Shown: piece after piece, positions 1-64,000 of the stretch
Numbering within the stretch: position 1 is the stretch's first letter
Layout of the letters: every line of letters begins with the position of its first letter
Source of the DNA: Alphaproteobacteria bacterium
Lineage (GTDB): Bacteria; Pseudomonadota; Alphaproteobacteria; Rs-D84
DNA length: 64,000 nucleotides
Reading direction: 5' to 3'
NCBI GenBank assembly: GCA_017472065.1
Contig: JAFURB010000003.1
Location: 16,524 to 80,523 of the forward strand
Notes under the pieces: generated by a model
Told to the model about the DNA's origin: nothing
The model's database searches: none
Seen by the model: the letters and a program-made list of their open reading frames with translations, nothing else
Position numbers and translations under genes: made by a program

Positions 1-566
1 TCATACACCCGTGCATATGATGCAATATCCACCCCCGTCAGGACGATTTCGCCAAACCCAGCATCCACCGCCGCACGCACGTCGGATAAAATCTCGTCGT
101 ATTCAAATGAAACCGCACGCCCCCGCAACAGTCTTGTTACGCAATAGGTACAATCGTGATTGCATCCATTTTGAATTTGAATAAACTTCTTGGATAATTT
201 TTCATCAGTGCTGTGGAAATTCTTGATTGATGCGGCGCCGACTATGTTGCATGGCGTGCGCGCCATCGCATCTATATATGCATTAATATTTCTTTTTTGA
301 AAATTATCAACAACAATGACATTAGGTATATCACAAAACATTTCCGGGTTACGTGTTGCCGCGCATCCGGTAACGAAAATAGGTGTGTTTTTATTCTCGC
401 GCGCGATGCGGCGGACGGATTGTCCTGATTGTCGTTCGGCTTCGCCTGTGACGGCACAGGTGTTAACCACAATCGCCGTTTCCATAACATTTTTCAGCAT
501 ACTTTGAATCTTTTCAGATTCCAACGCGTTCAGCCGACAACCAAAAGATAACGTTTTAATACTCAT
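1..566 (-). CDS. Radical SAM methylthiotransferase, MtaB/MiaB-like; N-terminal 188 codons, C-terminus lies beyond the window start
   Basis: Manual reverse-complement translation from the ATG at 566-564 gives one open frame to position 1: MSIKTLSFGCRLNALESEKIQ...NTCAVTGEAE (MTTase N-domain) ... NGCNHDCTYCVTRLL (CxxxCxxC radical SAM) ... GFGEIVLTGVDIASY (MtaB-like). The ORF track does not list it (it runs off the window edge) and shows an out-of-frame 72-aa ORF instead. Confidence 0.75.
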   Translation of the reverse strand, partial: MSIKTLSFGCRLNALESEKIQSMLKNVMETAIVVNTCAVTGEAERQSGQSVRRIARENKNTPIFVTGCAATRNPEMFCDIPNVIVVDNFQKRNINAYIDAMARTPCNIVGAASIKNFHSTDEKLSKKFIQIQNGCNHDCTYCVTRLLRGRAVSFEYDEILSDVRAAVDAGFGEIVLTGVDIASYARVY

Positions 567-647
567 TTTTTTATTTTTCTGCTTGCATTTTTACTATCTA
601 TAAGGCATTATAACCAGGCTAAAAATGATTTCAACAAAGGATTTAAT

Positions 648-1040
648 ATGGCCCGTACAACAAATTCAGATACATTACCATATGTAGAAAGTCGTTATGA
701 ACTGGGGATGTTGGCATCTCAACGCGTTCGTGATTTGAACGGTGGTGCGGAACCGGTTGTGGACAAAGAAAACGACAAATTGACGGTTGTTGCCCTGCGC
801 GAAATTGCCAGTGGTAAATTAGATGTTAATGCCGTCCGTCATGAATTTGTACAATCTTACAAAGAAACACCGGCCATGTCTGATGGCGAAGAATCTTTGG
901 AAATTGGTACCGAAGATCCATTATTGCGCGAAATTGATGCGGAATTGGAAAACGCATTGGCGGACGAAGCGCCAATTGAAGATGCCGCAGATGTTATGGA
1001 CGAAGTAATGGCCGACGACATTGTCGTTAACGAAGAATAG
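648..1040 (+). CDS. rpoZ: DNA-directed RNA polymerase omega subunit, with an acidic C-terminal extension
   Basis: VESRYELGMLASQRVRDL matches the RpoZ signature helix; the 130-aa length is typical of the long-form omega in alphaproteobacteria. Confidence 0.85.
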   Translation: MARTTNSDTLPYVESRYELGMLASQRVRDLNGGAEPVVDKENDKLTVVALREIASGKLDVNAVRHEFVQSYKETPAMSDGEESLEIGTEDPLLREIDAELENALADEAPIEDAADVMDEVMADDIVVNEE

Positions 1041-1056
1041 TCTATTTACCAGACCC

Positions 1057-1147
1057 GGAGTCGTCGCATAGTTGGTCTAGTGCGCTACATTGGAAATGTA
1101 GTATACTCGCAAGGGTATCAAGGGTTCGAATCCCTTCGACTCCGCCA
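1057..1147 (+). tRNA. tRNA-Ser (anticodon GGA)
   Basis: Manual fold: acceptor GGAGTCG/CGACTCC, 3-bp D stem, anticodon stem CTACA/TGTAG with loop TTGGAAA, long variable arm, T-arm AAGGG-TTCGAAT-CCCTT, encoded CCA. Total 91 nt. Confidence 0.85.
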
Positions 1148-1157
1148 GGAATAAGCA

Positions 1158-1191
1158 AAACCCCGACAAAATCTGTCGGGGCTTTTTTTTT
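1158..1191 (+). terminator. Rho-independent terminator after tRNA-Ser
   Basis: Hairpin CCCCGACA-AAATC-TGTCGGGG followed by a T9 run. Confidence 0.7.
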
Positions 1192-1361
1192 AGCCGGATT
1201 CCAGCCACTTTTTTACCACAAAGTTACCAGTATGTACAACGAAGTTATCAAATGTTCGAATAATTCCACTGCTTACATACAATTGCCAAAATCCCGATGC
1301 CATTTTTGCCTTGAATAAACACGCTTTTTTGTTAATATCATAACCAAAAATAGGGTGTTGT

Positions 1362-2372
1362 ATGGTTGAAACAAATTTTAAAGCGGAAGCAAAATTGGTG
1401 CTGCCCGAAAAAGTAGATAGTAACATCGGTTGTTCTGTCAAAGTTTTATCCGAAGGCGTTGCTTCCTTGTGTAAACTACCGGAAAAGATATTTGATATAG
1501 TGACCAAATCAGGGGCTACACTGTTTAGGCCATTGGCGGCTTATTTAAATGGAAGGGCAGCTATTATGGAGGCACGGAGTTTTGTGGAATCGCAAAATAT
1601 TCGTAAAGAATTGAGTCAGTTTCAATTAGCAATTAATGTTGCACAAAATCTTGCGGCAAAACAGCAAGCAGGTCAAGAAGTCCCGAAAGAAATCGTTGAT
1701 ACTGATACTTTGTTTGCTATCCAAAATGCAGCGACAGAAACTACTGATAAAGATTTTTTAGAGTTTTGGGCACGCTTGTATACAGAAGAGGTTTGTAATC
1801 CGAATACGATAAGCAAAAAGACGGTCGAATTGTGTAAAGTCATAGATAGACAAGTCGCAGAAATTTTGGAAAAGAAAATATTTCCATATTGTGCTGATGG
1901 TTACTTTTTTGCTACTTACGAAATCGATGTGCATGATTTAAGCAGAATTGAAGATTATGGTTTTATTGCACAAAGAAGTACTGAAATAAGGCCAGAACAC
2001 CCATCTAATAATATTATTTTAAGCTTTGGCCAATATACAGTTGTGTGTAGATCGGGCTTTGCTATTGCACCTCCAATGCCAAAATTTTCTTTATCTATAT
2101 CTGGGGCAGAAATTCGAAATATAATTGCTCGTGATAACGTAGATGTTAATTTTGATATGCTAAAAAATAGTTTGACTTTAGCTTCAAAAAGCTGGAGGTT
2201 GTCCAAGAAGTTTAAAGGGAATATTGTTACACTTATGTCAGATAGAAATGTTGATACGAATTTTGTTATTGCCCAAGGCGACAAAATTATTTATCCAGAA
2301 AGTTGGCAAAATAAATCAATCGTAGATTATACTAATGCTTGTTTGGAGACACTAGATATTAAAACGTCATAA
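1362..2372 (+). CDS. Hypothetical protein (336 aa) between tRNA-Ser and the recombinase; possible island cargo
   Basis: Long ORF with ordinary codon usage. No motif I can assign with confidence. Confidence 0.5.
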   Translation: MVETNFKAEAKLVLPEKVDSNIGCSVKVLSEGVASLCKLPEKIFDIVTKSGATLFRPLAAYLNGRAAIMEARSFVESQNIRKELSQFQLAINVAQNLAAKQQAGQEVPKEIVDTDTLFAIQNAATETTDKDFLEFWARLYTEEVCNPNTISKKTVELCKVIDRQVAEILEKKIFPYCADGYFFATYEIDVHDLSRIEDYGFIAQRSTEIRPEHPSNNIILSFGQYTVVCRSGFAIAPPMPKFSLSISGAEIRNIIARDNVDVNFDMLKNSLTLASKSWRLSKKFKGNIVTLMSDRNVDTNFVIAQGDKIIYPESWQNKSIVDYTNACLETLDIKTS

Positions 2373-2374
2373 AC

Positions 2375-3967
2375 TTAATATAGTTGATTATCTCTCGCAA
2401 TCTGAAACAAATCATTAACATTGATATGTGCTTTACCGGACAAGATTTCATTAACCTTGTCCGGATTCATATATGCAATATCCAAGTGTCTGTAAAACTG
2501 GCGTGGCGAAGTGTGTTCTTCTTGGAATATTCTGTGGATATCCCCATCTCGTTCGTACATTTCCCTATATCTCCACGCCGTCGCGAAAGCCTTCAATATC
2601 AGGTGGTTGTTTTCTGTAATGCTCAGCGTCCCATTGCATCCACCGCCAAATCTGGTGTTGGCATATCGGCGCAGTACAACCGGTCGCACAATCGTTACAT
2701 TGTCGCCATTTACCGTATATTCCATTGGACTGTTATTATGATTGATATGATATGTAGATAAAAATGAATTATACAACCGTGGGTTGATGTTGATACAGAA
2801 TATCAGTTGTTCTTGTGAATAAGTTGCTCGTTCAATCATAACGCGAACCAATTCCCGTCTTTGCAGGTATGACAGGTCATTCCATACAATCCGTTTCAAT
2901 GCCATGACCACATTTTGGGGCAGGGCACTCACATCGCTGTCCAGAAATTCGGCTACAACTGACATGGCGATATCGTCCACCTGGGGTGCGGGCAGATAAA
3001 AGCCACGGGTTGCATAATAATGGGTGTTGGTTTTGCCTTTGCCACATGTTCGTTGATTGGTAAAGCGCACGCCGTTGTGATTAAACAGTTTGCCGGTCAA
3101 CAAATTGGGTGAACCGTGTGTTTCAGACTTGTTATTTGCGTTGTTTTGCAAGGCCGCTTGTACACGATTAAACAGTTCTGTGGGTAATATCGCCTGATGC
3201 TCGCCCGGGGCAGTAGTATTATTCGTCTTGTTCACAATTTGGCCGATATAAATCCTGTCACGCAATAATCGATGCATACTCATTTTGGCAATGGGTCGGC
3301 CACCCTTTATGATGCCTTTGGCGGTCGTCCATTGCTTTGCAAATATATTATGTGCCGCTGCATATTCGGTCAGCGCATTTACAGATTGCAGTTCTAGATA
3401 CTTTTCAAATAGTGTCCGAACTGTTGTGGCCTCAGCCTCATTCGGAATCAATTTTTTATTTATCACATCATATCCCAACCGTGGCATGCCACCCATCCAT
3501 ATACCTTTGGCTTTACTTGCGCGTATTTTATCTCGTACTCGTTCGCTGGAAACTTCGCGTTCAAACTGGGCAAATGATAACAGCATATTCAGCGTCAATT
3601 TACCCATAGATGTACTGGTATCAAAAGATTGTGTTATAGATACAAAGTTCGCGTTATACTTGTTGAAATACTGCATCATATTATGGAAATCCAGGATTGA
3701 GCGCGACAGTCGGTCCACCTTGTAAACCACCACGGTATTAACCAAGCCACGTGCCATATCGTCCAACATTTGTTTCAGGGCAGGACGTTCCATCGTCCCA
3801 CCAGAAATCGCAGCATCGCTGTATGTTTTACAATATTGCCACCCATTGAATGATTGGGATGCAATATATGCCTTGCATGCCTCTTCTTGGTTCTGCAAGG
3901 AGTTAAATTCCATGTCCAACCCATGCTCGGTTGATTTTCGTGTGTAAATCGCACATCTATTTGGCAT
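2375..3967 (-). CDS. Large serine recombinase (resolvase/invertase N-domain plus recombinase domain), 530 aa
   Basis: N-terminus RCAIYTRKSTEHGLDMEFNSLQNQEEAC carries the catalytic Ser motif (YxRxST...Q) of serine recombinases. VVYKVDRLSRS and a 530-aa length match the large serine recombinase family. Confidence 0.85.
   Translation of the reverse strand: MPNRCAIYTRKSTEHGLDMEFNSLQNQEEACKAYIASQSFNGWQYCKTYSDAAISGGTMERPALKQMLDDMARGLVNTVVVYKVDRLSRSILDFHNMMQYFNKYNANFVSITQSFDTSTSMGKLTLNMLLSFAQFEREVSSERVRDKIRASKAKGIWMGGMPRLGYDVINKKLIPNEAEATTVRTLFEKYLELQSVNALTEYAAAHNIFAKQWTTAKGIIKGGRPIAKMSMHRLLRDRIYIGQIVNKTNNTTAPGEHQAILPTELFNRVQAALQNNANNKSETHGSPNLLTGKLFNHNGVRFTNQRTCGKGKTNTHYYATRGFYLPAPQVDDIAMSVVAEFLDSDVSALPQNVVMALKRIVWNDLSYLQRRELVRVMIERATYSQEQLIFCININPRLYNSFLSTYHINHNNSPMEYTVNGDNVTIVRPVVLRRYANTRFGGGCNGTLSITENNHLILKAFATAWRYREMYERDGDIHRIFQEEHTSPRQFYRHLDIAYMNPDKVNEILSGKAHINVNDLFQIARDNQLY
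2572..2900. repeat. Copy 1 of a ~330-bp diverged direct repeat (an internal segment of the serine recombinase gene); copy 2 is at 14002-14329
   Basis: Nucleotide runs such as gaaccaattc(c/t)cgtctttgcaggtatgacag and ccacgccgtcgc...ttcaatatcag(g/a)tggttg are shared. The two ORF-track proteins align: ...VRVMIERATYSQEQLIFCININPRLYNSFLSTYHINHNNSPMEY... versus MVRVMIEQAVYSQEQLIFCININPRLYNSFLSTYHINHNNSPMEY... Confidence 0.7.
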
Positions 3968-4394
3968 TGTTGCCCCCTTTATTTAGTCCAAAGAACTTTG
4001 GACCTGAAATCTTTATGCCGGAAATCTCTTTCGCAATTCCAGACAACGTTCTGTAGGTTTGTCCGTTGTAACAAAACGTTCCATCGTCATTTGCTGTGAC
4101 ACAATGTTCGATTCCGCGGAATGTTCGTGTTATAACCGTGCCGGGACGGATATAGTACCGATTATGATACGCATGGGTGACACATTCTGTGGGATTGTCT
4201 TTGTATTTCTTTATCTTGGTCAGGAACTTTGGTTCAATCCGCAGTTTGAAGCGGTCGCATTGAATATAGTACCACAATGCCCGCATTTGTCGTTTGAATG
4301 GGTGTGGACTGTATTTAGCCCAAAGAGTCGCCCGATCTGCAAACGGCATTGCTCGCAGACCATCCAGTGTTGTTGGAAGTTCTATTTTCGCCAT
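3957..4394 (-). CDS. DUF2924-like protein (145 aa), overlapping and co-oriented with the serine recombinase
   Basis: C-terminal ...YNGQTYRTLSGIAKEISGIKISGPKFFGL resembles the conserved DUF2924 terminus (..SGPRFFGL) that is typically encoded just upstream of large serine recombinases. The 11-nt overlap with the recombinase start implies an operon. Confidence 0.6.
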   Translation of the reverse strand: MAKIELPTTLDGLRAMPFADRATLWAKYSPHPFKRQMRALWYYIQCDRFKLRIEPKFLTKIKKYKDNPTECVTHAYHNRYYIRPGTVITRTFRGIEHCVTANDDGTFCYNGQTYRTLSGIAKEISGIKISGPKFFGLNKGGNNAK

Positions 4395-4580
4395 AAATGC
4401 CTCCTTCTATGGTTGTGCAATTACTGCTTACAAAGCTTCTTAAATCAAGCAGAAAATCAAGTTTTTATAAAAATATTGTGTGTTTGTAAAAAATCTAGTT
4501 GGCAATCACTGTATATTATATAGCAATTCGAGTAAAAAATCTCCGTATTGCAATCTAAACAACAACCAAGGAGCTTTTTT

Positions 4581-5885
4581 ATGAAAACTTTAACAATAGA
4601 AAACGTGGCGCTAAATCAAATACGCGCCTATGCGAAAAACGCAAAAAATCATCCAGAAAGCCAAATCCAGCAGATAGCAGCATCTATTCAGCAGTTTGGG
4701 TTCAATAATCCGATACTAGTGGACGAAAATCTGGAAATCATTGCCGGGCACGGTCGTATGGCTGCCGCCCAATTATTGGGGCTGGATACCGTGCCAGTTA
4801 TCCGTCTGGCGCATTTATCAGATGCACAAAAGCGTGCCTATCGCCTGGCTGATAACAAAATCGCCGAAAACGGTGGCTGGAATGCAGATTTGTTGCGGTT
4901 GGAAATATCCGAACTGGAACAAATCTGTGGCGATATGGACGTATCTATTACGGGATTTTCAGATATCGAACTGGATACCTTGACTATGGATAATAGGACG
5001 ACAGCGGATTCCAAGGCAAATAATGTGCCGTACATCCCAGAAAACGAAATTGTAACACGCCCCGGTGATGTGTGGTGTATTGGCGACCATAGAATTATTT
5101 GCGGAAACAGTCTGGATGCGACGACATTTGAAACGCTGCTTGGCACGCGTCAGGCAGATATGGTTCTGCAAGATCCGCCATACAATGTCAAAATATCAGG
5201 GCATGTATGCGGTTCGGGCAATATCCGGCATAAAGAGTTTAAAATGGCATCTGGCGAGATGAGTACAGATGAGTTCACGCAGTTTTTGCACAAGAACTTT
5301 GAATTGTGTGCGAAACATTCTCGCCCTGGGGCATTACAGTACAATTTCATGGATTGGCGCCACATGGGCGAAATATTGTCCGCAGGAACCGATGCGTTTT
5401 CAGGCCTGATAAACATGTGTGTTTGGTGCAAGACTTCGGGCGGTATGGGCAGTCTGTATCGTAGTCAACACGAACTCTGCTTTATTTTCAAAAACGGCAA
5501 GGAATCACACACCAATAATGTTCAGCTTGGTAAAAATGGGCGTTATCGCACAAATGTTTGGCAGTATGCGGGCGTAAATGCCTTCGGCAGGCACAGGTCA
5601 GACATTCAAATGCATCCGACTGTAAAGCCGGTTGAAATGCTGAAAGATGCGATACTCGACGTCACACGGCGTGGCGATGTTGTGTTGGATACATTTCTTG
5701 GATCGGGCAGTACATTGATTGCCGCCCACCAATCCAAACGCATTTGTTATGGCATTGAACTGGAACCACTGTACGTGGATACTGCTATCCGCAGGTTTTT
5801 AGAAATGTTTCATATCGATGCTGTACATCAAGCATCTGGCAAAACGTATTCGGAATTATTAACCGCAAAGCGAGAGGTGTCGTAA
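4581..5885 (+). CDS. ParB-like nuclease domain fused to a DNA methyltransferase (N6-adenine/N4-cytosine, beta class); phage-type
   Basis: N-terminal ParB/Srx-like region (ILVDENLEIIAGHGRMAAAQLLG). MTase motif IV VLQDPPYN precedes motif I VVLDTFLGSGST (order IV then I gives beta class). RBS aaggag lies 7 nt upstream of the ATG at 4581. Confidence 0.75.
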   Translation: MKTLTIENVALNQIRAYAKNAKNHPESQIQQIAASIQQFGFNNPILVDENLEIIAGHGRMAAAQLLGLDTVPVIRLAHLSDAQKRAYRLADNKIAENGGWNADLLRLEISELEQICGDMDVSITGFSDIELDTLTMDNRTTADSKANNVPYIPENEIVTRPGDVWCIGDHRIICGNSLDATTFETLLGTRQADMVLQDPPYNVKISGHVCGSGNIRHKEFKMASGEMSTDEFTQFLHKNFELCAKHSRPGALQYNFMDWRHMGEILSAGTDAFSGLINMCVWCKTSGGMGSLYRSQHELCFIFKNGKESHTNNVQLGKNGRYRTNVWQYAGVNAFGRHRSDIQMHPTVKPVEMLKDAILDVTRRGDVVLDTFLGSGSTLIAAHQSKRICYGIELEPLYVDTAIRRFLEMFHIDAVHQASGKTYSELLTAKREVS

Positions 5886-6253
5886 TGGCAGATTATGAAT
5901 TGGGCTATATGAAACCGCCTAAATCGGGACAGTTCAAACCAGGTCAATCTGGTAACCCAAAGGGGCGACCAAGTGGCAGCAAAAATATTTATAAATTACT
6001 GGATGACATTGTAAACGAAAAGATTCAAATGACCAAAAATGGCAAGCCAGTAAAAATAAGCAAAAAGCAAGCCATGCTATTACAGGCGACAAACAAGGCT
6101 GTGCAAGGCGATTTAAAAGCGTTGCAGACTCTGCTGCCTGTGATGGCAGAAGCAGACAATAAAAATGAAGAACTTGCCAAAGCAGCCACAGCTATTCGGC
6201 AGGACGACATAGAAATATTAAAACAGTATTTAAAGGAAAACAACAATGAATAA
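5885..6253 (+). CDS. Putative terminase small subunit-like protein (DUF5681-like)
   Basis: N-terminal KPPKSGQFKPGQSGNPKGRPSGSKN motif. Position is immediately upstream of, and overlapping, the large terminase. Start codon overlaps the stop of the preceding gene (ATGA). Confidence 0.4.
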   Translation: MADYELGYMKPPKSGQFKPGQSGNPKGRPSGSKNIYKLLDDIVNEKIQMTKNGKPVKISKKQAMLLQATNKAVQGDLKALQTLLPVMAEADNKNEELAKAATAIRQDDIEILKQYLKENNNE

Positions 6254-7697
6254 AGAAATTATGAATGCAATATTACGTACAGATTTTAAATCTTTTGTGG
6301 TAAAGGTGTTTAACGAGGTATCTCCTGGTTCACATTACCTGAACAATTGGCATATTGATGTCATTTGTGACGCAATTATGGATATGTACGAAGGGCGACA
6401 TAATCGCCAGATTATAAATATGCCACCGCGGTATATGAAAAGTATGATATGTTCAATCGCATTGCCGGCGTGGATACTGGGACATAACCCAAAGGCTCAA
6501 ATACTTTGTGTCAGTTATAATGATGAACTGGCAGAAAAATTCGCGATCAGTTGTCGTGACGTTATGCAATCGGATTGGTATCGTGAACTTTTCCCAATGA
6601 CACGTTTGCATCAATCCAGGCAGGCTGTAAACGATTTTGCAACCACACGTGGTGGCGGACGCATTGCCGCATCTGTTGGCGGAACATTGACCGGTCGTGG
6701 CGCAGATTGGATAATCATAGACGATCCACAGAAATCTGTGGATGCAACATCGGAAACCCAGCGTGCCAAATTGAATGAATGGTATGGCTCTACGTTATAT
6801 TCGCGTCTTAATGACAAGGCAAATGGCAAAATTATACTGGTAATGCAACGTCTGCATCAGGATGATTTAACTGGACATTTGTTGGAGTTGGGCGAACAGT
6901 TCAATATCATTAAGCTGCCCATTATTGCAACCGAGGATGAAAACTGGATGGTCAAGAATCGCATTTCTGGTAAAGTGCGAGTAATTACGCGTGCCAAGGG
7001 CGAATTGCTGCACACAGAACGTGAAAATATGGATGTTGTGACAAGCATAAAGAACTCTATGGGTGAAAATGCATTTGTTGCCCAATATCAACAAGATCCA
7101 TGTCCACCAGAAGGCGGAATTATTAAAGAGTCATGGCTACACTACTATACCAAGGCACAGGGTGAATCCATAGATCCAGCTAAGTATTGCAGAATTTTTC
7201 TTAGCTGGGATACAGCCAATAAAACTGGGCCAAATAATGCGTATTCCGCTTGCTGTGTTATATTGATGACACGCGAATCCAATATGTATAAATACTACCT
7301 GCTAGATGTTGTTCGTGGCAAATGGGAAATGCCCGACCTTATCAGACAAGTGGAAAAAGTGTATTGCTATTGGAAGTATGAAAAGGGTGGACAACATTTG
7401 GTAAGATTGTTAATAGAAGATAAGGCGAGTGGAACGCAATTGATACAAATGCTAATGGCACAAAGAGACCGTCATGGATACAATTTTGCAATTGAACCAA
7501 TAAAGCCCGATACAGATAAGACATCAAGATTAATGGGGGCTAGTGCTTATATAGAAAACGGTACATTACGTTTTCCACAAGAGGCGCCTTGGTTGTCAGA
7601 TTTCAAGAAAGAACTATTAGGATTCCCTAATGGTAAATACAAAGACCAAGTTGATGCCTTAACACAATGTATAAATTATGTGGTACAACATTCATGA
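6246..7697 (+). CDS. Phage terminase large subunit (483 aa)
   Basis: Terminase_6/GTA-type TerL features: ...NNWHIDVICDAI..., ATPase Walker B IIIDDPQK, C-terminal nuclease region ...FLSWDTANK... DQVDALTQ. Confidence 0.8.
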   Translation: MNKEIMNAILRTDFKSFVVKVFNEVSPGSHYLNNWHIDVICDAIMDMYEGRHNRQIINMPPRYMKSMICSIALPAWILGHNPKAQILCVSYNDELAEKFAISCRDVMQSDWYRELFPMTRLHQSRQAVNDFATTRGGGRIAASVGGTLTGRGADWIIIDDPQKSVDATSETQRAKLNEWYGSTLYSRLNDKANGKIILVMQRLHQDDLTGHLLELGEQFNIIKLPIIATEDENWMVKNRISGKVRVITRAKGELLHTERENMDVVTSIKNSMGENAFVAQYQQDPCPPEGGIIKESWLHYYTKAQGESIDPAKYCRIFLSWDTANKTGPNNAYSACCVILMTRESNMYKYYLLDVVRGKWEMPDLIRQVEKVYCYWKYEKGGQHLVRLLIEDKASGTQLIQMLMAQRDRHGYNFAIEPIKPDTDKTSRLMGASAYIENGTLRFPQEAPWLSDFKKELLGFPNGKYKDQVDALTQCINYVVQHS

Positions 7698-7730
7698 ATC
7701 AATGGGGTGTTCGCCCCATTGATTATTTGT
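7697..7730. terminator. Bidirectional terminator between the terminase (+) and a lipoprotein gene (-)
   Basis: Hairpin AATCAATGGGG-TGTTCG-CCCCATTGATT flanked by T and A runs. Confidence 0.55.
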
Positions 7731-8289
7731 TGTCGGCAGGTGCCATCAATTTGTTCTTGCATTCAGAATGCCAGTTGGCCGTATAAACAAAGTGACCGCA
7801 ATAACTTTTGGTTATATCTTTTCTATCTGTATAACAATAGTTTGTTATGTCAACAAACCTGCCATCGTTTAGTCTTTCGGTGCGTATGGTTTTATCAAAC
7901 ATAAAATCTGCATTTTTGAACTGTTTTATGCTCCCAACCGTCCACTTATCCATTGTGCCAATATTACGAACTCTAAGATGTTGTTGGTCCATGCACTCAT
8001 CTATAGAATTTCCTGCGGAACATTCTAACAAACTGGTATAGAAAACTTGTCCTTGCTCTTTCTTGTTGACCCAGGGTTGGTCAACAGATTTTTCACTAAC
8101 AAGGACAATGTATCTACCTGGACTTTCTTCTGTGTGTATAATTGTTTTATCAGAATATCCCATACATTCTTGATATTTAGCCAATGGTTTTTCTATGGGG
8201 ATGTTCGGTTTTGTATTGTCGGATATAGGGGATTGAGCCGATCCGCAACCAAATAATATTATTGTTAGAACGGGTGATAATTTTTTCAT
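7723..8289 (-). CDS. Lipoprotein (188 aa)
   Basis: Signal peptide with lipobox MKKLSPVLTIILFGCGS. Confidence 0.6.
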   Translation of the reverse strand: MKKLSPVLTIILFGCGSAQSPISDNTKPNIPIEKPLAKYQECMGYSDKTIIHTEESPGRYIVLVSEKSVDQPWVNKKEQGQVFYTSLLECSAGNSIDECMDQQHLRVRNIGTMDKWTVGSIKQFKNADFMFDKTIRTERLNDGRFVDITNYCYTDRKDITKSYCGHFVYTANWHSECKNKLMAPADNK

Positions 8290-8304
8290 TGTTATTTCCC
8301 CTTT

Positions 8305-8850
8305 TTATCTTTTCCTGTCTTTGTACGGAACGCGCTTATCTCTACCAGACAAACAGTTTAATTTAAAATAACAATTTTTATCTAACAAACATATTGGACT
8401 AAATAATACGGAAAGTGGTGTATAAACAATTGTTGCACCGCCGCCACAAAAAAATGATTGGTAATATTTTCTTTCTTCTTTTGGAAAGTCTGTGTCGTAT
8501 TTTTCTAATGCTTCCTTATACTTTGCCTCTAGTCCCATATCATTATCAATTGTATAATCTGGAACGGTTTTTACAGTTCCCCATGCAGACGTATAACGAT
8601 ATACTCCAACTTGTTTTACACCGTCTACAGAATACACCCCACCATCCACAATATCCGACTTCATGTTGTCTATTGTAAAATGCCCTAAGTTATTCCTGTA
8701 ATACGCAAGAATTTCATCGTCATCAATAACCTGCAATACCTCTATATTGTCGGCAGTATAATCTGGTTGCAATTTTGGAGCATCGGGGTAATCTGGTTCC
8801 ATACACCCAGTTAAAGCTAGTGCTAAAAAAGATAGATTAAACTTCTTCAT
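8305..8850 (-). CDS. Lipoprotein (181 aa)
   Basis: Signal peptide with lipobox MKKFNLSFLALALTGCME. Confidence 0.6.
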   Translation of the reverse strand: MKKFNLSFLALALTGCMEPDYPDAPKLQPDYTADNIEVLQVIDDDEILAYYRNNLGHFTIDNMKSDIVDGGVYSVDGVKQVGVYRYTSAWGTVKTVPDYTIDNDMGLEAKYKEALEKYDTDFPKEERKYYQSFFCGGGATIVYTPLSVLFSPICLLDKNCYFKLNCLSGRDKRVPYKDRKR

Positions 8851-8861
8851 CTTATCCGTCC

Positions 8862-9110
8862 TTATTTTGGTAGCTTATATTTTTTGCTGTTTTTAATATA
8901 AATATCACGCACAATCCATAAAGCACCATTAATGACTTTTTTGCTTTCTTCTGTGGAACCAAGCCATCTCCAACCGCGTTTGGATACGCCTGTTTTTTCG
9001 TTTGGTCTTTTGGCGTCTATACCGTCAATATATGAATAAGTGCTTTCTTGAATCAGAATGTTGTCAGAAATCTCAATAGTAGAGTGTAATACACCTGCGG
9101 ATTTTGCCAT
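8862..9110 (-). CDS. Small hypothetical protein (82 aa)
   Basis: ORF co-oriented and tightly spaced with the upstream lipoprotein genes. No recognisable motif. Confidence 0.35.
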   Translation of the reverse strand: MAKSAGVLHSTIEISDNILIQESTYSYIDGIDAKRPNEKTGVSKRGWRWLGSTEESKKVINGALWIVRDIYIKNSKKYKLPK

Positions 9111-9124
9111 TGGCTTCTCCCTTT

Positions 9125-9350
9125 TTATAAATTAATGACCGCCAACGGAATTGACGGTCGGGGAGTTGGTGTCAGCAAACGAATGCTCCGCAGCCTTCGG
9201 GCAAGCCCTGTTTTATAGCAAACGGCTCCCCGACCAAAGTCGGGGGATTTTAACGACAAATGCCGCGTCTGCGGGCCACCACAGCCCCGAACCCAATTCC
9301 CATTGGATTCAAACAATAACTTAGCATTAATATGTAGACAAATCAAGCGA
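9125..9350. other. GC-rich, hairpin-dense intergenic segment; candidate structured RNA or regulatory element
   Basis: About 58% GC in a ~38% GC context. Several stem-loops, e.g. GGCTCCCCGACC-AAA-GTCGGGGGATTTT and GACCG-N13-CGGTC. The 73-aa ORF the track calls here is basic and low-complexity and looks spurious. Confidence 0.25.
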
Positions 9351-9424
9351 GTAATAGTTTATTCTATGGAATTTTTAATAAATTTATGCTATGTTCTCGA
9401 TGGTAGCCAAGGAATTATGCATAA

Positions 9425-10168
9425 ATGCTATTTAATGTTACGCTATTTTCGGAAGATAATATAACAATCAGTGTCTTTGATGTAGAGGAACTTTCCGATG
9501 AACTAAAGTGCTTTATTGATGACAATATTCATCAAATATGCCTAGGAGAACCGGGTGATTTGTCGTGCGTAAAATTAGATTTAAGAGATAGAATTAATGG
9601 ATGGAATGATGATAACAAAAAAATAGGTTCTATTGCGGAATTTTTTGTGCATTTATACTTAAAACATGAAGGTTATCAGCAAGAATGCTTGTTTTTTAAT
9701 CTCGAAGAAAGGTCATTAAAAAAAGGCTTTGATGGCGTGTATTCTATTGGAGAGCAGCTTTGGTTTGTGGAAAGCAAGTCTGGTTTTATAAGCACGTCTG
9801 GAGTAACACATGCATCTAAGATACGAGAAGCTTATAATGATGTAAAAACAAAAATAACTACTGGTGTCAGTAATAATCCATGGTTAAACGCTTATAATCA
9901 TGCAAGGGTTGTAAAAACTAAAAAAAAGTTACGTGATACTTTAAAACAAATATCTGATGATTTTATTAATCATAGATATCAGACGATTGATGATAAAAAC
10001 ATAATACCGTGCGCAACTATATTCTTAAATGGTATATGGCAGCCACAAGATCATGCAAATATTATAGAGATGGTAAAAAGTATATCAACATTACATGGGA
10101 AAAATATTCATGCCATTTGTATAACACAAAATAGTTATGAAGTCTTTATGCGGTATTTAGAGGATTAA
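9425..10168 (+). CDS. HamA-like protein (putative PD-(D/E)xK nuclease, DUF1837-like); first gene of a Hachiman-like pair
   Basis: 247 aa. ...GFDGVYSIGEQLWFVESKSG contains a D...E-x-K arrangement. Its stop overlaps the start of the downstream helicase (TAAAATGAG). The family assignment rests on size, motif and gene context only. Confidence 0.4.
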   Translation: MLFNVTLFSEDNITISVFDVEELSDELKCFIDDNIHQICLGEPGDLSCVKLDLRDRINGWNDDNKKIGSIAEFFVHLYLKHEGYQQECLFFNLEERSLKKGFDGVYSIGEQLWFVESKSGFISTSGVTHASKIREAYNDVKTKITTGVSNNPWLNAYNHARVVKTKKKLRDTLKQISDDFINHRYQTIDDKNIIPCATIFLNGIWQPQDHANIIEMVKSISTLHGKNIHAICITQNSYEVFMRYLED

Positions 10169-10169
10169 A

Positions 10170-12602
10170 ATGAGTGATTCTAGAAAAATATCGAATCTGA
10201 AAAGTATTAAGCCTGTTCGGGCCGTTCTAAAAAAATTATTTTTATCAGATGATACTATTGACGAAGAAGAAAAGCAATTTTTATTAACCGTAGCGATTGT
10301 ATTGCTTAATCAATATCAAGCGGATACATCACACAAAACAGCTTTTGAATTGGCGTATTTTATTGTTTTAAAATATTCAATTATGTTTCAAGATTGGCAA
10401 CCTTTGTATGATTTTGCACTAAATTATGGCTTTTATCCAATCTCTAATGCGATTATTAATAATAAAGGGATGCTTCCTAATATCACAACAGAAACTTTGA
10501 CCGTGGCAACAGAGTCTCAGTTTAAACATAATGATATTGTAGAAACGAAAGAACAAAATAGATCCAGAAGGGGGGTGTTAGCTACAGATGAAGCGTATGT
10601 AAGCTATGTTGCTCCAACATCTTTCGGAAAAAGTCAGGTTATTATTGAACATATAAGGCAAAATATAGCTTCTTATAACAAGTTCGCTATAGTTGTCCCC
10701 ACAAAATCATTGTTAATGCAAACATATAAAAACATAAAATCAGGTTTTACAAATGTTAGGGTATTAATACATGATGAAATGTATAGTGAAACCGATGAGA
10801 GATTTATTGCTGTATTTACTCAAGAAAGAGCATTGAGATTATTAGAAAAACACCAAAATATACATTTTGATGTTTTGTATATAGATGAAGCACATAAATT
10901 ATTAGAAAATTCAGATAGGAGTGTCTTGCTAACACGATTGGTAAGATTGGCAATGTATCGTAACAATCGCATAAAAATAATATATTTGTCCCCATTAATT
11001 CAAAATATTAATAATATTTCAATATCTGGTCAAAGTATAGAACCGCATAAAATATCAATTAACATAAAGATTCCTACGATTTATGAATATACAAATTCTG
11101 GAGATGTATTAATTTATAATCGATTTTTTGATGAATTTTATGCGAATGCTCATTTAGATGTTGATTATTTGCGGTATATAGAAACAAAATCAACAGATAA
11201 AAATTTTATATATTTGTACACTCCAATAAAAATAGAACGTTTTTCTAAAAGACTGTTTGAGTCTATAACGGAGATTCCTGTAAACGATGATGTTGTGCAG
11301 GTAATAGATAATCTAAATAAATATGTACATGAAGATTTTTATGTGTCTAAGTATTTGCGCAAGGGTATTATTTATATCCATGGAAAAATACCAGATGATA
11401 TAAAAGATTATTTGGAGTTCAAATTCAATACTATTAAAGAAATAAGATACTTGGTTGCAAACAATGTGATATTAGAAGGTGTAAATTTACCGTTTGATTC
11501 TTTGTTTATTATTGATTCACGGGGGCTAGATAAAAATTCATTAATAAATTTGATTGGCCGGGTGAATCGATTAAATATGGTATTTACAAGATCTATTGAC
11601 ACTCTATCAAAATTATTACCAGCAATACATTTTGTTGAAAATAATGAATTTTGTACTTGTAGTATGGCAAATAAAATCAAGCTGTTACAGACATCGGATT
11701 TTGTTGACGAGGTTGAAAACCCGCTATTGGATAGTTTTAATTTAGAAGCCGAAAAGAATGTGGAAAAACGTCATAAATGTGAAGAAACTATTAGAAATGA
11801 AAATTTGGTATTTTTAGAAACAGCAAGCGATGTACAAGTTCTAAAGCAAAATATGTTAAAACTTAGCATGAATGTGATATACAGCATAACAGACGAAGTG
11901 TGTGCCGACATTTTATCAAGAATTAACGGTTATAAAGAACAATATGGGATGCTATCCGATACAAAAAATGTATTTAACTTATTGTATCAGATATTCATAG
12001 AGCGGCTAGAGGAGACCATAAAGGATGAAGAATTTAAACGTTTGATAAATAATGCAAGTAGAGAGTATTATTATAAATTAATAGTAAAGCATAGAAAGAA
12101 GTCGTTAAAAGAGCAGATCTCTTTGACTGCCAGATATTTATATGGTCTTAAAAGAAATAGTGCCAATCCTCGTCTGTTCATAGGTTCTTCATACGGAGAG
12201 TGTGATGCTTTTGGTAATCCTTTTACAAATAAACATTTTTATATAGATGTTGGGGCAAAAAATTATTCTGAAATTGTAAATTTGTCTATAGTGAAGATAA
12301 AATTAGAGGAGGATTTTGTGAGTTTTAAACTGAATAAGTTCTTTCAGTTAATGCTGGATTATGAGCTTATATCAAGAGAGCTTTATAATGATTTAGTATA
12401 TGGCACTAATAACCCTTTGATTCTTATGTTGAGTAAACAAGGGCTAAGTCTGAATATAATAAACAAACTCATCAAAGATGAGCAATTGGGTAATTTATCA
12501 ATCGATAATTTTGGGAATTTATCATATAATGAACAATTTGCAGCATACAAAGAAACCTCTGATGACTTTTTTAAATTTGAATTAGATAAATTCTTACCAT
12601 AA
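10170..12602 (+). CDS. SF2 DExH-type helicase (810 aa), HamB-like; second gene of a Hachiman-like pair
   Basis: Walker A VAPTSFGKSQV, motif II LYIDEAHKL, motif VI LIGRVNRLN. The helicase core sits in the N-terminal half with a long C-terminal region, as in HamB. Confidence 0.6.
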   Translation: MSDSRKISNLKSIKPVRAVLKKLFLSDDTIDEEEKQFLLTVAIVLLNQYQADTSHKTAFELAYFIVLKYSIMFQDWQPLYDFALNYGFYPISNAIINNKGMLPNITTETLTVATESQFKHNDIVETKEQNRSRRGVLATDEAYVSYVAPTSFGKSQVIIEHIRQNIASYNKFAIVVPTKSLLMQTYKNIKSGFTNVRVLIHDEMYSETDERFIAVFTQERALRLLEKHQNIHFDVLYIDEAHKLLENSDRSVLLTRLVRLAMYRNNRIKIIYLSPLIQNINNISISGQSIEPHKISINIKIPTIYEYTNSGDVLIYNRFFDEFYANAHLDVDYLRYIETKSTDKNFIYLYTPIKIERFSKRLFESITEIPVNDDVVQVIDNLNKYVHEDFYVSKYLRKGIIYIHGKIPDDIKDYLEFKFNTIKEIRYLVANNVILEGVNLPFDSLFIIDSRGLDKNSLINLIGRVNRLNMVFTRSIDTLSKLLPAIHFVENNEFCTCSMANKIKLLQTSDFVDEVENPLLDSFNLEAEKNVEKRHKCEETIRNENLVFLETASDVQVLKQNMLKLSMNVIYSITDEVCADILSRINGYKEQYGMLSDTKNVFNLLYQIFIERLEETIKDEEFKRLINNASREYYYKLIVKHRKKSLKEQISLTARYLYGLKRNSANPRLFIGSSYGECDAFGNPFTNKHFYIDVGAKNYSEIVNLSIVKIKLEEDFVSFKLNKFFQLMLDYELISRELYNDLVYGTNNPLILMLSKQGLSLNIINKLIKDEQLGNLSIDNFGNLSYNEQFAAYKETSDDFFKFELDKFLP

Positions 12603-12610
12603 TAAAATAA

Positions 12611-12641
12611 AAATTCCCTGTTATTTGTTTAGGGAATTTTT
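12611..12641 (+). terminator. Terminator after the helicase gene
   Basis: Hairpin TTCCCTG-loop-AGGGAA followed by a T run. Confidence 0.45.
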
Positions 12642-12946
12642 TACGGGAAGTGGATAATATGCGACTTGGGCGTGGTGCAAAATTGGTTTTTGGGACAAAA
12701 ATGGCAAAATTTCCCTGTAAATTCCCTGATGTTGTATGCAAAAGACCGTAGAAAAGTCTTACTCCGCCAGGAAATTAAAATCAAAACCGCCCAAATTGGG
12801 CGTTTTGTTTTTGTGTTGACAGTTAAGAAAAAGCATATTAGCATTAGTAGCGTGACTTGTGATGACTAATGTTATCGCAAACATTATCCGCCAATGTGGA
12901 TAGATATTAAATAGGGTTCATCGCCCAAAACTCAAAGGAGTGAAAG

Positions 12947-13933
12947 ATGAAAAAAATCTACGACGATCCTAATATCGTTATATATTCAAAAACCGAAACA
13001 GATCCCGTTTTTCAAGAAATAAAAACATCTGATGGCAAATGTTTTAATACATCAAAACCGACTATTTATGATTTGGGAATTGGCCTTGGGGCTGCGGAAT
13101 TGATGTTTATAAACCCAAATACGGGCGAATGGCTTCATGGTGGTGATGGTGAAATTATACCAATAAGCACAAAAGCGAACAAAGTAGTGTTTAATGAAAA
13201 GGTATGGTCGTTAAGCGGGTTGGCAACACATTTGCAGAGCAAATATCCAGAATCTAAATGCCCAGAAGCTCAGGTATATGACTTTTTTGCATATGGAAGC
13301 AAAGCCGATACATTGGCAAAGAAAGAACGAGAATTTTTGGAAAAATACTATAAAATTTCCATACCAAAGGGGCGTCTTGAATTATTGGCAGAACAAAGGT
13401 ATTTGGCGGAACAAAAAAAATACGACGCAAATGATTTACCCATATTTGACGTACATAAAGATGTGTATAAAATCGTAGACTGGCAAAACGATGATTTGAC
13501 ATCTGTAAAGGGATTTAAATGGTCTATTGATGGCACAAAATTTGCTGGCGAAACACGAAAATTTAAAGAGATGTTTAAGCAAATCGTTTCTTGTTTGTAT
13601 AATCATATGCCACGGGTTTTGGATATTGAAATGATTCGCATATTGTCGGAATCTGATGCGTTATTTAATCCCACAATTAAAAAAATAATAGGTGTTTCTG
13701 GTGAAGTGCCTGTGGTAAATGGCAATATTGATGGCCTAGAGTTTTCTAATATTCCAAATAATCACAGACATATTGATACATATACGGACAGTATGTGGAT
13801 AGAAGTAGTTCCGGAGTGGCTTTACATTTGGGGGTTGTATTCCAATAATGATTTAAAAAAGAAGTTACAAATATTATTAAAATTATATGGAATAGAACCA
13901 AATATGTTAAAAATATCAATCCAAGAACACTAA
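12947..13933 (+). CDS. Hypothetical protein (328 aa); candidate island cargo
   Basis: Clean ORF with RBS aaggag, ending at a hairpin terminator. No recognisable domain. Confidence 0.5.
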   Translation: MKKIYDDPNIVIYSKTETDPVFQEIKTSDGKCFNTSKPTIYDLGIGLGAAELMFINPNTGEWLHGGDGEIIPISTKANKVVFNEKVWSLSGLATHLQSKYPESKCPEAQVYDFFAYGSKADTLAKKEREFLEKYYKISIPKGRLELLAEQRYLAEQKKYDANDLPIFDVHKDVYKIVDWQNDDLTSVKGFKWSIDGTKFAGETRKFKEMFKQIVSCLYNHMPRVLDIEMIRILSESDALFNPTIKKIIGVSGEVPVVNGNIDGLEFSNIPNNHRHIDTYTDSMWIEVVPEWLYIWGLYSNNDLKKKLQILLKLYGIEPNMLKISIQEH

Positions 13934-13939
13934 AATAAT

Positions 13940-13970
13940 AACACCGCTAAATGGCGGTGTTATTATTTTC
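13940..13970 (+). terminator. Rho-independent terminator
   Basis: AACACCGC-TAAAT-GGCGGTGTT followed by ATTATTTT. Confidence 0.65.
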
Positions 13971-13989
13971 AATTTTAACATAGTGTGTG

Positions 13990-14329
13990 CTACGTCTTGC
14001 GCCACGCCGTCGCAAACGCTTTCAATATCAGATGGTTGTTTCCTGTAATGCTTAGCGTGCCATTGTGTCCGCCCCTAAATCTGGTGTTGGCATATCGGCG
14101 CAGCACAACCGGTCGCACAATCGTCACATTATCGCTATTTACCATATATTCCATTGGACTGTTATTATGATTGATATGGTATGTAGATAAAAATGAATTG
14201 TACAACCGTGGGTTGATGTTGATGCAGAATATCAGTTGTTCTTGCGAATAAACTGCCTGTTCAATCATAACGCGAACCAATTCTCGTCTTTGCAGGTATG
14301 ACAGATCTTCCCACTCAATCCGTTTTAAT
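13990..14329 (-). pseudogene. Truncated internal fragment of a serine recombinase gene (copy 2 of the duplicated segment, 14002-14329)
   Basis: The 96-aa ORF and the sequence upstream of it are roughly 85-90% identical to residues ~335-440 of the recombinase at 2375-3967. The catalytic N-domain and the C-terminal end are both missing. Confidence 0.7.
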
Positions 14330-14357
14330 ATGCTGGTTGGCTTTTTGCAAGGTTAAG

Positions 14358-14465
14358 GAAAAAATAAAGCAGACACCGAAGTGTCTGCTTGAAATGGTGT
14401 CCACATTCACAAGAATGCTTCCTTATTAACGACTAGACATCTAATTCCAACTTGATTTTATTCGT
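14358..14465 (-). ncRNA. tracrRNA (trans-activating CRISPR RNA)
   Basis: Plus-strand 14433-14450 CTAGACATCTAATTCCAA is the exact reverse complement of the repeat core TTGGAATTAGATGTCTAG. The minus-strand RNA reads ...AAUCAAGUUGGAAUUAGAUGUCUAGUCGUUAAUAAGGAAGCAUUC...GCAGACACUUCGGUGUCUGCUUUAUUUUUU: anti-repeat, then UCGUUAAUAAGG (nexus-like; compare SpCas9 tracr AAGUUAAAAUAAGG), then an intrinsic terminator (hairpin 14369-14388 plus U run). The 5' end is not defined. Confidence 0.7.
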
Positions 14466-14573
14466 TAAGTCACCACTGGCATGATTATATCACTTGTATA
14501 AATAATGTCAAATAGTTTGATTTTATGCCCAATATTGTATACCATAATTACAAATTATTACAAAGGTGCGGAC

Positions 14574-17500
14574 ATGAAGTACAAACTTGGTTTAGATTTA
14601 GGCAGCACATCACTTGGTTGGGCTGTGGTTGAATTGGGGGATAATGATGAAATTTTGCGTTTGGTTGATATGGGTGTCCGCATCTTTCCAGATGGTCAGG
14701 AGCATTCGCCAACTGGCGTAAAGAGTTTGGCCAGTGTTCGTTCGGAAAAGAAACAGCAAAGACTTCAGACAGACCGTCGCAAGATGCGAAGAAAACAACT
14801 GTTTAGCAAATTGGTTGAAACAGGATTGTTACCGACAGATAAAGAAATGCTAAAAGAATTATTAAATCCTGGGATTGGAAATGGGAATCGAACCAATCCA
14901 TATGAATTGCGAAACAAGGCTGTTGAAGAACAAGTATCGTTGTATGAGTTAGGGCGTATTTTATGGCATTTATCCAAACATCGTGGATTTTCGGGTAAAC
15001 GAGATCAGGATATTGATATACAAAGTACAAAACAACAGGTCGAGCCATCAGAAACCGATAACGCCAAAGAAGCAAAAAATGTTAATAAAAGAATTGAACG
15101 GTTGCGCCATGAAATCGCAAGTGCAGGGGTTAAGACTTTGGGGCAATACTTACATAAGAAATATGAAGAAAACAAGTCCGTTCGTTTTACTGCGCTTGAG
15201 GCCAGTACAGGTCAATCATCTGGATTCCCCAGCAGGAAACTTTATCAAGAAGAATTTGAAACTATATGGAAAAAACAAGAAAAGTATTATCCAAATATAT
15301 TAAACGAGCAGTTAAAAAAAGAGTTACGTGATGATATAATGTATTTTCAGCGACCATTGGCACAGCAACCAGTCGGAAAGTGTAAATTTGAGAAGTCTGA
15401 AGATAGAATCGCAAAGTGTTATCCATTATATCAGGAATATCGAATTTTGCAGGATATTAATGATTTAGAATTGGATGGCACACCGTTACCTGATGAGTAT
15501 CGTATGGCAATCTATCATATGCTTATGAATCCTAATGCTGTTGATGAAATGATTGACGGAAATGGGCGATTGTCGTTTGATAAAATTCGCGAGCACTTGA
15601 ATATTATCGGCAGATTTAATTTGGAACATATTGGTAATCGTGGATTGTTGTGTAACAAGACAAACAAAGTTATGTCTTCTGATGCAGTGTTTGGTGACAA
15701 ATGGTTTGACTTTGATGCAGAAACCCAGGAAAAAATAATTTACGAGATTACGGCTTATCACAAGACAAAAAATCAAAGTAAAGAAGCTCTTCAAGAGATG
15801 GGGATAAAAGATGATGCATTGATTGAACGCTTGCTAAAAAAACACTCTTTGTTGACCAAAGGCTATTCTGAATTGTCTGCGATGGCAATAAAAAGGGTGT
15901 TGCCAGCCATGAAAAATGGAAAAAAATGGCACGAAGCGGCAGCGGAGAAATACGGAAAACACACGGTTGTCAGACCGTATTATACATTTGGGTATAATCC
16001 ACCCAAGCAATTACCAGACTACAGAAAATTATTTCACGAATCTCTTACCAATGGAAAAATTGGCAATGTGACAGTGCATATTGGCTTAAATCAATTGCGT
16101 GCAGTTATTAATGCCTTGATAGAAAGATACGGTCATCCATATAGCATAGCCATTGAAATGGCGCGTGAATTAAAAATGGGTAAAAAGGCATTGGATATAT
16201 ACAGGCGAAAACAATGGCAAAACCAAAAGTTTAATATAGATGCCCGCAGAAAAATTAACGATGTCTTGGGACGTTCGTATGATAGTGCTGTGTCTTCTGG
16301 TGAAATGGAAAGGTATAAAGTATGGTATAACCTAAATCCGAAAAACGAAAATCAAAGGTATGACTGGTATGATTCTTCTGATACCCCATTGATAAGTTTA
16401 CGTGATGCCTTGTCATCGGAATATGAAATTGAACACATTATTCCACGGTCAATTGGTGGTGATGATACATGGGCAAATAAAATTTTGACCAGAAAGGATC
16501 ATAACTTAGCCAAAGGTAACATGTTGCCATATCAATATTTGTCAGAAAGCCAGCTGGCACGTGCAAAGCGCTGGGCCAAAGATTCAGATGATGTCAGAAA
16601 GACAGAATCTCAGCGCAAGGAAGAAGAAAAAGCAATTAGAGCAGGTAAACCGGTTCCTTTTGTGTTTAATTCGTTTGCGTGGCGTTTTGAATCTAATGCT
16701 GGTTCGCACATAAACAAAGATTTCAAATCACGCGATTTGAATGATACCCGCTATTTGTGCAAGGTGGCACGTGATTATTTATCATATATTTGTGTTGGTT
16801 ATTCTCATGCAGAAAAACAGCGAACCCCTTATGTTATTGCCAGTAATGGTACGATGACCAGTTTATTCAAAGATATATGGGAATTAAATGACTGTTTGCC
16901 TTATGATTATGATAAGTGGTCAATTCAGGATTGGCAACGTGATATTATGAAACAAAGAATCTTTGAACGTCTGTTCAAAGATGATCCGGAATTTGGTGTG
17001 TATGATAAAGAAAAAACAGCAAGCAAGGCAAAACAAGATGCCGAAAAAAAGCAAATAGAAGAGGAATTAAAAAATACGCCCGATTCAGAGTTTCTGAAAA
17101 TATCTAGCAGAAAGAAAGACCGAACCAACCATTATCATCATGCTCTGGATGCATTTGTGATTGCATGTTTGGACAACAAAATGGTGCAAGAAATCAATGC
17201 GCGCGCAAACGAATTTGCGGACATGCGCGACAAGTGGAACAGGCAAAATGATGCAGACAAAGAAAAAAGCTTGCAACAGATTCGCAAAGAGCAAATTCAG
17301 AAAGAATACACTAAGCCATTTGGTGGGTTTGATAAAAATCTTTTGGCAAAAACTTTGGCTGATTTGGTGGTGGCAGAAAAACAGCAACCGGATAAATTGC
17401 AGCAGTATTTGTCAGGAAAAAGCAAAGGTGTTGCTTCTTTTACACAAGATACAGCATTTGGGATTGCTGATGAAGAATATTTTGATGATGGCTATATAAT

Positions 17501-18134
17501 GTTACGTGTGAACGGCAAAACGTCCAAGGCCGATTTGAAAACATTGGTGCCCGTGTTTAACAAACAGCATCCCGAATATAAAAGATTAAAACAGCAATAT
17601 ATTGATGCGTATGCCCAGTGGCGCACGGACAAAAAAGATCGCCAGAAAATAAGAAACTTGATGGCTTGTATATCACGTGACAAGGTATTCAAGTGGTTGG
17701 CCAGTGGTGGTAATTATGCGACTGAAATTTATACAAATGGCAAAAGCGCTGTTTGGTCATCGGATATTATGTCGAATTGGTGGGCTTTGCAACGCGGCGG
17801 TCGTTTCTGGTGGCGCGATGATTATCCAAATGGAAAATGCATAATGAAATTACGCATCGGCAGCAAGATTCGTGTAATGCATGAAAACGCAACACTTTTG
17901 AAAGAACAAAGAAATATTGGGAAATGGGTGATAAGTCAGATAGAACACGGTCGTGATTTGTTGTTTCGGGTCAAAAAGTTAACAGGTACAAACATTTACT
18001 TGACGCCGGTGCATGTCGCACTTGAAAAACCCGATGATACAAAAACATGGCAGGCCTCGGCACGTTCACTACAAAAAGTATCTGCACAGATTGTTGAAAT
18101 ATCTGTTCTGGGCGATGTTGTTGAACTAAAATAA
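14574..18134 (+). CDS. cas9: Cas9 endonuclease (1186 aa), type II-C-like
   Basis: RuvC-I MKYKLGLDLGSTSLGWAV; Arg-rich bridge helix RRKMRRKQLF; HNH YEIEHIIPRSIGGDDTWANKILTRKDHNLAKGN; RuvC-III NHYHHALDAFVIA. The track ORF starts 23 codons earlier; the ATG at 14574 follows RBS AAAGG and matches the conserved Cas9 N-terminus. There is no csn2 or cas4 in the locus. Confidence 0.9.
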   Translation: MKYKLGLDLGSTSLGWAVVELGDNDEILRLVDMGVRIFPDGQEHSPTGVKSLASVRSEKKQQRLQTDRRKMRRKQLFSKLVETGLLPTDKEMLKELLNPGIGNGNRTNPYELRNKAVEEQVSLYELGRILWHLSKHRGFSGKRDQDIDIQSTKQQVEPSETDNAKEAKNVNKRIERLRHEIASAGVKTLGQYLHKKYEENKSVRFTALEASTGQSSGFPSRKLYQEEFETIWKKQEKYYPNILNEQLKKELRDDIMYFQRPLAQQPVGKCKFEKSEDRIAKCYPLYQEYRILQDINDLELDGTPLPDEYRMAIYHMLMNPNAVDEMIDGNGRLSFDKIREHLNIIGRFNLEHIGNRGLLCNKTNKVMSSDAVFGDKWFDFDAETQEKIIYEITAYHKTKNQSKEALQEMGIKDDALIERLLKKHSLLTKGYSELSAMAIKRVLPAMKNGKKWHEAAAEKYGKHTVVRPYYTFGYNPPKQLPDYRKLFHESLTNGKIGNVTVHIGLNQLRAVINALIERYGHPYSIAIEMARELKMGKKALDIYRRKQWQNQKFNIDARRKINDVLGRSYDSAVSSGEMERYKVWYNLNPKNENQRYDWYDSSDTPLISLRDALSSEYEIEHIIPRSIGGDDTWANKILTRKDHNLAKGNMLPYQYLSESQLARAKRWAKDSDDVRKTESQRKEEEKAIRAGKPVPFVFNSFAWRFESNAGSHINKDFKSRDLNDTRYLCKVARDYLSYICVGYSHAEKQRTPYVIASNGTMTSLFKDIWELNDCLPYDYDKWSIQDWQRDIMKQRIFERLFKDDPEFGVYDKEKTASKAKQDAEKKQIEEELKNTPDSEFLKISSRKKDRTNHYHHALDAFVIACLDNKMVQEINARANEFADMRDKWNRQNDADKEKSLQQIRKEQIQKEYTKPFGGFDKNLLAKTLADLVVAEKQQPDKLQQYLSGKSKGVASFTQDTAFGIADEEYFDDGYIMLRVNGKTSKADLKTLVPVFNKQHPEYKRLKQQYIDAYAQWRTDKKDRQKIRNLMACISRDKVFKWLASGGNYATEIYTNGKSAVWSSDIMSNWWALQRGGRFWWRDDYPNGKCIMKLRIGSKIRVMHENATLLKEQRNIGKWVISQIEHGRDLLFRVKKLTGTNIYLTPVHVALEKPDDTKTWQASARSLQKVSAQIVEISVLGDVVELK

Positions 18135-18464
18135 TTGTAATTGATTGGGGCGTTGTGCCAGTGCGGTTGGCATCTCGGCCTTGTCCAGGTGGATTATGTC
18201 CCCAAATTGGGTGTCTGTAAAGAACAGAATATTCACGTCCCCCGTACACGGGTTGTTGCGTTTTATTGCCCGGATATATTTTTGTGAATTTTCGCGTGTA
18301 CCTGTAAATCGCATATATACAGAGTATTGCGCCATCGAAAATCCCATGTCTTGCAGGAAATTACGAAACTGGCTTGCTGCGCGCCGTTCCTGTTTCGTTT
18401 CGGTCGGTAAATCGAACATAACCATCATCCACATGTACTTTAATCCATCAGTTCTGTATGACAT
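18126..18464 (-). CDS. cas2: Cas2
   Basis: MSYRTDGLKYMWMMVMFDLPTETKQERRAASQFRNFLQDMGF matches the type II Cas2 N-terminus (compare MSYRYMRMILMFDMPTDT). The 3' end overlaps the cas9 stop region by 9 bp, convergently. Confidence 0.85.
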   Translation of the reverse strand: MSYRTDGLKYMWMMVMFDLPTETKQERRAASQFRNFLQDMGFSMAQYSVYMRFTGTRENSQKYIRAIKRNNPCTGDVNILFFTDTQFGDIIHLDKAEMPTALAQRPNQLQLF

Positions 18465-19383
18465 TTTCAAAATCCAATTTATTTTTCTTTTCACTCAGGG
18501 AATTTACAAAATTCCAAACATCGCGTTGCATAATATTTATCAATGGTGAAAATCCAGCGCGTGTTTTAATCTCGGATTCTAAAATCATCGCCATTTGACG
18601 TTTGTCATCTGGTGTTAATTCGCGCGTTTGGTCGTCTGAACCTTGAAAAATCTGATATACAATTGCATCTACGATTGGGCGATATGGTTCCATTAAATCA
18701 TCAACCAGGCACATTGGATTTAGTTGGTTGTGGTGCTGTATTCCATATGACGGGTTTAGTCCTGCTGCAACCACCAAACGTGCCATTGCGCCCCTAATAA
18801 TTGCATATCCATAGTTTAAGAAAGCATTAATTCCACCCATCGTATGTATGCGTAAGAATCCGCCACCGAACAGGGCGGGAAAATACATGCGGGCGGCGAT
18901 TCCTTCTATATTACTGGTGTCACCAGATTGTACAACTGTTGGCAGATTTTTGATTTTGTTATCCAATCCGAAATAGTCCAATACGCGTGATTGGTTTCGA
19001 ATTTTTTCCTGAACAATCGTTTTCCATAATTGTTTTTGTAGTGGCTTGGATGAATTGACCTGTGTTTGCTGTACGGTCATTTGTCGTGTTTGTCCGATCA
19101 ATGGCGTCATTATTCCCACCGGATTATAGTTGTCGCCAATGATGATTAAAGGGATTCCATTGTCGCATAATTGGGTCATAAGATTTTGTGTAAATAAAAT
19201 GGCACGGCCTGTTGCCATTACGGCACAAATAGAATCCATTGGAACCTCGGCCAATGTGATGCCGCGTTCTTTGATGCACAAGAAACCACGGCGTGCCGTC
19301 AATTCGCGATTGTTATTAGAAATTTCAATAATGTTTGTTTGCATATCTGTTATATAAGCACAAAATATTGATTTGTCAACCAT
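18448..19383 (-). CDS. cas1: Cas1 integrase
   Basis: Type II Cas1 hallmarks: ...SGDTSNIEGIAARMYFPALFG..., ...NYGYAIIRGAMARLVVAAGLNPSYGIQHH..., ...DLMEPYRPIVD... The start may instead be the internal Met MQTNII at about 19344. Confidence 0.9.
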   Translation of the reverse strand: MVDKSIFCAYITDMQTNIIEISNNNRELTARRGFLCIKERGITLAEVPMDSICAVMATGRAILFTQNLMTQLCDNGIPLIIIGDNYNPVGIMTPLIGQTRQMTVQQTQVNSSKPLQKQLWKTIVQEKIRNQSRVLDYFGLDNKIKNLPTVVQSGDTSNIEGIAARMYFPALFGGGFLRIHTMGGINAFLNYGYAIIRGAMARLVVAAGLNPSYGIQHHNQLNPMCLVDDLMEPYRPIVDAIVYQIFQGSDDQTRELTPDDKRQMAMILESEIKTRAGFSPLINIMQRDVWNFVNSLSEKKNKLDFENVIQN

Positions 19384-19472
19384 AAGTAAGTTTCTTATAA
19401 AGAAAAAATAGCAAAACGAATCGATTTTTTGAATAAATTTGATTGTTTTTTGATTTTAGATATAACATAAAA

Positions 19473-19497
19473 GCCCCAGGAATCTGGGGACTTTTGT
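19473..19497. terminator. Hairpin/terminator between the CRISPR array and the cas1 start
   Basis: CCCCAG-GAAT-CTGGGG, with a T-rich tract on the plus strand (CTTTTGTG) and also on the minus strand (CTTTTATG). Confidence 0.45.
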
Positions 19498-19504
19498 GCT
19501 ATGG

Positions 19505-21786
19505 ATTATATCAGATTGGAATTAGATGTCTAGCCGCAACGTAGTTAAAACAAAGGAGTAAAAAATGAAAATTATATCAGATTGGAATTAGATGTCTAGC
19601 CGCAACTCGGCACGTGTGATGTATTCGTCCAATTCGATTATATCAGATTGGAATTAGATGTCTAGCCGCAACGTACAAGGCGTTTATATGGCTTAAAAAT
19701 GGATTATATCAGATTGGAATTAGATGTCTAGCCGCAACGTATATATGCACATTCGGCGGTGCTACTGGATTATATCAGATTGGAATTAGATGTCTAGCCG
19801 CAACGAATGCTTTCCCCGCCGTCGGGTTTCCATGATTATATCAGATTGGAATTAGATGTCTAGCCGCAACTGGAAGATTGGGAGCGCCACGGTTATAAAT
19901 ATTATATCAGATTGGAATTAGATGTCTAGCCGCAACAGTTGGAAATCCAACGTGAAGAAATGGAAGTATTATATCAGATTGGAATTAGATGTCTAGCCGC
20001 AACTTCAGTGGCACAGCCGCGCGCACGCCATGAATTATATCAGATTGGAATTAGATGTCTAGCCGCAACCTGCTTTTTAGTGTGTTGTAATCCGCGGAAA
20101 TTATATCAGATTGGAATTAGATGTCTAGCCGCAACTTTTTGAATAGATTGTAATAACAGATATTTATTATATCAGATTGGAATTAGATGTCTAGCCGCAA
20201 CAGTACCACCAAAGAGAAATCGTCCGGAAACATTATATCAGATTGGAATTAGATGTCTAGCCGCAACTTTGCAACAGTATGTCACAAGGCGCGGTTTATT
20301 ATATCAGATTGGAATTAGATGTCTAGCCGCAACTAGGGCGCGCCAGTTATTCAAATGAACCTTATTATATCAGATTGGAATTAGATGTCTAGCCGCAACG
20401 CCACGATACAGACCCCCGCGCCGGTGTGAATTATATCAGATTGGAATTAGATGTCTAGCCGCAACCGACACACACATTATTATATATAACACTGGATTAT
20501 ATCAGATTGGAATTAGATGTCTAGCCGCAACATCGCACGGCTTGCCTTTTCACTAAACACAATTATATCAGATTGGAATTAGATGTCTAGCCGCAACGGG
20601 TGACATTGTTGCACACCGTAAGCAATTATTATATCAGATTGGAATTAGATGTCTAGCCGCAACCAATTTACCGGCAATTTCAAATGCAATTTGATTATAT
20701 CAGATTGGAATTAGATGTCTAGCCGCAACTCCTTATGCTTGTGGCGGTGTTGTTGGTTTATTATATCAGATTGGAATTAGATGTCTAGCCGCAACATATA
20801 ATTTGTCCCCGTTATGATTTTCTTTATTATATCAGATTGGAATTAGATGTCTAGCCGCAACGGATTATACCAAAAGTCATGTCCATGTTCAATTATATCA
20901 GATTGGAATTAGATGTCTAGCCGCAACATTCTGGTGAAAAGTTCATTGTTTATACCCATTATATCAGATTGGAATTAGATGTCTAGCCGCAACGTTTCCC
21001 GCCACCAGATGAATAAAAATTTTATTATATCAGATTGGAATTAGATGTCTAGCCGCAACGACCTCAATCCCCACGTCCGTGGTATAACCATTATATCAGA
21101 TTGGAATTAGATGTCTAGCCGCAACATTTGCGTACGAACACGATTTGAACGGCAAATTATATCAGATTGGAATTAGATGTCTAGCCGCAACTGATAAATT
21201 GCATTCCAAACGGCGGTAAATATTATATCAGATTGGAATTAGATGTCTAGCCGCAACTAGCAATCTGGGGAGATAAAAACATTATTGATTATATCAGATT
21301 GGAATTAGATGTCTAGCCGCAACGATATAAAAACTTAGGAGCACTTGATTTCAATTATATCAGATTGGAATTAGATGTCTAGCCGCAACATACTGATATA
21401 TTAAAGTCGATTCTTAACTATTATATCAGATTGGAATTAGATGTCTAGCCGCAACACTGAGTTAGGTCTTATTACTTTAGATGAAAATTATATCAGATTG
21501 GAATTAGATGTCTAGCCGCAACAGGAACCGACTACTGTTATTCACTTGACATATTATATCAGATTGGAATTAGATGTCTAGCCGCAACATATCTTCAAAT
21601 GCCATCGCATCCTTAACCATTATATCAGATTGGAATTAGATGTCTAGCCGCAACGTTACAAATGATGATTGATGATGCTCATTAATTATATCAGATTGGA
21701 ATTAGATGTCTAGCCGCAACCTCTGGCATTATCTGCACCATCTACACACAATTATATCAGATTGGAATTAGATGTCTAGCCGCAAC
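19505..21786 (-). CRISPR. CRISPR array: 35 direct repeats of 36 bp and 34 spacers of 29-31 bp; crRNA inferred to be a minus-strand transcript
   Basis: Plus-strand repeat ATTATATCAGATTGGAATTAGATGTCTAGCCGCAAC, period ~66 bp, first repeat 19505-19540, last 21751-21786. In crRNA orientation the repeat is GTTGCGGCTAGACATCTAATTCCAATCTGATATAAT. Strand is inferred from the tracrRNA anti-repeat orientation. Confidence 0.95.
21751..21759 (-). promoter_or_regulatory. Representative intra-repeat extended -10 element (TGATATAAT) at the 3' end of each repeat in crRNA orientation
   Basis: On the minus strand each repeat ends ...CTGATATAAT, which is TGnTATAAT. This would start transcription a few nt into the adjacent spacer, as described for Neisseria and Campylobacter type II-C arrays. 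Confidence 0.5.
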
Positions 21787-21981
21787 CGCGATGGTGGTGG
21801 TCATGTGCATATCAAAACGGGTCATCCCCGTTCGTGGTTACGGGGATAGTAATTATTGGTTGTAATCTTATTATGCTTGTATTCATAATTATGTTCAAGT
21901 GTCTTTTATAAGATGATTTTCATATGATGGGTATCTTTATACCTCTTTTCTTTGTGTGAAATATATGATATAATACCAAAC

Positions 21982-22278
21982 ATGAGAAAGACAATATTGG
22001 CAATTTTATTGCTGGGGTTGACTGGATGTATGTCTGGGACACCCAATGGTGAATATGTGGATGCACCTGTGGAATGTGCGGGTGATTGTTCTGGGGTGAA
22101 TTTTTCCATGCCAAATGGAAATGACCTGAAACTGGAAACAGATCGTCATGTTGTACATGTAACGGCGGATCCAAACACAAATTATGCATACTATGTATGG
22201 ACGGGGGATAAATCATACGATGATGATCCCGACATCATGGTCGAAAATGGCGAAGCCTATGTATTAACTGTTGAATAA
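21982..22278 (+). CDS. Small lipoprotein (99 aa)
   Basis: MRKTILAILLLGLTGCMSG lipobox. Followed by a bidirectional terminator. Confidence 0.55.
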   Translation: MRKTILAILLLGLTGCMSGTPNGEYVDAPVECAGDCSGVNFSMPNGNDLKLETDRHVVHVTADPNTNYAYYVWTGDKSYDDDPDIMVENGEAYVLTVE

Positions 22279-22280
22279 AA

Positions 22281-22310
22281 ACAAAACCGCCGTTTGGCGG
22301 TTTATTTATG
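22281..22310. terminator. Bidirectional terminator
   Basis: AACCGCCG-TTTG-GCGGTTT flanked by A and T runs. Confidence 0.6.
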
Positions 22311-23463
22311 CGTTCTGTCCGGCAACGCGACCCGATGCCCATGCCCATTGCAGGTTAAAACCACCCAAATCGCCGGCGATATCTAAAACTTCGCCCACAA
22401 AGAATAAGCCTGGACAGATTTTTGATTCCATTGTTTTTGATGAAATATTGTCGGTTGAAACACCGCCGCGAACAATTTCTGCGCTTTGCAGATTGTGTAA
22501 TTTTATGTCATGCGTATCAATGTGCATATTGTTGATATTGTTTGCGATTGCGCGAATTTCCGTATCACGCCAATCGGCGATATTACGCGTGTCGGCATGT
22601 GAAAAATATTTGGCGATGCGTACTGGTAAATGCTCGGCCAATATGGTTGAAATATTGCGTTTTCCATTTTTTTGTTTTGCATCTTTTAGTGCTGAAAAAA
22701 TATCACAATCCGGACACAGATTTATTGTGATGCCGTTTGATAAATCACGAACACTGGCACGATACACGACCGGTCCGCCAATACCAAAATGCGTGAATAA
22801 CATATTGTCGCGAATTTTTTCACGGCCAACGGATATTTCTGCTTTTATTGAAATGCCGGCCATATCTGCGCCAAATATCGGCACCGCCATTGCACACAGG
22901 GCTGGTCGCACCGGTACAATTTCATGGCCGAATTGTTTCGCGATTTTATATCCAGTGTCCGATACACCCAATGTGCCAAACGATATGCCACCCGTTGCCA
23001 CGATGATGGATTTAGAACAAAATTCTGTGCCATTTGCAACAACGATAAATTCTTCACTGCGTTTATTAACATTATTTACATTATGGTTGAATTTAATATC
23101 TGCGCCCATGGCATCGCGCCCCAGGGCGTCAACAACCGCATCCGCGCCGTCGGCACAAAAATATCGTCCAGGCTCTTTTTCATATAACTTTAATTTGTGT
23201 CGTTCGCACCATTTTAAGATGTCGGTGGGGCCGACCCGGCTTAGTGCGCCACGAACAAAGTTTGGATTTTTTCCAAAATATCGTGTGGCCCCGGCGGCCA
23301 TATTTGTAATGTTGCATTTGCCACCACCGGATGCGGCAACCTTGCGTGCGGGGGATGCGCCCATATCCAGAACCAGAACGCGCCGACCACGCGTTACCAA
23401 TTCACCCGCCGCCGCCAATCCTGCGGCCCCCGCGCCAATAATAATTACATCATACTGTTTCAT
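22306..23463 (-). CDS. FAD-dependent oxidoreductase, HI0933/BaiN-like flavoprotein (385 aa)
   Basis: MKQYDVIIIGAGAAGLAAAGEL Rossmann dinucleotide-binding motif. Length and C-terminal GxxxxG region fit the HI0933 family. The 420-aa plus-strand ORF over the same region is antisense and spurious. Confidence 0.8.
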   Translation of the reverse strand: MKQYDVIIIGAGAAGLAAAGELVTRGRRVLVLDMGASPARKVAASGGGKCNITNMAAGATRYFGKNPNFVRGALSRVGPTDILKWCERHKLKLYEKEPGRYFCADGADAVVDALGRDAMGADIKFNHNVNNVNKRSEEFIVVANGTEFCSKSIIVATGGISFGTLGVSDTGYKIAKQFGHEIVPVRPALCAMAVPIFGADMAGISIKAEISVGREKIRDNMLFTHFGIGGPVVYRASVRDLSNGITINLCPDCDIFSALKDAKQKNGKRNISTILAEHLPVRIAKYFSHADTRNIADWRDTEIRAIANNINNMHIDTHDIKLHNLQSAEIVRGGVSTDNISSKTMESKICPGLFFVGEVLDIAGDLGGFNLQWAWASGRVAGQNA

Positions 23464-23466
23464 ATG

Positions 23467-23997
23467 TTATCTTTTTCGTACGACATTATCTTGTACATGT
23501 GTAATTAATTTTAGCATATTTTTATCCGGATAACGATTGATTATTTCGTCGATGTTGTCTTGGATTTCTTGGTCTGCGATACGCAAAATATCACCCATTG
23601 TTAATGGTTGTTCGATTTCGATATGCCATGCGCCACATTGATACAGTTTGTTTTTGTCGTTGCACCGTTGCTTATGAACCGGGGACAGTGGCTTGATTTC
23701 AAAGAAATACATTTCATGCCATGGTGTAATATCGCCCATCCCGACATAGTACCACATCAACAAATCAATTGCATTGTCAGTGAAATGAATCATTGGTATT
23801 TCTGTCTGCAGTGTTATTCCCGGTTGTGGGATGCCTGATTTTGAATACTGTTTACACCAATCAAACAGTCGTCCCCGTGAAACAAATCGCTGGCCGGGGT
23901 AAATTTCATCAATGTCTAATATGTTGTATGTTTGTGCAAAGTGAGAATTGTGCACAGTAATCATCTTAAAAAAACGCGGATAGTCTAAGTTTTTCAT
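23467..23997 (-). CDS. Hypothetical protein (176 aa)
   Basis: ORF co-oriented with and 3 bp upstream of the oxidoreductase. No assignable motif. Confidence 0.45.
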   Translation of the reverse strand: MKNLDYPRFFKMITVHNSHFAQTYNILDIDEIYPGQRFVSRGRLFDWCKQYSKSGIPQPGITLQTEIPMIHFTDNAIDLLMWYYVGMGDITPWHEMYFFEIKPLSPVHKQRCNDKNKLYQCGAWHIEIEQPLTMGDILRIADQEIQDNIDEIINRYPDKNMLKLITHVQDNVVRKR

Positions 23998-24102
23998 TGC
24001 AACAATGTTACCCCATGTTTATGGTTTGTCAACATGAAAAAAGATTCTTTTTCGCGCTTGCAATTATTTTCAGGATTCTATATAATAGCCAACGCACACC
24101 AC

Positions 24103-24190
24103 GGAGCGTTGGCAGAGTGGTAATGCAGCAGATTGCTAATCTGTGACCGGTATTATCGGTCCATAGGTTCGAGTCCTATACGCTCCGCCA
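24103..24190 (+). tRNA. tRNA-Ser (anticodon GCU)
   Basis: Manual fold: acceptor GGAGCGT/ACGCTCC, anticodon stem GCAGA/TCTGT with loop TTGCTAA, long variable arm, T-arm ATAGG-TTCGAGT-CCTAT, encoded CCA. Total 88 nt. Confidence 0.85.
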
Positions 24191-24197
24191 TAAAAAT

Positions 24198-24229
24198 TCA
24201 ACCGACCATCTGGTCGGTTTAATTTTTAT
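24198..24229 (+). terminator. Terminator after tRNA-Ser(GCU)
   Basis: AACCGACCA-TC-TGGTCGGTT followed by TAATTTTTAT. Confidence 0.65.
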
Positions 24230-24234
24230 AACGG

Positions 24235-24375
24235 AAAGTAGGGCGAGAACCGTAAAAGGTTCGATACGGAGTAGATTTGGGCAGCAACGCGCCCCCAAAT
24301 CGTTACGAGTGGAGAATCCTGTCCCCTTAGCGCCCGTCACCGAATTGGGGCTTGAAAGCAGAGGTGTAAATATCG
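24235..24375. other. GC-rich segment immediately downstream of tRNA-Ser(GCU); possible ncRNA or an old att remnant
   Basis: About 55% GC with short stems (GGGCAGCAACGCGCCCC, GGGGCTTGAAAGCAGAGG). No family recognised. Confidence 0.2.
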
Positions 24376-24388
24376 CACAATTAGCCGC

Positions 24389-24416
24389 TTGACAAAATGT
24401 AGTTTTGTGTTATATT
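24389..24416 (+). promoter_or_regulatory. Sigma70-like promoter for the HNH endonuclease gene
   Basis: TTGACA (24389-24394), 16-nt spacer, TATATT (24411-24416). Confidence 0.4.
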
Positions 24417-24433
24417 TAGCTGTGAGGTTAAAA

Positions 24434-25324
24434 TTGTTGTCTAATAAAAAGCGATTGACGTGGAAAGAAATCAATAAATTGATTAAAGAAACTTATGGCA
24501 GTTGTCATGAGATACGTTGGCGTGTTATGCATTGTGAACCGTATCTAAAACTGTTAAAAAAGGCAAAAAAACATGGACAGCAAGAAAACACAAAGCAGTA
24601 CTATCTTATCCCACCTTTGCTGGGGGGAACAGAAAAAATTTGGTTAACAGAAACAGAGCATGTAGAACAGTTAAGAATCTGGAGAAAGCTATTTCCAACA
24701 TGGGCGCGTTTTTATCAAAAAAACCTTTCTGATGCTTATCGGTATTATAAATTGCGTATGGACGAATTAAAAGCGCATCCAGAATATTGTAAAATTATCA
24801 AGATAGGATTGTCGAGAAAAAAAGAACGAGTGCCAGGATACGATTTGCATCACATTGTTCCTAAATGTTTAGGAGGTTTCGATATCCCTGAAAATACAGT
24901 GTTGCTCTCGCATCAAGAACACATTATGTGTCATGAAATTTTGTGTCAAATATATCCAAATGAAAATGGTTTGCAATATTGTTTTGACTTAATGACAAAT
25001 AAACCACAAAAAATATTTGACAGATTGCAGGCTGATGCATACAAGTCAGTTAGTTTAGATGATTTGAGACAATTGTTGCACGAATACGAACATACCGTAT
25101 GGCTTTACAACAAAGAGTGTGATACTACCAAGAATGTGATTTTAGGTCAAATGAAAAGGTTTGAAAGGGTCGTCAAGGCCAATGTTGAATCTAATAATAG
25201 TGTTTATGAGATGTGGTGGTTGTTTTTAGGACTTCCTGTATTCTTTGTGATGTTTGCACCAATTTTTATAGTCGTGATAATAGTGCTTGGTTTGTCAAAA
25301 CTAATAGACTCGTACCGTGCATAA
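24434..25324 (+). CDS. HNH endonuclease with a C-terminal transmembrane helix
   Basis: HNH motif GYDLHHIVPKCLGGFDIPENTVLLSHQEHIMCHE. C-terminal hydrophobic segment WWLFLGLPVFFVMFAPIFIVVIIVLGL. The track ORF begins at 24389 on a TTG that overlaps the -35 box; I propose the TTG at 24434, 6 nt after GAGG. The start is uncertain. Confidence 0.6.
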   Translation: MLSNKKRLTWKEINKLIKETYGSCHEIRWRVMHCEPYLKLLKKAKKHGQQENTKQYYLIPPLLGGTEKIWLTETEHVEQLRIWRKLFPTWARFYQKNLSDAYRYYKLRMDELKAHPEYCKIIKIGLSRKKERVPGYDLHHIVPKCLGGFDIPENTVLLSHQEHIMCHEILCQIYPNENGLQYCFDLMTNKPQKIFDRLQADAYKSVSLDDLRQLLHEYEHTVWLYNKECDTTKNVILGQMKRFERVVKANVESNNSVYEMWWLFLGLPVFFVMFAPIFIVVIIVLGLSKLIDSYRA

Positions 25325-25511
25325 ATCACATTTTTCTTTGTCTTGACTTTATCGTGCGTGCTGTGTCACAATGCGGATATGACAATACGTTTTATTAATT
25401 TTTACTGTTGTTGTTAATTATTGCTTTTTTTTAAGCAAACTTATTTTGTTTGCATTTCAATTACCTGTTTACTAAACTCTACACAAGAATTTTAACAAAG
25501 GAAGAACGCAT

Positions 25512-26945
25512 ATGACACTGAAAGTATATAATGTTATGACCCGACAAAAGCAAGAATTTAAGCCTTTAACCCCAGGGGCGGTAAAAATGTATGCGTGTGG
25601 TATTACTGTGTCGGCGGATGCACACATTGGCCATGCGTACCAGTCTGTGGCATTTGATGTTATTACACGTTATTTGCGTTATCGTGGTTATGATGTTAAA
25701 TACGTCCGTAACTATACCGATGTTGATGATAAAATTATCGCCAATGCAAACGCAATCGGCGCAGATCCTATTGAATTTGCCGAAAAGAATATTGCCAAGA
25801 CCGATGCAGAAATGGCGGCACTGGGGAACGAAAATCCAACCATTATGGCGCGTGCCACGCATTGCATTGATGACATTATCGCATTTGTCCAAAAATTAAT
25901 TGATTCAGGTCACGCATACGCATCTGAATTTGGCGATGTTTATTTTAAGTTAGACAGTTTCCCACAATATGGCAAACTGTCGCATATCCAGACCAATAAA
26001 AACGAAACCGGTGTTCGTAAATCTGTTGAGCCAGGAAAATTAAACGATGGTGATTTTGCGTTATGGAAGTCTGCCAAACCGGGCGAGGTTTCTTGGGCTT
26101 CGCCATGGGGGGCGGGTCGTCCTGGTTGGCATATTGAATGCAGTGCGATGAACATGAAATATCTGGGGGACCAGATTGATATTCATGGTGGTGGTCGTGA
26201 TTTGGTATTCCCACATCATGAAAATGAAATCGCCCAGACCGAGGCCCTGACCGGAAAAACATTTGCACAATACTGGATTCATTGTGGTCTGGTCAAAGTT
26301 AATGGCCAAAAGATGAGTAAGTCATTGGGTAATGGTATCCTGTTACAGGATGTTTTGGCAAAATATGATGCCGATGTAATTCGTTTTGCGTTATTGCGGA
26401 ACACTTATTCAACAGACATCGACATCACAGATAACTTTTTCCCGGATGCTGTGCGTCACATATACAAAATGTATTCTGTGATACGCGATGTAAACGCGCG
26501 CACATTTGATGGTGCGAATTCGGCCAAAACCGCGGAAATGATTGAAAAAATTGTCGCTGAATTTGAAACTTCGATGGATGATAACTTTAACACATCGGGC
26601 GTGACGGCATCGTTGTTCAGTTGGTTTAACTTTATCACGGCGGAACTAGCCAAAAAGACCACGGAATATGACCTGGCTGCCATTATTGCCAAGATTGTTG
26701 AATTGATGTCTGTGTTAAATATTTTACAGGCCAATCCGTCACAGTATATTGCCACGGCCCAGAATAAAATCTTGGCGGCGAATGGCGTGACAGTGGCTGA
26801 AATTGAATCTGCGATTGCCGACCGTGCATCGGCCAAGGCAAACAAGGACTGGACGGTCGCTGATGCAATTCGAAACAATATGTCATCACGCGGGATTGTA
26901 TTTCGTGATGGGCCAAACGGCACGACATGGGATGTTGTTCTGTGA
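25512..26945 (+). CDS. cysS: Cysteinyl-tRNA synthetase
   Basis: HIGH motif (ADAHIGHAYQSVAFDVITRYLRYRGYDV) and KMSKSLGN motif; 477 aa. Confidence 0.9.
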   Translation: MTLKVYNVMTRQKQEFKPLTPGAVKMYACGITVSADAHIGHAYQSVAFDVITRYLRYRGYDVKYVRNYTDVDDKIIANANAIGADPIEFAEKNIAKTDAEMAALGNENPTIMARATHCIDDIIAFVQKLIDSGHAYASEFGDVYFKLDSFPQYGKLSHIQTNKNETGVRKSVEPGKLNDGDFALWKSAKPGEVSWASPWGAGRPGWHIECSAMNMKYLGDQIDIHGGGRDLVFPHHENEIAQTEALTGKTFAQYWIHCGLVKVNGQKMSKSLGNGILLQDVLAKYDADVIRFALLRNTYSTDIDITDNFFPDAVRHIYKMYSVIRDVNARTFDGANSAKTAEMIEKIVAEFETSMDDNFNTSGVTASLFSWFNFITAELAKKTTEYDLAAIIAKIVELMSVLNILQANPSQYIATAQNKILAANGVTVAEIESAIADRASAKANKDWTVADAIRNNMSSRGIVFRDGPNGTTWDVVL

Positions 26946-27051
26946 TGGCGCGTTTTGAAAAAATACATACAATAAAAAAATAATAAAAATCGGTTGAAAT
27001 TGGGGTAATATTGGTGTATATTACCCCCCGTAATTACAAGAGGAAATTTCC

Positions 27052-27603
27052 ATGAACTATCCATATATGCCAAAATCTACTGCCTTGTGGCTGATTGAAA
27101 ATACCGCATTAACATTTGAACAAATCGCAGATTTCTGCGGCATGCATGAATTAGAGGTAAAAAGTATTGCCGATGCAGAAACATATAAAATTCAACCATT
27201 AAACCCGGTTCTAAGTGGACAATTAACACGCGAAGATATTGAAAAATGCGAAGCGGATGCGTCTGCGCGCCTGACATTGCGTGATGAAATTGTTGCCGCC
27301 CAGAACAAACAGAACAAGCGCGGCGTTGGCTATACACCAAAATTACATCGTCAAAATCGTCTGGGTGGTATTTTGTGGATTTTGAAAAATTATCCAGAAT
27401 TATCAGACGGCCAGGTTGCCCGCCTGATGCGTAGTACAAACCCAACGGTTGCATCTGTTCGCAATAAGACACACAATTCATATTCTTTGATTCAGATTCA
27501 AAGTCCAATTGTGTTAGGGTTGGTTTCTGAGTCTGCGATTCATGATGCCGTGGCCAAGGCGCAACGCGCGGCCAGCAAACCTGCAAAAAAGAAGAAAAAA
27601 TAA
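27052..27603 (+). CDS. DUF1013-like protein (alphaproteobacterial family commonly found upstream of rpoD)
   Basis: N-terminus ...MPKSTALWLIENTALTFEQIADFCGMHELEVKSIADAE resembles the conserved DUF1013 N-terminal region. Position is directly upstream of rpoD. Confidence 0.55.
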   Translation: MNYPYMPKSTALWLIENTALTFEQIADFCGMHELEVKSIADAETYKIQPLNPVLSGQLTREDIEKCEADASARLTLRDEIVAAQNKQNKRGVGYTPKLHRQNRLGGILWILKNYPELSDGQVARLMRSTNPTVASVRNKTHNSYSLIQIQSPIVLGLVSESAIHDAVAKAQRAASKPAKKKKK

Positions 27604-27637
27604 TAATTTCAACACATTAACAAACTGCAAAGGTTGA

Positions 27638-29725
27638 TTGATGGTAAAAAAACTGGACGATGCAACAAGACTGCTTATTGAGTCTTTGCCAGAAAACTTG
27701 CAAAAACTAGCGGAATCCGCAATCGAGGTTGGTTATATGTCCCAAATGGACTTTACCGCCGCCACCGAAGCGGACGAGGTTCCCGCCGACGAACAGGACG
27801 AGGTTCTGGACTTTTTCCAACAGGACCTGGGACTGGAAGTTTTAGAATCTGACAGTTATCAGCGTGATTTGGGTAAATATTACGACGACGAAGATTCTGA
27901 TGAACCACGCGACAAGACACGCAATCTGTTGAACGCGGATGCCGAACAGGTTGATGTCAACGACGATGATTATGAACACTATGCCAAGCAATTGGAACGC
28001 AGCCAGACCGGCTCATTGGTGCTGGGGGTCCAGGATTCTGTTCAATCGTATTTGAAACAAATTGGTACGGTTCAATTATTAACCGCCGCGGGCGAGGTTG
28101 CAATTGCCCAACGTATCGAGGCCGCATCCCGCCTTATGGTATATGGTCTGTGCGAAAGTCCTATGACAATCCAGGCCATGCTTGATTGGTACCAGCAGTT
28201 ATTAAACGAAGATATTCGTCTGCGCTATATCGTGAATCTGGAAGTTATGTATTCCAGTGAATCTGAACAAAAATCCCTGGCGGCATTGTCTGAGGCATTA
28301 AAGTCCAAGGGTGTCGAACATGTCGATGAATTGGATGATGACGACCTGGACGATTTGGCCGATGCCACCGCCGACGAAGAAGATGAAGAAGACGAAGATT
28401 TAGACGAAGAAGACGGTATCAAAAAAGAAGATACCCCACGTGGCACATCGGGCGTTCCAATTCCTGTGATGGAAGAATCCTTGATGCCAATGGTTACTGA
28501 ATTGTTCGCCAAGATTAAGCGCATATTTAACAGTATGCAGAAATTACAGGCCAAACGCTTGGAAAATCTGTTGTCGTCGGACACGCCGGATGCCGCATTG
28601 GAAAAGAAATATACTAAAATGCGTCTGGAATTGTTTGAACATGTCAGCAAGATTCGCCTGAACGATGACCGTGTTGCGGAAATTCTGGAACAATTGACCA
28701 AGCGCGACCAGTTATTAATGGGGCTAGAAGGAAAATTGTTGCGTTTGGCGATGGCAAATAAAATCAAACGCGAAGATTTCTTGGCCGAATATGTCGGTAA
28801 TGAATTAAACCGTAACTGGGTTAAAAAGTTGGCTAAACATAAAAATGCCACATGGTCGAACTTTGCGAAAAAGCACGAAAAAGATATCTTGAAAATCCAA
28901 GAAGACATCACCGCAATCGCGACTGAAACCGGTCAACCAACCGCAGAATATAAAAAGGTTGTCGAATTAGTTCGTCGTGGCCAGGCCGAAGCCGCCCGTG
29001 CCAAACGCGAAATGATAGAAGCCAACCTGCGTCTTGTTATCAAATTTGCGAAAAAATCCAGCAATCGTGGATTGGGATTGGATTTTTCGGACTTGGTCCA
29101 GGATGGCAATATTGGTTTGATGAAGGCTGTTGATAAATTTGACTATCGTTTAGGTAATAAATTTTCAACATATGCGACAAACTGGATTCAGCAGGGTATT
29201 TCACGCAGTATCGCCGACCAGGCGCGTACAATTCGTATCCCTGTGCATATGATTGATAATATCCACAAGATTCAGCGTGCATCGCGTCAGTTTATGCATA
29301 AATACGGTCGCCAGCCAACCGCCGAAGAATTGTCCAAGATTATATATCTGCCGGTGGACAAAATCCACAAGGCAATGAAGGTTAATCTTAAACCAATTTC
29401 ATTAGAGGCACCCGTCGGCACCGAAGACGACAGTTCGCGTATTGAAATCATTGCGGACGAAACGGCTAAAAATCCGTTCACATCGGCCGCGCAAAAGAAC
29501 CTGCGTAAAATTGTGACCCAGATTCTTTCTGAACTGGATCCCAAGGAAGAAACAGTCCTGCGCCAGCGTTTTGGTATGTCAACGAATAAAACCAGCACCC
29601 TGGAAGAGGTTGGTGAATACATCGGTGTTACCCGTGAACGTATCCGCCAGATTGAACAAAAGGCGTTGAATAAACTGAAACATCCAACACGCGCCCGCAA
29701 ACTGCGTAGTTTCTTAGAAGATTAA
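27638..29725 (+). CDS. rpoD: RNA polymerase sigma-70 (RpoD), with an acidic N-terminal insertion
   Basis: Region 2 NRGLGLDFSDLVQDGNIGLMKAVDKFDYRLGNKFSTYATNWIQQGISRSIADQARTIRIPVHM and region 4 LEEVGEYIGVTRERIRQIEQKALNKL. Confidence 0.95.
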   Translation: MMVKKLDDATRLLIESLPENLQKLAESAIEVGYMSQMDFTAATEADEVPADEQDEVLDFFQQDLGLEVLESDSYQRDLGKYYDDEDSDEPRDKTRNLLNADAEQVDVNDDDYEHYAKQLERSQTGSLVLGVQDSVQSYLKQIGTVQLLTAAGEVAIAQRIEAASRLMVYGLCESPMTIQAMLDWYQQLLNEDIRLRYIVNLEVMYSSESEQKSLAALSEALKSKGVEHVDELDDDDLDDLADATADEEDEEDEDLDEEDGIKKEDTPRGTSGVPIPVMEESLMPMVTELFAKIKRIFNSMQKLQAKRLENLLSSDTPDAALEKKYTKMRLELFEHVSKIRLNDDRVAEILEQLTKRDQLLMGLEGKLLRLAMANKIKREDFLAEYVGNELNRNWVKKLAKHKNATWSNFAKKHEKDILKIQEDITAIATETGQPTAEYKKVVELVRRGQAEAARAKREMIEANLRLVIKFAKKSSNRGLGLDFSDLVQDGNIGLMKAVDKFDYRLGNKFSTYATNWIQQGISRSIADQARTIRIPVHMIDNIHKIQRASRQFMHKYGRQPTAEELSKIIYLPVDKIHKAMKVNLKPISLEAPVGTEDDSSRIEIIADETAKNPFTSAAQKNLRKIVTQILSELDPKEETVLRQRFGMSTNKTSTLEEVGEYIGVTRERIRQIEQKALNKLKHPTRARKLRSFLED

Positions 29726-29727
29726 AA

Positions 29728-29758
29728 CAGACCCGCATATTTATGCGGGTTTTTATGT
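29728..29758 (+). terminator. Terminator after rpoD
   Basis: ACCCGCATA-TTT-ATGCGGGT followed by TTTTTAT. Confidence 0.65.
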
Positions 29759-29779
29759 TAAAACAAAAAAGGAGTAAAA

Positions 29780-30478
29780 ATGTACCAAGGAAAAATCATT
29801 GCCGTCGAAGGTGCCGACAAGGCCGGAAAACACACCCAGGTTACAAAAATTGTAGAATATTTGAAATCAAAGGGGATTTGTTGCCAGACATTGGCCTTTC
29901 CCATGTACACTGTTAATAACTATCCCACCTTTTTTGGTCAGTTTATAAAAGATTATTTGAACGGTAAATTTGGTCCGACCCGTGATCTGCCGGCTGAATA
30001 TACGATGTTGCCATATGCGCTTGACCGACAAAGCAGTATGAAATGGGTAAAACAGTGGATAACAGATGACCGTTGGGTGATTATGGATCGATACACATAC
30101 AGTAATGCATTTTCGATTGCGAAAACCCCACGCGAACAGTGGGATTCCAAGATTGATTTTCTGGAAAATCTTGAATTTGTTAATATGGGAATTTTGCGTC
30201 CAGATTATAATATTTATTTATCGTTGGATCCGCGTGTGGCATATGATATGCGATATACCGGTATGAAGGAATATCAAAACGGCAAACCAGATATACATGA
30301 ATCCGATTTGAAATTATTGACTGATGTTTCTGATGTTTATCGTCACATTGCGTCGCGTGATCCAAAGAAATGGACAATTGTTGATGAAATGCGCCCTGAT
30401 GGCACCCGCATGACCATTGACCAGGTTTTTGATGCCATCCGCCCTACAATTGATGGATTTATTCAAAAAACACGTTGA
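29780..30478 (+). CDS. Thymidylate kinase-like P-loop kinase (divergent)
   Basis: P-loop IIAVEGADKAGKHTQ and a DRY-type motif MDRYTYSNAFSIAK, as in dTMP kinases. Divergent enough that the substrate is uncertain. Confidence 0.5.
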   Translation: MYQGKIIAVEGADKAGKHTQVTKIVEYLKSKGICCQTLAFPMYTVNNYPTFFGQFIKDYLNGKFGPTRDLPAEYTMLPYALDRQSSMKWVKQWITDDRWVIMDRYTYSNAFSIAKTPREQWDSKIDFLENLEFVNMGILRPDYNIYLSLDPRVAYDMRYTGMKEYQNGKPDIHESDLKLLTDVSDVYRHIASRDPKKWTIVDEMRPDGTRMTIDQVFDAIRPTIDGFIQKTR

Positions 30479-30490
30479 TAAGATGTTATG

Positions 30491-30522
30491 AAAACCCGGG
30501 GCAATCCCCGGGTATTATTTTT
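30491..30522. terminator. Bidirectional terminator
   Basis: CCCGGGG-CAAT-CCCCGGG followed by a T-rich tail. Confidence 0.6.
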
Positions 30523-30979
30523 CCATTTTATCTAGAATTGCATCCAGTTTACGCAAAGAACTGTTTGCACAACCACGACCCGTCCAATGTAGCAATTCTT
30601 CACCAGTTACATTATCTGCAATAGAAACATTGAAACGCAACCACCAGAACCCGTTTAGCGAACACCAAATTGGTCTAAACTTATTAACAGATTCAGATAT
30701 GAATACAATATATTTAGCCTTGCCTACTTCGGATGCCGATATTTTTGAATCAGTTCCCTCTGCGGTAATGTATGTAGTTGAAACGCTAGACTTTACGTGC
30801 CCCACCGTCAGGTTGTACCCGCGTTCTTCCATTAATTGCTTGGCGCCTAATTGCATCAGGTTTCCACCAGAATCGACATAAAAAACTTCGTGTTTATCCA
30901 ATGTACCTGGTTTCATATTCACATGGTTGCACGCAGCCAGGGTTGTAATTAAGATTAACGATAATAATTTTTGAAACAT
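30515..30979 (-). CDS. Lipoprotein (154 aa)
   Basis: MFQKLLSLILITTLAACNH lipobox. Confidence 0.55.
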   Translation of the reverse strand: MFQKLLSLILITTLAACNHVNMKPGTLDKHEVFYVDSGGNLMQLGAKQLMEERGYNLTVGHVKSSVSTTYITAEGTDSKISASEVGKAKYIVFISESVNKFRPIWCSLNGFWWLRFNVSIADNVTGEELLHWTGRGCANSSLRKLDAILDKMEK

Positions 30980-31448
30980 TTCCCATAATCCTTTTTGCTG
31001 ATTTTATGCCACCGCCGCGAATAAGACAAGATAAAATATAACTTGCGAAACGGAATTTTATCCTGTATGATTGACATGAACTTAATGGGAATTGGGTTCA
31101 AGGGCCGTAAGAAAGCCCGGTTTACGCGGCGCAGAATGCGTTGTATCCATTTTTTAGGTTGCGACGCAATGCGCCGTTTCCTGGCCAGAACGGTCGGGAA
31201 GCCGCCGGTTATAAAACAGGTTTGATATAACCAAAGGCCGTCGGGGGCGACTCGTAAATCCGCTTTTCTTAACTTCCCGGTCACTTGTTTCAGGTGGCTT
31301 TTTTTATTTCCATTTTCCTGTTTTGTTTCCATGAAATATGGGTGGGTGTGGCGCATCGCAAGACCGCCAGAATTGGTCGATTTTATATACTTTAAGTCAC
31401 CCAGTTGTTTGAACCCCACCCGTTTTTATAAAACCAAGGGGGAATCCT

Positions 31449-32282
31449 GTGCCAAAAGTTTCTGTCTTAATGCCAGTATACAATACACGAGAAGATTATC
31501 TGCGATCGGCAATTGAAAGTATTCTTGATCAAACATTTACAGATTTTGAATTTATAATTATTAATGACGGTAGTACAGAAATTGACCCCACGCCGATAGT
31601 CAAGTCTTACAAAGATTCGCGCATCAAGTATTATAAAAATAGCAAGAACAAAGGATTGGTTTTTACTCGTAATCGCTTAATGGCATTGGCAACTGGAGAA
31701 TTTATTGCTTGGATGGACAGTGATGATATTTCATTACCACATCGTTTGGCTACTCAATTAAAATATTTTGTAAATCATCCAGATGTGTCCATTGTAGGGT
31801 CGTGGATTCGTGTTTTCCCGATGCCAGATAAAGGTGGACATCAAAAAGAAAATATTGGTGTTTTGGATGTGTTGCGTGGCTGGCCATTAAACAACCCAAC
31901 TGTTATGTGGCGTCGTGCAGATATAGAAAAACATGAACTGAAATACGATGATAAATTTCCCGTTGCCGAAGATTATGATTTTTGGTCCCGGGCTGTGCGG
32001 GTTTTGAAAATAGCCAATGTGCAAGAGGAATTATTGATGTACAGGCGTATGGGGCAGAATATATCAGTGTCGCGTGGTGAACAAATGGAAAAATTGGATA
32101 AACAGATTAAACAGTCCCTATTGGACTTATTAACAGGTGATTTATATCTGCAAAAAGAGATAACAAAGTTAATCAAGAGAAATCCACGTAAAAAAATATT
32201 TTATAAAGAGATTTTGCCAAACAAACAACGTGATATTTGGGTGTTGGGTATGCGTTTGTTTTCTTACAAGGTGACCCATTAA
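31449..32282 (+). CDS. Family 2 glycosyltransferase (GTG start)
   Basis: VSVLMPVYNTREDYLRSAIESILDQTFTDFEFIIINDGSTE is a GT2 N-terminal signature; DSDD motif (WMDSDDISLP). RBS AAGGGGG upstream. Confidence 0.8.
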   Translation: MPKVSVLMPVYNTREDYLRSAIESILDQTFTDFEFIIINDGSTEIDPTPIVKSYKDSRIKYYKNSKNKGLVFTRNRLMALATGEFIAWMDSDDISLPHRLATQLKYFVNHPDVSIVGSWIRVFPMPDKGGHQKENIGVLDVLRGWPLNNPTVMWRRADIEKHELKYDDKFPVAEDYDFWSRAVRVLKIANVQEELLMYRRMGQNISVSRGEQMEKLDKQIKQSLLDLLTGDLYLQKEITKLIKRNPRKKIFYKEILPNKQRDIWVLGMRLFSYKVTH

Positions 32283-32319
32283 TACTATTAAAAATCAAAT
32301 AGCATAAAAGGGGATTTGC

Positions 32320-34269
32320 ATGCCAAAAGTATCCGTAATTGTTCCTTGTTATAATGTTTCGCAATATATAGACATGTGTCTGGATTCTTTGGTGAATCAG
32401 ACATTGAAAGATATTGAAATTATCTGTGTTGATGATTGTGGTACCGACGACACCATGGACACGGTTCGTAAATATGCTGCAAATGATAAGCGCATAAAAA
32501 TAGTAAAGAACAAACAAAACAGTGGTTTGTCAGAAAGTCGCAATAATGGTATTCGACACAGTTCTGCAGAATATATAATGTGCTGTGATTCGGATGATTT
32601 TTATGCGCCCGATATGTGTGCCAAGATGTATGATGCGATAACATCTGAAAATGCTGACATTGGTATATGCGGAACAAATGTTATTTACGAGGCCGACCAC
32701 CACATGCAGAAATCAGACGAAGGTTATTTTACAATCAGACACAATGGTACTGTTGATTTCAGCAGTTCCGATTTTTCCAAATATCCGGTATGTGCATGGA
32801 ATAAGATATATCGTCGGGATATTATTTTTGAACATGATGTTTGGTTTCCGCGTGGCCTAAAATACGAAGATGAATTTTTCTTTCCTGCATATTGTTCATA
32901 TGTTAAACGGGCGGCCCTGGTATCTGATAAATTGTACCAGTATCGTCGCCGCGCGGGTTCTATTATGAATCAGACATTTCGTCGTGTTGCAAAATGTAAC
33001 ATGGATTATATCAAAATTGCGATTGCGTGGCACGATTGGGCGGTGTCGCACAATGTTTTTGACGCACATTCAGATTGGTTCTGGATAAATATGTTTTTAC
33101 CAATGTTGCGTAATTCATTAAAGAATTCAGACAGAAAATATCACGATGATATTTACAGGACTGCATGCGAATTTATAGATAAATCATATGTTGCACAAAA
33201 TTCATTATTTCATGCATCGCGGTGCATAGATGTTATTCGCAAACATAATGTGATGCCACGCAAATATTTGTTTGGTTTATTGCGCGTACAAAATGATGCA
33301 CTGCGTTGCGATGTAAAGTTTGCAGGTATCAGTATCTTCAAGGTAAAACGCACCCACGCACGCAGTTTGTATTATTTATTTGGCATGCGAATTGCCAAGT
33401 CTGTAAATAAATATACAATTTGCATCCCGCGCACCATCAACGCATTAGACCTAGATAATACACAACTGATATCTGTGTTGCGTGAAATGGGTGAATTTAC
33501 ATATATTCCAAATGGCGGGAATATTGGTGATATGTTAATCGCATCATCAACCATGGCATTTTTCGATGATAATGATATATCATATACCATGTATAATGGT
33601 AATTCTGCACCGAATATTGTTTATGGCGGTGGTGGCATTTGGACATCCAGTTATGAACGCGATTGGTCTAAATTTTTACCGATTTTCCAATCTGCCCAAC
33701 GTGTTGTTATTTTGCCCAGTTCATTTAATGGTTGTCAAAAACTATTAGATATATTGGATGAACGATTTACGGTATTTTGTCGCGAAGAAAAAAGTTACAA
33801 ATACCTGAAATCAGCAAACACAGGTGCGAAAATTTTACTGGATCATGATATGGCGCTTCGCATGTCGCCAAAAATATTGTCTGTTCCACTAAAATATTCT
33901 GAAAAGACATCAAATGTACTTGGTAATATTGCATGGGGTCGGATTCCGCGAAATGTTGCATATTTTATGCGTACTGATTGCGAAAGTTCGGGGCATTACA
34001 CCAGTGATATGGATGTGTCGGACCTGGCATATGGTTCATCAACCAGTTCGACCGATTACATAAACTTTTGCGCGCTGTTAATGCTGACCATTGTTAATAT
34101 CCCAGATGTAATTGTCACAGACCGTCTGCACGTTGGTATTGCGGGATTATTGATGGGGAAAACGGTTTATTTGCTGGATAATTCATATGGAAAATTATCC
34201 GGTGTATATAAAAATTCATTAAAACAATTCAAAACCATGCATTTCTGTACCGAAATGCCAAATTTATAA
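32320..34269 (+). CDS. Bifunctional protein: N-terminal GT2 glycosyltransferase plus C-terminal polysaccharide pyruvyl transferase-like domain
   Basis: N-terminus VSVIVPCYNVSQYIDMCLDSLVNQT...CVDDCGTDDT (GT2). C-terminal half has GGNIGDMLIA and VTDRLHVGIAGLLMG, which resemble the GNxGD and DRLH motifs of CsaB/WcaK-type pyruvyl transferases. Confidence 0.65.
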   Translation: MPKVSVIVPCYNVSQYIDMCLDSLVNQTLKDIEIICVDDCGTDDTMDTVRKYAANDKRIKIVKNKQNSGLSESRNNGIRHSSAEYIMCCDSDDFYAPDMCAKMYDAITSENADIGICGTNVIYEADHHMQKSDEGYFTIRHNGTVDFSSSDFSKYPVCAWNKIYRRDIIFEHDVWFPRGLKYEDEFFFPAYCSYVKRAALVSDKLYQYRRRAGSIMNQTFRRVAKCNMDYIKIAIAWHDWAVSHNVFDAHSDWFWINMFLPMLRNSLKNSDRKYHDDIYRTACEFIDKSYVAQNSLFHASRCIDVIRKHNVMPRKYLFGLLRVQNDALRCDVKFAGISIFKVKRTHARSLYYLFGMRIAKSVNKYTICIPRTINALDLDNTQLISVLREMGEFTYIPNGGNIGDMLIASSTMAFFDDNDISYTMYNGNSAPNIVYGGGGIWTSSYERDWSKFLPIFQSAQRVVILPSSFNGCQKLLDILDERFTVFCREEKSYKYLKSANTGAKILLDHDMALRMSPKILSVPLKYSEKTSNVLGNIAWGRIPRNVAYFMRTDCESSGHYTSDMDVSDLAYGSSTSSTDYINFCALLMLTIVNIPDVIVTDRLHVGIAGLLMGKTVYLLDNSYGKLSGVYKNSLKQFKTMHFCTEMPNL

Positions 34270-34281
34270 AAAGGGGAAAGT

Positions 34282-35328
34282 ATGACGGATAAAATTGTAA
34301 AATTTATTGAAATGGCGGTTCCAACATGGCCATGTAATTTTAGATGTCAATATTGTTATGTTGGCCAACATTATTCTGATATTGAACGTGGCAAGGTTCA
34401 AAAATTTGAATACACACCTGAACAAATTGCAAATGCGTTAAGCCGTGAACGCTTGGGTGGAACGGCAATGATGAATTTTTGTGCAAATGGTGAAACATTA
34501 ATCTTGCCGATAAATCTTGAATATATCAAAGCGATATTGGCCCAGGGACACTTCGTTATGGTTGTTACAAACATGACCCAGACCAAGGCATTAAAAGAAT
34601 TATGTGAATTGCCGGCCGAATGGCGCGAAAGATTGTTTTTGAAGTGTTCATTTCATTGGATGGAATTAAAACGGTTGGATATGCTGGATTTGTTCGTTGA
34701 AAATGTTCAAATGTGTTGGGATGCCGGAATCAGTCAAACAATTGAAATAACACCCCACGATGAATTGATACCGGAAATCCCAGAAATCAAAGAATTTTCA
34801 TTAAAACATTTTGGCGCATTGCCACATATTACAATTGCGCGTGATGAAAATAATGAACTTAAGAAGTTAACGAAATTATCGGATTCAGAATATGAAAAAA
34901 TTTGGGGGCAATTTGATTCTGCGTTGTTTAGCTACAAATTACGCACATGGGGAAAAAAAGTAAAGAATTATTGTTATGTAGGCGAATGGGGGTATTCGAT
35001 AAATATAGCAAATGGGAAAATTTATAAATGTTCATCATGTGGCTTTGTTGGCAATTTGGTAAAAAACACATATAAATCATTACCTAAAAAACCGGCTTGT
35101 ACGAAGTGTCCATTCAGACATTGTTACAACTCTCATGGGTGGCTGGGTTTTGGTGGCATGGTCCCAGAACTTGCAAAAGAAACCTATGCACAAATGCGAG
35201 ACAGAGTTCGTAATGATGGTACTCATTGGGTCTTGCCGCGGATGTTAAAGGTGTTTGAAACAAGGGTTTCAGATAATCATAAAGAGCATTCTGTAATCAA
35301 AAAGTTTTATAAAAGACTGATGTCCTGA
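34282..35328 (+). CDS. Radical SAM domain protein with a Cys-rich C-terminal (SPASM-like) region
   Basis: CNFRCQYC (Cx3Cx2C) near the N-terminus; C-terminal CSSCGFVGN...CTKCPFRHC cluster. Sits in the polysaccharide gene cluster. Confidence 0.6.
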   Translation: MTDKIVKFIEMAVPTWPCNFRCQYCYVGQHYSDIERGKVQKFEYTPEQIANALSRERLGGTAMMNFCANGETLILPINLEYIKAILAQGHFVMVVTNMTQTKALKELCELPAEWRERLFLKCSFHWMELKRLDMLDLFVENVQMCWDAGISQTIEITPHDELIPEIPEIKEFSLKHFGALPHITIARDENNELKKLTKLSDSEYEKIWGQFDSALFSYKLRTWGKKVKNYCYVGEWGYSINIANGKIYKCSSCGFVGNLVKNTYKSLPKKPACTKCPFRHCYNSHGWLGFGGMVPELAKETYAQMRDRVRNDGTHWVLPRMLKVFETRVSDNHKEHSVIKKFYKRLMS

Positions 35329-35358
35329 TAAAAAACTGGGGCGATGCCCCAGTTTTTT
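35329..35358. terminator. Bidirectional terminator
   Basis: CTGGGGC-GAT-GCCCCAG flanked by A6 and T6 runs. Confidence 0.65.
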
Positions 35359-36010
35359 ATGCGCTGATACCACATGCGTACCAATATACTGCATTGTTCG
35401 TTGTTAATTTGTTAATCGTAAATTTATCCAGTGATACGGTGCGAACCACAATTGAATTTTGTTCGGTTACCGCCGTGTCGATTACTTTGGTTAAAATAAC
35501 ATTTGGTGTAATACTAAAACTTAGTGGGAAATTTGTGATGACCGATGTTGTGCCGGCATTTTTTGGAATCATACCCCCCATTTCAATCCAGCCGCTTTTA
35601 TATTTCCGGTACCATGTATAGTTGTTTTCCGCCGTTGGTAATTGGCTTTCCACAACCCAATCGCCGTTCACATCCGTCACGCGTGCCATCGCAACACCAC
35701 CCGTTGTTTCGCCATCATGAACGCGTACTGTTTTTGCATCCATGTCCACGGTGATTTCACCCGGCACACCTGTATATGCATCATTGACCGCCCCGTCACC
35801 GCGTTTAGGCACCAGGTTATGACTCTTGTTCGCGTCATCCAGTATTTCTTGCATCTGTACACCACACATTTTTTCATACATCGTGTTCAGTATTGCGCGC
35901 CGTTCATATGGCTGGAATTCGTGGTCATTTTCTACCCGATCGACCAGTCGCGTTAACACATTTCCCATTGCGTTCAGTATTTCTGATAATTCTGATTTTG
36001 GTAAAGACAT
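35357..36010 (-). CDS. Hypothetical protein (217 aa)
   Basis: Clean ORF. No confident motif, though the C-terminal region is Thr/Asn-rich and fibre-like. Confidence 0.45.
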   Translation of the reverse strand: MSLPKSELSEILNAMGNVLTRLVDRVENDHEFQPYERRAILNTMYEKMCGVQMQEILDDANKSHNLVPKRGDGAVNDAYTGVPGEITVDMDAKTVRVHDGETTGGVAMARVTDVNGDWVVESQLPTAENNYTWYRKYKSGWIEMGGMIPKNAGTTSVITNFPLSFSITPNVILTKVIDTAVTEQNSIVVRTVSLDKFTINKLTTNNAVYWYACGISA

Positions 36011-36184
36011 AATTTGTTTATCCTTTGGTTAAAATTATGTCGCCCCAGTTGTTTGAATAAAAAAATCCTGCATGTTTGCAGGATAAAAAAAGGCTGCACA
36101 TCTGCGCCGCCATCTTCCCAGATTATACCACAAAACATGCCAAAAATCAATCATAAATACCACGATAAATAAAAGTTTATATTA

Positions 36185-36460
36185 AAGTTCAAAGTGCATA
36201 GTGCAAAGTTCAAATGTGGAAAAATTAAACACTATCGTCATACCGGCGAAGGCCGGTATCCACTGCGTTCTTCTTAATTTCGAAACTAGGTGGAATACAA
36301 TGGACCCCGGCCTAGCATCACCCACAAAATTTTCAATTTTGCAGGACCCGAACGCCGGGGTGACGGCTTTAAGAGTTTCTTAGATAAACTTTTATTTATA
36401 ATAAGTATTAATTAATAGAATCTACAATTGCACTTTGAACTTTGCACTCTGCACTTTGAA
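36185..36460. mobile_element. MITE-like element: ~33-bp imperfect terminal inverted repeats flanking a ~210-bp core with GC-rich palindromes
   Basis: Left inverted repeat AAGTTCAAAGTGCATAGTGCAAAGTTCAAATG (36185-36217); right inverted repeat (reverse complement) TTCAAAGTGCAGAGTGCAAAGTTCAAAGTGCAATTG (36427-36460). The core contains ATACCGGCGAAGGCCGGTAT and GACCCGAACGCCGGGGTGACGG palindromic segments. No transposase ORF. Confidence 0.5.
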
Positions 36461-36491
36461 AAAAATCCCGCCAACGGCGGGATTTTTTTTT
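36461..36491. terminator. Bidirectional terminator (also terminates the minus-strand tRNA-Arg)
   Basis: A7-TCCCGCC-AAC-GGCGGGA-T9. Confidence 0.65.
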
Positions 36492-36495
36492 ATCT

Positions 36496-36572
36496 TGGCG
36501 CACCCGGCGCGATTCGAACGCGCAATCCCCGCCTTCGGAGGGCGATGCTCTATCCAATTAAGCCACGGGTGC
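36496..36572 (-). tRNA. tRNA-Arg (anticodon CCG)
   Basis: Reverse complement GCACCCGTGGCTTAATTGGATAGAGCATCGCCCTCCGAAGGCGGGGATTGCGCGTTCGAATCGCGCCGGGTGCGCCA: cloverleaf with anticodon loop CTCCGAA, T-arm GCGCG-TTCGAAT-CGCGC, encoded CCA. Total 77 nt. Confidence 0.85.
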
Positions 36573-36624
36573 ATCGTCGTATATTATAAATATTTACATT
36601 GAAAATGCAAGTGTGCTGGGCGGT

Positions 36625-37428
36625 CTATTTTATCCTGGCTGCAATATCGTTTTTGAACGCGCGCAACTTTTTCTGGATTTTTCTGGCCGCCAACCCGGCA
36701 CGGATAAATTTACGGTCCAATTTGCGATGTGTGATACTGTCGTAATAATCCATCAGTTCTTCGGACATGTCGGGTAATGGAAAACCGTCCAACAATGAAA
36801 TCATTGCAAATTCTTCGGATGCCAGGGCAATTCCCGTCACATCAATAATTTGGTCCAGTGTGCCGTCTTTTTTGCAGATTATGTTTGCCGGGTGCAAATC
36901 GCAGTGTAACAATCGCACATTGTGATATTGCGATGTAGCCTTGATAATCGCATTAAACAGTGCCTTGGGGCGGGCAACGGTTGGTGAAATTTTGTAAACA
37001 TCATAAAAATATTTGCCGCCTGATGAATATATTTCATCAAGGCTGCAATCGGCCAATCGGGCTTGGAAATCCAGAACCTGTTTATATGTGTCAAAAATCT
37101 TGTCGTAGCCGGGCAGTTTGGCAATAAATTCGGCCAGTGTGGGGTTGGGGTTATATTTATAAACCTCGTACCATTGGGCAAAGTACCCATGAATATTGAT
37201 TTTTGGGATATTGAACCCCTTGCGGGTTAAATTTTCAGACACTTGTTTGTCGCGCGTGGCGATGCGTGAATCTACGAATTTACAGATAATTGGACCGCGT
37301 TTGCGCGTGTCTGCCAGAAAGATTGGTTTGTTTGGTGTACACCCATCAGGTGTTCTGATGTTTGTTGCGTTTGGAAAACTGTTTTTTATCGCGGCGTGAA
37401 AAAAAGTGTGTTTATCTAAATCTTCCAT
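36625..37428 (-). CDS. Protein kinase-like phosphotransferase (APH/choline-kinase family)
   Basis: LLHCDLHPANIIC (HxDxxxxN catalytic loop) and IIDVTGIA (DxxG-like metal-binding region). Confidence 0.6.
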   Translation of the reverse strand: MEDLDKHTFFHAAIKNSFPNATNIRTPDGCTPNKPIFLADTRKRGPIICKFVDSRIATRDKQVSENLTRKGFNIPKINIHGYFAQWYEVYKYNPNPTLAEFIAKLPGYDKIFDTYKQVLDFQARLADCSLDEIYSSGGKYFYDVYKISPTVARPKALFNAIIKATSQYHNVRLLHCDLHPANIICKKDGTLDQIIDVTGIALASEEFAMISLLDGFPLPDMSEELMDYYDSITHRKLDRKFIRAGLAARKIQKKLRAFKNDIAARIK

Positions 37429-37482
37429 AATTGTTTGCCTTGGGGAAATAATTTTAGACTAGATTTTTATAATGTCAAGCAT

Positions 37483-38548
37483 TTAACCGCGTTGCAGCAA
37501 ACTTAACATAAAATCATCCAAATCCCCATCCAAGACCGCATCAGAATCCGTTTTTTCGACCCCTGTGCGAACATCTTTGACCAATTGATATGGATACAAG
37601 ACATAGTTTCTTATCTGGCTGCCCCAATCAATCTTTTTTTGCTGGGCCAGGGCGGCATTTTCAGCCTCGGCCCGTTTTTGCAGTTCTAATTCATACAATT
37701 TACTGCGTAACATTTTCATTGCCATTTCGCGGTTTTGAATCTGGCTGCGTTCATTTTGACATGTTACAACTGTGTTTGTTGGTATGTGTGTTATGCGAAC
37801 CGCACTGTCGGTTTTGTTAACGTGTTGCCCGCCGGCACCTGATGAACGATATGTGTCAATGCGTAAATCTTTGTCGTTTATTTCAATTTCAATTGTGTCA
37901 TCAACATCGGGCCAAACATCAACTGATGCAAAACTGGTCTGGCGTTTGCCGTTGGCATTAAATGGTGAAATTCGAACCAGACGATGAACACCGATTTCAT
38001 TTTTTAGCCACCCATACGCCCGATTGCCCGATATGCGGTATGTGATATTTTTTATCCCAGCGGTGTCACCGGGGTGTTCTTCGATAATCTCGGTTGAAAA
38101 ACCGTGGCGTTCGGCCCAGCGCGCATACATGCGTGATAACATCTGGGCCCAATCTTGGGCCTCGGTTCCGCCGGCGCCGGCCTGGATAAACAAGAACGCA
38201 CCGTTGTTATCTGCGGGTTCTCGGAACAGGGTGATGAATTTTGCGCGATGTGCGGCATCTGCCAATGCCTCGATTCCGGCAATGACATCCGTATCATCTG
38301 GGGCAATTTGATACAGTTCACTTAAATTCTTGTATTCTGATTCCAGGTGTTTTAATTCGCCCATTGATTTTTCCAGACCAGATTTTTTTTGCAAAATGGC
38401 CCGCGCAGAATCAGGATTGTTCCATAAATCTGGATTATTAACCTGGGAATTTAGTTCGTCAATCTGTGATTGCAGTTTTTCAGGGTCAAAGAAACCCCCT
38501 AACGGCGGAAATGTCGTCGGAAATCTGCGATAAAACTTCATTAACCAT
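37483..38548 (-). CDS. prfB: Peptide chain release factor 2, requiring a +1 programmed ribosomal frameshift at CUU UGA C (38491-38485)
   Basis: GGQ motif (SGAGGQHVNKTDSAVRITHIPT) and SPF motif (RISPFNANGKRQT). Upstream in the 0 frame, ATG (38548) GTT AAT GAA ... GTT AGG GGG TTT CTT TGA encodes MVNEVLSQISDDISAVRGFL then stop, with the SD-like AGGGGG 3 nt before CTT TGA C. This is the canonical prfB autoregulatory site. The track ORF (from 38541) is the +1 frame only. Confidence 0.9.
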
Positions 38549-38672
38549 AATCATGGCACCCATGATAACATTAAAATTTGTTGAATCAATGAATTTTTGG
38601 CACCGGATATTAAAACAGTGTTTGCGTTTTTTAGACTAATATGTTAAAATTCATCTAACGAGAGGGACCCTA

Positions 38673-39923
38673 ATGACGAAATTTTTCATGATTTTTGGGC
38701 TTTTTGGCCTGTGCTTTGGTGCAATGGATGCACATGCGGTGTCTGCTGGTACGGTTTCTGCGGCAAACGCGGCATCTAATTCGCGCAGTGTTTCTATGTA
38801 CACCCCCAGTGCCGATGGCGCCCGTGGAAATCAAGGTCTTGCCAACGCGTACAAGGCCAATCAACGCAATACATATTACATGGTGACCCAACCGGATGTT
38901 GACACCGCGTGCCGTGAAAAGATTTATGCATGCCTGTCAGATTATTGTGGCGATGTGACCGTTGTGCCGGGTCAACGCACATCAAAATGTCAGTATGCAA
39001 CAGAATCCGAATTGTATAATTATACATTACTTTGTCTGCAAAAGGATAATTCTGTCTTGTTGCCCCAATATAATACAAATACGCGCACTGGTCCGGGCGG
39101 CATGAATACTGCGGCGCGCCTGTGCCCACCATATGTTCAGCAAGAATTAATGTCATACCTGTCCATGGCAAACATGGCGAACCAGTTATCTAAATCTAAT
39201 TCCGACCTGTGTATTCAGCGTCGCCAGGAATTAGAGGCTGCCATGGCGTGCCACTCGGTCGCGCTGGCGTACGGTAACGAAACGGCCAGTATGCTGAACC
39301 GTCAATTGACAGATTATTGTGGTGCCGGTGTCCCAGGGGGCAGTGCTGAAATGGTAACTCGTTTTGCCAACGCGGGCAATGTTGGTGCAAATATTTGGGG
39401 GTGGGCCGAAAAGATTGTTAGTCTGAACCTGAACGAAAAGGGCGCAGATTGGCAGATGGCGGTTGATTCTGTCTTGGCGGGATATACAAATCGTATGAAC
39501 CTGGCATGTGGTGATAATCTGCAGATTAATACAACAGGTGCGGCCGCGTCGTCAAACGAACCAACAACATTGCAGACTGTTGCGGCGTTGGCGGTGGGGA
39601 CTGCGTTCCCAACGGTAAACAATAATGCGCCAAATCCGTATGAAACCCAATCGGTGTTTATGCAGGTTGAATCACGTTCTGAGTTATGGGATTATAACAC
39701 CGCGTACCAGGTGGTCCAGGCCGGTTTGACTAATAACTCCATGACGCAAAATGCATTTTTGACCAGCGCGCAAATGGATGATATGCAAACGGCATACAAA
39801 CGCGGAACCAAGGTGTTCATTATTCGTGACAGTGCGCGTTGCTATATGATTCCTGTGGCGCAATTGTCCCAGACGGAAACATCGCTTGTGTCACAGACAT
39901 TTGCCAATTGTATCAGTAAATAA
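38673..39923 (+). CDS. Secreted Cys-containing protein of unknown function (416 aa)
   Basis: Signal peptide MTKFFMIFGLFGLCFGAMDAHA. RBS GAGGG. Followed by a terminator. Confidence 0.55.
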   Translation: MTKFFMIFGLFGLCFGAMDAHAVSAGTVSAANAASNSRSVSMYTPSADGARGNQGLANAYKANQRNTYYMVTQPDVDTACREKIYACLSDYCGDVTVVPGQRTSKCQYATESELYNYTLLCLQKDNSVLLPQYNTNTRTGPGGMNTAARLCPPYVQQELMSYLSMANMANQLSKSNSDLCIQRRQELEAAMACHSVALAYGNETASMLNRQLTDYCGAGVPGGSAEMVTRFANAGNVGANIWGWAEKIVSLNLNEKGADWQMAVDSVLAGYTNRMNLACGDNLQINTTGAAASSNEPTTLQTVAALAVGTAFPTVNNNAPNPYETQSVFMQVESRSELWDYNTAYQVVQAGLTNNSMTQNAFLTSAQMDDMQTAYKRGTKVFIIRDSARCYMIPVAQLSQTETSLVSQTFANCISK

Positions 39924-39950
39924 TAATCCCCCGCATGGGGGATTTTTTTA
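39924..39950 (+). terminator. Terminator
   Basis: ATCCCCC-GCAT-GGGGGAT followed by T8. Confidence 0.65.
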
Positions 39951-40018
39951 TTATTGCTTTCATTAAAAAACATTGTATAATCACACGGCAATCTTTAAGA
40001 CAATATTAGGGGAAACAC

Positions 40019-41326
40019 ATGTTCAAAAAAGAAAAAATCAAAGATTTACATTATTCTGTTACTGGTCTGATTTCTGCCGATGAATTACAGGGTGCGGCCG
40101 ATGAAATTTTATTGGAACACGGTAAAAAGGTTAAAATGCCGGGATTTCGCACAGGCAAGGTTCCATTAAACATCCTGCGTCAAAAATACAACGCATCTGC
40201 ATACGGCGAAGCCATTGATAAATTAATGAACCGTGATCTGGAAACATATGTCGCGGATAAAAAAATTCGTTTGGCCGGCGCACCCAAGGTTGATTTAGCT
40301 GGTTGGGAAATTGGCAAAGATGCTGAATATTCAATGGAATTTGACATTTTGCCAACATTGCCTGCGATTGATTTAGAAAAAATCACAGTAACTAAAAAGA
40401 ACGCCAAACTGGATGAAAAAGAAGTTGAAACAGCATTGGAAAACATCCGCAAATCACGCAGTTCTGCAATTAAACAAGACGCAGATTACAAGGCGGCCGA
40501 TGGTGACACCGCGGTTATTGATTTCAAGGGGTTTGTTGGTGATGTCGCATTCGAAGGCGGCGCGGCAACTAAACATCATTTAATCTTGGGTTCTGGTTCA
40601 TTTATTCCTGGGTTCGAAGATCAGATTATTGGACACAAATCTGGCGATAAATTTGATGTTAATGTTAAATTCCCATCTGATTATCATGCTGAAAATCTGG
40701 CGGGCAAAGATGCGCGTTTCGAAGTTTTGGTTCACGAAGTTCGCAAACATATCTTGCCAGAATTGAACGACGATTTGGCCAAACAGGTCGGTCAAGAATC
40801 TGTTGAAGCGTTGCGTGAACATATCCGTAAAATCATCAATGAACAATATGACGAAGCGGCCAAACGCGACATGCGTAATGAATTGTTGGATGCATTGGCG
40901 GACAAGGTTAAATTGGATTTGCCAGAAACATTGGTTGAACAAGAATACAACATGGCAAAATCAGAATTCGACCATCATAATTCACATTGTCACGATGAAA
41001 AATGTGAACACAAATGGGATGAAAAACAAGAACGCAAAGATGCCGAACGCCGTGTTAAATTGGGCTTAATCTTGGCTGAATGGGGCACCCAGAACAAGGT
41101 AGAGGTTACACGCGACGACCTGCAACAGGCCATCTGGGCCGAAGCGGCGCGTTACCCAGATCCGAAACAGGTATTTGAATTCTATAACCAGAATCAAAAT
41201 GCGTTGGCGATGTTGCGTGGCATGATTTTTGAACGCAAGGCCCTGGATGCAATGTTGACACATGTCAAGACCAAGGACAAAACTGTCCCAGCAGACGAAT
41301 TGTTCAAACAGGCATCTGTTCGCTAA
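40019..41326 (+). CDS. tig: Trigger factor, with a His/Cys-rich insertion
   Basis: N-terminal ribosome-binding signature MPGFRTGKVP; PPIase-like middle domain. Unusual insert EFDHHNSHCHDEKCEHKWDEKQERK. Confidence 0.85.
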   Translation: MFKKEKIKDLHYSVTGLISADELQGAADEILLEHGKKVKMPGFRTGKVPLNILRQKYNASAYGEAIDKLMNRDLETYVADKKIRLAGAPKVDLAGWEIGKDAEYSMEFDILPTLPAIDLEKITVTKKNAKLDEKEVETALENIRKSRSSAIKQDADYKAADGDTAVIDFKGFVGDVAFEGGAATKHHLILGSGSFIPGFEDQIIGHKSGDKFDVNVKFPSDYHAENLAGKDARFEVLVHEVRKHILPELNDDLAKQVGQESVEALREHIRKIINEQYDEAAKRDMRNELLDALADKVKLDLPETLVEQEYNMAKSEFDHHNSHCHDEKCEHKWDEKQERKDAERRVKLGLILAEWGTQNKVEVTRDDLQQAIWAEAARYPDPKQVFEFYNQNQNALAMLRGMIFERKALDAMLTHVKTKDKTVPADELFKQASVR

Positions 41327-41335
41327 GTCAATAAA

Positions 41336-41362
41336 AACGCACCGAACGGTGCGTTTTCTTTT
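41336..41362 (+). terminator. Terminator after tig
   Basis: AACGCACCG-AAC-GGTGCGTT followed by TTCTTTT. Confidence 0.6.
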
Positions 41363-41382
41363 AATTATTTGGGGGAAATGAT

Positions 41383-42348
41383 ATGAAGGCGTATTTGGAT
41401 ATTTTAGAAAATATTTATAACAACTGTGCCGATGTGCGTCAAAATCGCACCGGAATACCAGATATCGGTACGGGACATGGTGCAACATTTGTGCATGATA
41501 TGGCGGACGGATTTCCGCTAATCACAACCAAAAAAATGGGGCTGAAAAATATTGCAACCGAACTAGAATTCTTTTTGCGTGGCATAACGGACAAGAAATG
41601 GTTACAAGACAGAAAATGTAAAATCTGGAACGAGTGGGCAAACCCCATCAAGGTCGAAGAATCATACAACATAAAAACTAAAATGCTAGAGCAGGGCGGT
41701 CCGTTAACCGATCAACAAAAACAAATTGTCCGTAATTCTGTTATGGATTATGAACGGGATTTGGGGCCGATTTATGGATTCCAATGGCGGCATTTTGGTG
41801 GTGAATATCAGTGGGATTTGAATCGAATTGAACAGAATCCATCAGATAATTTTAATCATGAACGCCCCGGCGTTGACCAGGTTGCCACCGCAATCGACAA
41901 ATTAAAAAACAATCCCAACGATCGTCGTATAATTGTGTCTGCGTGGAATCCGGTTGATTTCCCCCAGATGGCATTGCCACCGTGCCATGTCATGCACCAG
42001 TTAATTGCCCGTGACGGTCGCCTGAATCTGATTTGGACCCAGCGTTCATGTGACATGTTCCTTGGGATACCGTATAATATTGCCAGTTATGCGTTATTGT
42101 TATTGCTGTATGCCAAAGAATCTGGAATGACACCCGGGATATTAAAGGGCGAATTTCATGATGCACACATTTACACAAATCATTTACCCCAGGTTGCCCA
42201 GCAATTATCGCGCACCCCGTATAAGTTACCAACGGTTACAATCCCAGATGAAAACTGGCATGGGATGTTGAATTGGCATGCGGATGATGGATTCAAACTT
42301 AATGATTACATATGTCATGAAAAATTAGCGGGCGCGGTTGCGCGATAA
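41383..42348 (+). CDS. thyA: Thymidylate synthase (ThyA), with a ~55-aa internal insertion
   Basis: RTGIPDIGTGHGATFVHDMADGFPLITTKKMGLKNIATELEFFLRG...; catalytic LPPCHVMHQ; DAHIYTNH. 321 aa versus ~264 for a typical ThyA. Confidence 0.9.
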   Translation: MKAYLDILENIYNNCADVRQNRTGIPDIGTGHGATFVHDMADGFPLITTKKMGLKNIATELEFFLRGITDKKWLQDRKCKIWNEWANPIKVEESYNIKTKMLEQGGPLTDQQKQIVRNSVMDYERDLGPIYGFQWRHFGGEYQWDLNRIEQNPSDNFNHERPGVDQVATAIDKLKNNPNDRRIIVSAWNPVDFPQMALPPCHVMHQLIARDGRLNLIWTQRSCDMFLGIPYNIASYALLLLLYAKESGMTPGILKGEFHDAHIYTNHLPQVAQQLSRTPYKLPTVTIPDENWHGMLNWHADDGFKLNDYICHEKLAGAVAR

Positions 42349-42559
42349 TTCGCTTGACAATTAACTGTTGTGATGTCATAATAAGTGTGCGTCGTAACAG
42401 ATAACGAGGCGTGCATAAAAGACGCATATCTTTTTGGGAACGCCTACAATGCAAATGCAAGAGGTTACGCTCCGTTTTTCGAACCGATTTTGTCGGTTCT
42501 TTTTTTTATTCCTATATCGGTGCTTGAATGAATATTGAAAATTTGATATAATATTTGCC

Positions 42560-43729
42560 ATGAAATTATCGCGTCGCAGTGTTTTGAAAATAACGGGTTT
42601 TAGTGTTCTGGCACTAACGGCATTGCCACGCATGGCATTTGCTGCGCGCAATTCATTGCGTTCTTTGCGTACTGGGGTGCAGCCTGGCAACAAAACCCGT
42701 TTGGTGATTGAAACGGCGACGCGCCCGTCTTATTCATTATCGTATCCCGCGAATCAGTTGATTGTTACATTGTCCAATACGGCCGCCAACACGGGGATAA
42801 GTCCGAAATTGGCATCCGGTACATTGGTAAAATCCCTGGCCCAGGCCCAGATATCTGATTCCCTGCAAATAATTGTAAATTTGAACAAACCGATTTCGCA
42901 AATACCAAAATCTCAGATTATGGTATTGGAACCAAATGGTGATAATGATTATCGTTTGGTGCTGGATTTCGTGGCGGGAACACCTGGGGCGGCATCGGCG
43001 ACCACTGCTACAACAACGGCATCATCGCCCAAGAAAACGGCCGCACCATCAAAAAAATACATTGTTGTTGTTGATGCAGGCCACGGGGGCAAGGACCCTG
43101 GCTGTATTGGCAAGGGTGGCACCCGTGAAAAAGACATTGTTTTATCTGTGGCGCGCAAATTAAAAACGCAACTGGATGCCAATGGGTTCCAAACATATTT
43201 AACGCGCAGTGGGGATACATATCTAAAATTGGCCCAACGCGCCGAAATTGCAGAAAAGAAAAAAGCAGACCTGTTTATATCGCTGCACGCAAATGCAAAC
43301 CCCAGCCGCGCTATGAAGGGATTTTCAATCTATACACTTTCTGAAAAAGCGTCCGACGAAGAGGCAAAAAAACTGGCCGAGGCTGAAAATGCCGCCGACA
43401 AAATCGGGGTCGAAGGATTTACCGAATTTGAAGAAAATATTCGCATTGCGCTGTCTTCGTTACAACAACACGCCGTCGCAGAAATGAGTGAAGAATACGC
43501 CAACGGTGCTGCGCGTGCGTTCAAGAAAAAATCTATAACACAACAACCTGGGCCTGATGTTCGTCATGCGCCATTTGCGGTTTTGCGTTCGACTGTGCCG
43601 GGCGCATTGCTCGAATTGGGGCATTTGTCCAACGCGGCCGAGGAAAAGTTACTTAAATCATCCGCACACCAAGACAAACTGGTCGCTGCGATTGTTAAAT
43701 CGGTTAAAAACTATAATTTTGATGTATAA
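42560..43729 (+). CDS. amiC: N-acetylmuramoyl-L-alanine amidase (Amidase_3, AmiC-like) with a Tat signal peptide
   Basis: Twin-arginine signal MKLSRRSVLKITGFSVLALTALPRMAFA. Catalytic region VVVDAGHGGKDPGCIG...DLFISLHANA. Confidence 0.85.
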   Translation: MKLSRRSVLKITGFSVLALTALPRMAFAARNSLRSLRTGVQPGNKTRLVIETATRPSYSLSYPANQLIVTLSNTAANTGISPKLASGTLVKSLAQAQISDSLQIIVNLNKPISQIPKSQIMVLEPNGDNDYRLVLDFVAGTPGAASATTATTTASSPKKTAAPSKKYIVVVDAGHGGKDPGCIGKGGTREKDIVLSVARKLKTQLDANGFQTYLTRSGDTYLKLAQRAEIAEKKKADLFISLHANANPSRAMKGFSIYTLSEKASDEEAKKLAEAENAADKIGVEGFTEFEENIRIALSSLQQHAVAEMSEEYANGAARAFKKKSITQQPGPDVRHAPFAVLRSTVPGALLELGHLSNAAEEKLLKSSAHQDKLVAAIVKSVKNYNFDV

Positions 43730-43733
43730 AAAT

Positions 43734-43755
43734 ACCCGCGATATGCGGGTTTTAT
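43734..43755. terminator. Bidirectional terminator between amiC (+) and tRNA-Ser (-)
   Basis: ACCCGCG-ATAT-GCGGGT flanked by A and T tracts. Confidence 0.6.
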
Positions 43756-43757
43756 TC

Positions 43758-43847
43758 TGGCGGAGCAGAAGGGATTTGAACCCTTGATAGAGTTGCCCCT
43801 ATACGCGATTTCGAGTCGCGCGCATTCAACCACTCTGCCACTGCTCC
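43758..43847 (-). tRNA. tRNA-Ser (anticodon CGA)
   Basis: Reverse complement GGAGCAGTGGCAGAGTGGTTGAATGCGCGCGACTCGAAATCGCGTATAGGGGCAACTCTATCAAGGGTTCAAATCCCTTCTGCTCCGCCA: anticodon loop CTCGAAA, long variable arm. Total 90 nt. Confidence 0.85.
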
Positions 43848-43934
43848 TGTGTGCGCCATTATAATCATGCTGGGATTATTTTGCAAGGGTTAATATTTGA
43901 CTTTTTCCATCCGTTGATTAGAATAAAAAACACT

Positions 43935-44279
43935 ATGGCTATGACATTTAATGAACAGGTTTATGATACCGTTGCGCGCATCCCGGCGGGGCGCGTTGCG
44001 ACATTTGGTCAAATCGCACAAATGATTGGTCGTCCGCGTATGGCGCGATTTGTTGGGTATGCATCGAATAATAAAAACAGTTGGCATCTGCCATGGCATC
44101 GTGTTGTGTTCAAGAACGGTTCGCTGTGTTCTGGATTCGCCGCTGAACAGTATCGCATGCTAAAATCCGAAGGGGTAAAATTCGATTCAGATAAATGTGT
44201 TATAATGTCTGAATACCAGTGGGACCCCGAACGTGATGGAATGCCATTGGAACTGAAAGATTTGCCATTGGTGTTTTAA
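43935..44279 (+). CDS. Alkyltransferase-like (ATL) protein, MGMT DNA-binding domain with Trp replacing the catalytic Cys
   Basis: GRVATFGQIAQMIGRP...HLPWHRVV: PWHRV instead of PCHRV, which is the ATL signature. Confidence 0.65.
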   Translation: MAMTFNEQVYDTVARIPAGRVATFGQIAQMIGRPRMARFVGYASNNKNSWHLPWHRVVFKNGSLCSGFAAEQYRMLKSEGVKFDSDKCVIMSEYQWDPERDGMPLELKDLPLVF

Positions 44280-44305
44280 GAAAAACGGGGAATTTTCCCC
44301 GTTTT

Positions 44306-45001
44306 TTATTTGTTCTTTTTTGCACCGCTCGATTTCTGTGTCAGACGTTCGTATATCGTATCTGATGCCAATGGTTTGTATGACAAAAACCATGCGCGTG
44401 AATCAATGTTTTTTTCACGTTTTTTTGCAAATTTATTTAGTTCATTTGTATTCTGTGGGGCGGGCACCAAAACATGTTCCCCCGGCACCCAGTCGGCGGG
44501 AATCGCAACACGAAACGCATCTGCGGTTTGTAATGCAACAACAATTCGCATAATTTCTGTAAAATTGCGCCCCAATACCGCCGGATAGTATAAAATTGCA
44601 CGAATAATCCCCATGGGGTCAATTATAAATACTGCGCGCACGGCATGTGTATCGGATGACGAATCGTGAATCATGCCGTATGTGCGTGCGATGTCTGTGT
44701 CCATGTCGGCGATAACAGGAAATGTGATTTTTGCACCGCCGTCCATTTCGCTGATTGCATGAATCCACGCAAGATGAGATGGAATTGCGCCAACCGACAA
44801 TGCAACCAGGTCTGTATTTAATTCATCAAATTGACTTAATAATTCCTGGAATCTAATAAATTCTGTTGTGCATACCGGGGTAAAATCAGACGGATGTGAA
44901 AAGAAAATCACCCATTTTCCGGCATAGTCATGTGGAAAATGTAATGGCCCGTTTGTTGTCTGGGCATGAAATTCGGGGGCCGTGTCACCAATCAGTGGCA
45001 T
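44306..45001 (-). CDS. Peroxiredoxin (1-Cys Prx / Prx6-like)
   Basis: Active site SHPSDFTPVCTTE; 231 aa from MPLIGDTAPEF. The track ORF extends 13 codons further upstream. Confidence 0.85.
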   Translation of the reverse strand: MPLIGDTAPEFHAQTTNGPLHFPHDYAGKWVIFFSHPSDFTPVCTTEFIRFQELLSQFDELNTDLVALSVGAIPSHLAWIHAISEMDGGAKITFPVIADMDTDIARTYGMIHDSSSDTHAVRAVFIIDPMGIIRAILYYPAVLGRNFTEIMRIVVALQTADAFRVAIPADWVPGEHVLVPAPQNTNELNKFAKKREKNIDSRAWFLSYKPLASDTIYERLTQKSSGAKKNK

Positions 45002-45191
45002 TTTATTTGCTACGATTTCATCGTCACAGATATTGAACATATGCGTTTCTCCTTTTTTTGTTTGTATAAATTTAGCCTAGCATTTTCAACGCACTAATCG
45101 TCACAGGAACCTATTCATTTAATAATAAAAAACTTTACTCTTGATAAAATGTGCTATGATATGAATAATATAGGGCAAGATAAAAGGATAT

Positions 45192-45476
45192 ATGATTATG
45201 AAACGTTCTGATATTGTACGAACTATTCAGGTTCAATTTAAGCATATGCGCGCATCTGATGCGGCGGCAATTCTGGATACTGTGGCGGATCACATGATTG
45301 ATTCTGTTGCCAACGGCGATCGTATTGAAATTCGCGGTTTTGGTACATTTCAACCACGCGCCCGCGCGACCAAAATCGGATATAATCCATGTACTGGGAT
45401 GCCAATGCCATTACCGGCCAGCACGACAATCCTTTTCAAGCCCAGTCGTGAATTAACAAAAAAAATGAACGGATAA
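45192..45476 (+). CDS. ihfB: Integration host factor beta subunit (HU/IHF family)
   Basis: GDRIEIRGFGTFQPRARATKIGYNPCTG matches the IHF-beta beta-arm signature. Confidence 0.8.
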   Translation: MIMKRSDIVRTIQVQFKHMRASDAAAILDTVADHMIDSVANGDRIEIRGFGTFQPRARATKIGYNPCTGMPMPLPASTTILFKPSRELTKKMNG

Positions 45477-45482
45477 TAAATT

Positions 45483-47228
45483 ATGTTATTTGGTAAAAAA
45501 TCGGGAATTAAAAACCGTAATCGTGAACGTTATGAACGCATACGTCGCCTGATGTGGATTAAGTGTTCATCATGTGGGAAACTGGTTTACTATAAAGATT
45601 ACAAGGAAAACCTGTACATTTGTCCGCATTGTAAACGTGCGTTTATCATGTCGCCTAAGCAGCGGTTTAATTTGCTGTTTGATGACAAGACATGGGAAAA
45701 AATAACACTGCCCACAACGACGGACGACCCGTTACAGTTTGTTGACAGAATCCCGTATGTTGATCGTTTGGCTGATGCGCGTGCTGATACCGGGTGCAGT
45801 GATGCTGTTACCACGGCGGATGGCACAATTGGTGGTGTCCCATCGACGGTATGTGTGTTAAACGGTGATTTTATGATGGGGTCAATGGGGCGTGCGGCCG
45901 GCGACGGTATTATTGCCAGCATTGAACACGCCATTGATACCAAACGTCCATTTATTATGGTTGTGGCCAGTGGTGGTGCCCGTATGCAGGAAAATATCCT
46001 GTCGTTGATGCAGATGGCGCGTACAACGGCGGCTGTGAATAAACTGCATGAAAACAAAATTCCATATATTGTTTTATTAACGGATCCAACATATGGTGGC
46101 GTTACGGCATCATTTGCGATGCTGGGGGATATTCATATTGCAGAATCCGGTGCGCGCATTGGATTTGCCGGTCGGCGTGTAATAGAACAAAATATTCGTG
46201 AAAAATTACCATCTAATTTCCAGACGGCTGAATATCTGTATGAACATGGCATGGTCGATATGGTTGTCGAACGTCGTGATTTGCATGATGTTTTGGCGCG
46301 CATTTTGGCAGTGTTAACGAAACAGCCACGCGAACCAAAGCAGATAAATATCGCGACACCTGCATATGATACATCTAAAAAAATCCGTGGCATGGGCGAA
46401 ACAGATGCATATGACAAAGTATTGTTGGCCCGCCATGAAAATCGTCCACACTTTTTAGACTATATCAGTGGCATCGTAGATGATTGGACATATCTGGCCG
46501 GTGACAGATTATATGCCGAAGATGCCGCCATGGCATCTGGAATTGGTTTTTGGCGCGGTATTCCGTCGGTCATTATTGGCCAAGAACAAGGGCGCACAAT
46601 CGAAACCCGTCAAAAGCATCGCTTTGGCATGGCCAATCCAGACGGTTATCGCAAGGCCCAGCGTATGATGCGCCTGGCAGAAAAGTTTGAATTGCCGTTG
46701 ATTTCTTTGTTTGATACTGCCGGTGCATTTGCCGGCCGCGAAGGCGAAGAACGTGGCCAGTCCCAGGCTGTTGCAGAATCGATGTCGGTCGGTCTGTCTA
46801 TCAAGACCCCATATGTTGCTGTTAATGTCGGCCAGGGTGGATCTGGGGGGGCAATTGCAATTGGTACGGCGGATCGCGTACTGATGTTGGAAAATGCGAT
46901 TTATTCTGTTATCGCACCTGAATCATGTGCATCAATTTTATGGAAGGATAACAAGTTCAAGGCCGATGCCGCCGCTGCAATGAAACTGACGGCGCGTGAT
47001 ATGGCGAACTTAAATGTTATTGATGAAATTATCCCAGAACCGGACAAGGGCGCGCACACAAATTGGCAAACAACAATGGAATTGTTGTCGGCGGCGGTTG
47101 CAAATCATATCGCTGAATTGCAGACCGTTCCTGTGGACCAATTGCCGGCTATGCGTGCGGATAAATTCTTTGCAATGACGCGCGATGTTGAAATATTTCA
47201 ACCCGCCCATGATACCGAAGACAATTAA
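45483..47228 (+). CDS. Acetyl-CoA carboxylase carboxyltransferase, fused beta (AccD) and alpha (AccA) subunits in one 581-aa ORF
   Basis: N-terminal Zn ribbon CSSCGKLVYYKDYKENLYICPHCKRAF plus GGVPSTVCVLNGDFMMGSMG (AccD). C-terminal GFWRGIPSVIIGQEQGR...ISLFDTAGAFAG...IDEIIPEPDKGAHTN (AccA). No stop codon between the two halves. Confidence 0.8.
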   Translation: MLFGKKSGIKNRNRERYERIRRLMWIKCSSCGKLVYYKDYKENLYICPHCKRAFIMSPKQRFNLLFDDKTWEKITLPTTTDDPLQFVDRIPYVDRLADARADTGCSDAVTTADGTIGGVPSTVCVLNGDFMMGSMGRAAGDGIIASIEHAIDTKRPFIMVVASGGARMQENILSLMQMARTTAAVNKLHENKIPYIVLLTDPTYGGVTASFAMLGDIHIAESGARIGFAGRRVIEQNIREKLPSNFQTAEYLYEHGMVDMVVERRDLHDVLARILAVLTKQPREPKQINIATPAYDTSKKIRGMGETDAYDKVLLARHENRPHFLDYISGIVDDWTYLAGDRLYAEDAAMASGIGFWRGIPSVIIGQEQGRTIETRQKHRFGMANPDGYRKAQRMMRLAEKFELPLISLFDTAGAFAGREGEERGQSQAVAESMSVGLSIKTPYVAVNVGQGGSGGAIAIGTADRVLMLENAIYSVIAPESCASILWKDNKFKADAAAAMKLTARDMANLNVIDEIIPEPDKGAHTNWQTTMELLSAAVANHIAELQTVPVDQLPAMRADKFFAMTRDVEIFQPAHDTEDN

Positions 47229-47256
47229 AAAATCCCCCAATTGGGGGATTTTTTAT
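47229..47256. terminator. Bidirectional terminator
   Basis: ATCCCCCAA-TTGGGGGAT followed by T6. Confidence 0.6.
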
Positions 47257-48485
47257 AACTTTAATACACCGTCTGCAAATTCGATTGTTGCCGGTGTGCC
47301 GGTATTGGTTCGGCTGATTATATTATTGTTTGCATCGCGCACAATCGCATACCCACGTGCCAGAACATTTTTATAACTTAACGATTGTAACATCTGTCCC
47401 AGGTGGGAAATCGATTGGTTTAATGTGTTCATACGATTTTGCAGAATTGTTGGAAATCCTGCGATGATGTCCATGCGCTGATGCGCGATGGCGATTTTAT
47501 TGTCGATTAAAATATTCATCGTGCGCCCCATGTCATCCAGACGCTGGGCGTGTTCCATGACCAGTTGTCGTGGACTTTTTATGCTGACCGATTCTATGCG
47601 TGATTTTGCATTAACCAGTCGCGTTGTAAATGTATTAGACAGTCTGGTCCACATATTGTCTAATTCCTGGAACAGGGCCAGTTTTGTTGGCACAACCATT
47701 TCCGCCGCCCCTGTGGGGGTTGGTGCGCGTACATCGGCGGCAAAGTCTATTAACATCCAGTCTGGTTCATGTCCCACGCCGGAAATCAGTGGTATATGGC
47801 TGGCTGCGGCGGCACGTACAACGATTTCTTCGGAAAATGGCAACAGGTCTTCCAATGATCCACCACCACGCGCAACAATAATTACATCAACATTGTTTGC
47901 GCGATTAAAGTATTCAATGCCGGCGGCAACCTCGGCGGCGGCGGTTGTACCCTGGACCGTCGCAGGATATAAAATAACATGTACTGGGAATCGTTCACGC
48001 AACCTGTTTTGAATATCTTGAAATGCAGCACCGGTCGGACTGGTTACAACGCCGATGCGCTGCGGTAACTGGGGCAGGGGCTTTTTTCGTGCCTGGTCAA
48101 ATAATCCTTCGGCGGCTAATTTTTGCTTTCTTTCTTCCAGCATTTTAAGAATTGCACCCACACCAGCCATTTCGATTTCATTGATGATGATTTGATAATT
48201 ACTGCGTGCCGGGTATGTTGTAAATCGACCGGTGACAACGACCTCCATCCCTTCTTCCAGTTTGAACGCAATCGGTGTGCCACGCCAAATAATCGCAGAA
48301 ATAGCGGCCCCTGCATCCTTGACCGTCATATACATATGGCCCGACGAAGCGCGTGTAATTTGTGATAATTCGCCGCGTATTTTTATGCGCGGAAATGCGG
48401 TTTCAACCACCCCTTTCAGTAATGATGCCGCATCTGTTACACTGAATATTGTATCTGGTTTAACAAAAGGTTCTGGTTTCTGCAT
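47253..48485 (-). CDS. xseA: Exodeoxyribonuclease VII large subunit
   Basis: N-terminal OB-fold region ...IRGELSQITRASSGHMYMTVKD...; 410 aa. Confidence 0.85.
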   Translation of the reverse strand: MQKPEPFVKPDTIFSVTDAASLLKGVVETAFPRIKIRGELSQITRASSGHMYMTVKDAGAAISAIIWRGTPIAFKLEEGMEVVVTGRFTTYPARSNYQIIINEIEMAGVGAILKMLEERKQKLAAEGLFDQARKKPLPQLPQRIGVVTSPTGAAFQDIQNRLRERFPVHVILYPATVQGTTAAAEVAAGIEYFNRANNVDVIIVARGGGSLEDLLPFSEEIVVRAAAASHIPLISGVGHEPDWMLIDFAADVRAPTPTGAAEMVVPTKLALFQELDNMWTRLSNTFTTRLVNAKSRIESVSIKSPRQLVMEHAQRLDDMGRTMNILIDNKIAIAHQRMDIIAGFPTILQNRMNTLNQSISHLGQMLQSLSYKNVLARGYAIVRDANNNIISRTNTGTPATIEFADGVLKL

Positions 48486-48976
48486 TATTCAAGCCCCGCA
48501 TATTTTGCCAATGTTAATGCCTTTTCTTTTAGCATATCATAAAACATTTCATCTGTTTTCAGTTCGTTAACTGGTCGTCCCATTTTATAAATTTCTGGTA
48601 ATTGTTTTGAATCAAATTGCGTATGCGTTACATCAAATATTGTATGAGATTTTTTATGATACAACCACCAATGCATATTTGTTCCACGCAATTGCCATAC
48701 TGCATCACCGCCTGTCATTGAATAAATCAGATAACTGGATATCATACAGAATCCATCCGACGGATCAATGTCACCACGCATTTCTTCGCCCAGTACGCGA
48801 TGATGTGTTAACCGTTTCTTAAAAGATTCACGCAACAGGTAAACAATTTCTGGTAATGTAAAGTTTTCGCTGTACGCATCTTCAAAATTTATTGCACTTA
48901 AAACCAACTTGTTTGATTCTTGGTTATATTGTGCCAGTTTGTTCTTTGCGTTATAAAATTGATCTGTACCTTTCAT
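48485..48976 (-). CDS. Hypothetical protein (163 aa), translationally coupled to xseA
   Basis: ORF ends where xseA starts (ATGA-type overlap). No motif assigned. Confidence 0.45.
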   Translation of the reverse strand: MKGTDQFYNAKNKLAQYNQESNKLVLSAINFEDAYSENFTLPEIVYLLRESFKKRLTHHRVLGEEMRGDIDPSDGFCMISSYLIYSMTGGDAVWQLRGTNMHWWLYHKKSHTIFDVTHTQFDSKQLPEIYKMGRPVNELKTDEMFYDMLKEKALTLAKYAGLE

Positions 48977-49013
48977 GGATAAGATTATATCACAGACGCA
49001 CGAAAATTCAATT

Positions 49014-50138
49014 TTATAATTCTGTCAGTGGCCACCGTGGCCGTGGTGCAATTGGTTCGGTAACGATTCGACCAGCTTTATAATTTTCAATTCCCGCCCA
49101 TGCAATCATTGCACCATTATCTGTACACAGATTCATTGGTGGTGCGGCAAATGTCATATTAAATTTCTTGGACATTTTTTCCATACTTGCACGAATTGCA
49201 CTGTTTTTTGCAACACCCCCCGCAACAACCAGTGTTTTTGGTGCTGCATCCCGAACGCGTTCATCGGACATCGCGTTTTCTAATCGGTTTGTAATGCAAT
49301 CAACAACCGCCGCCTGGAAAGATGCACAGAAATCATTTATAAAATTATCATCATGTGGCCCTGGATTTTTATCCAAAAATGTGCGCGCGGCTGTCTTGAT
49401 GCCACTGAACGAAAAATCGCACCCTGGTTTGTCGCACAGCGGTCGTGGAAACTTGAACGCATGTGGATTGCCGGATTGGGCGCGCGAATCTACAATCGGT
49501 CCCCCCGGGTACCCCAGTCCTAGCATCTTGGCCACTTTGTCATATGCTTCACCGGCACTGTCATCCAGTGTCTGGCCGATTAATTCATATTGTCCAACAC
49601 CCCGCACCAACAAAATCTGGCAATGTCCCCCCGATGCCAACATCAACAGGTACGGAAATTCGACCATCATATTACCACTGGCACCATCGGCTGTGGTCGC
49701 ATGCAAGCGTGGTACCAACGCATGCCCTTCCAGGTGATTAACTGCAACCAATGGTTTGTTTGTTGATTGTGCGATACCCGTTGCGGCCATCCACCCAACC
49801 AAAACCCCACCAATCAGTCCTGGCCCCGCCGTCGCAGCAATTATATCGATATCATCAATTGTTTTGCCGGCCCGTGCCAGCGTGGTTTTAATAACATCAT
49901 CAATTGCCAGAATATGCGCCCGTGCGGCCAGTTCTGGCACAACCCCACCGTATTTTTGGTGTTCTGGGATTTGCGAATAAATTATATGTGATAAAATATT
50001 GCGATTTGAATCAACAATCGCCGCCGATGTTTCGTCGCACGACGATTCAATCCCCAAACACAGCAATGGCCGTGTATCAGATTTCGAATCACCGACCAAA
50101 GTCCCCATATCCATATGAATAATTTTTTCATCTGTCAT
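49014..50138 (-). CDS. tsaD: tRNA N6-adenosine threonylcarbamoyltransferase TsaD (Kae1/Gcp)
   Basis: LGIESSCDETSAAIV ... VAVNHLEGHAL ... GGVAKN motifs. The start may be 8-10 codons downstream of the track's first Met. Confidence 0.9.
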   Translation of the reverse strand: MTDEKIIHMDMGTLVGDSKSDTRPLLCLGIESSCDETSAAIVDSNRNILSHIIYSQIPEHQKYGGVVPELAARAHILAIDDVIKTTLARAGKTIDDIDIIAATAGPGLIGGVLVGWMAATGIAQSTNKPLVAVNHLEGHALVPRLHATTADGASGNMMVEFPYLLMLASGGHCQILLVRGVGQYELIGQTLDDSAGEAYDKVAKMLGLGYPGGPIVDSRAQSGNPHAFKFPRPLCDKPGCDFSFSGIKTAARTFLDKNPGPHDDNFINDFCASFQAAVVDCITNRLENAMSDERVRDAAPKTLVVAGGVAKNSAIRASMEKMSKKFNMTFAAPPMNLCTDNGAMIAWAGIENYKAGRIVTEPIAPRPRWPLTEL

Positions 50139-50139
50139 T

Positions 50140-50826
50140 TTATTTAATCTCTATAAATGCAACACCTTGTTCACCCATTTGACGACGTCTGTCAGAATAT
50201 TTCTTAAAGTCTGCATCAACAACATGTCCCGCCGCCGATGATGCATGCCGCAAAACGGTCCCCCCCGGCAATAACAATCCCATATGTGTCACGGCCAGTT
50301 CCGTTCCAATCGTATCAAGGCTTTTTGAATTTGCGCTGATAAACAAAACAATCATAACGCGTTCGTTGTCTATATCCCCAAGATTTTTATATGGAACATA
50401 TTCAATAGATGTTTTAACAGGGGCAATATCGGCATCAATTCCATGAACTTTTTTCATCCATGTGGCTTTGTCGATTGTCAAATGTCGTGTTACTGTTTTA
50501 CCAAATTGCGAACTAACATTTTCAACACGATTTTTATTGTTGGCCAGCCAGTCAGATTCAATAAAATGATTTCTGTTCATGAAATCGATTTTGCCGTCTT
50601 TGTATCGAATTTGGTTCAGGTTACTAACATCGCCCCCCGCCATAACGGTTTCAACAAATGTCGTGCAATCAAATGCATCCGTCCGGATAAGTGGGTCGTT
50701 ATCTGGTGCCTTTTCTTCGCCCAGTGGGTCACGCATATATTTTGCACCCATATAATTGTCGCCCATTGGCACGCCTGGCGCAATGGCACAACCTGTCATC
50801 AATAACAATATTGCAATCCATTTCAT
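50140..50826 (-). CDS. Lipoprotein, possibly DUF1460-like
   Basis: Lipobox MKWIAILLLMTGCAI. DAFDCTTFVETVMA resembles the DUF1460 cysteine motif. Confidence 0.45.
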   Translation of the reverse strand: MKWIAILLLMTGCAIAPGVPMGDNYMGAKYMRDPLGEEKAPDNDPLIRTDAFDCTTFVETVMAGGDVSNLNQIRYKDGKIDFMNRNHFIESDWLANNKNRVENVSSQFGKTVTRHLTIDKATWMKKVHGIDADIAPVKTSIEYVPYKNLGDIDNERVMIVLFISANSKSLDTIGTELAVTHMGLLLPGGTVLRHASSAAGHVVDADFKKYSDRRRQMGEQGVAFIEIK

Positions 50827-50832
50827 GATTTT

Positions 50833-51138
50833 TTACAGATTTTCTTTTAATTGCATCCCCAGATTGCACAAACGCGCAGCATCTGCGATTGTCATTTCCC
50901 CTGCATCTGGCAGACTTGCCATCTTATCAACGCATGCAACCAATATATCAATGTTTTTGTCGCCCCCAACCAATGTTTGAACGGTCGATATGCGTTCGTC
51001 ATTATTTGCAGACAGCCAACTTTTTAATGTCCCCGTACTTAGATCTTTGGAACGCAATGACATCGTGAACACAAACAACGCCAATACTAAAACCCCTGCG
51101 CCAATCAGAATTTTGAAATATTTTTTTATAAAATTCAT
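50833..51138 (-). CDS. Small membrane-anchored protein (101 aa)
   Basis: N-terminal transmembrane segment ILIGAGVLVLALFVFTM. Confidence 0.4.
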   Translation of the reverse strand: MNFIKKYFKILIGAGVLVLALFVFTMSLRSKDLSTGTLKSWLSANNDERISTVQTLVGGDKNIDILVACVDKMASLPDAGEMTIADAARLCNLGMQLKENL

Positions 51139-51527
51139 CTTATATTCTCCTCTTTATTCATTTGGTTCATCAGATGTGAATATTGTGGCAAAATGCGTCT
51201 TGCGTTTTTCAATAATTCACCTTCTGACATTTTGTTTGGTGCGTGGTAATACACCGGACCATCGACAATAATTTTTGTTGGTTGATTTGTCCACATTAAA
51301 CCATCACCAAATTTTTGGCAATCGATATTCTGGGCACTTACACGATAAATTGTTGTCCACACTGTACCGTGCGTTAATGGTTCTTTGTGCGACATTGCCA
51401 TTAATTCTTTGGCCTTTTCCAGACTCATGCATACATAAACATTTGTATTATACGGCCACCACTTTTCCCCAGACCTGTGGGCGCCACCACCACTTAGCAT
51501 ATAGCCCGTCATTTCGTTGATAATCAT
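51135..51527 (-). CDS. Hypothetical protein (130 aa)
   Basis: ORF with 4-bp overlap to the downstream gene. No motif. Confidence 0.4.
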   Translation of the reverse strand: MIINEMTGYMLSGGGAHRSGEKWWPYNTNVYVCMSLEKAKELMAMSHKEPLTHGTVWTTIYRVSAQNIDCQKFGDGLMWTNQPTKIIVDGPVYYHAPNKMSEGELLKNARRILPQYSHLMNQMNKEENIR

Positions 51528-51532
51528 AATTA

Positions 51533-51898
51533 TTATTCCTTGTTTTTGCAGTCAACCAACCATACATCATAATCTGCATTTTGCAGTGGTCGAACGCCCG
51601 GTTCATTGCGCGACATCCAGTTGCTAAACACCATACCATCTGTTGCGGTTGATATTTCCAAGAACGCAAAGTAATCTTCTGCATCAAATGGATCCGATTG
51701 CTTGCATGCGCGCACGGTAATATTAATTTTTTCAAATTGTGCAGAATTCCCAACAGGGATATTTATGTTATAAACCTTGCCGGCGGCTTTGTTCATAACA
51801 CGAACGGCGGCAATTTCGCGGTCAATATATGCGTTCGCCACCACGGGCAGGGCGCAAAAAAACATAAAAAGTGCAACTAATTTTTTCATACCACGCAT
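51533..51898 (-). CDS. Secreted hypothetical protein (start at MRGMKKLV)
   Basis: Signal peptide MKKLVALFMFFCALPVVANA. The track ORF starts 45 codons earlier, in non-coding-looking sequence. Confidence 0.45.
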   Translation of the reverse strand: MRGMKKLVALFMFFCALPVVANAYIDREIAAVRVMNKAAGKVYNINIPVGNSAQFEKINITVRACKQSDPFDAEDYFAFLEISTATDGMVFSNWMSRNEPGVRPLQNADYDVWLVDCKNKE

Positions 51899-51977
51899 AT
51901 TACCTTGTATGTCAAAAAATGTCAATTCATATTCAAATACATGTTGACAAACACGAATTGTGTGCAATAATTTAACT

Positions 51978-52916
51978 ATGATAAAGATAAAAAACGATGA
52001 TCGTTTGGCTTTTTTACGCACTAATAACCCCAAGATGGCTGAAAAAGACTATCTTGAGTGTTTGATATTGGATAAACTGTTTCAGAACGATTATATATTC
52101 AATAACTTTGTATTCGCGGGCGGCGGCTCACTAACTAAAACATATAGCCTAAGCCAGCGCATCGGCCAGGATATCGATCTTGCCTGTGCGAATTTTGCTG
52201 ACATCCCTGATACGCGTTCAAAAAAGAAATTAAGTAATTTTAGAAAGTCTTTCAAAAAATTTGTCTTTGATACGGTAAAACCGGTTGTAAACAGTGCAAT
52301 TAATCAAGATTCGCGTTTCATGATAATTACCGATCGCGATTGGAACGCACTGGAAAACAAAGAACACTTTATGTCATCACCAACATTACATGTTCTGTAT
52401 AAATCAGAATTGGGGCCTGATATGGGGCATTTATGTATTGAAATAATTCCACGCAAATATGACAGTGATACAATTACATATCGTTCAGTACAACCGTATT
52501 CAATTAACAAAGAAATAGGAAATATACCGACCGTATCATATGAACAAACCTTCTGGGACAAGATTTATGCGCTGCACTCAAACGCAGTCGCGCGTATCCC
52601 ACATTTTGACGACGGTTTTTCGCGTCACTATTATGATGTTGCAACATTGGCGCCGTTTGTTGATTTGGAAAACACATATCATTTGTTGGACCGGATTGCG
52701 GCGCACCAACAAAAATATACCACCAAGGATATTGATGCAATCACATCACCGTCTGATATTGTCTTGTTGCCTGACGACCGAACACTGGGACGATTAAGTG
52801 CGGATTACCAATCACTGGATACGGCCTTTAATGCGCCGCGCGAATCATGGGAACAGATTGTTCAAATGCTGCGTGAACTTAATCAAAAATTAAATAAATG
52901 CCAAGGGGGGCACTAA
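51978..52916 (+). CDS. AbiEii/AbiGii-type nucleotidyltransferase (DUF1814-like)
   Basis: NFVFAGGGSLTKTYSLSQRIGQDIDLAC matches the GGTAL...R.SEDLD signature of AbiEii-family toxins. No AbiEi-like antitoxin gene is upstream. Confidence 0.55.
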   Translation: MIKIKNDDRLAFLRTNNPKMAEKDYLECLILDKLFQNDYIFNNFVFAGGGSLTKTYSLSQRIGQDIDLACANFADIPDTRSKKKLSNFRKSFKKFVFDTVKPVVNSAINQDSRFMIITDRDWNALENKEHFMSSPTLHVLYKSELGPDMGHLCIEIIPRKYDSDTITYRSVQPYSINKEIGNIPTVSYEQTFWDKIYALHSNAVARIPHFDDGFSRHYYDVATLAPFVDLENTYHLLDRIAAHQQKYTTKDIDAITSPSDIVLLPDDRTLGRLSADYQSLDTAFNAPRESWEQIVQMLRELNQKLNKCQGGH

Positions 52917-52918
52917 AC

Positions 52919-53443
52919 ATGGCTACATATGTTTTTTCAGACCCACATTTTGATTCAGAAAAAATTATCGCAAATGGCGAACGTCCGTTTCGTGATGTTG
53001 CACATATGAATCACACACTAATAGAAAATTATAATTCTGTTGTACAAAAACAAGATGTTTGTTATTGGCTGGGCGATGTAATGTATGGCGCATCCAAGGA
53101 CAAGGTTTCTAAAATCCTGCGTCAATTGCATGGTCGAAAATATTTGATTATGGGAAACCATGATCGTGGTCATTCTGAAACATGGTGGCGTGACGCCGGG
53201 TTTGATAAAGTATTTACCAACCCCGTTTATATTGCCGAACAATACATAATGTTGTCGCATGAACCACTGGAAGAATTCGGGGATTTATCACCAATTGCAA
53301 ATATTCATGGACATATTCATATCCAAGATTATGATTTTCCCAACCATGCCCAGTGCATAAATGTATGTGTTGAAAAGACTGATTACAAACCTGTATTGAT
53401 GTTCAATCCGTTTTTGACCCATATGCGTGAATTTAGCAAATAA
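52919..53443 (+). CDS. Calcineurin-like metallophosphoesterase (175 aa)
   Basis: Motifs SDPHFD, LGDVMYG and GNHDRGH (D-x-H, GD, GNH[DE]). Confidence 0.7.
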   Translation: MATYVFSDPHFDSEKIIANGERPFRDVAHMNHTLIENYNSVVQKQDVCYWLGDVMYGASKDKVSKILRQLHGRKYLIMGNHDRGHSETWWRDAGFDKVFTNPVYIAEQYIMLSHEPLEEFGDLSPIANIHGHIHIQDYDFPNHAQCINVCVEKTDYKPVLMFNPFLTHMREFSK

Positions 53444-53475
53444 AAAAACACCCGCCCAATGGGCGGGATTATTTT
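53444..53475. terminator. Bidirectional terminator
   Basis: A7-CACCCGCCC-AAT-GGGCGGG followed by ATTATTTT. Confidence 0.6.
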
Positions 53476-56400
53476 ACCACGGGATGTAACCTTCGTTACA
53501 TTTGCGTTCACATTTTTTGGTATTTGGGTTCCATTTCATTGTACCCGTGCCTTCTGGGTCCGTGTATTCTTTTATCGGACAAATTGGAACGCACTCGTTA
53601 TTTTCCAGGTTATACAGTTCACCTTGGTACAAGCATGCTGCAATTTCACAGCCACGCACATAACTGCTTACTGCGACTTCGCCCAGTATGCTGTATGCAT
53701 TTCTGCAACGGCCACATTGCTTGCCTGGTTCGTCTGTTTCATATTTGTCGTTTGTATAACCTGCATCACATGATGTTGCAATACAATCGCCCCATGTGCC
53801 GCGTCTAGAATCCCACTCTTGTACCCCAGAACCGTGTTCTACCTTACATTCTTGCACATCTGGTACACATGCATTTGATGCAATATGATATCCATCTGCA
53901 CATTCTGTAATCACACAGATTCCATAGGCACCAATTTTCGTATCCCATGTACGCGTTGCAGCAATTGCGTTTGGTGCGCTGCATGTCTGAACATTATCGG
54001 CACACTGATCCCCGTCTGGATGGTATCCTGTGTGACACTTTGCCACCAGACAGTTTCCATTTGGTTTATACGCGGTTGCATTTTCACGATCGCATTCCTG
54101 GCAACGACCATTAATCAGTTCATATTCCGGCTTACAAGATGTTTCTACGCATGTTTCTACACCGTTCACTGTTCTGATTTCGCATGGATTGCCTGTATCA
54201 GACACGCCCTTGTACGTACATACATTGTCATAATATGCCTTGTCACTGTCACGGATTGCCATACCATATTCGATTTCATAATCTTCACATGTTATATAGC
54301 ACTGTTCAATTTTCGTCGAACCTGGTTCTGCAAACGGATGTGTTCCATTTGTCAAATCTTTACAAGACTTTGGTCCGTTGTCTGGTTTGCCATCGCCATC
54401 CAAATCTTCACCGGAACCTGGTTCACATATCATGCCTTCTGGACATAATATACACTCGGTTGCATCCGAACTCAGGTAATATTGCGGTTTACATGATGCA
54501 ATTTCACATGTGTCTGCGATATTTTCGCCGGCATAGTCACGCCCAGACATCGCTTCAACATTACCCGACGCATCACATGCCCCCCAACATTGATCTGTGC
54601 TGGTCGCGCCTTTATCAGAATTTGGATAACGGCCATTAAACAGATCTGCACAAACCTTTGGCTGGGAATCTGGTATGCCGTCACCGTCTGTGTCTTTTCC
54701 TGTGTTTTCATCGCAAATGCTGCCTTCTGGACATAGGATACACTGGTTGTTGCTCAGATAATATCCATTTGCACATGAATCAACTGCACATGTTGTACAA
54801 TCCGCAGTATAATTTTCAGCACTTGTGTCATATCCACAAACCTTTGTACCGGTTCCGCTGCCTGCTTCACATGGAATGTCACTCATAAAGCATGCAGATG
54901 CATCTGCGCTGGTTGGACCCTCGGTCTGACCACGCTGACCATTATATGTCGCGCATTCTTGACGTGCGGTCAGATAGCCTTCATTTCCTGCATCTGCAAC
55001 CGGCCCAAAGAATCCATAATCAACCGGAACACAGTCTGCATCGCCATATGCCGCCCAGTAATAGCCCGCGCTACAATTTTGGAACATTCTGTCACCACAA
55101 ACTGTATAATCGCCTGTTTCTGGTGTGTATCGGCAATAACGCACACCACTACCATGTTCTGATGTGAACGGATTTTCAGATTTATAACACATCGTTGATG
55201 TCGCAGATGTTTCGCTGTCTGTGTCACCGCCGTCTGGACATGGTGTTTTATTCAGACTGCCTTCTTCACTGTATGCATCATATCCGACCTTTACGCAATC
55301 GATTGCGTCGGCATTTTCGCGATAGTAACCACCTTGACATGCTGTGATATACTTGTCACGGCAATTTGTTGCATACTTTGCACTGCCATCATCGTTTTGT
55401 GATGTATAGTTACATACCTGGGTACCTGTACCATATGTCGCAACATAATCAACGGTCTTATAACATTGGCCAACTTCGGCGGCGGTTGTCAATGAACCTG
55501 TTGTCCCATTTTCTGGACAAACTTCACGTGTCCGGCTACCTTCACCGCTATAGTGGTCTTCGCCGACCTCGGTGCAATCTGTGCCAGAAACATAATAGTA
55601 TCCCGCCACACATGACTTTACAGATATATCACGACATGGATAGTTGTACTTTTTATCTGTGTCATTGTAATTACATGTCTGGGTCCCCGATGCTTTACCT
55701 GTTTCTGATGTATAATCTAAGCCTTGCTTATAGCACACACCCACATTTGTTGCGCTTTCGCCACCTGCGGATATACCATCGTCTGGGCATACTTCATGTC
55801 CTGCCAGACCTGCATCGGTTGGGAAACTGCCACCTGGACAATAATGGTTTGCTTCACATACCACGCATGAACCGCCTGTACCTGGATAGTAATATCCTGC
55901 TTCGCAATCTGTGTTGCCTTGGGCCCATACAACATTGGCTGATGTGTCTTTTGTTGTAACTGTCAACACAGCCGCTGTTGTCTGCAATGTACCTGATGCA
56001 TCGACAATTGTCACATCGCCAATTTTATAACCTGCAAAATTATATCCCGGTTTGCTTGGCAGATTGGCTGTTTCGATTGATGTAATCGGTGTTTTTGCCG
56101 CTTCATCACTGTACCAACCAATTGTATATTTCAGGTATACAGGGTCCTGTGTCGCGTTCGATGTTGCATCACTGGCAACCAATGTAATTTTGAATACATC
56201 TGCATCCCATGCCGCAAACAGTTTTGTATTTTCCCCTGTTGCAGAAATATTTTTATCTGTCGATGCACCCGCGGTATAGCATGTGCCGGTACCATCTGCA
56301 TTTGTACACCATTTGCCTGCTGGTACATATCCTGCACGTGTCAATGCACTTGTTGCAGGCAAATCACATTTGCCGCTGTTAAATTCACATGTAACAGAAT

Positions 56401-59400
56401 CCACAACATTACCTGTGCCTTGGTTCTTGTCCAAAACAATTGTGTATTTATTTGCAATACATTTTGGATCTGTACCGTTTTGTGGGGTGTATCCCGGATT
56501 ACATGTAATTGTATACGAACATGCCGGATAATCGCCACCTGTGGTGCTGAACATGCGTTCTTCGTCCGCGGTAACAGTTTTGCTGTTTGTGATATCACTG
56601 GTTGTCAATGCACATGCATTGTAACAGTTTGTCATCGCTGCACGTGGTTGAACCGAACCGATTCCATCATCTGCGCCTGTTTCACCCGGACACGCATGTG
56701 ATTTCATCGTTTCTGGATATTCCGCACCATCCGCTTTTTCTGGGGCAGGGCTGTAATATCCATCCGGAACCGGTGTACATGCAATCGCACCATTACCGGT
56801 ATAGTAATACCCTGCATCACAACTTAACGCAATCGCTTTACAGTCTGTGTAATATACTGCGCTGTCGCCTGTACCACTGGTGTACGCACAATCCCACAAT
56901 GCGGTACCATATTCGAACTTGATATCACCATTAACCGTTATCTTGCGACACTGGGTAATGGCTGTTTCACCTGATTCGATTGTCGCGCCACCCGCCGGAC
57001 ATGTTTCAATACAGCCTGTGGAACCTTCGTTGATTTTACCTGTGCCTGGGCAGTATTGACCCAATTTACATTCGGTTCTTGTTCCGTTGTTGAAATAATA
57101 TCCTGCTTCGCACTCGACCATGTTTTGATCCCAGATTGCATACAGTGTAATTTCCCCGCCGTCAGATACCAGGTTGGTGATATTACCACCCGCAACAATG
57201 GATTGGCCACTTCCGTCTGCCTGGGTGTTCCATACGCTAAATGTTTTGTAATCCATGATGATGGCATCTGCAGCATTACATTGCATGTCATATGTACATG
57301 TAACATCTGGAACGGATACACCTGCGGCATCTGTTGGGTCAAAGTGAACTGTAAATGTTGTCTCTGTCCAATTTGCCGTAACAGTGACATTGCCTGTAGT
57401 GCCTTCGGCTATTTTGTCCCCAGACACTTTATCACCGGTCCAACCCTCAAATATGTATCCTATCTTGCTTGGGTTTTCCAGTGTCAATGGTGTGTCTTCG
57501 ATTGTGTATGTCGCCGGATTAGAAGCGCTGTTCGTACCACCGTTCAGGTTATACGCAATGTCATACACCTTAACCGACCATTGGGCATACAGGGTTGAAT
57601 CCGCTGTAAATGTTGTGTTCACAGGCAACTTACCATCTGTGCCGATAATCGGATGGCCACCAGACTGTGCATCAAAGTAACCCTTGAATGTATACCCAGT
57701 ACGTGTTGGTATTGTCACTGTGCTGATTGCGCCAGATGCATCTTTGTCACCATACCAACCAACAGTATATTTCTGATACGCCGCACCATCGCCTCCATTA
57801 CCATCATTGTCGTCCAATGTGACTTTATATGTACCTGGTGTACATGTCGCAACATCAGATGCAGTCATTGGTGCGCCATATAAGGTTTTCTTGTAACCAT
57901 ATTCAATAGCATCTGTTGTATTTTCAACATATCCTGGATCACAAACAAATGTAAATGAACAGAATGCTGTCGGTGTACACACTGTTTGTGGATACCATTT
58001 ATATCCCAATGTCGGGGCATTGTCCGTCGCTTCTGTACATGTCGCGTGTTCTGGGCAATGATTAATAGTGTCTTGCATAACTTGACCATTATCATCCAAT
58101 ACATAGTCTGCTGCATGATTGCATGTTGGCGCGCAACTAGCAAAGCAGGCATATGGACCATTAGCCAATGTTCCAACCTGAGAACGATTGTAAGTTCCAT
58201 CCAACAAAGATGAACACAGTTCGCAAGTACCTGTATCTTCCTTCATATAGTATTTAACCGCACACATAGTAGTTGTATTGGCTAAATCTACAGGACAAGA
58301 ATTATTGGCTACAGTACATTCATTAGAACCATAATATTGAATACCTGTAAACACTTCATTAGTGTCATAGACACACTTAGAAAAATTCTCTGGACAACTG
58401 TCTGGTTCGACGCAGGCTGTTTCGCATGGTTTATAACACCCAGAAGCATCTGTTGTTCCTACATCCGAATTTGGATATTCCCCGCCTGTCAGGTCTGAAC
58501 AGCTAACTGCTTCTTTACCTTCTTCGCATACCATATCTTTTGGGCATGCGCCATCACATTGTGATGAACTGCTGGCGGTTGTTAAGCCATTGGTTGTTGA
58601 ACCCGCTGGACACGCAGAAATCTTTGTTGAGCATCCTGGATTTTCCGCCAATGGAATTTCGGCACTGCCCGAACATGTTTCCTGATCCGGACTATAGTTG
58701 TTTACACCAACTTCGACACAATATGGCGTTGCACCAGTCCCGGCATAAGAACCGTCATCATAGTAACCGCCATCACATGTCACAACAACACCCAGTTGGC
58801 AGTTGTCTTTATACCCAGACACATCTGTCAAATCGGATGGTACATCTGAACCGTGTGTACATCTTGCGCGCATATAGCCATGAGTGATTTTAACAGCGGT
58901 ATTTCCACGCTTACATGCGGTAATGTCGGCTGATTTGTCTGAATCAGTTGTAACTTGCTTGTCTGTGCCAAAACCTGGACACATGCTACGGCTCAACGAG
59001 TCTGTAGGACTGCTGTAATAACCCTTTCCAACAACTGAACAGTCTGTATCCGTAGTTTTTGCCCGATAGTATCCAGGAATACATGTGAATACAGTTTTGT
59101 TTACACATTTGTCACCATATGTACCAGAGTTATAATAGCATGTCTGTGATCCCGTTGCAGTTGTCGTAGAATATGCGACATTTGTTGCAAAACATGCCAC
59201 TGCGCTGGTTGACTTCGTCGCTGAATCGATACGAACGGTCAATTTTGCCCCCGATGCATCGGTTGCGGCGGTATATGTGCCGTTCAGATCCGCGCATTCC
59301 GCACGTCCCTTTTCGGGACCGATTTCTTGGACGGTTGTAACCCCTTCACAATAACTGCCGGCCGGACAGTCTGTACATGTTGTGCCTGTCCCCTTATAGT

Positions 59401-62400
59401 ATGTACCGGCCGCACATGTGATTGATGCATTTTGCTTCCAGTTGGCTGTAATTGTTGCATTGGCATCTAATACCTTGTAATTCGTGGTCAAATTACCAGA
59501 TTCATCAACAACAACATCGCCGTCTGATGACAAGTATCCCGAACAAGTTTCCCCGCCCGCCTTGGTTGGTAATGGCACAGATGTGATTTTTGTTGTTGCG
59601 TCGTAATTGGAATACCACCCCGTATTGTATTTCAGCCAGATTGTATTTGTGCTTGATGTGCCACCATCATGGTCCAGTGTGATTTCATAAACCATCGGTA
59701 CACATGTTTCGCCATCTGCTTCATACCCAGGCTCGTTACATTTGGTTGTATATGTACATGCCGGTATTTTCGTGCCGTTATAGTACACAGAAGTCGCCGT
59801 TGGCACACGTGTACCATTTGTAATCGATGTATTTGAACAGGTATTATAGCAATCTTCCGCTTCATCCGAGCCGGCCGCACTTGTCACCGTGGCATCCGCC
59901 CCGGCCAGGTCACTACAATAATACACCGCGGTGTCGCCTGTTGGGCTGTATTCGCCTGGTTGTGTTGATATACATTCTGTATCGTCATTAGACAAACGAT
60001 ACATACCTGCATTACACCAGTTAATTGTAATATTGCATGCGCCTGCATAATTGTCGGTTTCCGCCGCATTTACACCATGATAACATACTTGGTCACCTTT
60101 ACCAGTTCCGTTTGGTGTCGCGGTATTTGAACGTGTTGTAAAGCATTGGCTGATGCTTGTGCTGCCATCGTCCGATGACACCGTACCATTAAGCAGAATA
60201 TCAGACGGACATGTGCGTTCACAACCCGATGTTGTGCTATATTCTGTACCCGCGCTTACATTGCCACCCGGACAGTATGAACCCGCCTCACACTTGTTGC
60301 CATCTGCATCTTGGCCTGCGGTACATGTGAATATACCCAATGACCAACGCGCATACAGTGTGCCTGTGCCTGCGGTGTCCCACACTTTCACCGGTTTGCC
60401 CGCCGCGTCATAGTATTGGTTGCCGCCCGTTTCGGCCGATGTATCATAATAACCCACGAAGTTATAATTTGTAAGATTTGGCACTATTATCGCTGGCAAC
60501 AGACTGTTATATGTTGCCGTTACAGATGGGGTCCCATCCGTGCCACCATTTGCATCTAATGTCACGGGGTATGTGTTTGCCTTGCATCCCAATCCGTCGG
60601 CTGTTTTCGAGTATCCTTCGTCACAATCCCATGCGTCTGGTTCAGTTTTGCACTCTTCTGCATTTTCTGGACATGACCGACATTCAGAACGATCGTTGTA
60701 TGGGAAATAGTTGGTTGCACATGTTGCTACTTTACAACCATACTCGCCACCCTTGGTAACAGTTCCCTCCACTTTTGCTGAATTTTCTATATCATCGGTT
60801 GTACATGCGCGATAGCACTGTGTGTCATTTTGTGAAGCACACACATCATATGTCCCCAATGTGAATCCTGTAACATTTGAACAACTGTATGTACAGTTTG
60901 TACATGTTCCGTTCAATGGATATTGTGTTGATGTACAGTTACACAGCCCCGCGGTTACTTCGTTACATGGGTCCCACTGGGCATAGAACGTTAATGTTGA
61001 TGTACATGTGCCTTTGACAACACTGGTAACCTGGGTACCACCTGTGGCCGCAGTGTACCAGCCCAAGAAGTTATACCCCGGTTTTGTTACATTGGTTTTG
61101 GTTGGTAATGTAAATGTTTCTGTTTCTACATTACACGCCGCGGTATAATCACCATTGATTGTCCCGCCATCTGTTACATAGTTTATTTGCTTTTCACTTT
61201 CAGATGTCCATTTGGCGGTAAATGTTTTGTCCGCAGTATATGTCCACTTGAACGCGGTGCCGGCGGCTTTGGTGTCGCTGGTGCCACTGACCGCCCATCC
61301 AGCAAAGTTATATCCACTGCGCGTACATGTGTCTCCCCCCGCTGGGGTATAGTTACTGTTATATGTTGCGGTATTTGATGTCGGTGGGGTGCCTGTGCCG
61401 TCACCACAATCATATGCAACCGTATATGTGCGTTCCGAACATGTCGCACTTACACTTGCGGTGTTTACTGTACCCGTAACATCAAATGATTCTGTTGTGT
61501 CGGCATCACCGTTTTTACTGAATCCTTTGTTACATGTGATTGAACATACAACCTTGTTCCCAGATACTTCTGACAATTTTGCCGTACCATTTGTTGCAGA
61601 ACATGATGCCGTCGTCCACTTGGCATAGAAGGTTTTAGTCCCTGTTGCGGTTGTTGCAATTGTCTGACTGTATGCACAGCTGCTTTTTGCACTGTCTGTG
61701 CACCATCCTGCGAACACATGACCCGATTTAGTTGGAATGCCGGCAATTGTCGCGCCTGTGCCGTATGTGTATGTCGTCGGTGCGCCAGAATAGTTTGTTC
61801 CACCATCTAATTCATAGCTGATTGGATATGCAATTGGCGAACATGGCGTTGTGCCAGATGTCGTTGTCTCGCCATTTGTTGTGCCACCAACACTGTGTCC
61901 CGTGTTGCATGTACATGATGTTGCGGTGTTTCCGGCATCCGCGCCTGAACCTGTTGGACATGTTGAACAACTGATTGTTGTACCACTGGCAACTGGATTG
62001 TATTTGCCGTCATTACATGTTCCGGTGTATGTACATGTCCGTGCTGTTTGGTCTTCGGTCAGGTTGCAAGATGCCGCATTTGTCCCCTTGACACACGCGT
62101 TACATTTCCACGCACATGAATCAGTTGTTGCCGCACCGTCCCATGCCGCATTTTCCGGCAGGTCGCTACACTCACTACATGTAATGCTGGACGATGTAGT
62201 TGTTTTGTTGTGGTTCGCGTTGTAATAACCCGTCGAACAAACATGTACATATTGACATACATTGTTTGTAACACCACTTAATGTCGCAGATGCAACCCCG
62301 GTACCCTTGGTCGCGGCGGTACATCCTGTCCATTTCGCGTACAGTGTTACATCCGCACCAGTGTTGATGTTCTTGATACTGCCACCGGCGGCATAGTTGG

Positions 62401-63997
62401 TGCCTGTGCCGTCTGATTTTGTGTTCCAACCGCCAAATACATGGTTGGTTTTCAACATTGTACCCTGGGCCGCTGCGGTACATGCTTGGTCATACGTACA
62501 CTCAACACTTGTTGGATTTGCAGTGCCACTGTCTGCGCCATTTACGTTAAATGTTACCGTGAATTTTTTTGCCGACCATGTGCCTGTGATTGTGGCGGTA
62601 CCACTGTATACCCCCAGATTTGCACTGTTACATGTTACAGATGTGTTTGCCGCAAATGTTTTGCCATTAACGGTCCAGCCACCAAATGTGTATCCATCTG
62701 CGGTCATGGCATCCGGTGTTGTAAATGTGTCACCATATGTACAACTGGCCGGTGTTGTTGGCGCGGTGCCACGGCCACCATTTGCCCACTTTAATGTAAT
62801 CGTGTTTGCCGTACATTCCGTGCCAGCATCATTGGCGGTCCATCCATCATTACATTTCCATTTTGCATACAGTGACTTGTTGCCGGTTGAACCCTTGGCA
62901 ATTTGGGTGATTTTGTTTGTAAATGACGATTCGGTGTACCAGCCTAAAAACGTGCTGTTTGCGCGTGTTGGGGTCCCCAGTGTTATCGTAGCCGTCGTCA
63001 CATTATATGATGTCGGTGCGCCGGTATAGTTGGTACCACCATTAAGTGTATATGAAATACTGTATGTAATGATATCCCATTTGGCTGTAAATGTCTTGTC
63101 TTCAGTATATGTCCATGTGAACGGGGTGCCGGCGGTTTTGGTGACACTGGTTCCACTGACGGTCCATCCGCCAAATTCATATCCACTTGGCGCAGTGCAC
63201 GTGTTTGTTTTTGGGGTATAGCTGCTGTTATAAGTTGCCGTGTCTGATGTTGGCGCGTCGCCCGTGCCACTGCCACAGTTATATGTAACGTTATATGTAT
63301 TTTCCTTCCAACCGGCATATAAATTCTGACCGCCAGAAACTAAATAAGGAACAGTTTCCAGCGCGGCACTGCCATTTGCGTTATAATATTTCTCTGCAAG
63401 GGCATTTGTATATTCAGACAGCGTGTACCAACCCATAAATGTATATCCGTTGCGGGTTGGGGCGGTTGTGCTGATTTCTGGTAATGCCTGGCCGAATGTT
63501 GCGGTAACATCGGCGGATTGTCCACCCGAACCACCATTTGCAATAAATCTAAATGTATATGTGTCTGCTATACATGCTGTTTCCAAAGAATATACACCGG
63601 CATCTGCCGTGTATGTTCCTGATTCACCTTCTGGATGAACGTATCCGTTTTTACAAGTTACCGCACATGTCAATATGTTGTCGTTTATTCCGACCAATGC
63701 AGATGCCACACCGGTACCTGCCACACACTCGCCTGTTTGCCATACTGGGGTAATGGTTTTATCCTTGTCGCATGTTATCGTCGAACCTTCTGACCAACCC
63801 GTAAAGATTGAGTATAACAGTGTCAATGCGTTGGTTGATCCATCCCAGTCTGGCAATTCGATTTCATCGCCATATTTACATGTAATTTTAACATCATCTG
63901 TTCCTGTCGCGGTGACGCCTGCAACCGTCAATGAACCAGATGCAGTAACTTTATCAATTGTGATGGTGTATTCATTGGCTTCCCATTGTGCATACAT
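53474..63997 (-). CDS. Giant secreted repeat protein / putative adhesin (C-terminal 3507 or more aa; N-terminus lies beyond the window end)
   Basis: One uninterrupted 10.5-kb ORF. Many Listeria-Bacteroides (Flg_new) type repeats (...GYTFGGWTVNGKTF...LYAKW; NGYTFMGWYT...LYAGW). Cys-rich modules. Thrombospondin type-3-like Ca-binding repeats (DTDGDGIPD, DLDGDGKPD). Gly/Thr-rich composition. Confidence 0.8.
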   Translation of the reverse strand: MYAQWEANEYTITIDKVTASGSLTVAGVTATGTDDVKITCKYGDEIELPDWDGSTNALTLLYSIFTGWSEGSTITCDKDKTITPVWQTGECVAGTGVASALVGINDNILTCAVTCKNGYVHPEGESGTYTADAGVYSLETACIADTYTFRFIANGGSGGQSADVTATFGQALPEISTTAPTRNGYTFMGWYTLSEYTNALAEKYYNANGSAALETVPYLVSGGQNLYAGWKENTYNVTYNCGSGTGDAPTSDTATYNSSYTPKTNTCTAPSGYEFGGWTVSGTSVTKTAGTPFTWTYTEDKTFTAKWDIITYSISYTLNGGTNYTGAPTSYNVTTATITLGTPTRANSTFLGWYTESSFTNKITQIAKGSTGNKSLYAKWKCNDGWTANDAGTECTANTITLKWANGGRGTAPTTPASCTYGDTFTTPDAMTADGYTFGGWTVNGKTFAANTSVTCNSANLGVYSGTATITGTWSAKKFTVTFNVNGADSGTANPTSVECTYDQACTAAAQGTMLKTNHVFGGWNTKSDGTGTNYAAGGSIKNINTGADVTLYAKWTGCTAATKGTGVASATLSGVTNNVCQYVHVCSTGYYNANHNKTTTSSSITCSECSDLPENAAWDGAATTDSCAWKCNACVKGTNAASCNLTEDQTARTCTYTGTCNDGKYNPVASGTTISCSTCPTGSGADAGNTATSCTCNTGHSVGGTTNGETTTSGTTPCSPIAYPISYELDGGTNYSGAPTTYTYGTGATIAGIPTKSGHVFAGWCTDSAKSSCAYSQTIATTATGTKTFYAKWTTASCSATNGTAKLSEVSGNKVVCSITCNKGFSKNGDADTTESFDVTGTVNTASVSATCSERTYTVAYDCGDGTGTPPTSNTATYNSNYTPAGGDTCTRSGYNFAGWAVSGTSDTKAAGTAFKWTYTADKTFTAKWTSESEKQINYVTDGGTINGDYTAACNVETETFTLPTKTNVTKPGYNFLGWYTAATGGTQVTSVVKGTCTSTLTFYAQWDPCNEVTAGLCNCTSTQYPLNGTCTNCTYSCSNVTGFTLGTYDVCASQNDTQCYRACTTDDIENSAKVEGTVTKGGEYGCKVATCATNYFPYNDRSECRSCPENAEECKTEPDAWDCDEGYSKTADGLGCKANTYPVTLDANGGTDGTPSVTATYNSLLPAIIVPNLTNYNFVGYYDTSAETGGNQYYDAAGKPVKVWDTAGTGTLYARWSLGIFTCTAGQDADGNKCEAGSYCPGGNVSAGTEYSTTSGCERTCPSDILLNGTVSSDDGSTSISQCFTTRSNTATPNGTGKGDQVCYHGVNAAETDNYAGACNITINWCNAGMYRLSNDDTECISTQPGEYSPTGDTAVYYCSDLAGADATVTSAAGSDEAEDCYNTCSNTSITNGTRVPTATSVYYNGTKIPACTYTTKCNEPGYEADGETCVPMVYEITLDHDGGTSSTNTIWLKYNTGWYSNYDATTKITSVPLPTKAGGETCSGYLSSDGDVVVDESGNLTTNYKVLDANATITANWKQNASITCAAGTYYKGTGTTCTDCPAGSYCEGVTTVQEIGPEKGRAECADLNGTYTAATDASGAKLTVRIDSATKSTSAVACFATNVAYSTTTATGSQTCYYNSGTYGDKCVNKTVFTCIPGYYRAKTTDTDCSVVGKGYYSSPTDSLSRSMCPGFGTDKQVTTDSDKSADITACKRGNTAVKITHGYMRARCTHGSDVPSDLTDVSGYKDNCQLGVVVTCDGGYYDDGSYAGTGATPYCVEVGVNNYSPDQETCSGSAEIPLAENPGCSTKISACPAGSTTNGLTTASSSSQCDGACPKDMVCEEGKEAVSCSDLTGGEYPNSDVGTTDASGCYKPCETACVEPDSCPENFSKCVYDTNEVFTGIQYYGSNECTVANNSCPVDLANTTTMCAVKYYMKEDTGTCELCSSLLDGTYNRSQVGTLANGPYACFASCAPTCNHAADYVLDDNGQVMQDTINHCPEHATCTEATDNAPTLGYKWYPQTVCTPTAFCSFTFVCDPGYVENTTDAIEYGYKKTLYGAPMTASDVATCTPGTYKVTLDDNDGNGGDGAAYQKYTVGWYGDKDASGAISTVTIPTRTGYTFKGYFDAQSGGHPIIGTDGKLPVNTTFTADSTLYAQWSVKVYDIAYNLNGGTNSASNPATYTIEDTPLTLENPSKIGYIFEGWTGDKVSGDKIAEGTTGNVTVTANWTETTFTVHFDPTDAAGVSVPDVTCTYDMQCNAADAIIMDYKTFSVWNTQADGSGQSIVAGGNITNLVSDGGEITLYAIWDQNMVECEAGYYFNNGTRTECKLGQYCPGTGKINEGSTGCIETCPAGGATIESGETAITQCRKITVNGDIKFEYGTALWDCAYTSGTGDSAVYYTDCKAIALSCDAGYYYTGNGAIACTPVPDGYYSPAPEKADGAEYPETMKSHACPGETGADDGIGSVQPRAAMTNCYNACALTTSDITNSKTVTADEERMFSTTGGDYPACSYTITCNPGYTPQNGTDPKCIANKYTIVLDKNQGTGNVVDSVTCEFNSGKCDLPATSALTRAGYVPAGKWCTNADGTGTCYTAGASTDKNISATGENTKLFAAWDADVFKITLVASDATSNATQDPVYLKYTIGWYSDEAAKTPITSIETANLPSKPGYNFAGYKIGDVTIVDASGTLQTTAAVLTVTTKDTSANVVWAQGNTDCEAGYYYPGTGGSCVVCEANHYCPGGSFPTDAGLAGHEVCPDDGISAGGESATNVGVCYKQGLDYTSETGKASGTQTCNYNDTDKKYNYPCRDISVKSCVAGYYYVSGTDCTEVGEDHYSGEGSRTREVCPENGTTGSLTTAAEVGQCYKTVDYVATYGTGTQVCNYTSQNDDGSAKYATNCRDKYITACQGGYYRENADAIDCVKVGYDAYSEEGSLNKTPCPDGGDTDSETSATSTMCYKSENPFTSEHGSGVRYCRYTPETGDYTVCGDRMFQNCSAGYYWAAYGDADCVPVDYGFFGPVADAGNEGYLTARQECATYNGQRGQTEGPTSADASACFMSDIPCEAGSGTGTKVCGYDTSAENYTADCTTCAVDSCANGYYLSNNQCILCPEGSICDENTGKDTDGDGIPDSQPKVCADLFNGRYPNSDKGATSTDQCWGACDASGNVEAMSGRDYAGENIADTCEIASCKPQYYLSSDATECILCPEGMICEPGSGEDLDGDGKPDNGPKSCKDLTNGTHPFAEPGSTKIEQCYITCEDYEIEYGMAIRDSDKAYYDNVCTYKGVSDTGNPCEIRTVNGVETCVETSCKPEYELINGRCQECDRENATAYKPNGNCLVAKCHTGYHPDGDQCADNVQTCSAPNAIAATRTWDTKIGAYGICVITECADGYHIASNACVPDVQECKVEHGSGVQEWDSRRGTWGDCIATSCDAGYTNDKYETDEPGKQCGRCRNAYSILGEVAVSSYVRGCEIAACLYQGELYNLENNECVPICPIKEYTDPEGTGTMKWNPNTKKCERKCNEGYIPW

Positions 63998-64000
63998 GGT

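Follow-up and report, generated by a model that had tools for sequence, protein, structure and literature searches.

Gene content and subtype of the locus

The window, a stretch of 64,000 nucleotides from an alphaproteobacterial contig, carries at 14360-21786 a tracrRNA gene, cas9, cas2, cas1 and a CRISPR array (Table 1).

Table 1. Features of the CRISPR-Cas locus, with positions in the window.
Feature	Position	Strand	Description
tracrRNA gene	14360-14477	-	~118 nt; start predicted from the -10 box, end from the terminator
Terminator hairpin	14367-14390	-	UUCG loop, then U-tract; intrinsic
P1, 3' strand	14393-14400	-	(A)CACCAUU; between stem-loop 1 and terminator
Stem-loop 1, nexus position	14403-14418	-	GCAUUC-UUGU-GAAUGU; from fold
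Anti-repeat	14429-14456	-	23 contiguous pairs + 4 with crRNA repeat; includes 18-mer 14433-14450
P1, 5' strand	14470-14477	-	tracrRNA 5' end AGUGGUGA; pairs with 14393-14400
Putative tracrRNA promoter	14484-14511	-	TTGACA, 16 nt, TG-n-TATAAT; 12/12 consensus matches + extended -10 TG
cas9	14574-18134	+	1186 aa, ~138 kDa; RuvC and HNH catalytic residues intact
cas2	18126-18464 (or to 18494)	-	112 aa from ATG; 122 aa from GTG at 18494
cas1	18448-19344 (or to 19383)	-	298 aa as in relatives; 311 aa from first ATG at 19383
cas1-array spacer, leader position	19384-19504		bidirectional terminator-like hairpin 19474-19489
Putative repeat-embedded promoter (one example; all 35 repeats)	19505-19532	-	TAGACA, 16 nt, TG-n-TATAAT
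CRISPR array	19505-21786	- (crRNA sense, GTTGCGGCTAGACATCTAATTCCAATCTGATATAAT)	35 repeats, 34 spacers

Cas9 matched the model TIGR01865 with 489.5 bits (cutoff 100) as well as the Pfam models RuvC_III and HNH_4, and its residues D8, E528, H621, N644, H856 and D859 are invariant among 62 Cas9 homologues. In the AlphaFold model of the protein (pLDDT 83.9), the helix of residues 52-82 is the candidate bridge helix; the RuvC, HNH and bridge-helix architecture that had been proposed from the DNA letters, without database searches (the sequence-only reading), is thus borne out. The same reading had assigned the protein to a "1.2 kDa-class" and regarded it as compact; however, its mass is 138 kDa, and with 1186 residues it lies at the large end of II-C and exceeds the Nme, Geo and Cje Cas9 proteins. 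The best structural matches of the model are all II-C proteins (TM-score 0.65-0.67, normalised to the target), with Nme1Cas9 of Neisseria meningitidis (PDB 6jdv, 6kc8) and ThermoCas9 at the top and Nme1Cas9 best by overall fold. Among solved structures, the best sequence matches are GeoCas9 and ThermoCas9 of the Geobacillus II-C systems (PDB 9ar4, 8uza, 8jtj; E 1e-37), which share the RuvC-I, RuvC-II, HNH and RuvC-III motifs; the catalytic motifs align to those of ThermoCas9. By sequence and fold together, the closest proteins are Nme1, Thermo, Geo and Hpa Cas9, all II-C, a grouping based on top matches and on the locus type of the neighbours; the nearest Cas9 homologues sit within cas9-cas1-cas2 loci. 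The match to GeoCas9 and ThermoCas9 spans residues 1-772 only, and their host is unrelated. Identity to Nme1Cas9 is only 18-20%, the alignment ends around residue 772, and the protein described here is ~100 residues longer, with an insertion at ~773-848.

Cas1 matched TIGR03639 (cas1_NMENI) with 238 bits (cutoff 120) and PADLOC Cas1_II (E 3e-94), and Cas2 matched TIGR01573 with 68.8 bits and PADLOC Cas2_II (E 5.7e-40), in line with the type II hallmarks ascribed to both proteins before. No Csn2 or Cas4 match in Pfam, NCBIfam or PADLOC was obtained for any flanking open reading frame between 7.7 and 25.3 kb, which agrees with the absence of both genes stated in the sequence-only reading. Subtypes II-A, marked by csn2, and II-B, marked by cas4 and a Csx12-like Cas9, were rejected since both genes are absent. 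Subtype II-D was rejected as well: the Cas9d model NF049971 scored 93 bits, below its cutoff of 375, and cas4 is lacking. The assignment to subtype II-C, which had been made earlier together with the call of a tracrRNA, is supported by the cas9/cas1/cas2 content, by the match of Cas1 to its type II model, by the solved structures nearest in sequence and fold, and by a tracrRNA with promoter, anti-repeat duplex and terminator. It is an ordinary II-C locus that adds one more member to a known type of system, and it shares with the Nme1Cas9 system a gene set limited to cas9, cas1 and cas2, 36-bp repeats and 30-bp spacers.

The cas genes do not form a co-directional operon: cas1 and cas2 are encoded by the minus strand and converge on cas9, and the stop codons of cas2 and cas9 overlap tail-to-tail by 9 nt (TTAAAATAA), an inversion relative to the Nme1 locus. 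A co-directional cas9-cas1-cas2 operon is typical of II-C systems, but it does not define them. Current classification relies on which genes are present and on the phylogeny of Cas9 (PMC12669027), and the convergent cas1-cas2 pair is therefore compatible with II-C membership. The inverted layout was also found in 11 related loci. For cas1-cas2, no promoter reaching 9/12 consensus matches was detected.

The array and its predicted promoters

Recounting of the array returned the 35 repeats of 36 bp and the 34 spacers reported previously. All repeats are identical and all spacers differ, 32 of them being 30 bp and two 31 bp long. The repeat is complementary to the minus-strand tracrRNA, and crRNAs would therefore be transcribed from the minus strand. 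This places the array antisense to cas9, as in all 60-odd II-C loci compared and likewise in N. meningitidis and Campylobacter jejuni (PMC3737331). Degenerate terminal repeats are present at the far array end in five related loci (L016, L020, L022, L043 and L065), which points to the cas1-proximal end as the spacer entry site, where Cas1 and Cas2 would add new spacers.

Each of the 35 repeats appears to end with a near-consensus promoter, consisting of TAGACA, 16 nt and TGATATAAT. On the crRNA strand, every repeat scanned showed 11/12 consensus matches plus the extended -10 TG, giving a predicted promoter of the Neisseria type within each repeat that is aimed into the downstream spacer; here as for the other features, promoters, terminators and start sites were assigned as consensus matches only. 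Promoters within II-C repeats have a precedent in Neisseria (PMC5965381), and the N. meningitidis II-C system combines an antisense array with promoters in the repeat 3' ends (PMC5965381, PMC3737331); compared with the Nme1 repeat, the repeat described here has a -35-like TAGACA besides the extended -10. Transcription would begin ~7 nt inside the next spacer and yield ~24-nt guides, and the crRNA 5' ends would be primary, as in N. meningitidis and C. jejuni.

Alternatively, a single long pre-crRNA could originate from the far array end and be processed by tracrRNA and RNase III only, similar to II-A systems, in which case the repeat promoters would be incidental. Weak promoter-like sites (9/12) are indeed located past the distal end on the minus strand (21870-21898), and the repeat promoters are themselves calls by consensus. 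However, a site with 11/12 matches and the extended -10 TG recurs in 35/35 repeats, and the repeats of nearly all related II-C loci compared end in a TATAAT- or TAAAAT-like sequence, which makes transcription from the far end alone unlikely.

The tracrRNA and its helices

The tracrRNA would be transcribed divergently from cas9, starting at a sigma-70 consensus promoter and ending at an intrinsic terminator. In 10 related loci, the anti-repeat is preceded by the same promoter, and a covariance model placed the same RNA upstream of cas9 in 21 loci, with 91.5% of the cells paired compared with <=50% when the partners were slid. Among these 21 loci, 10/10 pairs of the terminator show compensatory changes; the strong intrinsic terminator noticed before was recovered as a minus-strand hairpin at 14390-14367 with a T-run after it.

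The anti-repeat 18-mer CTAGACATCTAATTCCAA occurs as a single copy outside the array, on the strand opposite to the 35 array copies, and was matched in 0/100 shuffles. The sequence-only reading was thus right about an exact 18-mer at 14433-14450, but the duplex comprises ~27 bp rather than 18. When repeat and anti-repeat were cofolded, as that reading had recommended, the duplex reached -41.1 kcal/mol compared with -15.3 +/- 3.0 kcal/mol for shuffled repeats. The value for the duplex lies near the median of -39.4 kcal/mol published for II-C systems (PMC6546382). In L003, L016 and L020, the anti-repeat changes jointly with the repeat. The UCGUUAA segment, formerly taken for the nexus, is the lower stem of this duplex; the nexus position is occupied by stem-loop 1, which varies or is missing in relatives according to a comparison of the tails across loci. 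In the proposed mechanism, the crRNA repeat would pair with the anti-repeat over ~27 bp, RNase III may trim the duplex, and Cas9, with its RuvC and HNH sites intact, would cut matching PAM-adjacent DNA.

Two further helices involve the 5' part of the tracrRNA. P2, a predicted helix of UUAACGA with UCGUUAA, would close the anti-repeat into a loop, and P1 connects the 5' end of the transcript with its 3' part, a closing helix that sets this tracrRNA apart from that of Nme1. P1 is seen in the single-sequence fold and in the RNAalifold prediction, and 6/8 of its pairs show double changes among 21 sequences. In a test of cognate versus non-cognate duplexes, the observed value was reached in 2/10000 permutations. 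Several relatives have no helix other than P1 at the nexus position. The II-C loci L005-L017 of gut Alphaproteobacteria share P1, the GUYAAUAAG motif, the repeat family (ATTATA...GCAAC) and the position of the tracrRNA upstream of cas9, but retain the usual co-directional cas9-cas1-cas2 order. The covarying helix complicates the direct single-guide design that had been envisaged, since fusion of repeat and anti-repeat via a tetraloop would delete P1, which is formed by the tracrRNA 5' end; it thus provides a concrete warning for such designs and a testable structural feature.

The 5' part could also be read as a natural single guide, which would steer Cas9 to repress a promoter in the manner of tracr-L, the long form of the Streptococcus pyogenes tracrRNA, which reportedly autoregulates cas9. 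P2 mimics how the 5' end of a crRNA repeat pairs with the lower stem, the guide position upstream of P2 comprises 9 nt, and the tracrRNA is divergent from cas9. On the other hand, the would-be guide nucleotides co-vary with a segment of the same transcript, which argues for RNA-RNA pairing, a guide could draw on no more than 5-10 nt, and no match was identified in the cas9 promoter region. A guide function of this segment is therefore very improbable, and its pairing in P1 is the preferred reading.

Origin of cas9, activity and host

DNA similarity to seven related loci (L022, L065, L036, L040, L043, L016 and L020) is confined to 14360-14695 and 18127-19600, on either side of most of cas9. Relative to L022, Cas1 is 95%, Cas2 91% and the tracrRNA 83% identical, whereas Cas9 is only 31% identical. 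Relatives that share the backbone thus combine an identical repeat, 95% identity in Cas1 and 83% in the tracrRNA with Cas9 proteins of ~30% identity, which argues that cas9 was exchanged in place. Conversely, L002 and L003 encode Cas9 proteins 69-75% identical to that of the window, and their tracrRNAs show 74% and 67% identity, respectively. The Cas9 and Cas1 trees, obtained from pairwise identities by simple neighbour joining, are incongruent. The tracrRNA gene, cas2-cas1 and the repeat would accordingly represent a conserved backbone, in which two deep Cas9 lineages have probably exchanged the intervening cas9 frame. Makarova et al. (2025; PMC12669027, Extended Data Fig. 9) describe in-place exchange of cas9 in the II-C systems of Flavobacteriales, which belong to a different phylum. 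In the locus described here, the exchanged segment has the conserved tracrRNA gene on one side and the inverted cas2 on the other, and the repeat remains identical.

The low Cas9 identity might instead mean that cas9 has diverged very rapidly in place, without recombination. The first 60 (55-70%) and the last 46 (35-46%) residues of Cas9 exceed the remainder in similarity, and both ends adjoin the conserved flanks. Similarity at the termini could also reflect local constraint, by the RuvC-I motif and by the overlap with cas2. Divergence in place is, however, quite unlikely: Cas1 is closest to that of L022 (95%), whereas Cas9 is closest to those of L002 and L003 (69-75%), and the L022 Cas9 is 43-45% identical to the Cas9 proteins of L011-L017 but only 31% to that of the window, with L011-L017 having co-directional cas genes and a Cas1 of 55% identity. 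The Flavobacteriales precedent points in the same direction.

An exchange of cas9 would constitute a clean natural case in which a whole frame was replaced between fixed flanks while repeat and tracrRNA were retained. Guide RNAs are usually expected to be exchangeable between closely related Cas9 proteins only, an expectation to which the replacement of cas9 on a fixed guide backbone would run counter. Between the cas9-swapped relatives, the tracrRNA is 83% identical and every helix is kept. It may tentatively be proposed that a single guide-RNA backbone serves two Cas9 lineages of ~30% identity as a cross-compatible scaffold, with both recognising the P1/P2 fold and probably using different PAMs. 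The exchanged proteins offer pairs for testing shared guide use with differing PAMs.

Taken together, the region very probably represents an intact type II-C CRISPR-Cas9 immunity locus of mosaic build, with an exchanged cas9, in an uncultured gut alphaproteobacterium. A decaying relic without immune function would fit the lack of protospacers in cultured phage genomes, plasmids and IMG/VR, the last searched with eight 22-nt spacer cores; the lack of a clear cas1-cas2 promoter and the terminator hairpin between array and cas1 also count against an intact system. Decay is nonetheless extremely improbable: the three cas frames are intact with conserved catalytic residues, the 35 repeats match exactly, no spacer recurs among the 34, the tracrRNA promoter and terminator are intact, and the absence of protospacers is to be expected where the phages of a host are poorly sampled. 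Furthermore, the spacer sets of the relatives are entirely different, which suggests ongoing acquisition.

The closest relatives are metagenome-assembled genomes of Candidatus Enterousia and Rs-D84-like bacteria, and the host bacteria seem to be Alphaproteobacteria of the gut whose genomes are reduced (PMC12306168). If the genome of the host is reduced, the 7.4-kb CRISPR locus, which adjoins a Hachiman-like system, would represent a sizeable investment in defence.

The II-C locus, its Cas9 and neighbouring genes

The type II-C CRISPR-Cas9 locus is real, and its subtype assignment is supported; the inverted adaptation module, the exchange of cas9 and the closed fold of the tracrRNA described below go beyond routine annotation and remain computational findings. 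The long cas9 ORF opens at 14505, whereas homology supports a start at 14574 (MKYKLGLDLG...). Its product reaches 489.5 bits on the equivalog model TIGR01865 and also matches Pfam RuvC_III and HNH_4, in agreement with the Cas9 call of the sequence-only reading, whose Cas1 and Cas2 calls are likewise borne out by profile matches (see table). The same reading had reported the absence of csn2 and cas4 and proposed subtype II-C; indeed, none of the ORFs from 7.7 to 25.3 kb encodes a Csn2- or Cas4-like protein, II-C Cas9s are the best matches, and the score on the Cas9d model falls well short of the cutoff.

Features of the locus and of the region upstream of it (window positions)
Feature	Position	Strand	Details
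Hachiman-like pair	9425-12602	+	247-aa ORF, then 810-aa DEAD/ResIII helicase
ORF between Hachiman and tracrRNA terminator	12947-13933	+	328 aa
ORF between Hachiman and tracrRNA terminator	13990-14280	-	96 aa
tracrRNA intrinsic terminator	14390-14367	-	
tracrRNA promoter	14511-14484	-	perfect TTGACA, 16 nt, TG-n-TATAAT
cas9	14574-18134	+	1186 aa, 138 kDa, pI 9.3
cas2	18126-18464, or to GTG 18494	-	TIGR01573 68.8 bits; PADLOC Cas2_II
cas1	18448-19344, or to first ATG 19383	-	TIGR03639 cas1_NMENI 238 bits
Bidirectional terminator-like hairpin	19474-19489		between array and cas1

The closest solved sequences are ThermoCas9 and GeoCas9, followed by Nme1Cas9 (E 1e-37 to 1e-34), with alignments limited to residues 1-772. 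An AlphaFold model based on an alignment of 62 homologues (mean pLDDT 83.9) gave whole-length fold matches to Nme1Cas9 (6jdv, 6kc8; target-normalised TM-score 0.65-0.67), ThermoCas9, GeoCas9 and HpaCas9, all of which are II-C enzymes. Residues D8, E528, H621, N644, H856 and D859 do not vary among the 62 aligned sequences and line up with the catalytic motifs of ThermoCas9, and on this basis an active double nuclease is expected. Unlike ThermoCas9, the protein carries a mostly helical insertion (residues ~773-848, ~16890-17117) before the RuvC-III HHALDA motif, which is particular to clade A, the deep Cas9 lineage to which it belongs, is absent from the other lineage, clade B, and is partly deleted in the related locus L002. 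Only ~10 proteins among 5.8 billion share more than 33% identity over the full length; this Cas9 clade is small and uncharacterised.

A Hachiman-like defence pair is located ~2 kb upstream of the locus. Its helicase matches PADLOC HamB models (E 3.5e-47), while the partner has no Pfam match and only a weak match to a PADLOC nuclease region. The two ORFs between this pair and the tracrRNA terminator were considered as cas accessory genes and rejected: they have no match in Pfam, NCBIfam, PADLOC or PHROGs and are missing from the related locus L001 (98% identical), whose similarity to the window begins at 14360. Another ORF (6246-7697, plus strand) encodes a terminase large-subunit RNaseH-like domain (E 6e-12), which suggests a prophage remnant adjoining the defence genes. 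The ORF at 53474-63997 (minus strand, 3507 aa) contains at least eight Listeria-Bacteroides repeat (Flg_new) domains and probably encodes a giant surface protein, which would be striking for a host genome under 1 Mbp. Ruminant, horse, rabbit and human guts are the sources of the genome matches, metagenome-assembled genomes that carry the label Candidatus Enterousia or Alphaproteobacteria bacterium, and these best matches point to the host lineage; in the literature (PMC12306168), genome sizes below 1 Mbp are given for Enterousia and the order Rs-D84.

Guide RNAs and array

The positions of promoter and terminator imply a minus-strand tracrRNA of ~118 nt, which would extend from 14477 to ~14360. 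The 18-mer at 14433-14450, previously read as the anti-repeat, is an exact match and the only place outside the array where the repeat core occurs, lies on the strand opposite to the array copies and has no counterpart in 100 shuffles (0/100). Cofolding confirmed the predicted pairing of tracrRNA and repeat, which involves 23 contiguous pairs (G4-U26 of the repeat, G-U pairs counted) and four further pairs beyond one mismatch; the duplex energy of -41.1 kcal/mol, compared to -15.3 +/- 3.0 with shuffled repeats, lies near the II-C median reported in the literature, -39.4 (PMC6546382). The extent of this duplex means that UCGUUAAUAAGG, which had been taken for a nexus-like element, opens with the lower stem of the repeat duplex. 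Searched against Rfam, neither the tracrRNA nor the repeat region matched a family.

Since complementarity to a minus-strand tracrRNA requires it, crRNAs would be minus-strand transcripts, in which the repeat reads GUUGCGGCUAGACAUCUAAUUCCAAUCUGAUAUAAU. In this sense, every repeat contains TAGACA, 16 nt and TGATATAAT, corresponding to 11 of 12 consensus positions plus an extended -10 element. The last base of the repeat is the end of the -10 element, so transcription would start ~7 nt inside each following spacer, thereby producing guides of ~24 nt. Promoters within repeats are the crRNA route of Neisseria and Campylobacter II-C systems (PMC5965381); the repeats analysed here resemble these in having a putative promoter aimed into the spacer, and the locus probably uses the same route.

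The array (19505-21786) consists of 35 copies of ATTATATCAGATTGGAATTAGATGTCTAGCCGCAAC (plus strand) without a single mismatch and 34 unique spacers (30 bp, n=32; 31 bp, n=2); this recount reproduces the 35 repeats of 36 bp and 34 spacers reported before. The suggestion that the spacers might lead to protospacers and a PAM was not fruitful: blastn of the whole array against phages (50,697 records) and 72,556 plasmids gave only chance-level matches (E 0.2-0.7), all to the first, low-information spacer, an exact IMG/VR search with eight 22-nt PAM-proximal spacer cores returned 0 matches, and no match with up to four mismatches was found in the 80 loci retrieved at that point or in the remainder of the window. 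Furthermore, no spacer is common to any two compared arrays, and a literature search retrieved no paper containing the repeat. The spacer adjoining cas1 (19541-19570, GTAGTTAAAACAAAGGAGTAAAAAATGAAA) resembles a ribosome-binding site with a start codon; its matches, to unrelated phages and plasmids, are at chance level (E 0.2-0.7).

Convergent layout and exchange of cas9

In all related II-C loci fetched for comparison (L-numbers), the array is antisense to cas9 and the tracrRNA lies upstream of cas9 in divergent orientation, both of which are known for II-C (PMC3737331). In the window, cas2-cas1 converge on cas9 from the opposite strand, a layout found in 12 of 80 fetched loci, among them L001-L004, L016, L020, L022, L036, L040, L043 and L065. 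The Cas1 proteins of these loci belong to one tight clade, which takes in every inverted locus. The stop codons of cas9 and cas2 overlap tail to tail at 18126-18134 in a common 9-nt string, TTAAAATAA, and such overlaps also occur in L002-L004, L016, L020, L022, L036 and L043; in L003 and L036 they comprise 15 nt, in the window and the other six relatives 9 nt, with TTAAAATAA or a very similar string. This overlap, present in both Cas9 clades, means that a terminator would not fit between cas9 and cas2. Read-through from array promoters into cas1-cas2 is a doubtful reason for the inversion, as a bidirectional terminator-like hairpin intervenes. Five of the convergent loci have a degenerate terminal repeat at the end of the array far from the cas genes, which suggests that new spacers enter at the cas1 side.

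A blastn comparison of the window with L022, L065, L036, L040, L043, L016 and L020 revealed only two segments of DNA similarity: 14360-14695, which contains the tracrRNA, the two promoters and ~40 codons at the 5' end of cas9, and 18127-19600, which begins at the cas2 stop, spans cas1 and reaches into the array; the body of cas9 did not align to any of these seven loci. The proteins of the window and L022 share 31% (Cas9), 95% (Cas1) and 91% (Cas2) identity, and the repeats are identical. The Cas9 tree contains two deep clades: clade A comprises the window and L001-L005, with L006 and L007 as sister, and clade B the seven compared loci, with L011-L017 as sister. The identity of the tracrRNA tracks Cas1 rather than Cas9 (L022 83%, L002 74%, L003 67%), and three types of tracrRNA tail, defined by sequence or presence of stem-loop 1, the hairpin at the nexus position, cut across both Cas9 clades.

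Because the conserved parts flank cas9 on both sides, one exchange of the cas9 reading frame is a more parsimonious explanation than two separate replacements of the flanks. Chimeric assemblies are unlikely, as each arrangement recurs in several contigs obtained independently from different animals. Flavobacteriales II-C loci have been reported to shuffle cas9 in place relative to cas1 (PMC12669027), so the process itself is already known; what stands out is that tracrRNA and repeat were kept across a Cas9 gap of ~30% identity. A metagenome scan with the window's 29-nt anti-repeat plus lower stem found exact copies in six human-gut contigs (L081-L086), and it yielded no new Cas9 type, all contigs with cas9 being L043-type (clade B).

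L040 and L065 are both contigs of the metagenome-assembled genome RGIG2010, which apparently has two II-C loci; their repeats differ by one base and their Cas9s are ~66% identical, and the two loci could cross-talk. L006 possesses, besides its II-C array downstream of cas9, a second array upstream of cas9 (4682-5691) with the unrelated 36-bp repeat ATTAAAGCAGCCCCGAATTTAGAAGGGGACTAAAAC.

Fold of the free tracrRNA

The free tracrRNA folds into four elements: the helices P1 and P2, stem-loop 1 and the terminator hairpin. P1 is formed by nucleotides 1-8, AGUGGUGA, and (A)CACCAUU directly before the terminator, and P2 by UUAACGA and UCGUUAA, thereby closing the anti-repeat into a loop. P1 and the terminator were independently recovered by RNAalifold. 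P1 is kept across loci despite sequence changes (GGUGA/UCACC, GGUGU/ACACC, GUGGA/UCCAC, GAUGAUA/UAUCAUC, UGAAAUC/GAUUUCA and AUUGUGAAUU/AAUUCACAAU). In an alignment-free test, cognate 5' and 3' segments paired with -7.5 kcal/mol compared to -4.5 kcal/mol for non-cognate ones, and just 2 of 10000 permutations reached the observed value. As P1 and P2 were out of register in a MAFFT alignment, a covariance-model alignment of 21 tracrRNAs was used instead, in which 91.5% of cells are paired, compared to at most 50% with partners slid by 1-3 columns, and two-sided changes are found at six of eight P1 pairs and all ten terminator pairs; being fitted to the model, this alignment leans towards the model structure. 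By inspection, a local hairpin between AAUAAG and the terminator is lacking in several relatives, leaving P1 as the sole helix at the nexus position. Possible roles of P1 and P2 are stabilisation of the free RNA, a contribution to the scaffold bound by Cas9 or maintenance of a closed state that is opened by the crRNA. A standard single-guide fusion would delete the 5' strands of both helices.

What the first reader, a model, noticed from the sequence alone, without database searches (positions are those of the whole stretch)
14358..19497. Non-canonical cas gene orientation: cas9 is convergent with cas2-cas1, and the tracrRNA is divergent from cas9
cas9 is on the plus strand while cas2-cas1 are on the minus strand, reading from the array towards cas9. 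The cas9 and cas2 stop regions overlap by 9 bp (18126-18134) with no terminator between them. Typical II-C loci are co-directional (cas9-cas1-cas2-array). A bidirectional hairpin/terminator (19473-19497) sits between the array and the cas1 start. It may insulate cas1-cas2 from repeat-promoter read-through. The arrangement suggests an inversion of the cas9-tracrRNA module, or modular assembly of the locus, and implies convergent transcription over the cas9/cas2 junction.
Basis: seen in the sequence. Interest (0 to 1): 0.55.

Follow-up and report, generated by a model that had tools for sequence, protein, structure and literature searches.

The report
Type II-C CRISPR locus, flipped cas1-cas2
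This is a complete Cas9 (type II-C) CRISPR immune locus in which the two spacer-acquisition genes, cas1 and cas2, are flipped to face cas9; the layout is old and shared by a whole group of gut alphaproteobacteria, so it is a modest variant and not a recent rearrangement.

Summary
cas9 (14574-18134, +) converges on cas2 (18126-18464, -) and cas1 (18448-19344, -). Their stop codons overlap by 9 bp and no terminator lies between them. The tracrRNA is divergent upstream of cas9. A hairpin terminator separates cas1 from a 35-repeat array that is read on the minus strand from promoters inside each repeat.

- **Not a recent rearrangement.** About 13 distinct lineages of gut alphaproteobacterial loci have the same layout. 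Their Cas1 proteins form one clade with 100% bootstrap support.
- **Only cas1-cas2 is flipped.** The array, the terminator, a CGATTCG leader motif and the divergent tracrRNA keep the same orientation relative to cas9 as in co-directional relatives. The cas9-tracrRNA module is therefore not inverted.
- **The hairpin predates the flip.** The flipped genes have their own conserved promoter, probably producing a leaderless mRNA.
- **The cas9 body has been exchanged.** Two Cas9 types that are about 30% identical occur on this one scaffold. The window's cas1 is 90-91% identical in DNA to loci whose cas9 body is unalignable. The visible breakpoints are at cas9 codon 41 and at the cas9/cas2 overlap.

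In situ cas9 exchange in type II-C was already described in 2025. Overall this is a clade-typical variant of a known system, of modest interest.

The parts
14484..14511 (-). tracrRNA promoter: TTGACA, 16-nt spacer, extended -10 TGATATAAT
   Evidence: 12 of 12 consensus positions plus the TG. It sits about 7 nt upstream of the inferred tracrRNA 5' end.
14360..14477 (-). tracrRNA gene, about 118 nt. It contains the anti-repeat (14430-14456), the invariant GTTAATAAG, a middle hairpin and a rho-independent terminator (14390-14367 plus a T run).
   Evidence: The anti-repeat is complementary to the minus-strand repeat transcript. It aligns with 11 related loci, and 6 terminator pairs show compensatory changes. 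The fold has z -2.7. The ends are inferred, not mapped.
14574..18134 (+). cas9, 1186 aa, the divergent 'type A' of this family. The first 41 codons (14574-14696) are shared with type-B loci.
   Evidence: TIGR01865 E 2.6e-146. RuvC and HNH catalytic residues are intact. Its closest solved relative is Neisseria meningitidis Cas9, at only 127-133 bits. Amino acids 1-41 are identical to the type-B Cas9 of L045.
18126..18134 (.). 9-bp antisense overlap of the cas9 stop (TAA) and the cas2 stop (TAG). It is also the right-hand limit of homology with type-B loci.
   Evidence: Sequence reading. Relatives overlap by 9 bp in 8 of the 11 loci tabulated, and also in L093. The overlap is 15 bp in L001 and L041 and 4 bp in L004. 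blastn homology with type-B loci starts at 18127.
18126..18464 (-). cas2, 112 aa
   Evidence: TIGR01573 and PF09827. It is 85-95% identical in amino acids to Cas2 of the convergent relatives, except L009 at 78%.
18448..19344 (-). cas1, 298 aa. It overlaps the cas2 start by 17 nt.
   Evidence: TIGR03639, type II Cas1. The 298-aa length matches most relatives. It is 94% identical in amino acids and 90-91% in nucleotides to L027/L070, whose Cas9 is about 27-31% identical.
19352..19379 (-). Dedicated cas1-cas2 promoter: TTGACA (19379-19374), 16-nt spacer, TTATAT (19357-19352). It ends 7 nt before the cas1 ATG, so the mRNA is probably leaderless.
   Evidence: TTGACAAA and the -10 region are conserved in 11 of 12 convergent loci, and L009 has its own copy after an insertion. 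The start site is inferred.
19417..19423 (-). Invariant CGATTCG motif in the array-proximal leader
   Evidence: Invariant in all 12 convergent loci. It is also present between cas2 and the array in co-directional relatives L010, L017, L020 and L022. Its function is unknown; it may be a leader element for spacer integration.
19461..19503 (.). Bidirectional intrinsic terminator, core CCCCAG-GAAT-CTGGGG at 19474-19489, directly after the last repeat in the direction of crRNA transcription
   Evidence: Terminator-like on both strands. z -5.7 and -3.9. A hairpin with a different stem sequence is present in all 12 convergent loci and in co-directional relatives.
19505..21786 (-). CRISPR array: 35 identical 36-nt repeats (crRNA sense GTTGCGGCTAGACATCTAATTCCAATCTGATATAAT) and 34 spacers of 30-31 nt. 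Each repeat carries TAGACA, a 16-nt spacer and TGATATAAT.
   Evidence: The repeat promoters match 11 of 12 consensus positions plus the TG on the minus strand.

Best explanation
The region is a complete and apparently functional type II-C CRISPR-Cas9 locus of a ruminant-gut alphaproteobacterium. It differs from the canonical layout in one respect: the cas1-cas2 pair has been inverted in place.

**The layouts.**
- Canonical layout in this family: tracrRNA (leftward) | cas9-cas1-cas2 (rightward, overlapping ORFs) | bidirectional terminator and leader | array (leftward, read from repeat-embedded promoters).
- Layout here: only the segment from the cas1 start to the cas2 stop is flipped. The convergent junction has therefore moved. 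It was at the cas2/array boundary, where a terminator sits. It is now at the cas9/cas2 boundary, where there is none and the stops overlap by 9 bp.

**Age and spread.** The flip happened once, in the ancestor of one Cas1 clade, and has been stably inherited.

**How it most likely works (inferred steps).**
- The tracrRNA is made from a consensus sigma-70 promoter.
- crRNAs start inside each spacer from the promoter in the upstream repeat, as in Neisseria.
- Array transcription ends at the hairpin.
- cas1-cas2 are transcribed from their own promoter as a leaderless bicistron that runs into the 3' end of cas9.
- cas9 transcripts probably run antisense through cas2-cas1 to the same hairpin.
- Adaptation genes are thereby uncoupled from the cas9 promoter and may be damped by cas9 read-through.

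**Exchange of cas9.** On this conserved scaffold, the cas9 body has been exchanged repeatedly by recombination between two Cas9 types. Type A is 1186-1230 aa, as here. Type B is about 1094-1114 aa and is more Neisseria-like. The tracrRNA, the repeat, the leader and cas1-cas2 stayed in place.
For: **Identity and orientation of the genes:**

**The layout is typical of the lineage.**
- It is convergent in L001/L002/L008, L003/L007, L004/L005, L009 and L093 (type-A Cas9, 49-99% identical).
- It is convergent in L021, L025, L027, L041, L045, L048 and L070 (type B), and in the metagenome loci L086-L092.
- The 12 convergent Cas1 proteins are monophyletic in 100% of 200 bootstrap replicates, with no co-directional locus inside the clade.

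**Only cas1-cas2 is flipped.**
- Repeat polarity relative to cas9 is the same in convergent and co-directional relatives.
- So are the position and strand of the anti-repeat.
- The hairpin and the CGATTCG motif lie next to the array in both layouts.
- In co-directional L006, cas1 overlaps the cas9 stop by 11 bp, which fits a flip of almost exactly the two ORFs.

**Promoters and terminators:**

**Exchange of cas9.**
- DNA identity of the window to L027/L070 is 90-91% for cas1, 86-87% for the intergenic region, 85% for cas2 and 80% for the tracrRNA. For the cas9 body it is 52-54%, which equals the shuffled baseline.
- The first 123 nt of cas9 are 87-88% identical to L041/L045, and amino acids 1-41 are identical to those of L045. 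Identity then drops to baseline.
- Type-A and type-B Cas9 are 29-34% identical, and each clade has 100% bootstrap support.
- Window + L027 + L070 group together in 100% of Cas1 replicates and 0% of Cas9 replicates.
- Variants of the tracrRNA middle hairpin cut across the Cas9 types.
- The 36-nt repeat is identical in the window and L003 (type A) and in L027, L048 and L070 (type B).
- Catalytic residues are intact in both types.

**Same chromosomal site.** L045 nt 1-1797 matches window 7517-9313 at 98.9%, yet L045 carries a type-B locus.
Against: - No RNA data exist. Transcript ends, the leaderless start, terminator efficiency and any antisense effect are all inferred from sequence.
- The trees are neighbour-joining trees on MAFFT alignments, so deep branching of Cas9 is poorly resolved. 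The A/B incongruence rests on shallow, strongly supported nodes and on raw identities.
- L009's Cas1 is only 57% identical to the window's, about as distant as that of co-directional L006 (56%). Its place in the convergent clade depends on the tree.
- The direction of exchange cannot be decided. Either cas9 moved onto a resident scaffold, or the scaffold was homogenised around resident cas9 genes.
- All relatives are metagenome-assembled genomes or metagenome contigs.
- No protospacers were found, so activity and PAMs are unknown.
Confidence: 0.8

Rival explanations
1. A recent, genome-specific inversion of the cas9-tracrRNA module.
For: cas9 and the tracrRNA lie together at one end of the locus, on strands opposite to cas1-cas2 and to each other.
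Against: The same layout occurs in about 13 distinct lineages, with Cas1 identity as low as 57%. The array and tracrRNA have the same orientation relative to cas9 as in co-directional relatives, so cas9-tracrRNA is not the flipped part.
Confidence: 0.03
2. A related cas1-cas2 cassette was captured or replaced in reverse orientation. On this reading the adaptation module was exchanged, not inverted in place.
For: Module exchange is frequent in this family. L006 groups with L009 by Cas9 (99% bootstrap) but with L017 by Cas1 (91%). In situ shuffling of type II-C modules has been published (PMC12669027).
Against: The convergent Cas1 clade is sister to the co-directional Cas1 proteins of the same gut-alphaproteobacterial family. 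The leader, terminator and repeat are continuous with those relatives. The flipped block corresponds almost exactly to the two ORFs. With present data the outcome cannot be told apart from an inversion.
Confidence: 0.13
3. cas1-cas2 sits on a phase-variable invertible segment (an inverton) that switches adaptation on and off.
For: Invertible segments are common in gut bacteria (general knowledge). The flipped block is compact, and a promoter lies at one end.
Against: No inverted repeats flank the block: no pair has one arm near 18100-18135 and the other near 19340-19420. All loci of the clade share one orientation, including two near-identical ones, the window and L093. No recombinase gene is adjacent.
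Confidence: 0.03
4. An assembly artefact joined contigs in the wrong orientation.
For: The window probably comes from a metagenome-assembled genome. Its flank is 98.9% identical to a goat-colon MAG.
Against: The cas9/cas2 stop overlap and the cas1-leader junction recur in independent assemblies from many samples and hosts. The ORFs are intact, and the junction sequences are conserved but not identical.
Confidence: 0.01

Closest known systems
Neisseria meningitidis type II-C CRISPR-Cas9 (Nme1Cas9/Nme2Cas9 locus)
   Same: - The gene set is minimal (cas9, cas1, cas2), and no Csn2 or Cas4 family matched the two adjacent upstream ORFs.
- The repeat is 36 nt, begins GTTG and ends in an extended -10 box, so each repeat carries a promoter. 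The Neisseria mechanism itself is from my own knowledge of Zhang et al. 2013.
- The array is transcribed opposite to cas9 (PMC3737331).
- The anti-repeat is upstream of cas9.
- NmeCas9 is the best solved-structure match for both Cas9 types.
   Different: - cas1-cas2 are inverted and have their own promoter, so there is no cas9-cas1-cas2 operon.
- The cas9 and cas2 stops overlap antisense.
- The window's Cas9 is only distantly related to NmeCas9 (127-133 bits, against 215-235 bits for the type-B Cas9).
Co-directional type II-C loci of gut Alphaproteobacteria (L006/L010, L016, L017, L020, L022, L011/L012)
   Same: - They belong to the same family. Repeats are similar (for example ATTATAACATATTGGAATTAAATGTCTAGTAGCAAC).
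- The tracrRNA is divergent upstream of cas9.
- The hairpin and CGATTCG motif lie next to the array.
- Their Cas1 clade is sister to the convergent one.
   Different: cas1-cas2 follow cas9 on the same strand, with the cas9 stop overlapping the cas1 start. There is no separate cas1 promoter segment, and the cas2-array spacer is 71-137 nt against about 160 nt here.
In situ cas9 shuffling in type II-C of Flavobacteriales (Makarova et al. 2025, PMC12669027, Extended Data Fig. 9)
   Same: [quoted passage not shown] That is exactly the pattern seen here.
   Different: - The phylum is different, and the exchange occurs here on a convergent scaffold.
- The limits of homology can be placed at cas9 codon 41 (after GVRIFPDG) and at the cas9/cas2 stop overlap.
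- The tracrRNA follows cas1, not cas9.
- I did not see that paper's supplementary loci, so I cannot say whether its examples also keep the tracrRNA.
Rearranged type II-A loci of Mycoplasma and other Mollicutes
   Same: They are published cases of inverted genes within type II loci (PMC3737331; PMC6882279).
   Different: They are a different subtype and carry a fourth gene. The inversion reported there concerns cas9 and moves the tracrRNA. No conserved clade-wide cas1-cas2 flip is described.

Membership tests
Type II CRISPR-Cas (Cas9 systems) | A Cas9 effector with a split RuvC domain and an HNH nuclease domain | tested here: met
   TIGR01865 E 2.6e-146, plus PF18541 RuvC_III and PF13395 HNH_4. 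D8, E528, H621, N644, H856 and D859 are conserved.
Type II CRISPR-Cas (Cas9 systems) | A tracrRNA with an anti-repeat complementary to the CRISPR repeat | tested here: met
   The anti-repeat is at 14430-14456 on the minus strand, with its own promoter and terminator. It is conserved in 12 loci, with compensatory changes in the terminator stem. Expression was not tested.
Subtype II-C | A minimal gene set of cas9, cas1 and cas2, with no csn2 or cas4 | tested here: met
   The type II-specific Cas1 model TIGR03639 matches. The neighbouring ORFs 12947-13933 and 13990-14280 have no Pfam or NCBIfam hit. The next genes are a Hachiman-like pair upstream and a flavoprotein downstream.
Subtype II-C | cas9, cas1 and cas2 form one co-directional operon (Chylinski et al. 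2013) | tested here: not met
   cas2 and cas1 are on the strand opposite to cas9, with 9 bp of overlapping stops. This is a feature of gene order, not of gene content or phylogeny.
Neisseria-like II-C crRNA biogenesis | Each repeat contains a promoter, so crRNAs start within spacers, and the array is read opposite to cas9 | tested here: inconclusive
   The sequence signal is strong: TAGACA, a 16-nt spacer and TGATATAAT in every repeat on the minus strand. Polarity agrees with the tracrRNA. There is no RNA evidence.
In situ effector (cas9) shuffling, sensu Makarova et al. 2025 | Closely related cas1 paired with distantly related cas9 at the same locus | tested here: met
   Cas1 is 94% identical in amino acids (90-91% in nucleotides) to L027/L070, whose Cas9 is about 27-31% identical. 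The trees are incongruent, at 100% against 0% bootstrap.
Invertons (phase-variable invertible segments) | Flanking inverted repeats, and both orientations present in a population | tested here: not met
   There are no flanking inverted repeats. All clade members share one orientation. Read-level heterogeneity could not be tested.

The most novel reading that the evidence does not exclude
Two Cas9 proteins that are only about 30% identical would be natural drop-in alternatives that work with the same crRNA repeat, nearly the same tracrRNA and the same Cas1-Cas2. They would be exchanged as a cassette between codon 41 and the cas2 overlap, within one species and at one chromosomal site, for example to escape anti-CRISPR proteins. 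In addition, the convergent layout would let cas9 read-through act as a built-in antisense brake on cas1-cas2. Guide sharing at this level of divergence would lie well outside the usual working rule of more than 50% identity (PMC9433092).
Probability: 0.3. Interest if true: 0.6.

Novelty: new variant of a known kind. Interest (0 to 1): 0.35.

Why it matters
- **For annotation.** Locus callers that expect a cas9-cas1-cas2 operon, or that infer array direction from the direction of the cas genes, will mis-orient these loci. Here cas1-cas2 point the same way as crRNA transcription, but cas9 does not.
- **For biology.** The flip uncouples the adaptation genes from the cas9 promoter. It also creates a convergent gene pair with no terminator, which offers a natural test of whether antisense read-through tunes spacer acquisition.
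- **For tool development.** The family offers pairs of very different Cas9 proteins that appear to share one guide-RNA scaffold. If confirmed, a single sgRNA design could give two PAM specificities, and the pair could show which guide features Cas9 really reads.
- **For evolution.** It is a clean case, resolved to its breakpoints, of the in situ effector shuffling recently proposed as a general trend.

Tried and rejected
1. **Protospacer search, to show activity, PAM and crRNA polarity.**
   - blastn of the whole array against 50,697 phage records gave no match.
   - Three 24-nt spacer cores scanned against viral contigs gave none.
   - All 604 spacers from all fetched loci were compared with all fetched DNA. 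Only duplicate contigs matched.
   - No spacers are shared between related arrays, so acquisition polarity rests only on degenerate repeats at the cas1-distal end.
2. **Rfam.** There is no tracrRNA or other family hit in the locus at gathering threshold. A weak ohsC_RNA hit (E 0.005) at 13932-14026 falls below threshold and overlaps a terminator hairpin, so I treat it as chance.
3. **Inverted repeats flanking cas1-cas2.** None were found, so I rejected the inverton reading.
4. **A hidden terminator or structure at the cas9/cas2 junction.** None was found.
5. **A second Cas9 locus in the window, as a possible gene-conversion partner.** None was found.
6. **First attempt at segment identities.** Free end gaps inflated the values. 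I redid the calculation with penalised ends and a shuffled baseline.
7. **First tree run.** It timed out. In one search, rerooting blanked the support values along the backbone. I replaced them with direct bipartition counts.
8. **The conserved 204-nt stretch at 12611-12812.** I tested it as a structured RNA and found no significant fold.


Full report
**1. What is at the coordinates**

ORF listing and profile searches confirm the three genes.
- Cas9 is on the plus strand at 14574-18134 (TIGR01865, E 2.6e-146; RuvC_III and HNH domains).
- Cas2 is on the minus strand at 18126-18464.
- A type II Cas1 (TIGR03639) is on the minus strand at 18448-19344.

The longer ORF starts at 14505 (cas9) and 19383 (cas1) are not conserved. 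All relatives begin Cas9 at MKYKLGLDLG, and most have a 298-aa Cas1.

The cas9 stop (TAA, 18132-18134) and the cas2 stop (TAG, complement of 18126-18128) overlap by 9 bp. Nothing terminator-like lies at this junction. Neither strand folds better there than shuffled sequence.

The array runs from 19505 to 21786. It has 35 identical 36-nt repeats and 34 spacers of 30-31 nt.

**2. Polarity of the RNAs**

- Read on the minus strand, the repeat is GTTGCGGCTAGACATCTAATTCCAATCTGATATAAT.
- Every repeat contains TAGACA, a 16-nt spacer and TGATATAAT. This matches 11 of 12 sigma-70 consensus positions and adds the extended -10 TG. It is the arrangement known from Neisseria type II-C, where crRNAs start inside the spacers (my knowledge of Zhang et al. 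2013).
- The anti-repeat (14430-14456) is complementary to this minus-strand transcript.
- It lies in a unit of about 118 nt with a perfect promoter (14511-14484) and a strong terminator (14390-14367).
- In 12 loci, 6 pairs of that terminator stem show compensatory changes.

The tracrRNA and the array are therefore both read leftward, and cas9 rightward.

**3. Is the layout peculiar to this genome? No**

I collected 93 related loci through the Cas9 protein and 7 more through Cas1. Among 76 non-redundant loci with all three genes, 64 are co-directional and 12 are convergent.

The convergent loci include:
- every Cas9 relative of 49% identity or more: L093 (99%), L001 (75%), L003 (69%, a Candidatus Enterousia MAG), L004 (53%) and L009 (49%);
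- seven loci whose Cas9 is only 26-33% identical: L021, L025, L027, L041, L045, L048 and L070;
- all seven metagenome loci found with Cas1, which also carry this second Cas9 type.

The stop-stop overlap is kept throughout. It is 9 bp in most loci, 15 bp in two and 4 bp in one.

**4. Which piece is inverted?**

The following features are the same in convergent and co-directional relatives:
- The repeat reads ATTATA...GCAAC on the cas9 strand.
- The anti-repeat sits 100-220 nt upstream of cas9 on the opposite strand.
- Going from the last repeat in the crRNA direction, there is a GC-rich hairpin flanked by an A-tract and a T-tract. In most of these loci a CGATTCG motif follows.

Only cas1-cas2 differ. 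In co-directional L006 the cas1 start overlaps the cas9 stop by 11 bp. In convergent loci it is the cas2 stop that overlaps the cas9 stop. The flipped block is therefore almost exactly the two ORFs.

Convergent loci also have about 45 nt more between the CGATTCG motif and cas1. This extra sequence carries a conserved promoter, TTGACA-16-TTATAT, which ends 7 nt before the ATG. The cas1-cas2 mRNA is thus probably leaderless.

The hairpin is ancestral. In the canonical layout it sits where the cas operon and the array converge. Here it separates the array from cas1, and it is the first terminator that a cas9 transcript would meet.

No inverted repeats flank the block, so a phase-variable inverton is unlikely.

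**5. One origin**

In bootstrap analysis the 12 convergent Cas1 proteins form a clade in 100% of 200 replicates. The sister group consists of co-directional loci of the same gut-alphaproteobacterial family. A single ancient flip is the simplest reading. Capture of a related cassette in reverse orientation cannot be excluded.

**6. Exchange of the cas9 body**

The Cas9 tree splits the convergent loci into two clades, each with 100% bootstrap support.
- Type A groups with co-directional L006/L010 and L011/L012.
- Type B groups with co-directional L016, L017, L020, L022 and L026.

The two types are 29-34% identical. In the Cas1 tree, types A and B are interleaved. Window + L027 + L070 group together in 100% of Cas1 replicates and in 0% of Cas9 replicates.

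DNA identity of the window to other loci, by segment:

| Segment | L027/L070 (type B) | L041/L045 (type B) | L001/L003 (type A) |
|---|---|---|---|
| tracrRNA | 80% | 73-74% | 69-71% |
| cas9 nt 1-123 | 76% | 87-88% | 76-80% |
| cas9 body | 52-54% | 52-55% | 68-71% |
| cas2 | 85% | 83% | 81-82% |
| cas1 | 90-91% | 74-75% | 73% |
| cas1-array intergenic region | 86-87% | 76% | 63-76% |

- The shuffled baseline for these segments is 52-56%.
- Amino acids 1-41 of the window's Cas9 are identical to those of L045. Identity collapses immediately after the invariant GVRIFPDG.
- blastn homology with type-B loci resumes at 18127, the cas2 stop.
- The 36-nt repeat is identical in loci of both types.
- Variants of the tracrRNA middle hairpin cut across the Cas9 types. 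The window (type A) shares its variant with L027/L070 (type B). L001 and L003 (type A) share theirs with L041, L045 and L048 (type B).
- Both Cas9 types keep all catalytic residues.
- Both have N. meningitidis Cas9 as their best solved relative. Type B is much closer to it (215-235 bits against 127-133 bits).

L045 shares 98.9% identity with window 7517-9313. Near-identical strains therefore carry a type-A or a type-B locus at the same chromosomal site.

This pattern was described for type II-C of Flavobacteriales as "cas9 exchanged in situ" by Makarova et al. 2025 (PMC12669027). It is a further example with resolved breakpoints, not a new kind of event.

**7. Mechanism proposed**

*Shown from sequence and comparison:* gene identities, polarities, promoters and terminators as sequence signals, the clade-wide layout, the extent of the flip, and the mosaic structure.

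*Inferred:*
- crRNAs start from the repeat promoters and end at the hairpin.
- cas1-cas2 are expressed from their own leaderless promoter, independently of cas9, and their transcript runs into the cas9 3' end.
- cas9 transcripts run antisense across cas2-cas1 for about 1.3 kb, to the hairpin at 19474-19489. This could damp adaptation when cas9 is highly expressed.
- Degenerate repeats lie at the cas1-distal end in L021, L027, L048 and L070. New spacers therefore probably enter at the cas1-proximal end, next to the CGATTCG leader. This matches the discrepancy between repeat decay and transcription direction that Chylinski et al. reported for Neisseria and Campylobacter.

**8. Comparison with what is known, and verdict**

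By gene content, by Cas1 and Cas9 families and by its RNA features, the locus belongs to subtype II-C. It fails only the operon gene-order feature.

Inversions inside type II loci have been noted in Mollicutes. My text searches found no description of a conserved clade with flipped cas1-cas2. These searches cover only open-access text.

I rate the locus a new variant of a known kind, of modest interest.

Noticed in passing
window 9425-12602 (+): A two-gene Hachiman-like defence pair lies immediately upstream of the CRISPR locus. It consists of a 247-aa ORF with a weak match to a PADLOC CARF/PD-(D/E)xK-type model and an 810-aa HamB-type DEAD-box helicase (PADLOC HamB, E 3.5e-47).
   Followed up: partly
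window 9314-14358, compared with L045 1798-7720 and L093 1-5500: The stretch between a conserved flank and the CRISPR locus is a variable defence island. The flank (window 7517-9313) is 98.9% identical to L045. At this site L045 carries an M78 peptidase (capP/RmrA-like), a Beta protein (PD-Lambda-2_C-like), DUF488 and a DuOB protein. L093, whose Cas9 is 99% identical to the window's, carries WYL and FtsK-like genes.
   Followed up: partly
window 12611-12812: A 204-nt non-coding stretch is 94% identical to L045 6083-6286, although the genes on both sides differ. It begins with the hamB terminator hairpin and ends with a second terminator. It has no Rfam hit and no significant fold. It could be a small RNA, a small ORF or a recombination anchor of the island.
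   Followed up: partly
window 19417-19423, and the equivalent position in L001-L070: An invariant CGATTCG motif lies about 85-100 nt from the last repeat. It is present in both convergent and co-directional relatives. It is a candidate leader element for spacer integration or regulation. Its function is unknown.
   Followed up: partly
window Cas9 residues about 595-600 (DNA about 16356-16373): Type-A Cas9 proteins have RYDWYD where type-B and most other type II-C Cas9 proteins have the C-x-Y-T/C motif upstream of the HNH histidine. This is a lineage-specific change in the HNH region.
   Followed up: no
L045 and L070 (both from MAG RGIG2010, goat colon): One MAG contains two contigs, each with a convergent type-B II-C locus, whose Cas9 proteins are 67% identical. 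Either the genome has two loci or the bin mixes strains. This matters when reading exchange as gene conversion between co-resident loci.
   Followed up: no
L011 6682-7300: This co-directional relative has a second CRISPR array upstream of cas9. Its repeat is different (ATTAAAGCAGCCCCGAATTTAGAAGGGGACTAAAAC), which suggests another CRISPR type next door.
   Followed up: no
window 13932-14026 (-): A weak Rfam match to the ohsC_RNA antitoxin family (34.8 bits against a gathering score of 50; E 0.005) overlaps the terminator hairpin after ORF 12947-13933. It is probably chance.
   Followed up: no

What the first reader, a model, noticed from the sequence alone, without database searches (positions are those of the whole stretch)
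19505..21786. Every CRISPR repeat carries an extended -10 promoter (TGATATAAT), implying repeat-internal transcription initiation
In the crRNA (minus-strand) orientation the repeat GTTGCGGCTAGACATCTAATTCCAATCTGATATAAT ends in a perfect TGnTATAAT. In Neisseria meningitidis and Campylobacter jejuni type II-C systems such repeat-embedded promoters produce crRNAs whose 5' ends lie inside spacers, independently of leader transcription and RNase III. The orientation I infer from the tracrRNA agrees with the orientation that produces this promoter, so the two observations support each other.
Basis: partly seen in the sequence, partly recalled or inferred. Interest (0 to 1): 0.65.

Follow-up and report, generated by a model that had tools for sequence, protein, structure and literature searches.

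The report
Promoter inside every CRISPR repeat
Each of the 35 repeats of this type II-C CRISPR array contains a near-perfect bacterial promoter pointing into the next spacer, which is a new example, in an uncultured gut alphaproteobacterium, of a guide-RNA production route already shown experimentally in Neisseria and Campylobacter.

Summary
Window 19505-21786 holds 35 identical 36-nt repeats that read GTTGCGGCTAGACATCTAATTCCAATCTGATATAAT on the minus strand. Each ends in TGATATAAT.

A clear tracrRNA gene on the minus strand (perfect promoter, anti-repeat, terminator) fixes the crRNA strand. Cas9, Cas1 and Cas2 without csn2 or cas4 make this type II-C.

Across 52 distinct 36-nt repeats from related loci, the last hexamer is TAnnnT in 94%. 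The conserved and variable positions match a -10 element. The tracrRNA does not pair with these bases. In 21 decayed first repeats, 97 mismatches fall in positions 1-18 and only 2 in the terminal hexamer.

A conserved hairpin/terminator follows the last repeat.

Repeat-embedded promoters are already treated as a general II-C trait, so this is a new member of a known kind. There is no transcript evidence, so transcription itself remains inferred.

Side observations may be more interesting than the finding. cas1-cas2 are inverted and lie downstream of the array. Almost the whole cas9 gene has been exchanged between two lineages about 27% identical that share the tracrRNA, cas1, cas2 and repeat.

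The parts
19505..21786 (-). CRISPR array: 35 identical 36-nt repeats and 34 spacers (30-31 nt). crRNA sense is the minus strand.
21751..21778 (-). Promoter inside the first (upstream-most) repeat: TAGACA at 21778..21773, a 16-nt spacer containing TG at 21759..21758, and TATAAT at 21756..21751. The same layout recurs in all 35 repeats at a period of 66-67 nt.
   Evidence: Conservation across relatives.
19505..19532 (-). Promoter inside the last (cas1-proximal) repeat: TAGACA at 19532..19527 and TATAAT at 19510..19505. It points at the hairpin below, not at a spacer.
19462..19502 (-). Hairpin/intrinsic terminator directly after the last repeat. The core is CCCCAGATTCCTGGGG (19489..19474), flanked by an A-tract and a T-tract. 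MFE is -20.4 kcal/mol and z is -5.8.
   Evidence: Present in 92% of 59 distinct related loci, against 12.5% of upstream flanks. A strict terminator is found in 28/65 loci against 2.1% of random segments.
14484..14511 (-). tracrRNA promoter, TTGACA-16-TGATATAAT (12/12 plus TG). It has the same extended -10 9-mer as the repeats.
   Evidence: Conserved in relatives.
14359..14477 (-). Predicted tracrRNA, about 118 nt. Anti-repeat at 14461..14426, terminator hairpin at 14390..14367, then TATTTTTT.
   Evidence: MFE -34.2, z -3.3; pairs with repeat positions 4-31.
14574..18134 (+). cas9. The open frame starts at 14505, but relatives start at MKYKLGLDLG, which is 14574. RuvC and HNH motifs are intact.
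   Evidence: TIGR01865, 489 bits; nearest solved structures are Nme Cas9.
18126..18464 (-). cas2. The frame is open up to 18494. The start is placed by analogy with the gene call in the 98%-identical locus L080. Its 3' end overlaps the cas9 stop, and the two genes converge.
18448..19344 (-). cas1 (type II, NMENI class). The true start is the ATG at 19344 (MQTNIIEIS).
19345..19379 (-). cas1's own promoter: TTGACA (19379..19374), 17 nt, TATATA (19356..19351), then 6 nt before the ATG. This predicts a leaderless mRNA.
   Evidence: Read. The same geometry is seen in L002, L018, L023 and L040.
19413..19425 (-). Conserved motif ATCGATTCGTTTT between the terminator and the cas1 promoter. Function unknown.
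   Evidence: (present in all 11 inverted-layout loci examined).
21824..21847 (-). Hairpin ATCCCCGTAACCACGAACGGGGAT, 38 nt upstream of the first repeat. It may insulate the array from outside transcription or mask an extraneous crRNA.
   Evidence: For the concept see PMC12080349.

Best explanation
This is the array of a type II-C CRISPR-Cas9 system in an uncultured, low-GC gut alphaproteobacterium whose closest relatives are 'Candidatus Enterousia' genomes assembled from metagenomes.

Shown from sequence: each 36-nt repeat contains a sigma-70-type promoter on the crRNA strand. It consists of a -35-like TAGACA at repeat positions 9-14, a 16-bp spacer, TG at positions 28-29 and TATAAT at positions 31-36.

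Inferred: RNA polymerase starts at about nt 6-8 of the spacer that follows each repeat. The primary transcript therefore already carries the mature 5' end of a 23-25-nt guide. Transcripts run on through downstream repeats. The repeat portion (positions 4-31) pairs with the tracrRNA, and Cas9 binds the duplex. RNase III can cut the duplex to set the 3' end, but by analogy with Neisseria it may not be essential.

Inferred: transcripts from the array, and the spacer-less transcript from the last repeat's promoter, stop at a conserved hairpin/terminator that starts about 3-15 nt after the last repeat. This shields cas1-cas2, which have their own promoter, from array transcription. New spacers would enter at this downstream, cas1-proximal end.
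For: - Each of the 35 repeats matches the promoter consensus at 11/12 positions plus TG, on the minus strand only.
- The crRNA strand is fixed by a complete tracrRNA gene. The arrangement is the same in 17/18 relatives.
- Across the 52 distinct 36-nt repeats (of 54 distinct repeats in all) from 66 loci whose Cas9 is 27-75% identical, TAnnnT occupies the last six positions in 94%. It occurs at essentially no other register and not at the corresponding position on the other strand. T31, A32 and T36 are each 98% conserved, A34 is 90%, and positions 33 and 35 vary. This is the known profile of a -10 hexamer.
- The terminal hexamer is not consistently complementary to the tracrRNA, while positions 1-27 co-vary with it.
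- The first repeat is mutated in 21/46 arrays, the last in 2/58 and inner repeats in 16/908. Mismatches in first repeats number 97 in positions 1-18, 8 in positions 19-30 and 2 in positions 31-36. The first repeat has no upstream spacer and is far from the integration end, so a promoter for spacer 1 is the one known role left for its 3' half.
- Within the same window, TGATATAAT is the -10 of the tracrRNA gene and sits 7 nt before the ATG of a lipoprotein gene. TGNTATAAT is also enriched outside the array, 14 copies against about 5 expected.
- A hairpin follows the last repeat in 92% of loci (median z -5.0), against 12.5% of upstream flanks (p = 1.4e-14).
- Experimental precedent exists in N. 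meningitidis, C. jejuni and C. cellulolyticum (PMC5965381, PMC7038990, PMC12477760, PMC12080349).
Against: - There are no transcript data for this organism, so start sites, promoter strength and the role of RNase III are all inferred.
- The 35 repeats are copies of one sequence and count as one observation.
- The repeat's 3' end is also its leader-proximal end, so recognition by the Cas1-Cas2 integrase could contribute to its conservation.
- Loss of the 5' part of first repeats could partly reflect truncation from outside rather than selection on the 3' half.
- The -35-like hexamer lies inside the crRNA:tracrRNA duplex, so its conservation (5/6 or better in 48% of repeats) cannot be assigned to promoter function.
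- A weaker promoter-like site (TTGAAC-17-CATAAT, 21898..21870) lies upstream of the array and could add a long pre-crRNA.
- No protospacers were found, so there is no PAM-based confirmation of the strand.
Confidence: 0.8

Rival explanations
1. [quoted passage not shown] On this view its resemblance to a promoter is incidental and contributes little transcription.
For: - The conserved end abuts the leader side, where II-C systems insert spacers (PMC12080349).
- The last repeat is almost never mutated: 2/58.
- A strongly conserved palindrome abuts this end. It could be part of an integration signal.
Against: - Conservation follows the TAnnnT pattern of a -10 element, with positions 33 and 35 free. 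An integrase site has no reason to show that pattern.
- The hexamer is equally preserved in leader-distal first repeats, where no integration takes place.
- The identical 9-mer drives the tracrRNA gene in the same locus.
- Promoter activity of the equivalent element has been shown in Neisseria and Campylobacter.
- The two roles are not mutually exclusive.
Confidence: 0.1
2. The array is expressed mainly as one long pre-crRNA from a promoter upstream of the first repeat and is matured by tracrRNA and RNase III, as in type II-A. The repeat promoters are silent or minor in the native host.
For: - A promoter-like site lies upstream at 21898..21870, with 9/12 matches.
- The repeat:anti-repeat duplex is long, about 27 bp, and is a good RNase III substrate.
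- The host's sigma factor preferences have not been measured.
Against: - The repeat promoters (11/12 plus TG) are far closer to consensus than the upstream site.
- A hairpin lies between that site and the array (21847..21824).
- The first-repeat decay pattern points to a function for the 3' half of that repeat.
- Promoters in the same window use the same motifs.
Confidence: 0.08
3. The array is transcribed from the plus strand, so the promoter-like motif lies on the non-functional strand.
For: - The hairpins at both ends of the array have A- and T-tracts on both sides and could terminate transcription in either direction.
Against: - The tracrRNA has its promoter, anti-repeat and terminator all on the minus strand, and it can pair only with a minus-strand repeat transcript.
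- No promoter-like site of 9/12 or better lies on the plus strand inside the repeats.
- Repeat decay occurs only at the end that is upstream in the minus-strand sense. This matches the known II-C polarity.
Confidence: 0.02

Closest known systems
Neisseria meningitidis type II-C CRISPR-Cas9 (Zhang et al. 2013; reviewed in PMC5965381; PMC12477760)
   Same: - 36-nt repeats beginning GTTG and ending in an extended -10 (TGnTAnAAT).
- 30-nt spacers.
- crRNA strand opposite to cas9.
- Only cas9, cas1 and cas2, plus a tracrRNA.
- The leader-adjacent repeat has no spacer to transcribe.
- The nearest solved Cas9 structures are the Nme Cas9s.
   Different: - Cas9 is distant (phmmer E about 1e-37 and alignment over only the N-terminal two thirds) and about 100 residues longer.
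- The repeat here also has a -35-like TAGACA at a 16-bp spacing. As I recall the Nme repeat, it has none at that position.
- cas1-cas2 are inverted and lie downstream of the array on the crRNA strand.
- The tracrRNA is divergent from cas9 and upstream of it.
Campylobacter jejuni type II-C array (Dugar et al. 2013, PMC3656092; Feussner et al. 2025, PMC12080349)
   Same: - A promoter in each repeat.
- New spacers enter at the transcription-downstream end.
- The first ('extra') repeat tends to decay in its first 15 nt.
- Hairpins or terminators lie upstream of the array.
   Different: - C. jejuni promoters rely on a -10 box alone.
- Here the first repeat of the window's array is intact, and the most conspicuous conserved structure is on the downstream (leader) side. 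That paper did not analyse the downstream side.
Clostridium cellulolyticum H10 type II-C (PMC7038990)
   Same: The terminal nine nucleotides of the repeat resemble an extended -10, and the array is transcribed opposite to the cas genes.
   Different: In that case too, promoter function was inferred from sequence and from heterologous small-RNA sequencing. It comes from a different phylum, and no -35 was noted.
Type II-A arrays (S. pyogenes and S. thermophilus)
   Same: crRNA maturation depends on a tracrRNA, and the effector is Cas9.
   Different: II-A arrays have a single leader promoter upstream, add spacers at the upstream end, need RNase III and have no promoter in the repeat.

Membership tests
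Type II-C CRISPR-Cas | Cas9 effector with RuvC and HNH nuclease motifs | tested here: met
   - Pfam RuvC_III and HNH_4 both pass their cut-offs. Cas9_a is just below its cut-off (26.2 against 26.9 bits).
- TIGR01865 scores 489 bits against a cut-off of 100.
- The catalytic D31, H644, N667 and the HYHHALD motif are invariant in the alignment.
- The nearest solved structures are the II-C Nme Cas9s.
Type II-C CRISPR-Cas | The adaptation module is cas1 and cas2 only, with no csn2 (II-A) or cas4 (II-B) | tested here: met
   Cas1 matches cas1_NMENI and Cas2 matches TIGR01573. The other ORFs between 12.9 and 22.3 kb have no Cas family hits.
Type II-C CRISPR-Cas | A tracrRNA with an anti-repeat complementary to the repeat | tested here: met
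   The anti-repeat at 14461..14426 pairs with repeat positions 4-31. It is flanked by a promoter and a terminator.
Type II-C CRISPR-Cas | Canonical gene order cas9-cas1-cas2 on one strand, with the array transcribed towards them | tested here: not met
   The array is on the strand opposite cas9, as expected. However, cas1-cas2 are inverted and lie downstream of the array on the crRNA strand. This layout is seen in the window, in 11 of the 79 related loci and in L080. Gene order is typical of II-C rather than defining, so this marks a layout variant and does not exclude membership.
Repeat-embedded crRNA promoters (Neisseria/Campylobacter type) | A -10 (usually extended -10) element at the 3' end of every repeat, in crRNA sense | tested here: met
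   TGATATAAT is present in 35/35 repeats. TAnnnT is conserved in 94% of related repeats.
Repeat-embedded crRNA promoters (Neisseria/Campylobacter type) | Primary (5'-triphosphate) crRNA ends inside spacers, about 6 nt from the repeat | not testable with these tools
   This needs dRNA-seq, Cappable-seq or primer extension. No transcript data are available.
Repeat-embedded crRNA promoters (Neisseria/Campylobacter type) | crRNA function independent of RNase III processing | not testable with these tools
   This requires genetics in the host or in a heterologous system.
Repeat-embedded crRNA promoters (Neisseria/Campylobacter type) | Spacer acquisition at the transcription-downstream end, with decay of the upstream-most repeat | tested here: inconclusive
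   In relatives the first repeat is mutated in 21/46 arrays and the last in 2/58, which fits. In the window all 35 repeats are identical, and no sister array shares spacers with it, so the polarity of this particular array is not shown.

The most novel reading that the evidence does not exclude
In the inverted-layout lineage, the array is a battery of 35 near-consensus promoters that all fire towards cas1-cas2. The conserved hairpin abutting the last repeat would then be more than a passive terminator. It would be a dual-purpose leader element. As DNA, it would mark the integration site for Cas1-Cas2. As RNA, it would act as a leaky or regulated attenuator, letting a fraction of array transcription read into cas1-cas2. 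Expression of the adaptation genes would then be tied to array length and activity.
Probability: 0.12. Interest if true: 0.6.

Novelty: new member of a known kind. Interest (0 to 1): 0.3.

Why it matters
For the finding itself the value is modest. It extends a mechanism proven in two pathogens to a divergent Cas9 clade from uncultured gut Alphaproteobacteria. It also adds comparative evidence that the repeat's 3' end is maintained as a promoter: the -10-specific conservation profile, the lack of tracrRNA pairing, and the sparing of this half in decayed first repeats.

There are practical uses. The strand, tracrRNA and guide length (about 23-25 nt) of a new 1186-aa Cas9 can be predicted. Such arrays should express in E. 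coli without an added promoter.

The by-products may matter more:
- A hairpin abutting the leader-side repeat is present in about 90% of the loci examined.
- There is a lineage with an inverted adaptation module.
- Nearly the whole cas9 gene has been exchanged between lineages 25-32% identical that keep the same guide RNAs. This bears on how tightly Cas9 and its tracrRNA must co-evolve.

Tried and rejected
- **Protospacer/PAM search for independent confirmation of the strand.** The whole array against 50,697 phage records gave only chance-level hits, E 0.2-0.7. The 3' 24-mers of spacers 30, 31 and 33 had no match in IMG/VR. 147 spacers from 15 loci had no convincing match in any fetched DNA. 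I abandoned this line.
- **Acquisition polarity from shared spacers.** The 99%-identical locus L080 ends before the array. Five metagenome contigs carry the exact repeat, but none shares a spacer with the window.
- **Nucleotide bias at the predicted start positions.** Spacer nt 6-8 show no bias in 804 spacers. This is expected if spacers are taken at random, so it is uninformative.
- **Rfam.** It found only tRNAs and has no tracrRNA or CRISPR family hit here.
- **Multiple alignment of the post-array hairpin.** It was shifted by indels and not usable for pair counting. I replaced it with per-locus folding.
- **Zhang et al. 2013.** The paper could not be retrieved. Its content is cited through reviews and later papers.
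- **Literature search for a -35 in II-C repeats.** No paper was returned. That is absence from the held library, not proof of novelty.
- **ORF 21920..22216 (minus strand).** I rejected it as a gene. The real gene is the plus-strand lipoprotein at 21982..22278.
Full report
**What is there**

Window 19505-21786 is a CRISPR array of 35 identical 36-nt repeats. Of its 34 spacers, 32 are 30 nt and 2 are 31 nt. On the minus strand the repeat reads GTTGCGGCTAGACATCTAATTCCAATCTGATATAAT, and every copy ends in TGATATAAT.

TAGACA, a 5/6 match to TTGACA, lies at repeat positions 9-14, 16 bp upstream of TATAAT. Each repeat therefore matches the sigma-70 consensus at 11 of 12 positions and also has the TG of an extended -10. 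In the 10 kb scanned, only the tracrRNA promoter scores higher. No comparable site lies on the plus strand of the repeats.

The 35 copies are identical by descent and count as a single observation. For this base composition, the chance of TGNTATAAT at the 3' end of a 36-mer on either strand is about 8e-5.

**Locus and orientation**

- cas9 lies on the plus strand. The frame is open from 14505, but the likely start is 14574, at MKYKLGLDLG. It ends at 18134.
- cas2 (18126-18464) and cas1 (18448-19344) lie on the minus strand.
- Cas9 matches TIGR01865, and its nearest solved relatives are the N. meningitidis Cas9s.
- Cas1 is the type II (NMENI) form.
- No csn2 or cas4 is present.

This is therefore a type II-C system.

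Immediately upstream of cas9, on the minus strand, lies a complete small-RNA gene:
- a perfect TTGACA-16-TGATATAAT promoter (14511..14484);
- a 36-nt anti-repeat (14461..14426);
- a structured tail;
- a GC-rich terminator hairpin (14390..14367) followed by TATTTTTT.

Co-folding pairs repeat positions 4-31 with this RNA. Because the tracrRNA is a minus-strand transcript, the crRNAs must be minus-strand transcripts too. That is the strand on which the repeat promoter reads.

**Is the promoter-like end more than chance?**

A genome-wide scan with a Cas9 alignment returned 79 related loci, mostly assembled from metagenomes. The closest are from gut Alphaproteobacteria, including 'Candidatus Enterousia'.

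Arrays were found in 66 loci, and they hold 54 distinct repeats of this type. In every locus the array lies downstream of cas9 and reads GTT...TAnnnT on the strand opposite cas9.

Among the 52 distinct 36-nt repeats:
- The last hexamer is TAnnnT in 94%. It appears at essentially no other register and not at the corresponding position on the other strand.
- T31, A32 and T36 are each 98% conserved and A34 is 90%, while positions 33 and 35 vary freely. This is the known conservation profile of the sigma-70 -10 hexamer.

Across all 54 distinct repeats, a hexamer matching TTGACA at 5/6 or better sits at positions 9-14 in 48% and nowhere else. TG is present in 28%.

Anti-repeats were located in 17 of 18 loci checked. 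They are always on the strand opposite cas9 and just upstream of it. They co-vary with repeat positions 1-27, for example TTGCCA with TGGCAA in L002. They are not consistently complementary to the terminal hexamer. RNA pairing therefore explains the conservation of the 5' two thirds of the repeat but not of TATAAT.

**Evidence from decayed repeats**

- The upstream-most repeat is mutated in 21 of 46 arrays.
- The downstream-most repeat is mutated in 2 of 58.
- Inner repeats are mutated in 16 of 908.
- Within the mutated first repeats, 97 mismatches fall in positions 1-18, 8 in positions 19-30 and 2 in positions 31-36.

The first repeat has no upstream spacer, so its 5' half is never part of a useful crRNA. 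It is also far from the end where II-C systems insert spacers. The one known job left for it is to promote transcription of the first spacer, and the part a promoter needs is the part that is kept.

This pattern matches what Feussner et al. 2025 reported for 364 II-C arrays (PMC12080349).

One caveat applies. Truncation from outside the array would also preferentially leave the array-proximal half of the first repeat.

**Evidence from within the window**

- The same 9-mer, TGATATAAT, is the -10 of the tracrRNA gene.
- It also sits 7 nt upstream of the ATG of a plus-strand lipoprotein gene (21966-21974; gene 21982-22278).
- cas1 has TTGACA-17-TATATA ending 6 nt before its ATG.
- TGNTATAAT occurs 14 times outside the array against about 5 expected.

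This organism therefore appears to use canonical sigma-70 motifs, with starts about 7 nt after the -10.

**What happens at the array's end**

The 50 nt after the last repeat fold into a hairpin of -20.4 kcal/mol (z = -5.8). Its core is CCCCAGATTCCTGGGG, flanked by an A-tract and a T-tract.

Such a structure is present in 92% of 59 distinct related loci (median z = -5.0). For the flank upstream of the first repeat the figure is 12.5% (median z about 0; Mann-Whitney p = 1.4e-14). By a strict terminator definition, 28 of 65 loci qualify against 2.1% of random segments.

The stems differ in sequence between loci while pairing is kept.

This fits array transcripts, and the spacer-less transcript from the last repeat's promoter, being stopped there. 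It also marks the leader side of the array. It does not by itself distinguish repeat promoters from an upstream promoter.

**Comparison with what is known**

- Promoters embedded in II-C repeats were shown in N. meningitidis and C. jejuni (reviewed in PMC5965381).
- They were noted for C. cellulolyticum from the terminal nine nucleotides of the repeat (PMC7038990).
- They are now drawn as a standard II-C feature, with initiation at the 6th nt of each spacer in Neisseria (PMC12477760).

The finding is therefore a correct recognition of a known mechanism in a new and fairly divergent Cas9 clade. Eight relatives are 45-99% identical and everything else is 36% or lower.

The complete -35/-10 architecture looks like a minor variation. 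I found no paper in the held library that mentions it. My recollection is that the Neisseria and Campylobacter repeats have no -35 at that position. Because the hexamer lies within the crRNA:tracrRNA duplex, I cannot attribute its conservation to transcription.

**What remains inferred**

Actual start sites, promoter strength in the native host, and independence from RNase III and from upstream transcription are all inferred. A weaker promoter-like site lies upstream of the array (21898..21870), followed by a hairpin (21847..21824). No protospacers were found, so no PAM supports the strand assignment.

**Things found on the way**

1. *Inverted adaptation module.* In the window, in 11 of the 79 loci and in L080, cas1-cas2 are inverted. 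They lie directly downstream of the array on the crRNA strand, convergent with cas9 and overlapping it.
2. *Cas9 exchange.* These loci carry two Cas9 lineages that are 25-32% identical to each other. One is about 1185-1230 aa and the other about 1094-1114 aa. They share Cas1 (72-95%), Cas2 (83-92%), a near-identical tracrRNA and the same repeat. DNA similarity between the window and L020 covers 14363-14695 and 18127 onward, and nothing in between. The first 41 residues of the L034 and L038 Cas9 are identical to the window's. Nearly the whole cas9 gene has therefore been exchanged within a conserved frame.
3. *Mobility of the locus.* The locus that is 98% identical to the window (L080) has a different upstream neighbourhood, beginning exactly at the tracrRNA terminator.

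**Verdict**

It is a new member of a known kind and of modest interest in itself.

Noticed in passing
window, every repeat, positions 9-14 (e.g. 21778..21773 and 19532..19527): Each repeat also carries a -35-like TAGACA 16 bp upstream of the -10, making a full 11/12 sigma-70 promoter. A TTGACA-like hexamer (5/6 or better) sits at the same register in 48% of 54 related repeats. It lies inside the crRNA:tracrRNA duplex, so the cause of its conservation is ambiguous.
   Followed up: yes
window 19462..19502; the equivalent position in 59 related loci: A stable hairpin, often a full intrinsic terminator, starts within about 3-15 nt of the last (leader-side) repeat in 92% of loci. The figure for the other flank is 12.5% (p = 1.4e-14). 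Stem sequences differ between loci while pairing is kept. I found no description of it in the literature I could search. It could be a terminator, an integration signal, or both.
   Followed up: partly
window 18126..19344 (cas2, cas1) relative to cas9 and the array; also L001, L002, L003, L016, L018, L020, L023, L034, L038, L040, L063, L080: The adaptation module is inverted. cas1-cas2 lie downstream of the array on the crRNA strand, convergent with cas9, and the 3' ends of cas2 and cas9 overlap by 9 nt. The other 67 loci with detectable cas genes have the canonical cas9-cas1-cas2 order.
   Followed up: partly
window 14696..18126 compared with L020 10183..13337 (also L016, L018, L023, L034, L038, L040, L063): Nearly the whole cas9 gene has been replaced in cassette fashion. 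Two Cas9 lineages 25-32% identical occupy the same frame of tracrRNA (about 90% nt identity to L020), Cas1 (95%), Cas2 and an identical repeat. Similarity stops after the GVRIFPDG motif (about codon 41) and resumes at the cas9 stop codon. Two very different Cas9 proteins therefore appear to use the same guide RNAs.
   Followed up: partly
window 19345..19379 (cas1 promoter) and 21966..21984 (lipoprotein gene): Both genes have a -10 element ending 6-7 nt before the ATG and no Shine-Dalgarno sequence, which predicts leaderless mRNAs. The cas1 geometry is conserved in L002, L018, L023 and L040.
   Followed up: partly
window 19413..19425 (minus strand): The motif ATCGATTCGTTTT lies about 80 nt downstream of the last repeat, followed by a T-rich tract. 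It is conserved in all inverted-layout loci examined and in metagenome contigs L081, L083 and L084. Its function is unknown. It could be a leader element or a regulator binding site.
   Followed up: no
window 21824..21847: An 8-bp GC-rich hairpin lies 38 nt upstream of the first repeat. It may correspond to the upstream hairpins or terminators proposed to block extraneous crRNA in II-C systems. L084 has a clear terminator at the equivalent place.
   Followed up: no
window about 14360; L080 about 5359: L080 (GCA_965319335.1) is 98.2% identical to the window from the tracrRNA terminator through cas1, but it is unrelated upstream. L080 has FtsK, WYL and YkuD genes there. The window has a helicase gene, an unassigned 328-aa ORF and an unassigned ORF fragment at 13990..14340. 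The locus seems to sit in different genomic contexts.
   Followed up: partly
L040 15979..16014 and L083: A mutated first repeat is separated from the rest of the array by about 735 nt of non-repeat sequence, possibly an insertion. L081, L082 and L083 share the same upstream flank and the same mutated first repeat (A10G), but L081 and L083 share no spacers.
   Followed up: no
L005 8715..9334: A second array with an unrelated 37-nt repeat (ATTAAAGCAGCCCCGAATTTAGAAGGGGACTAAAACT) lies upstream of cas9 in this locus.
   Followed up: no
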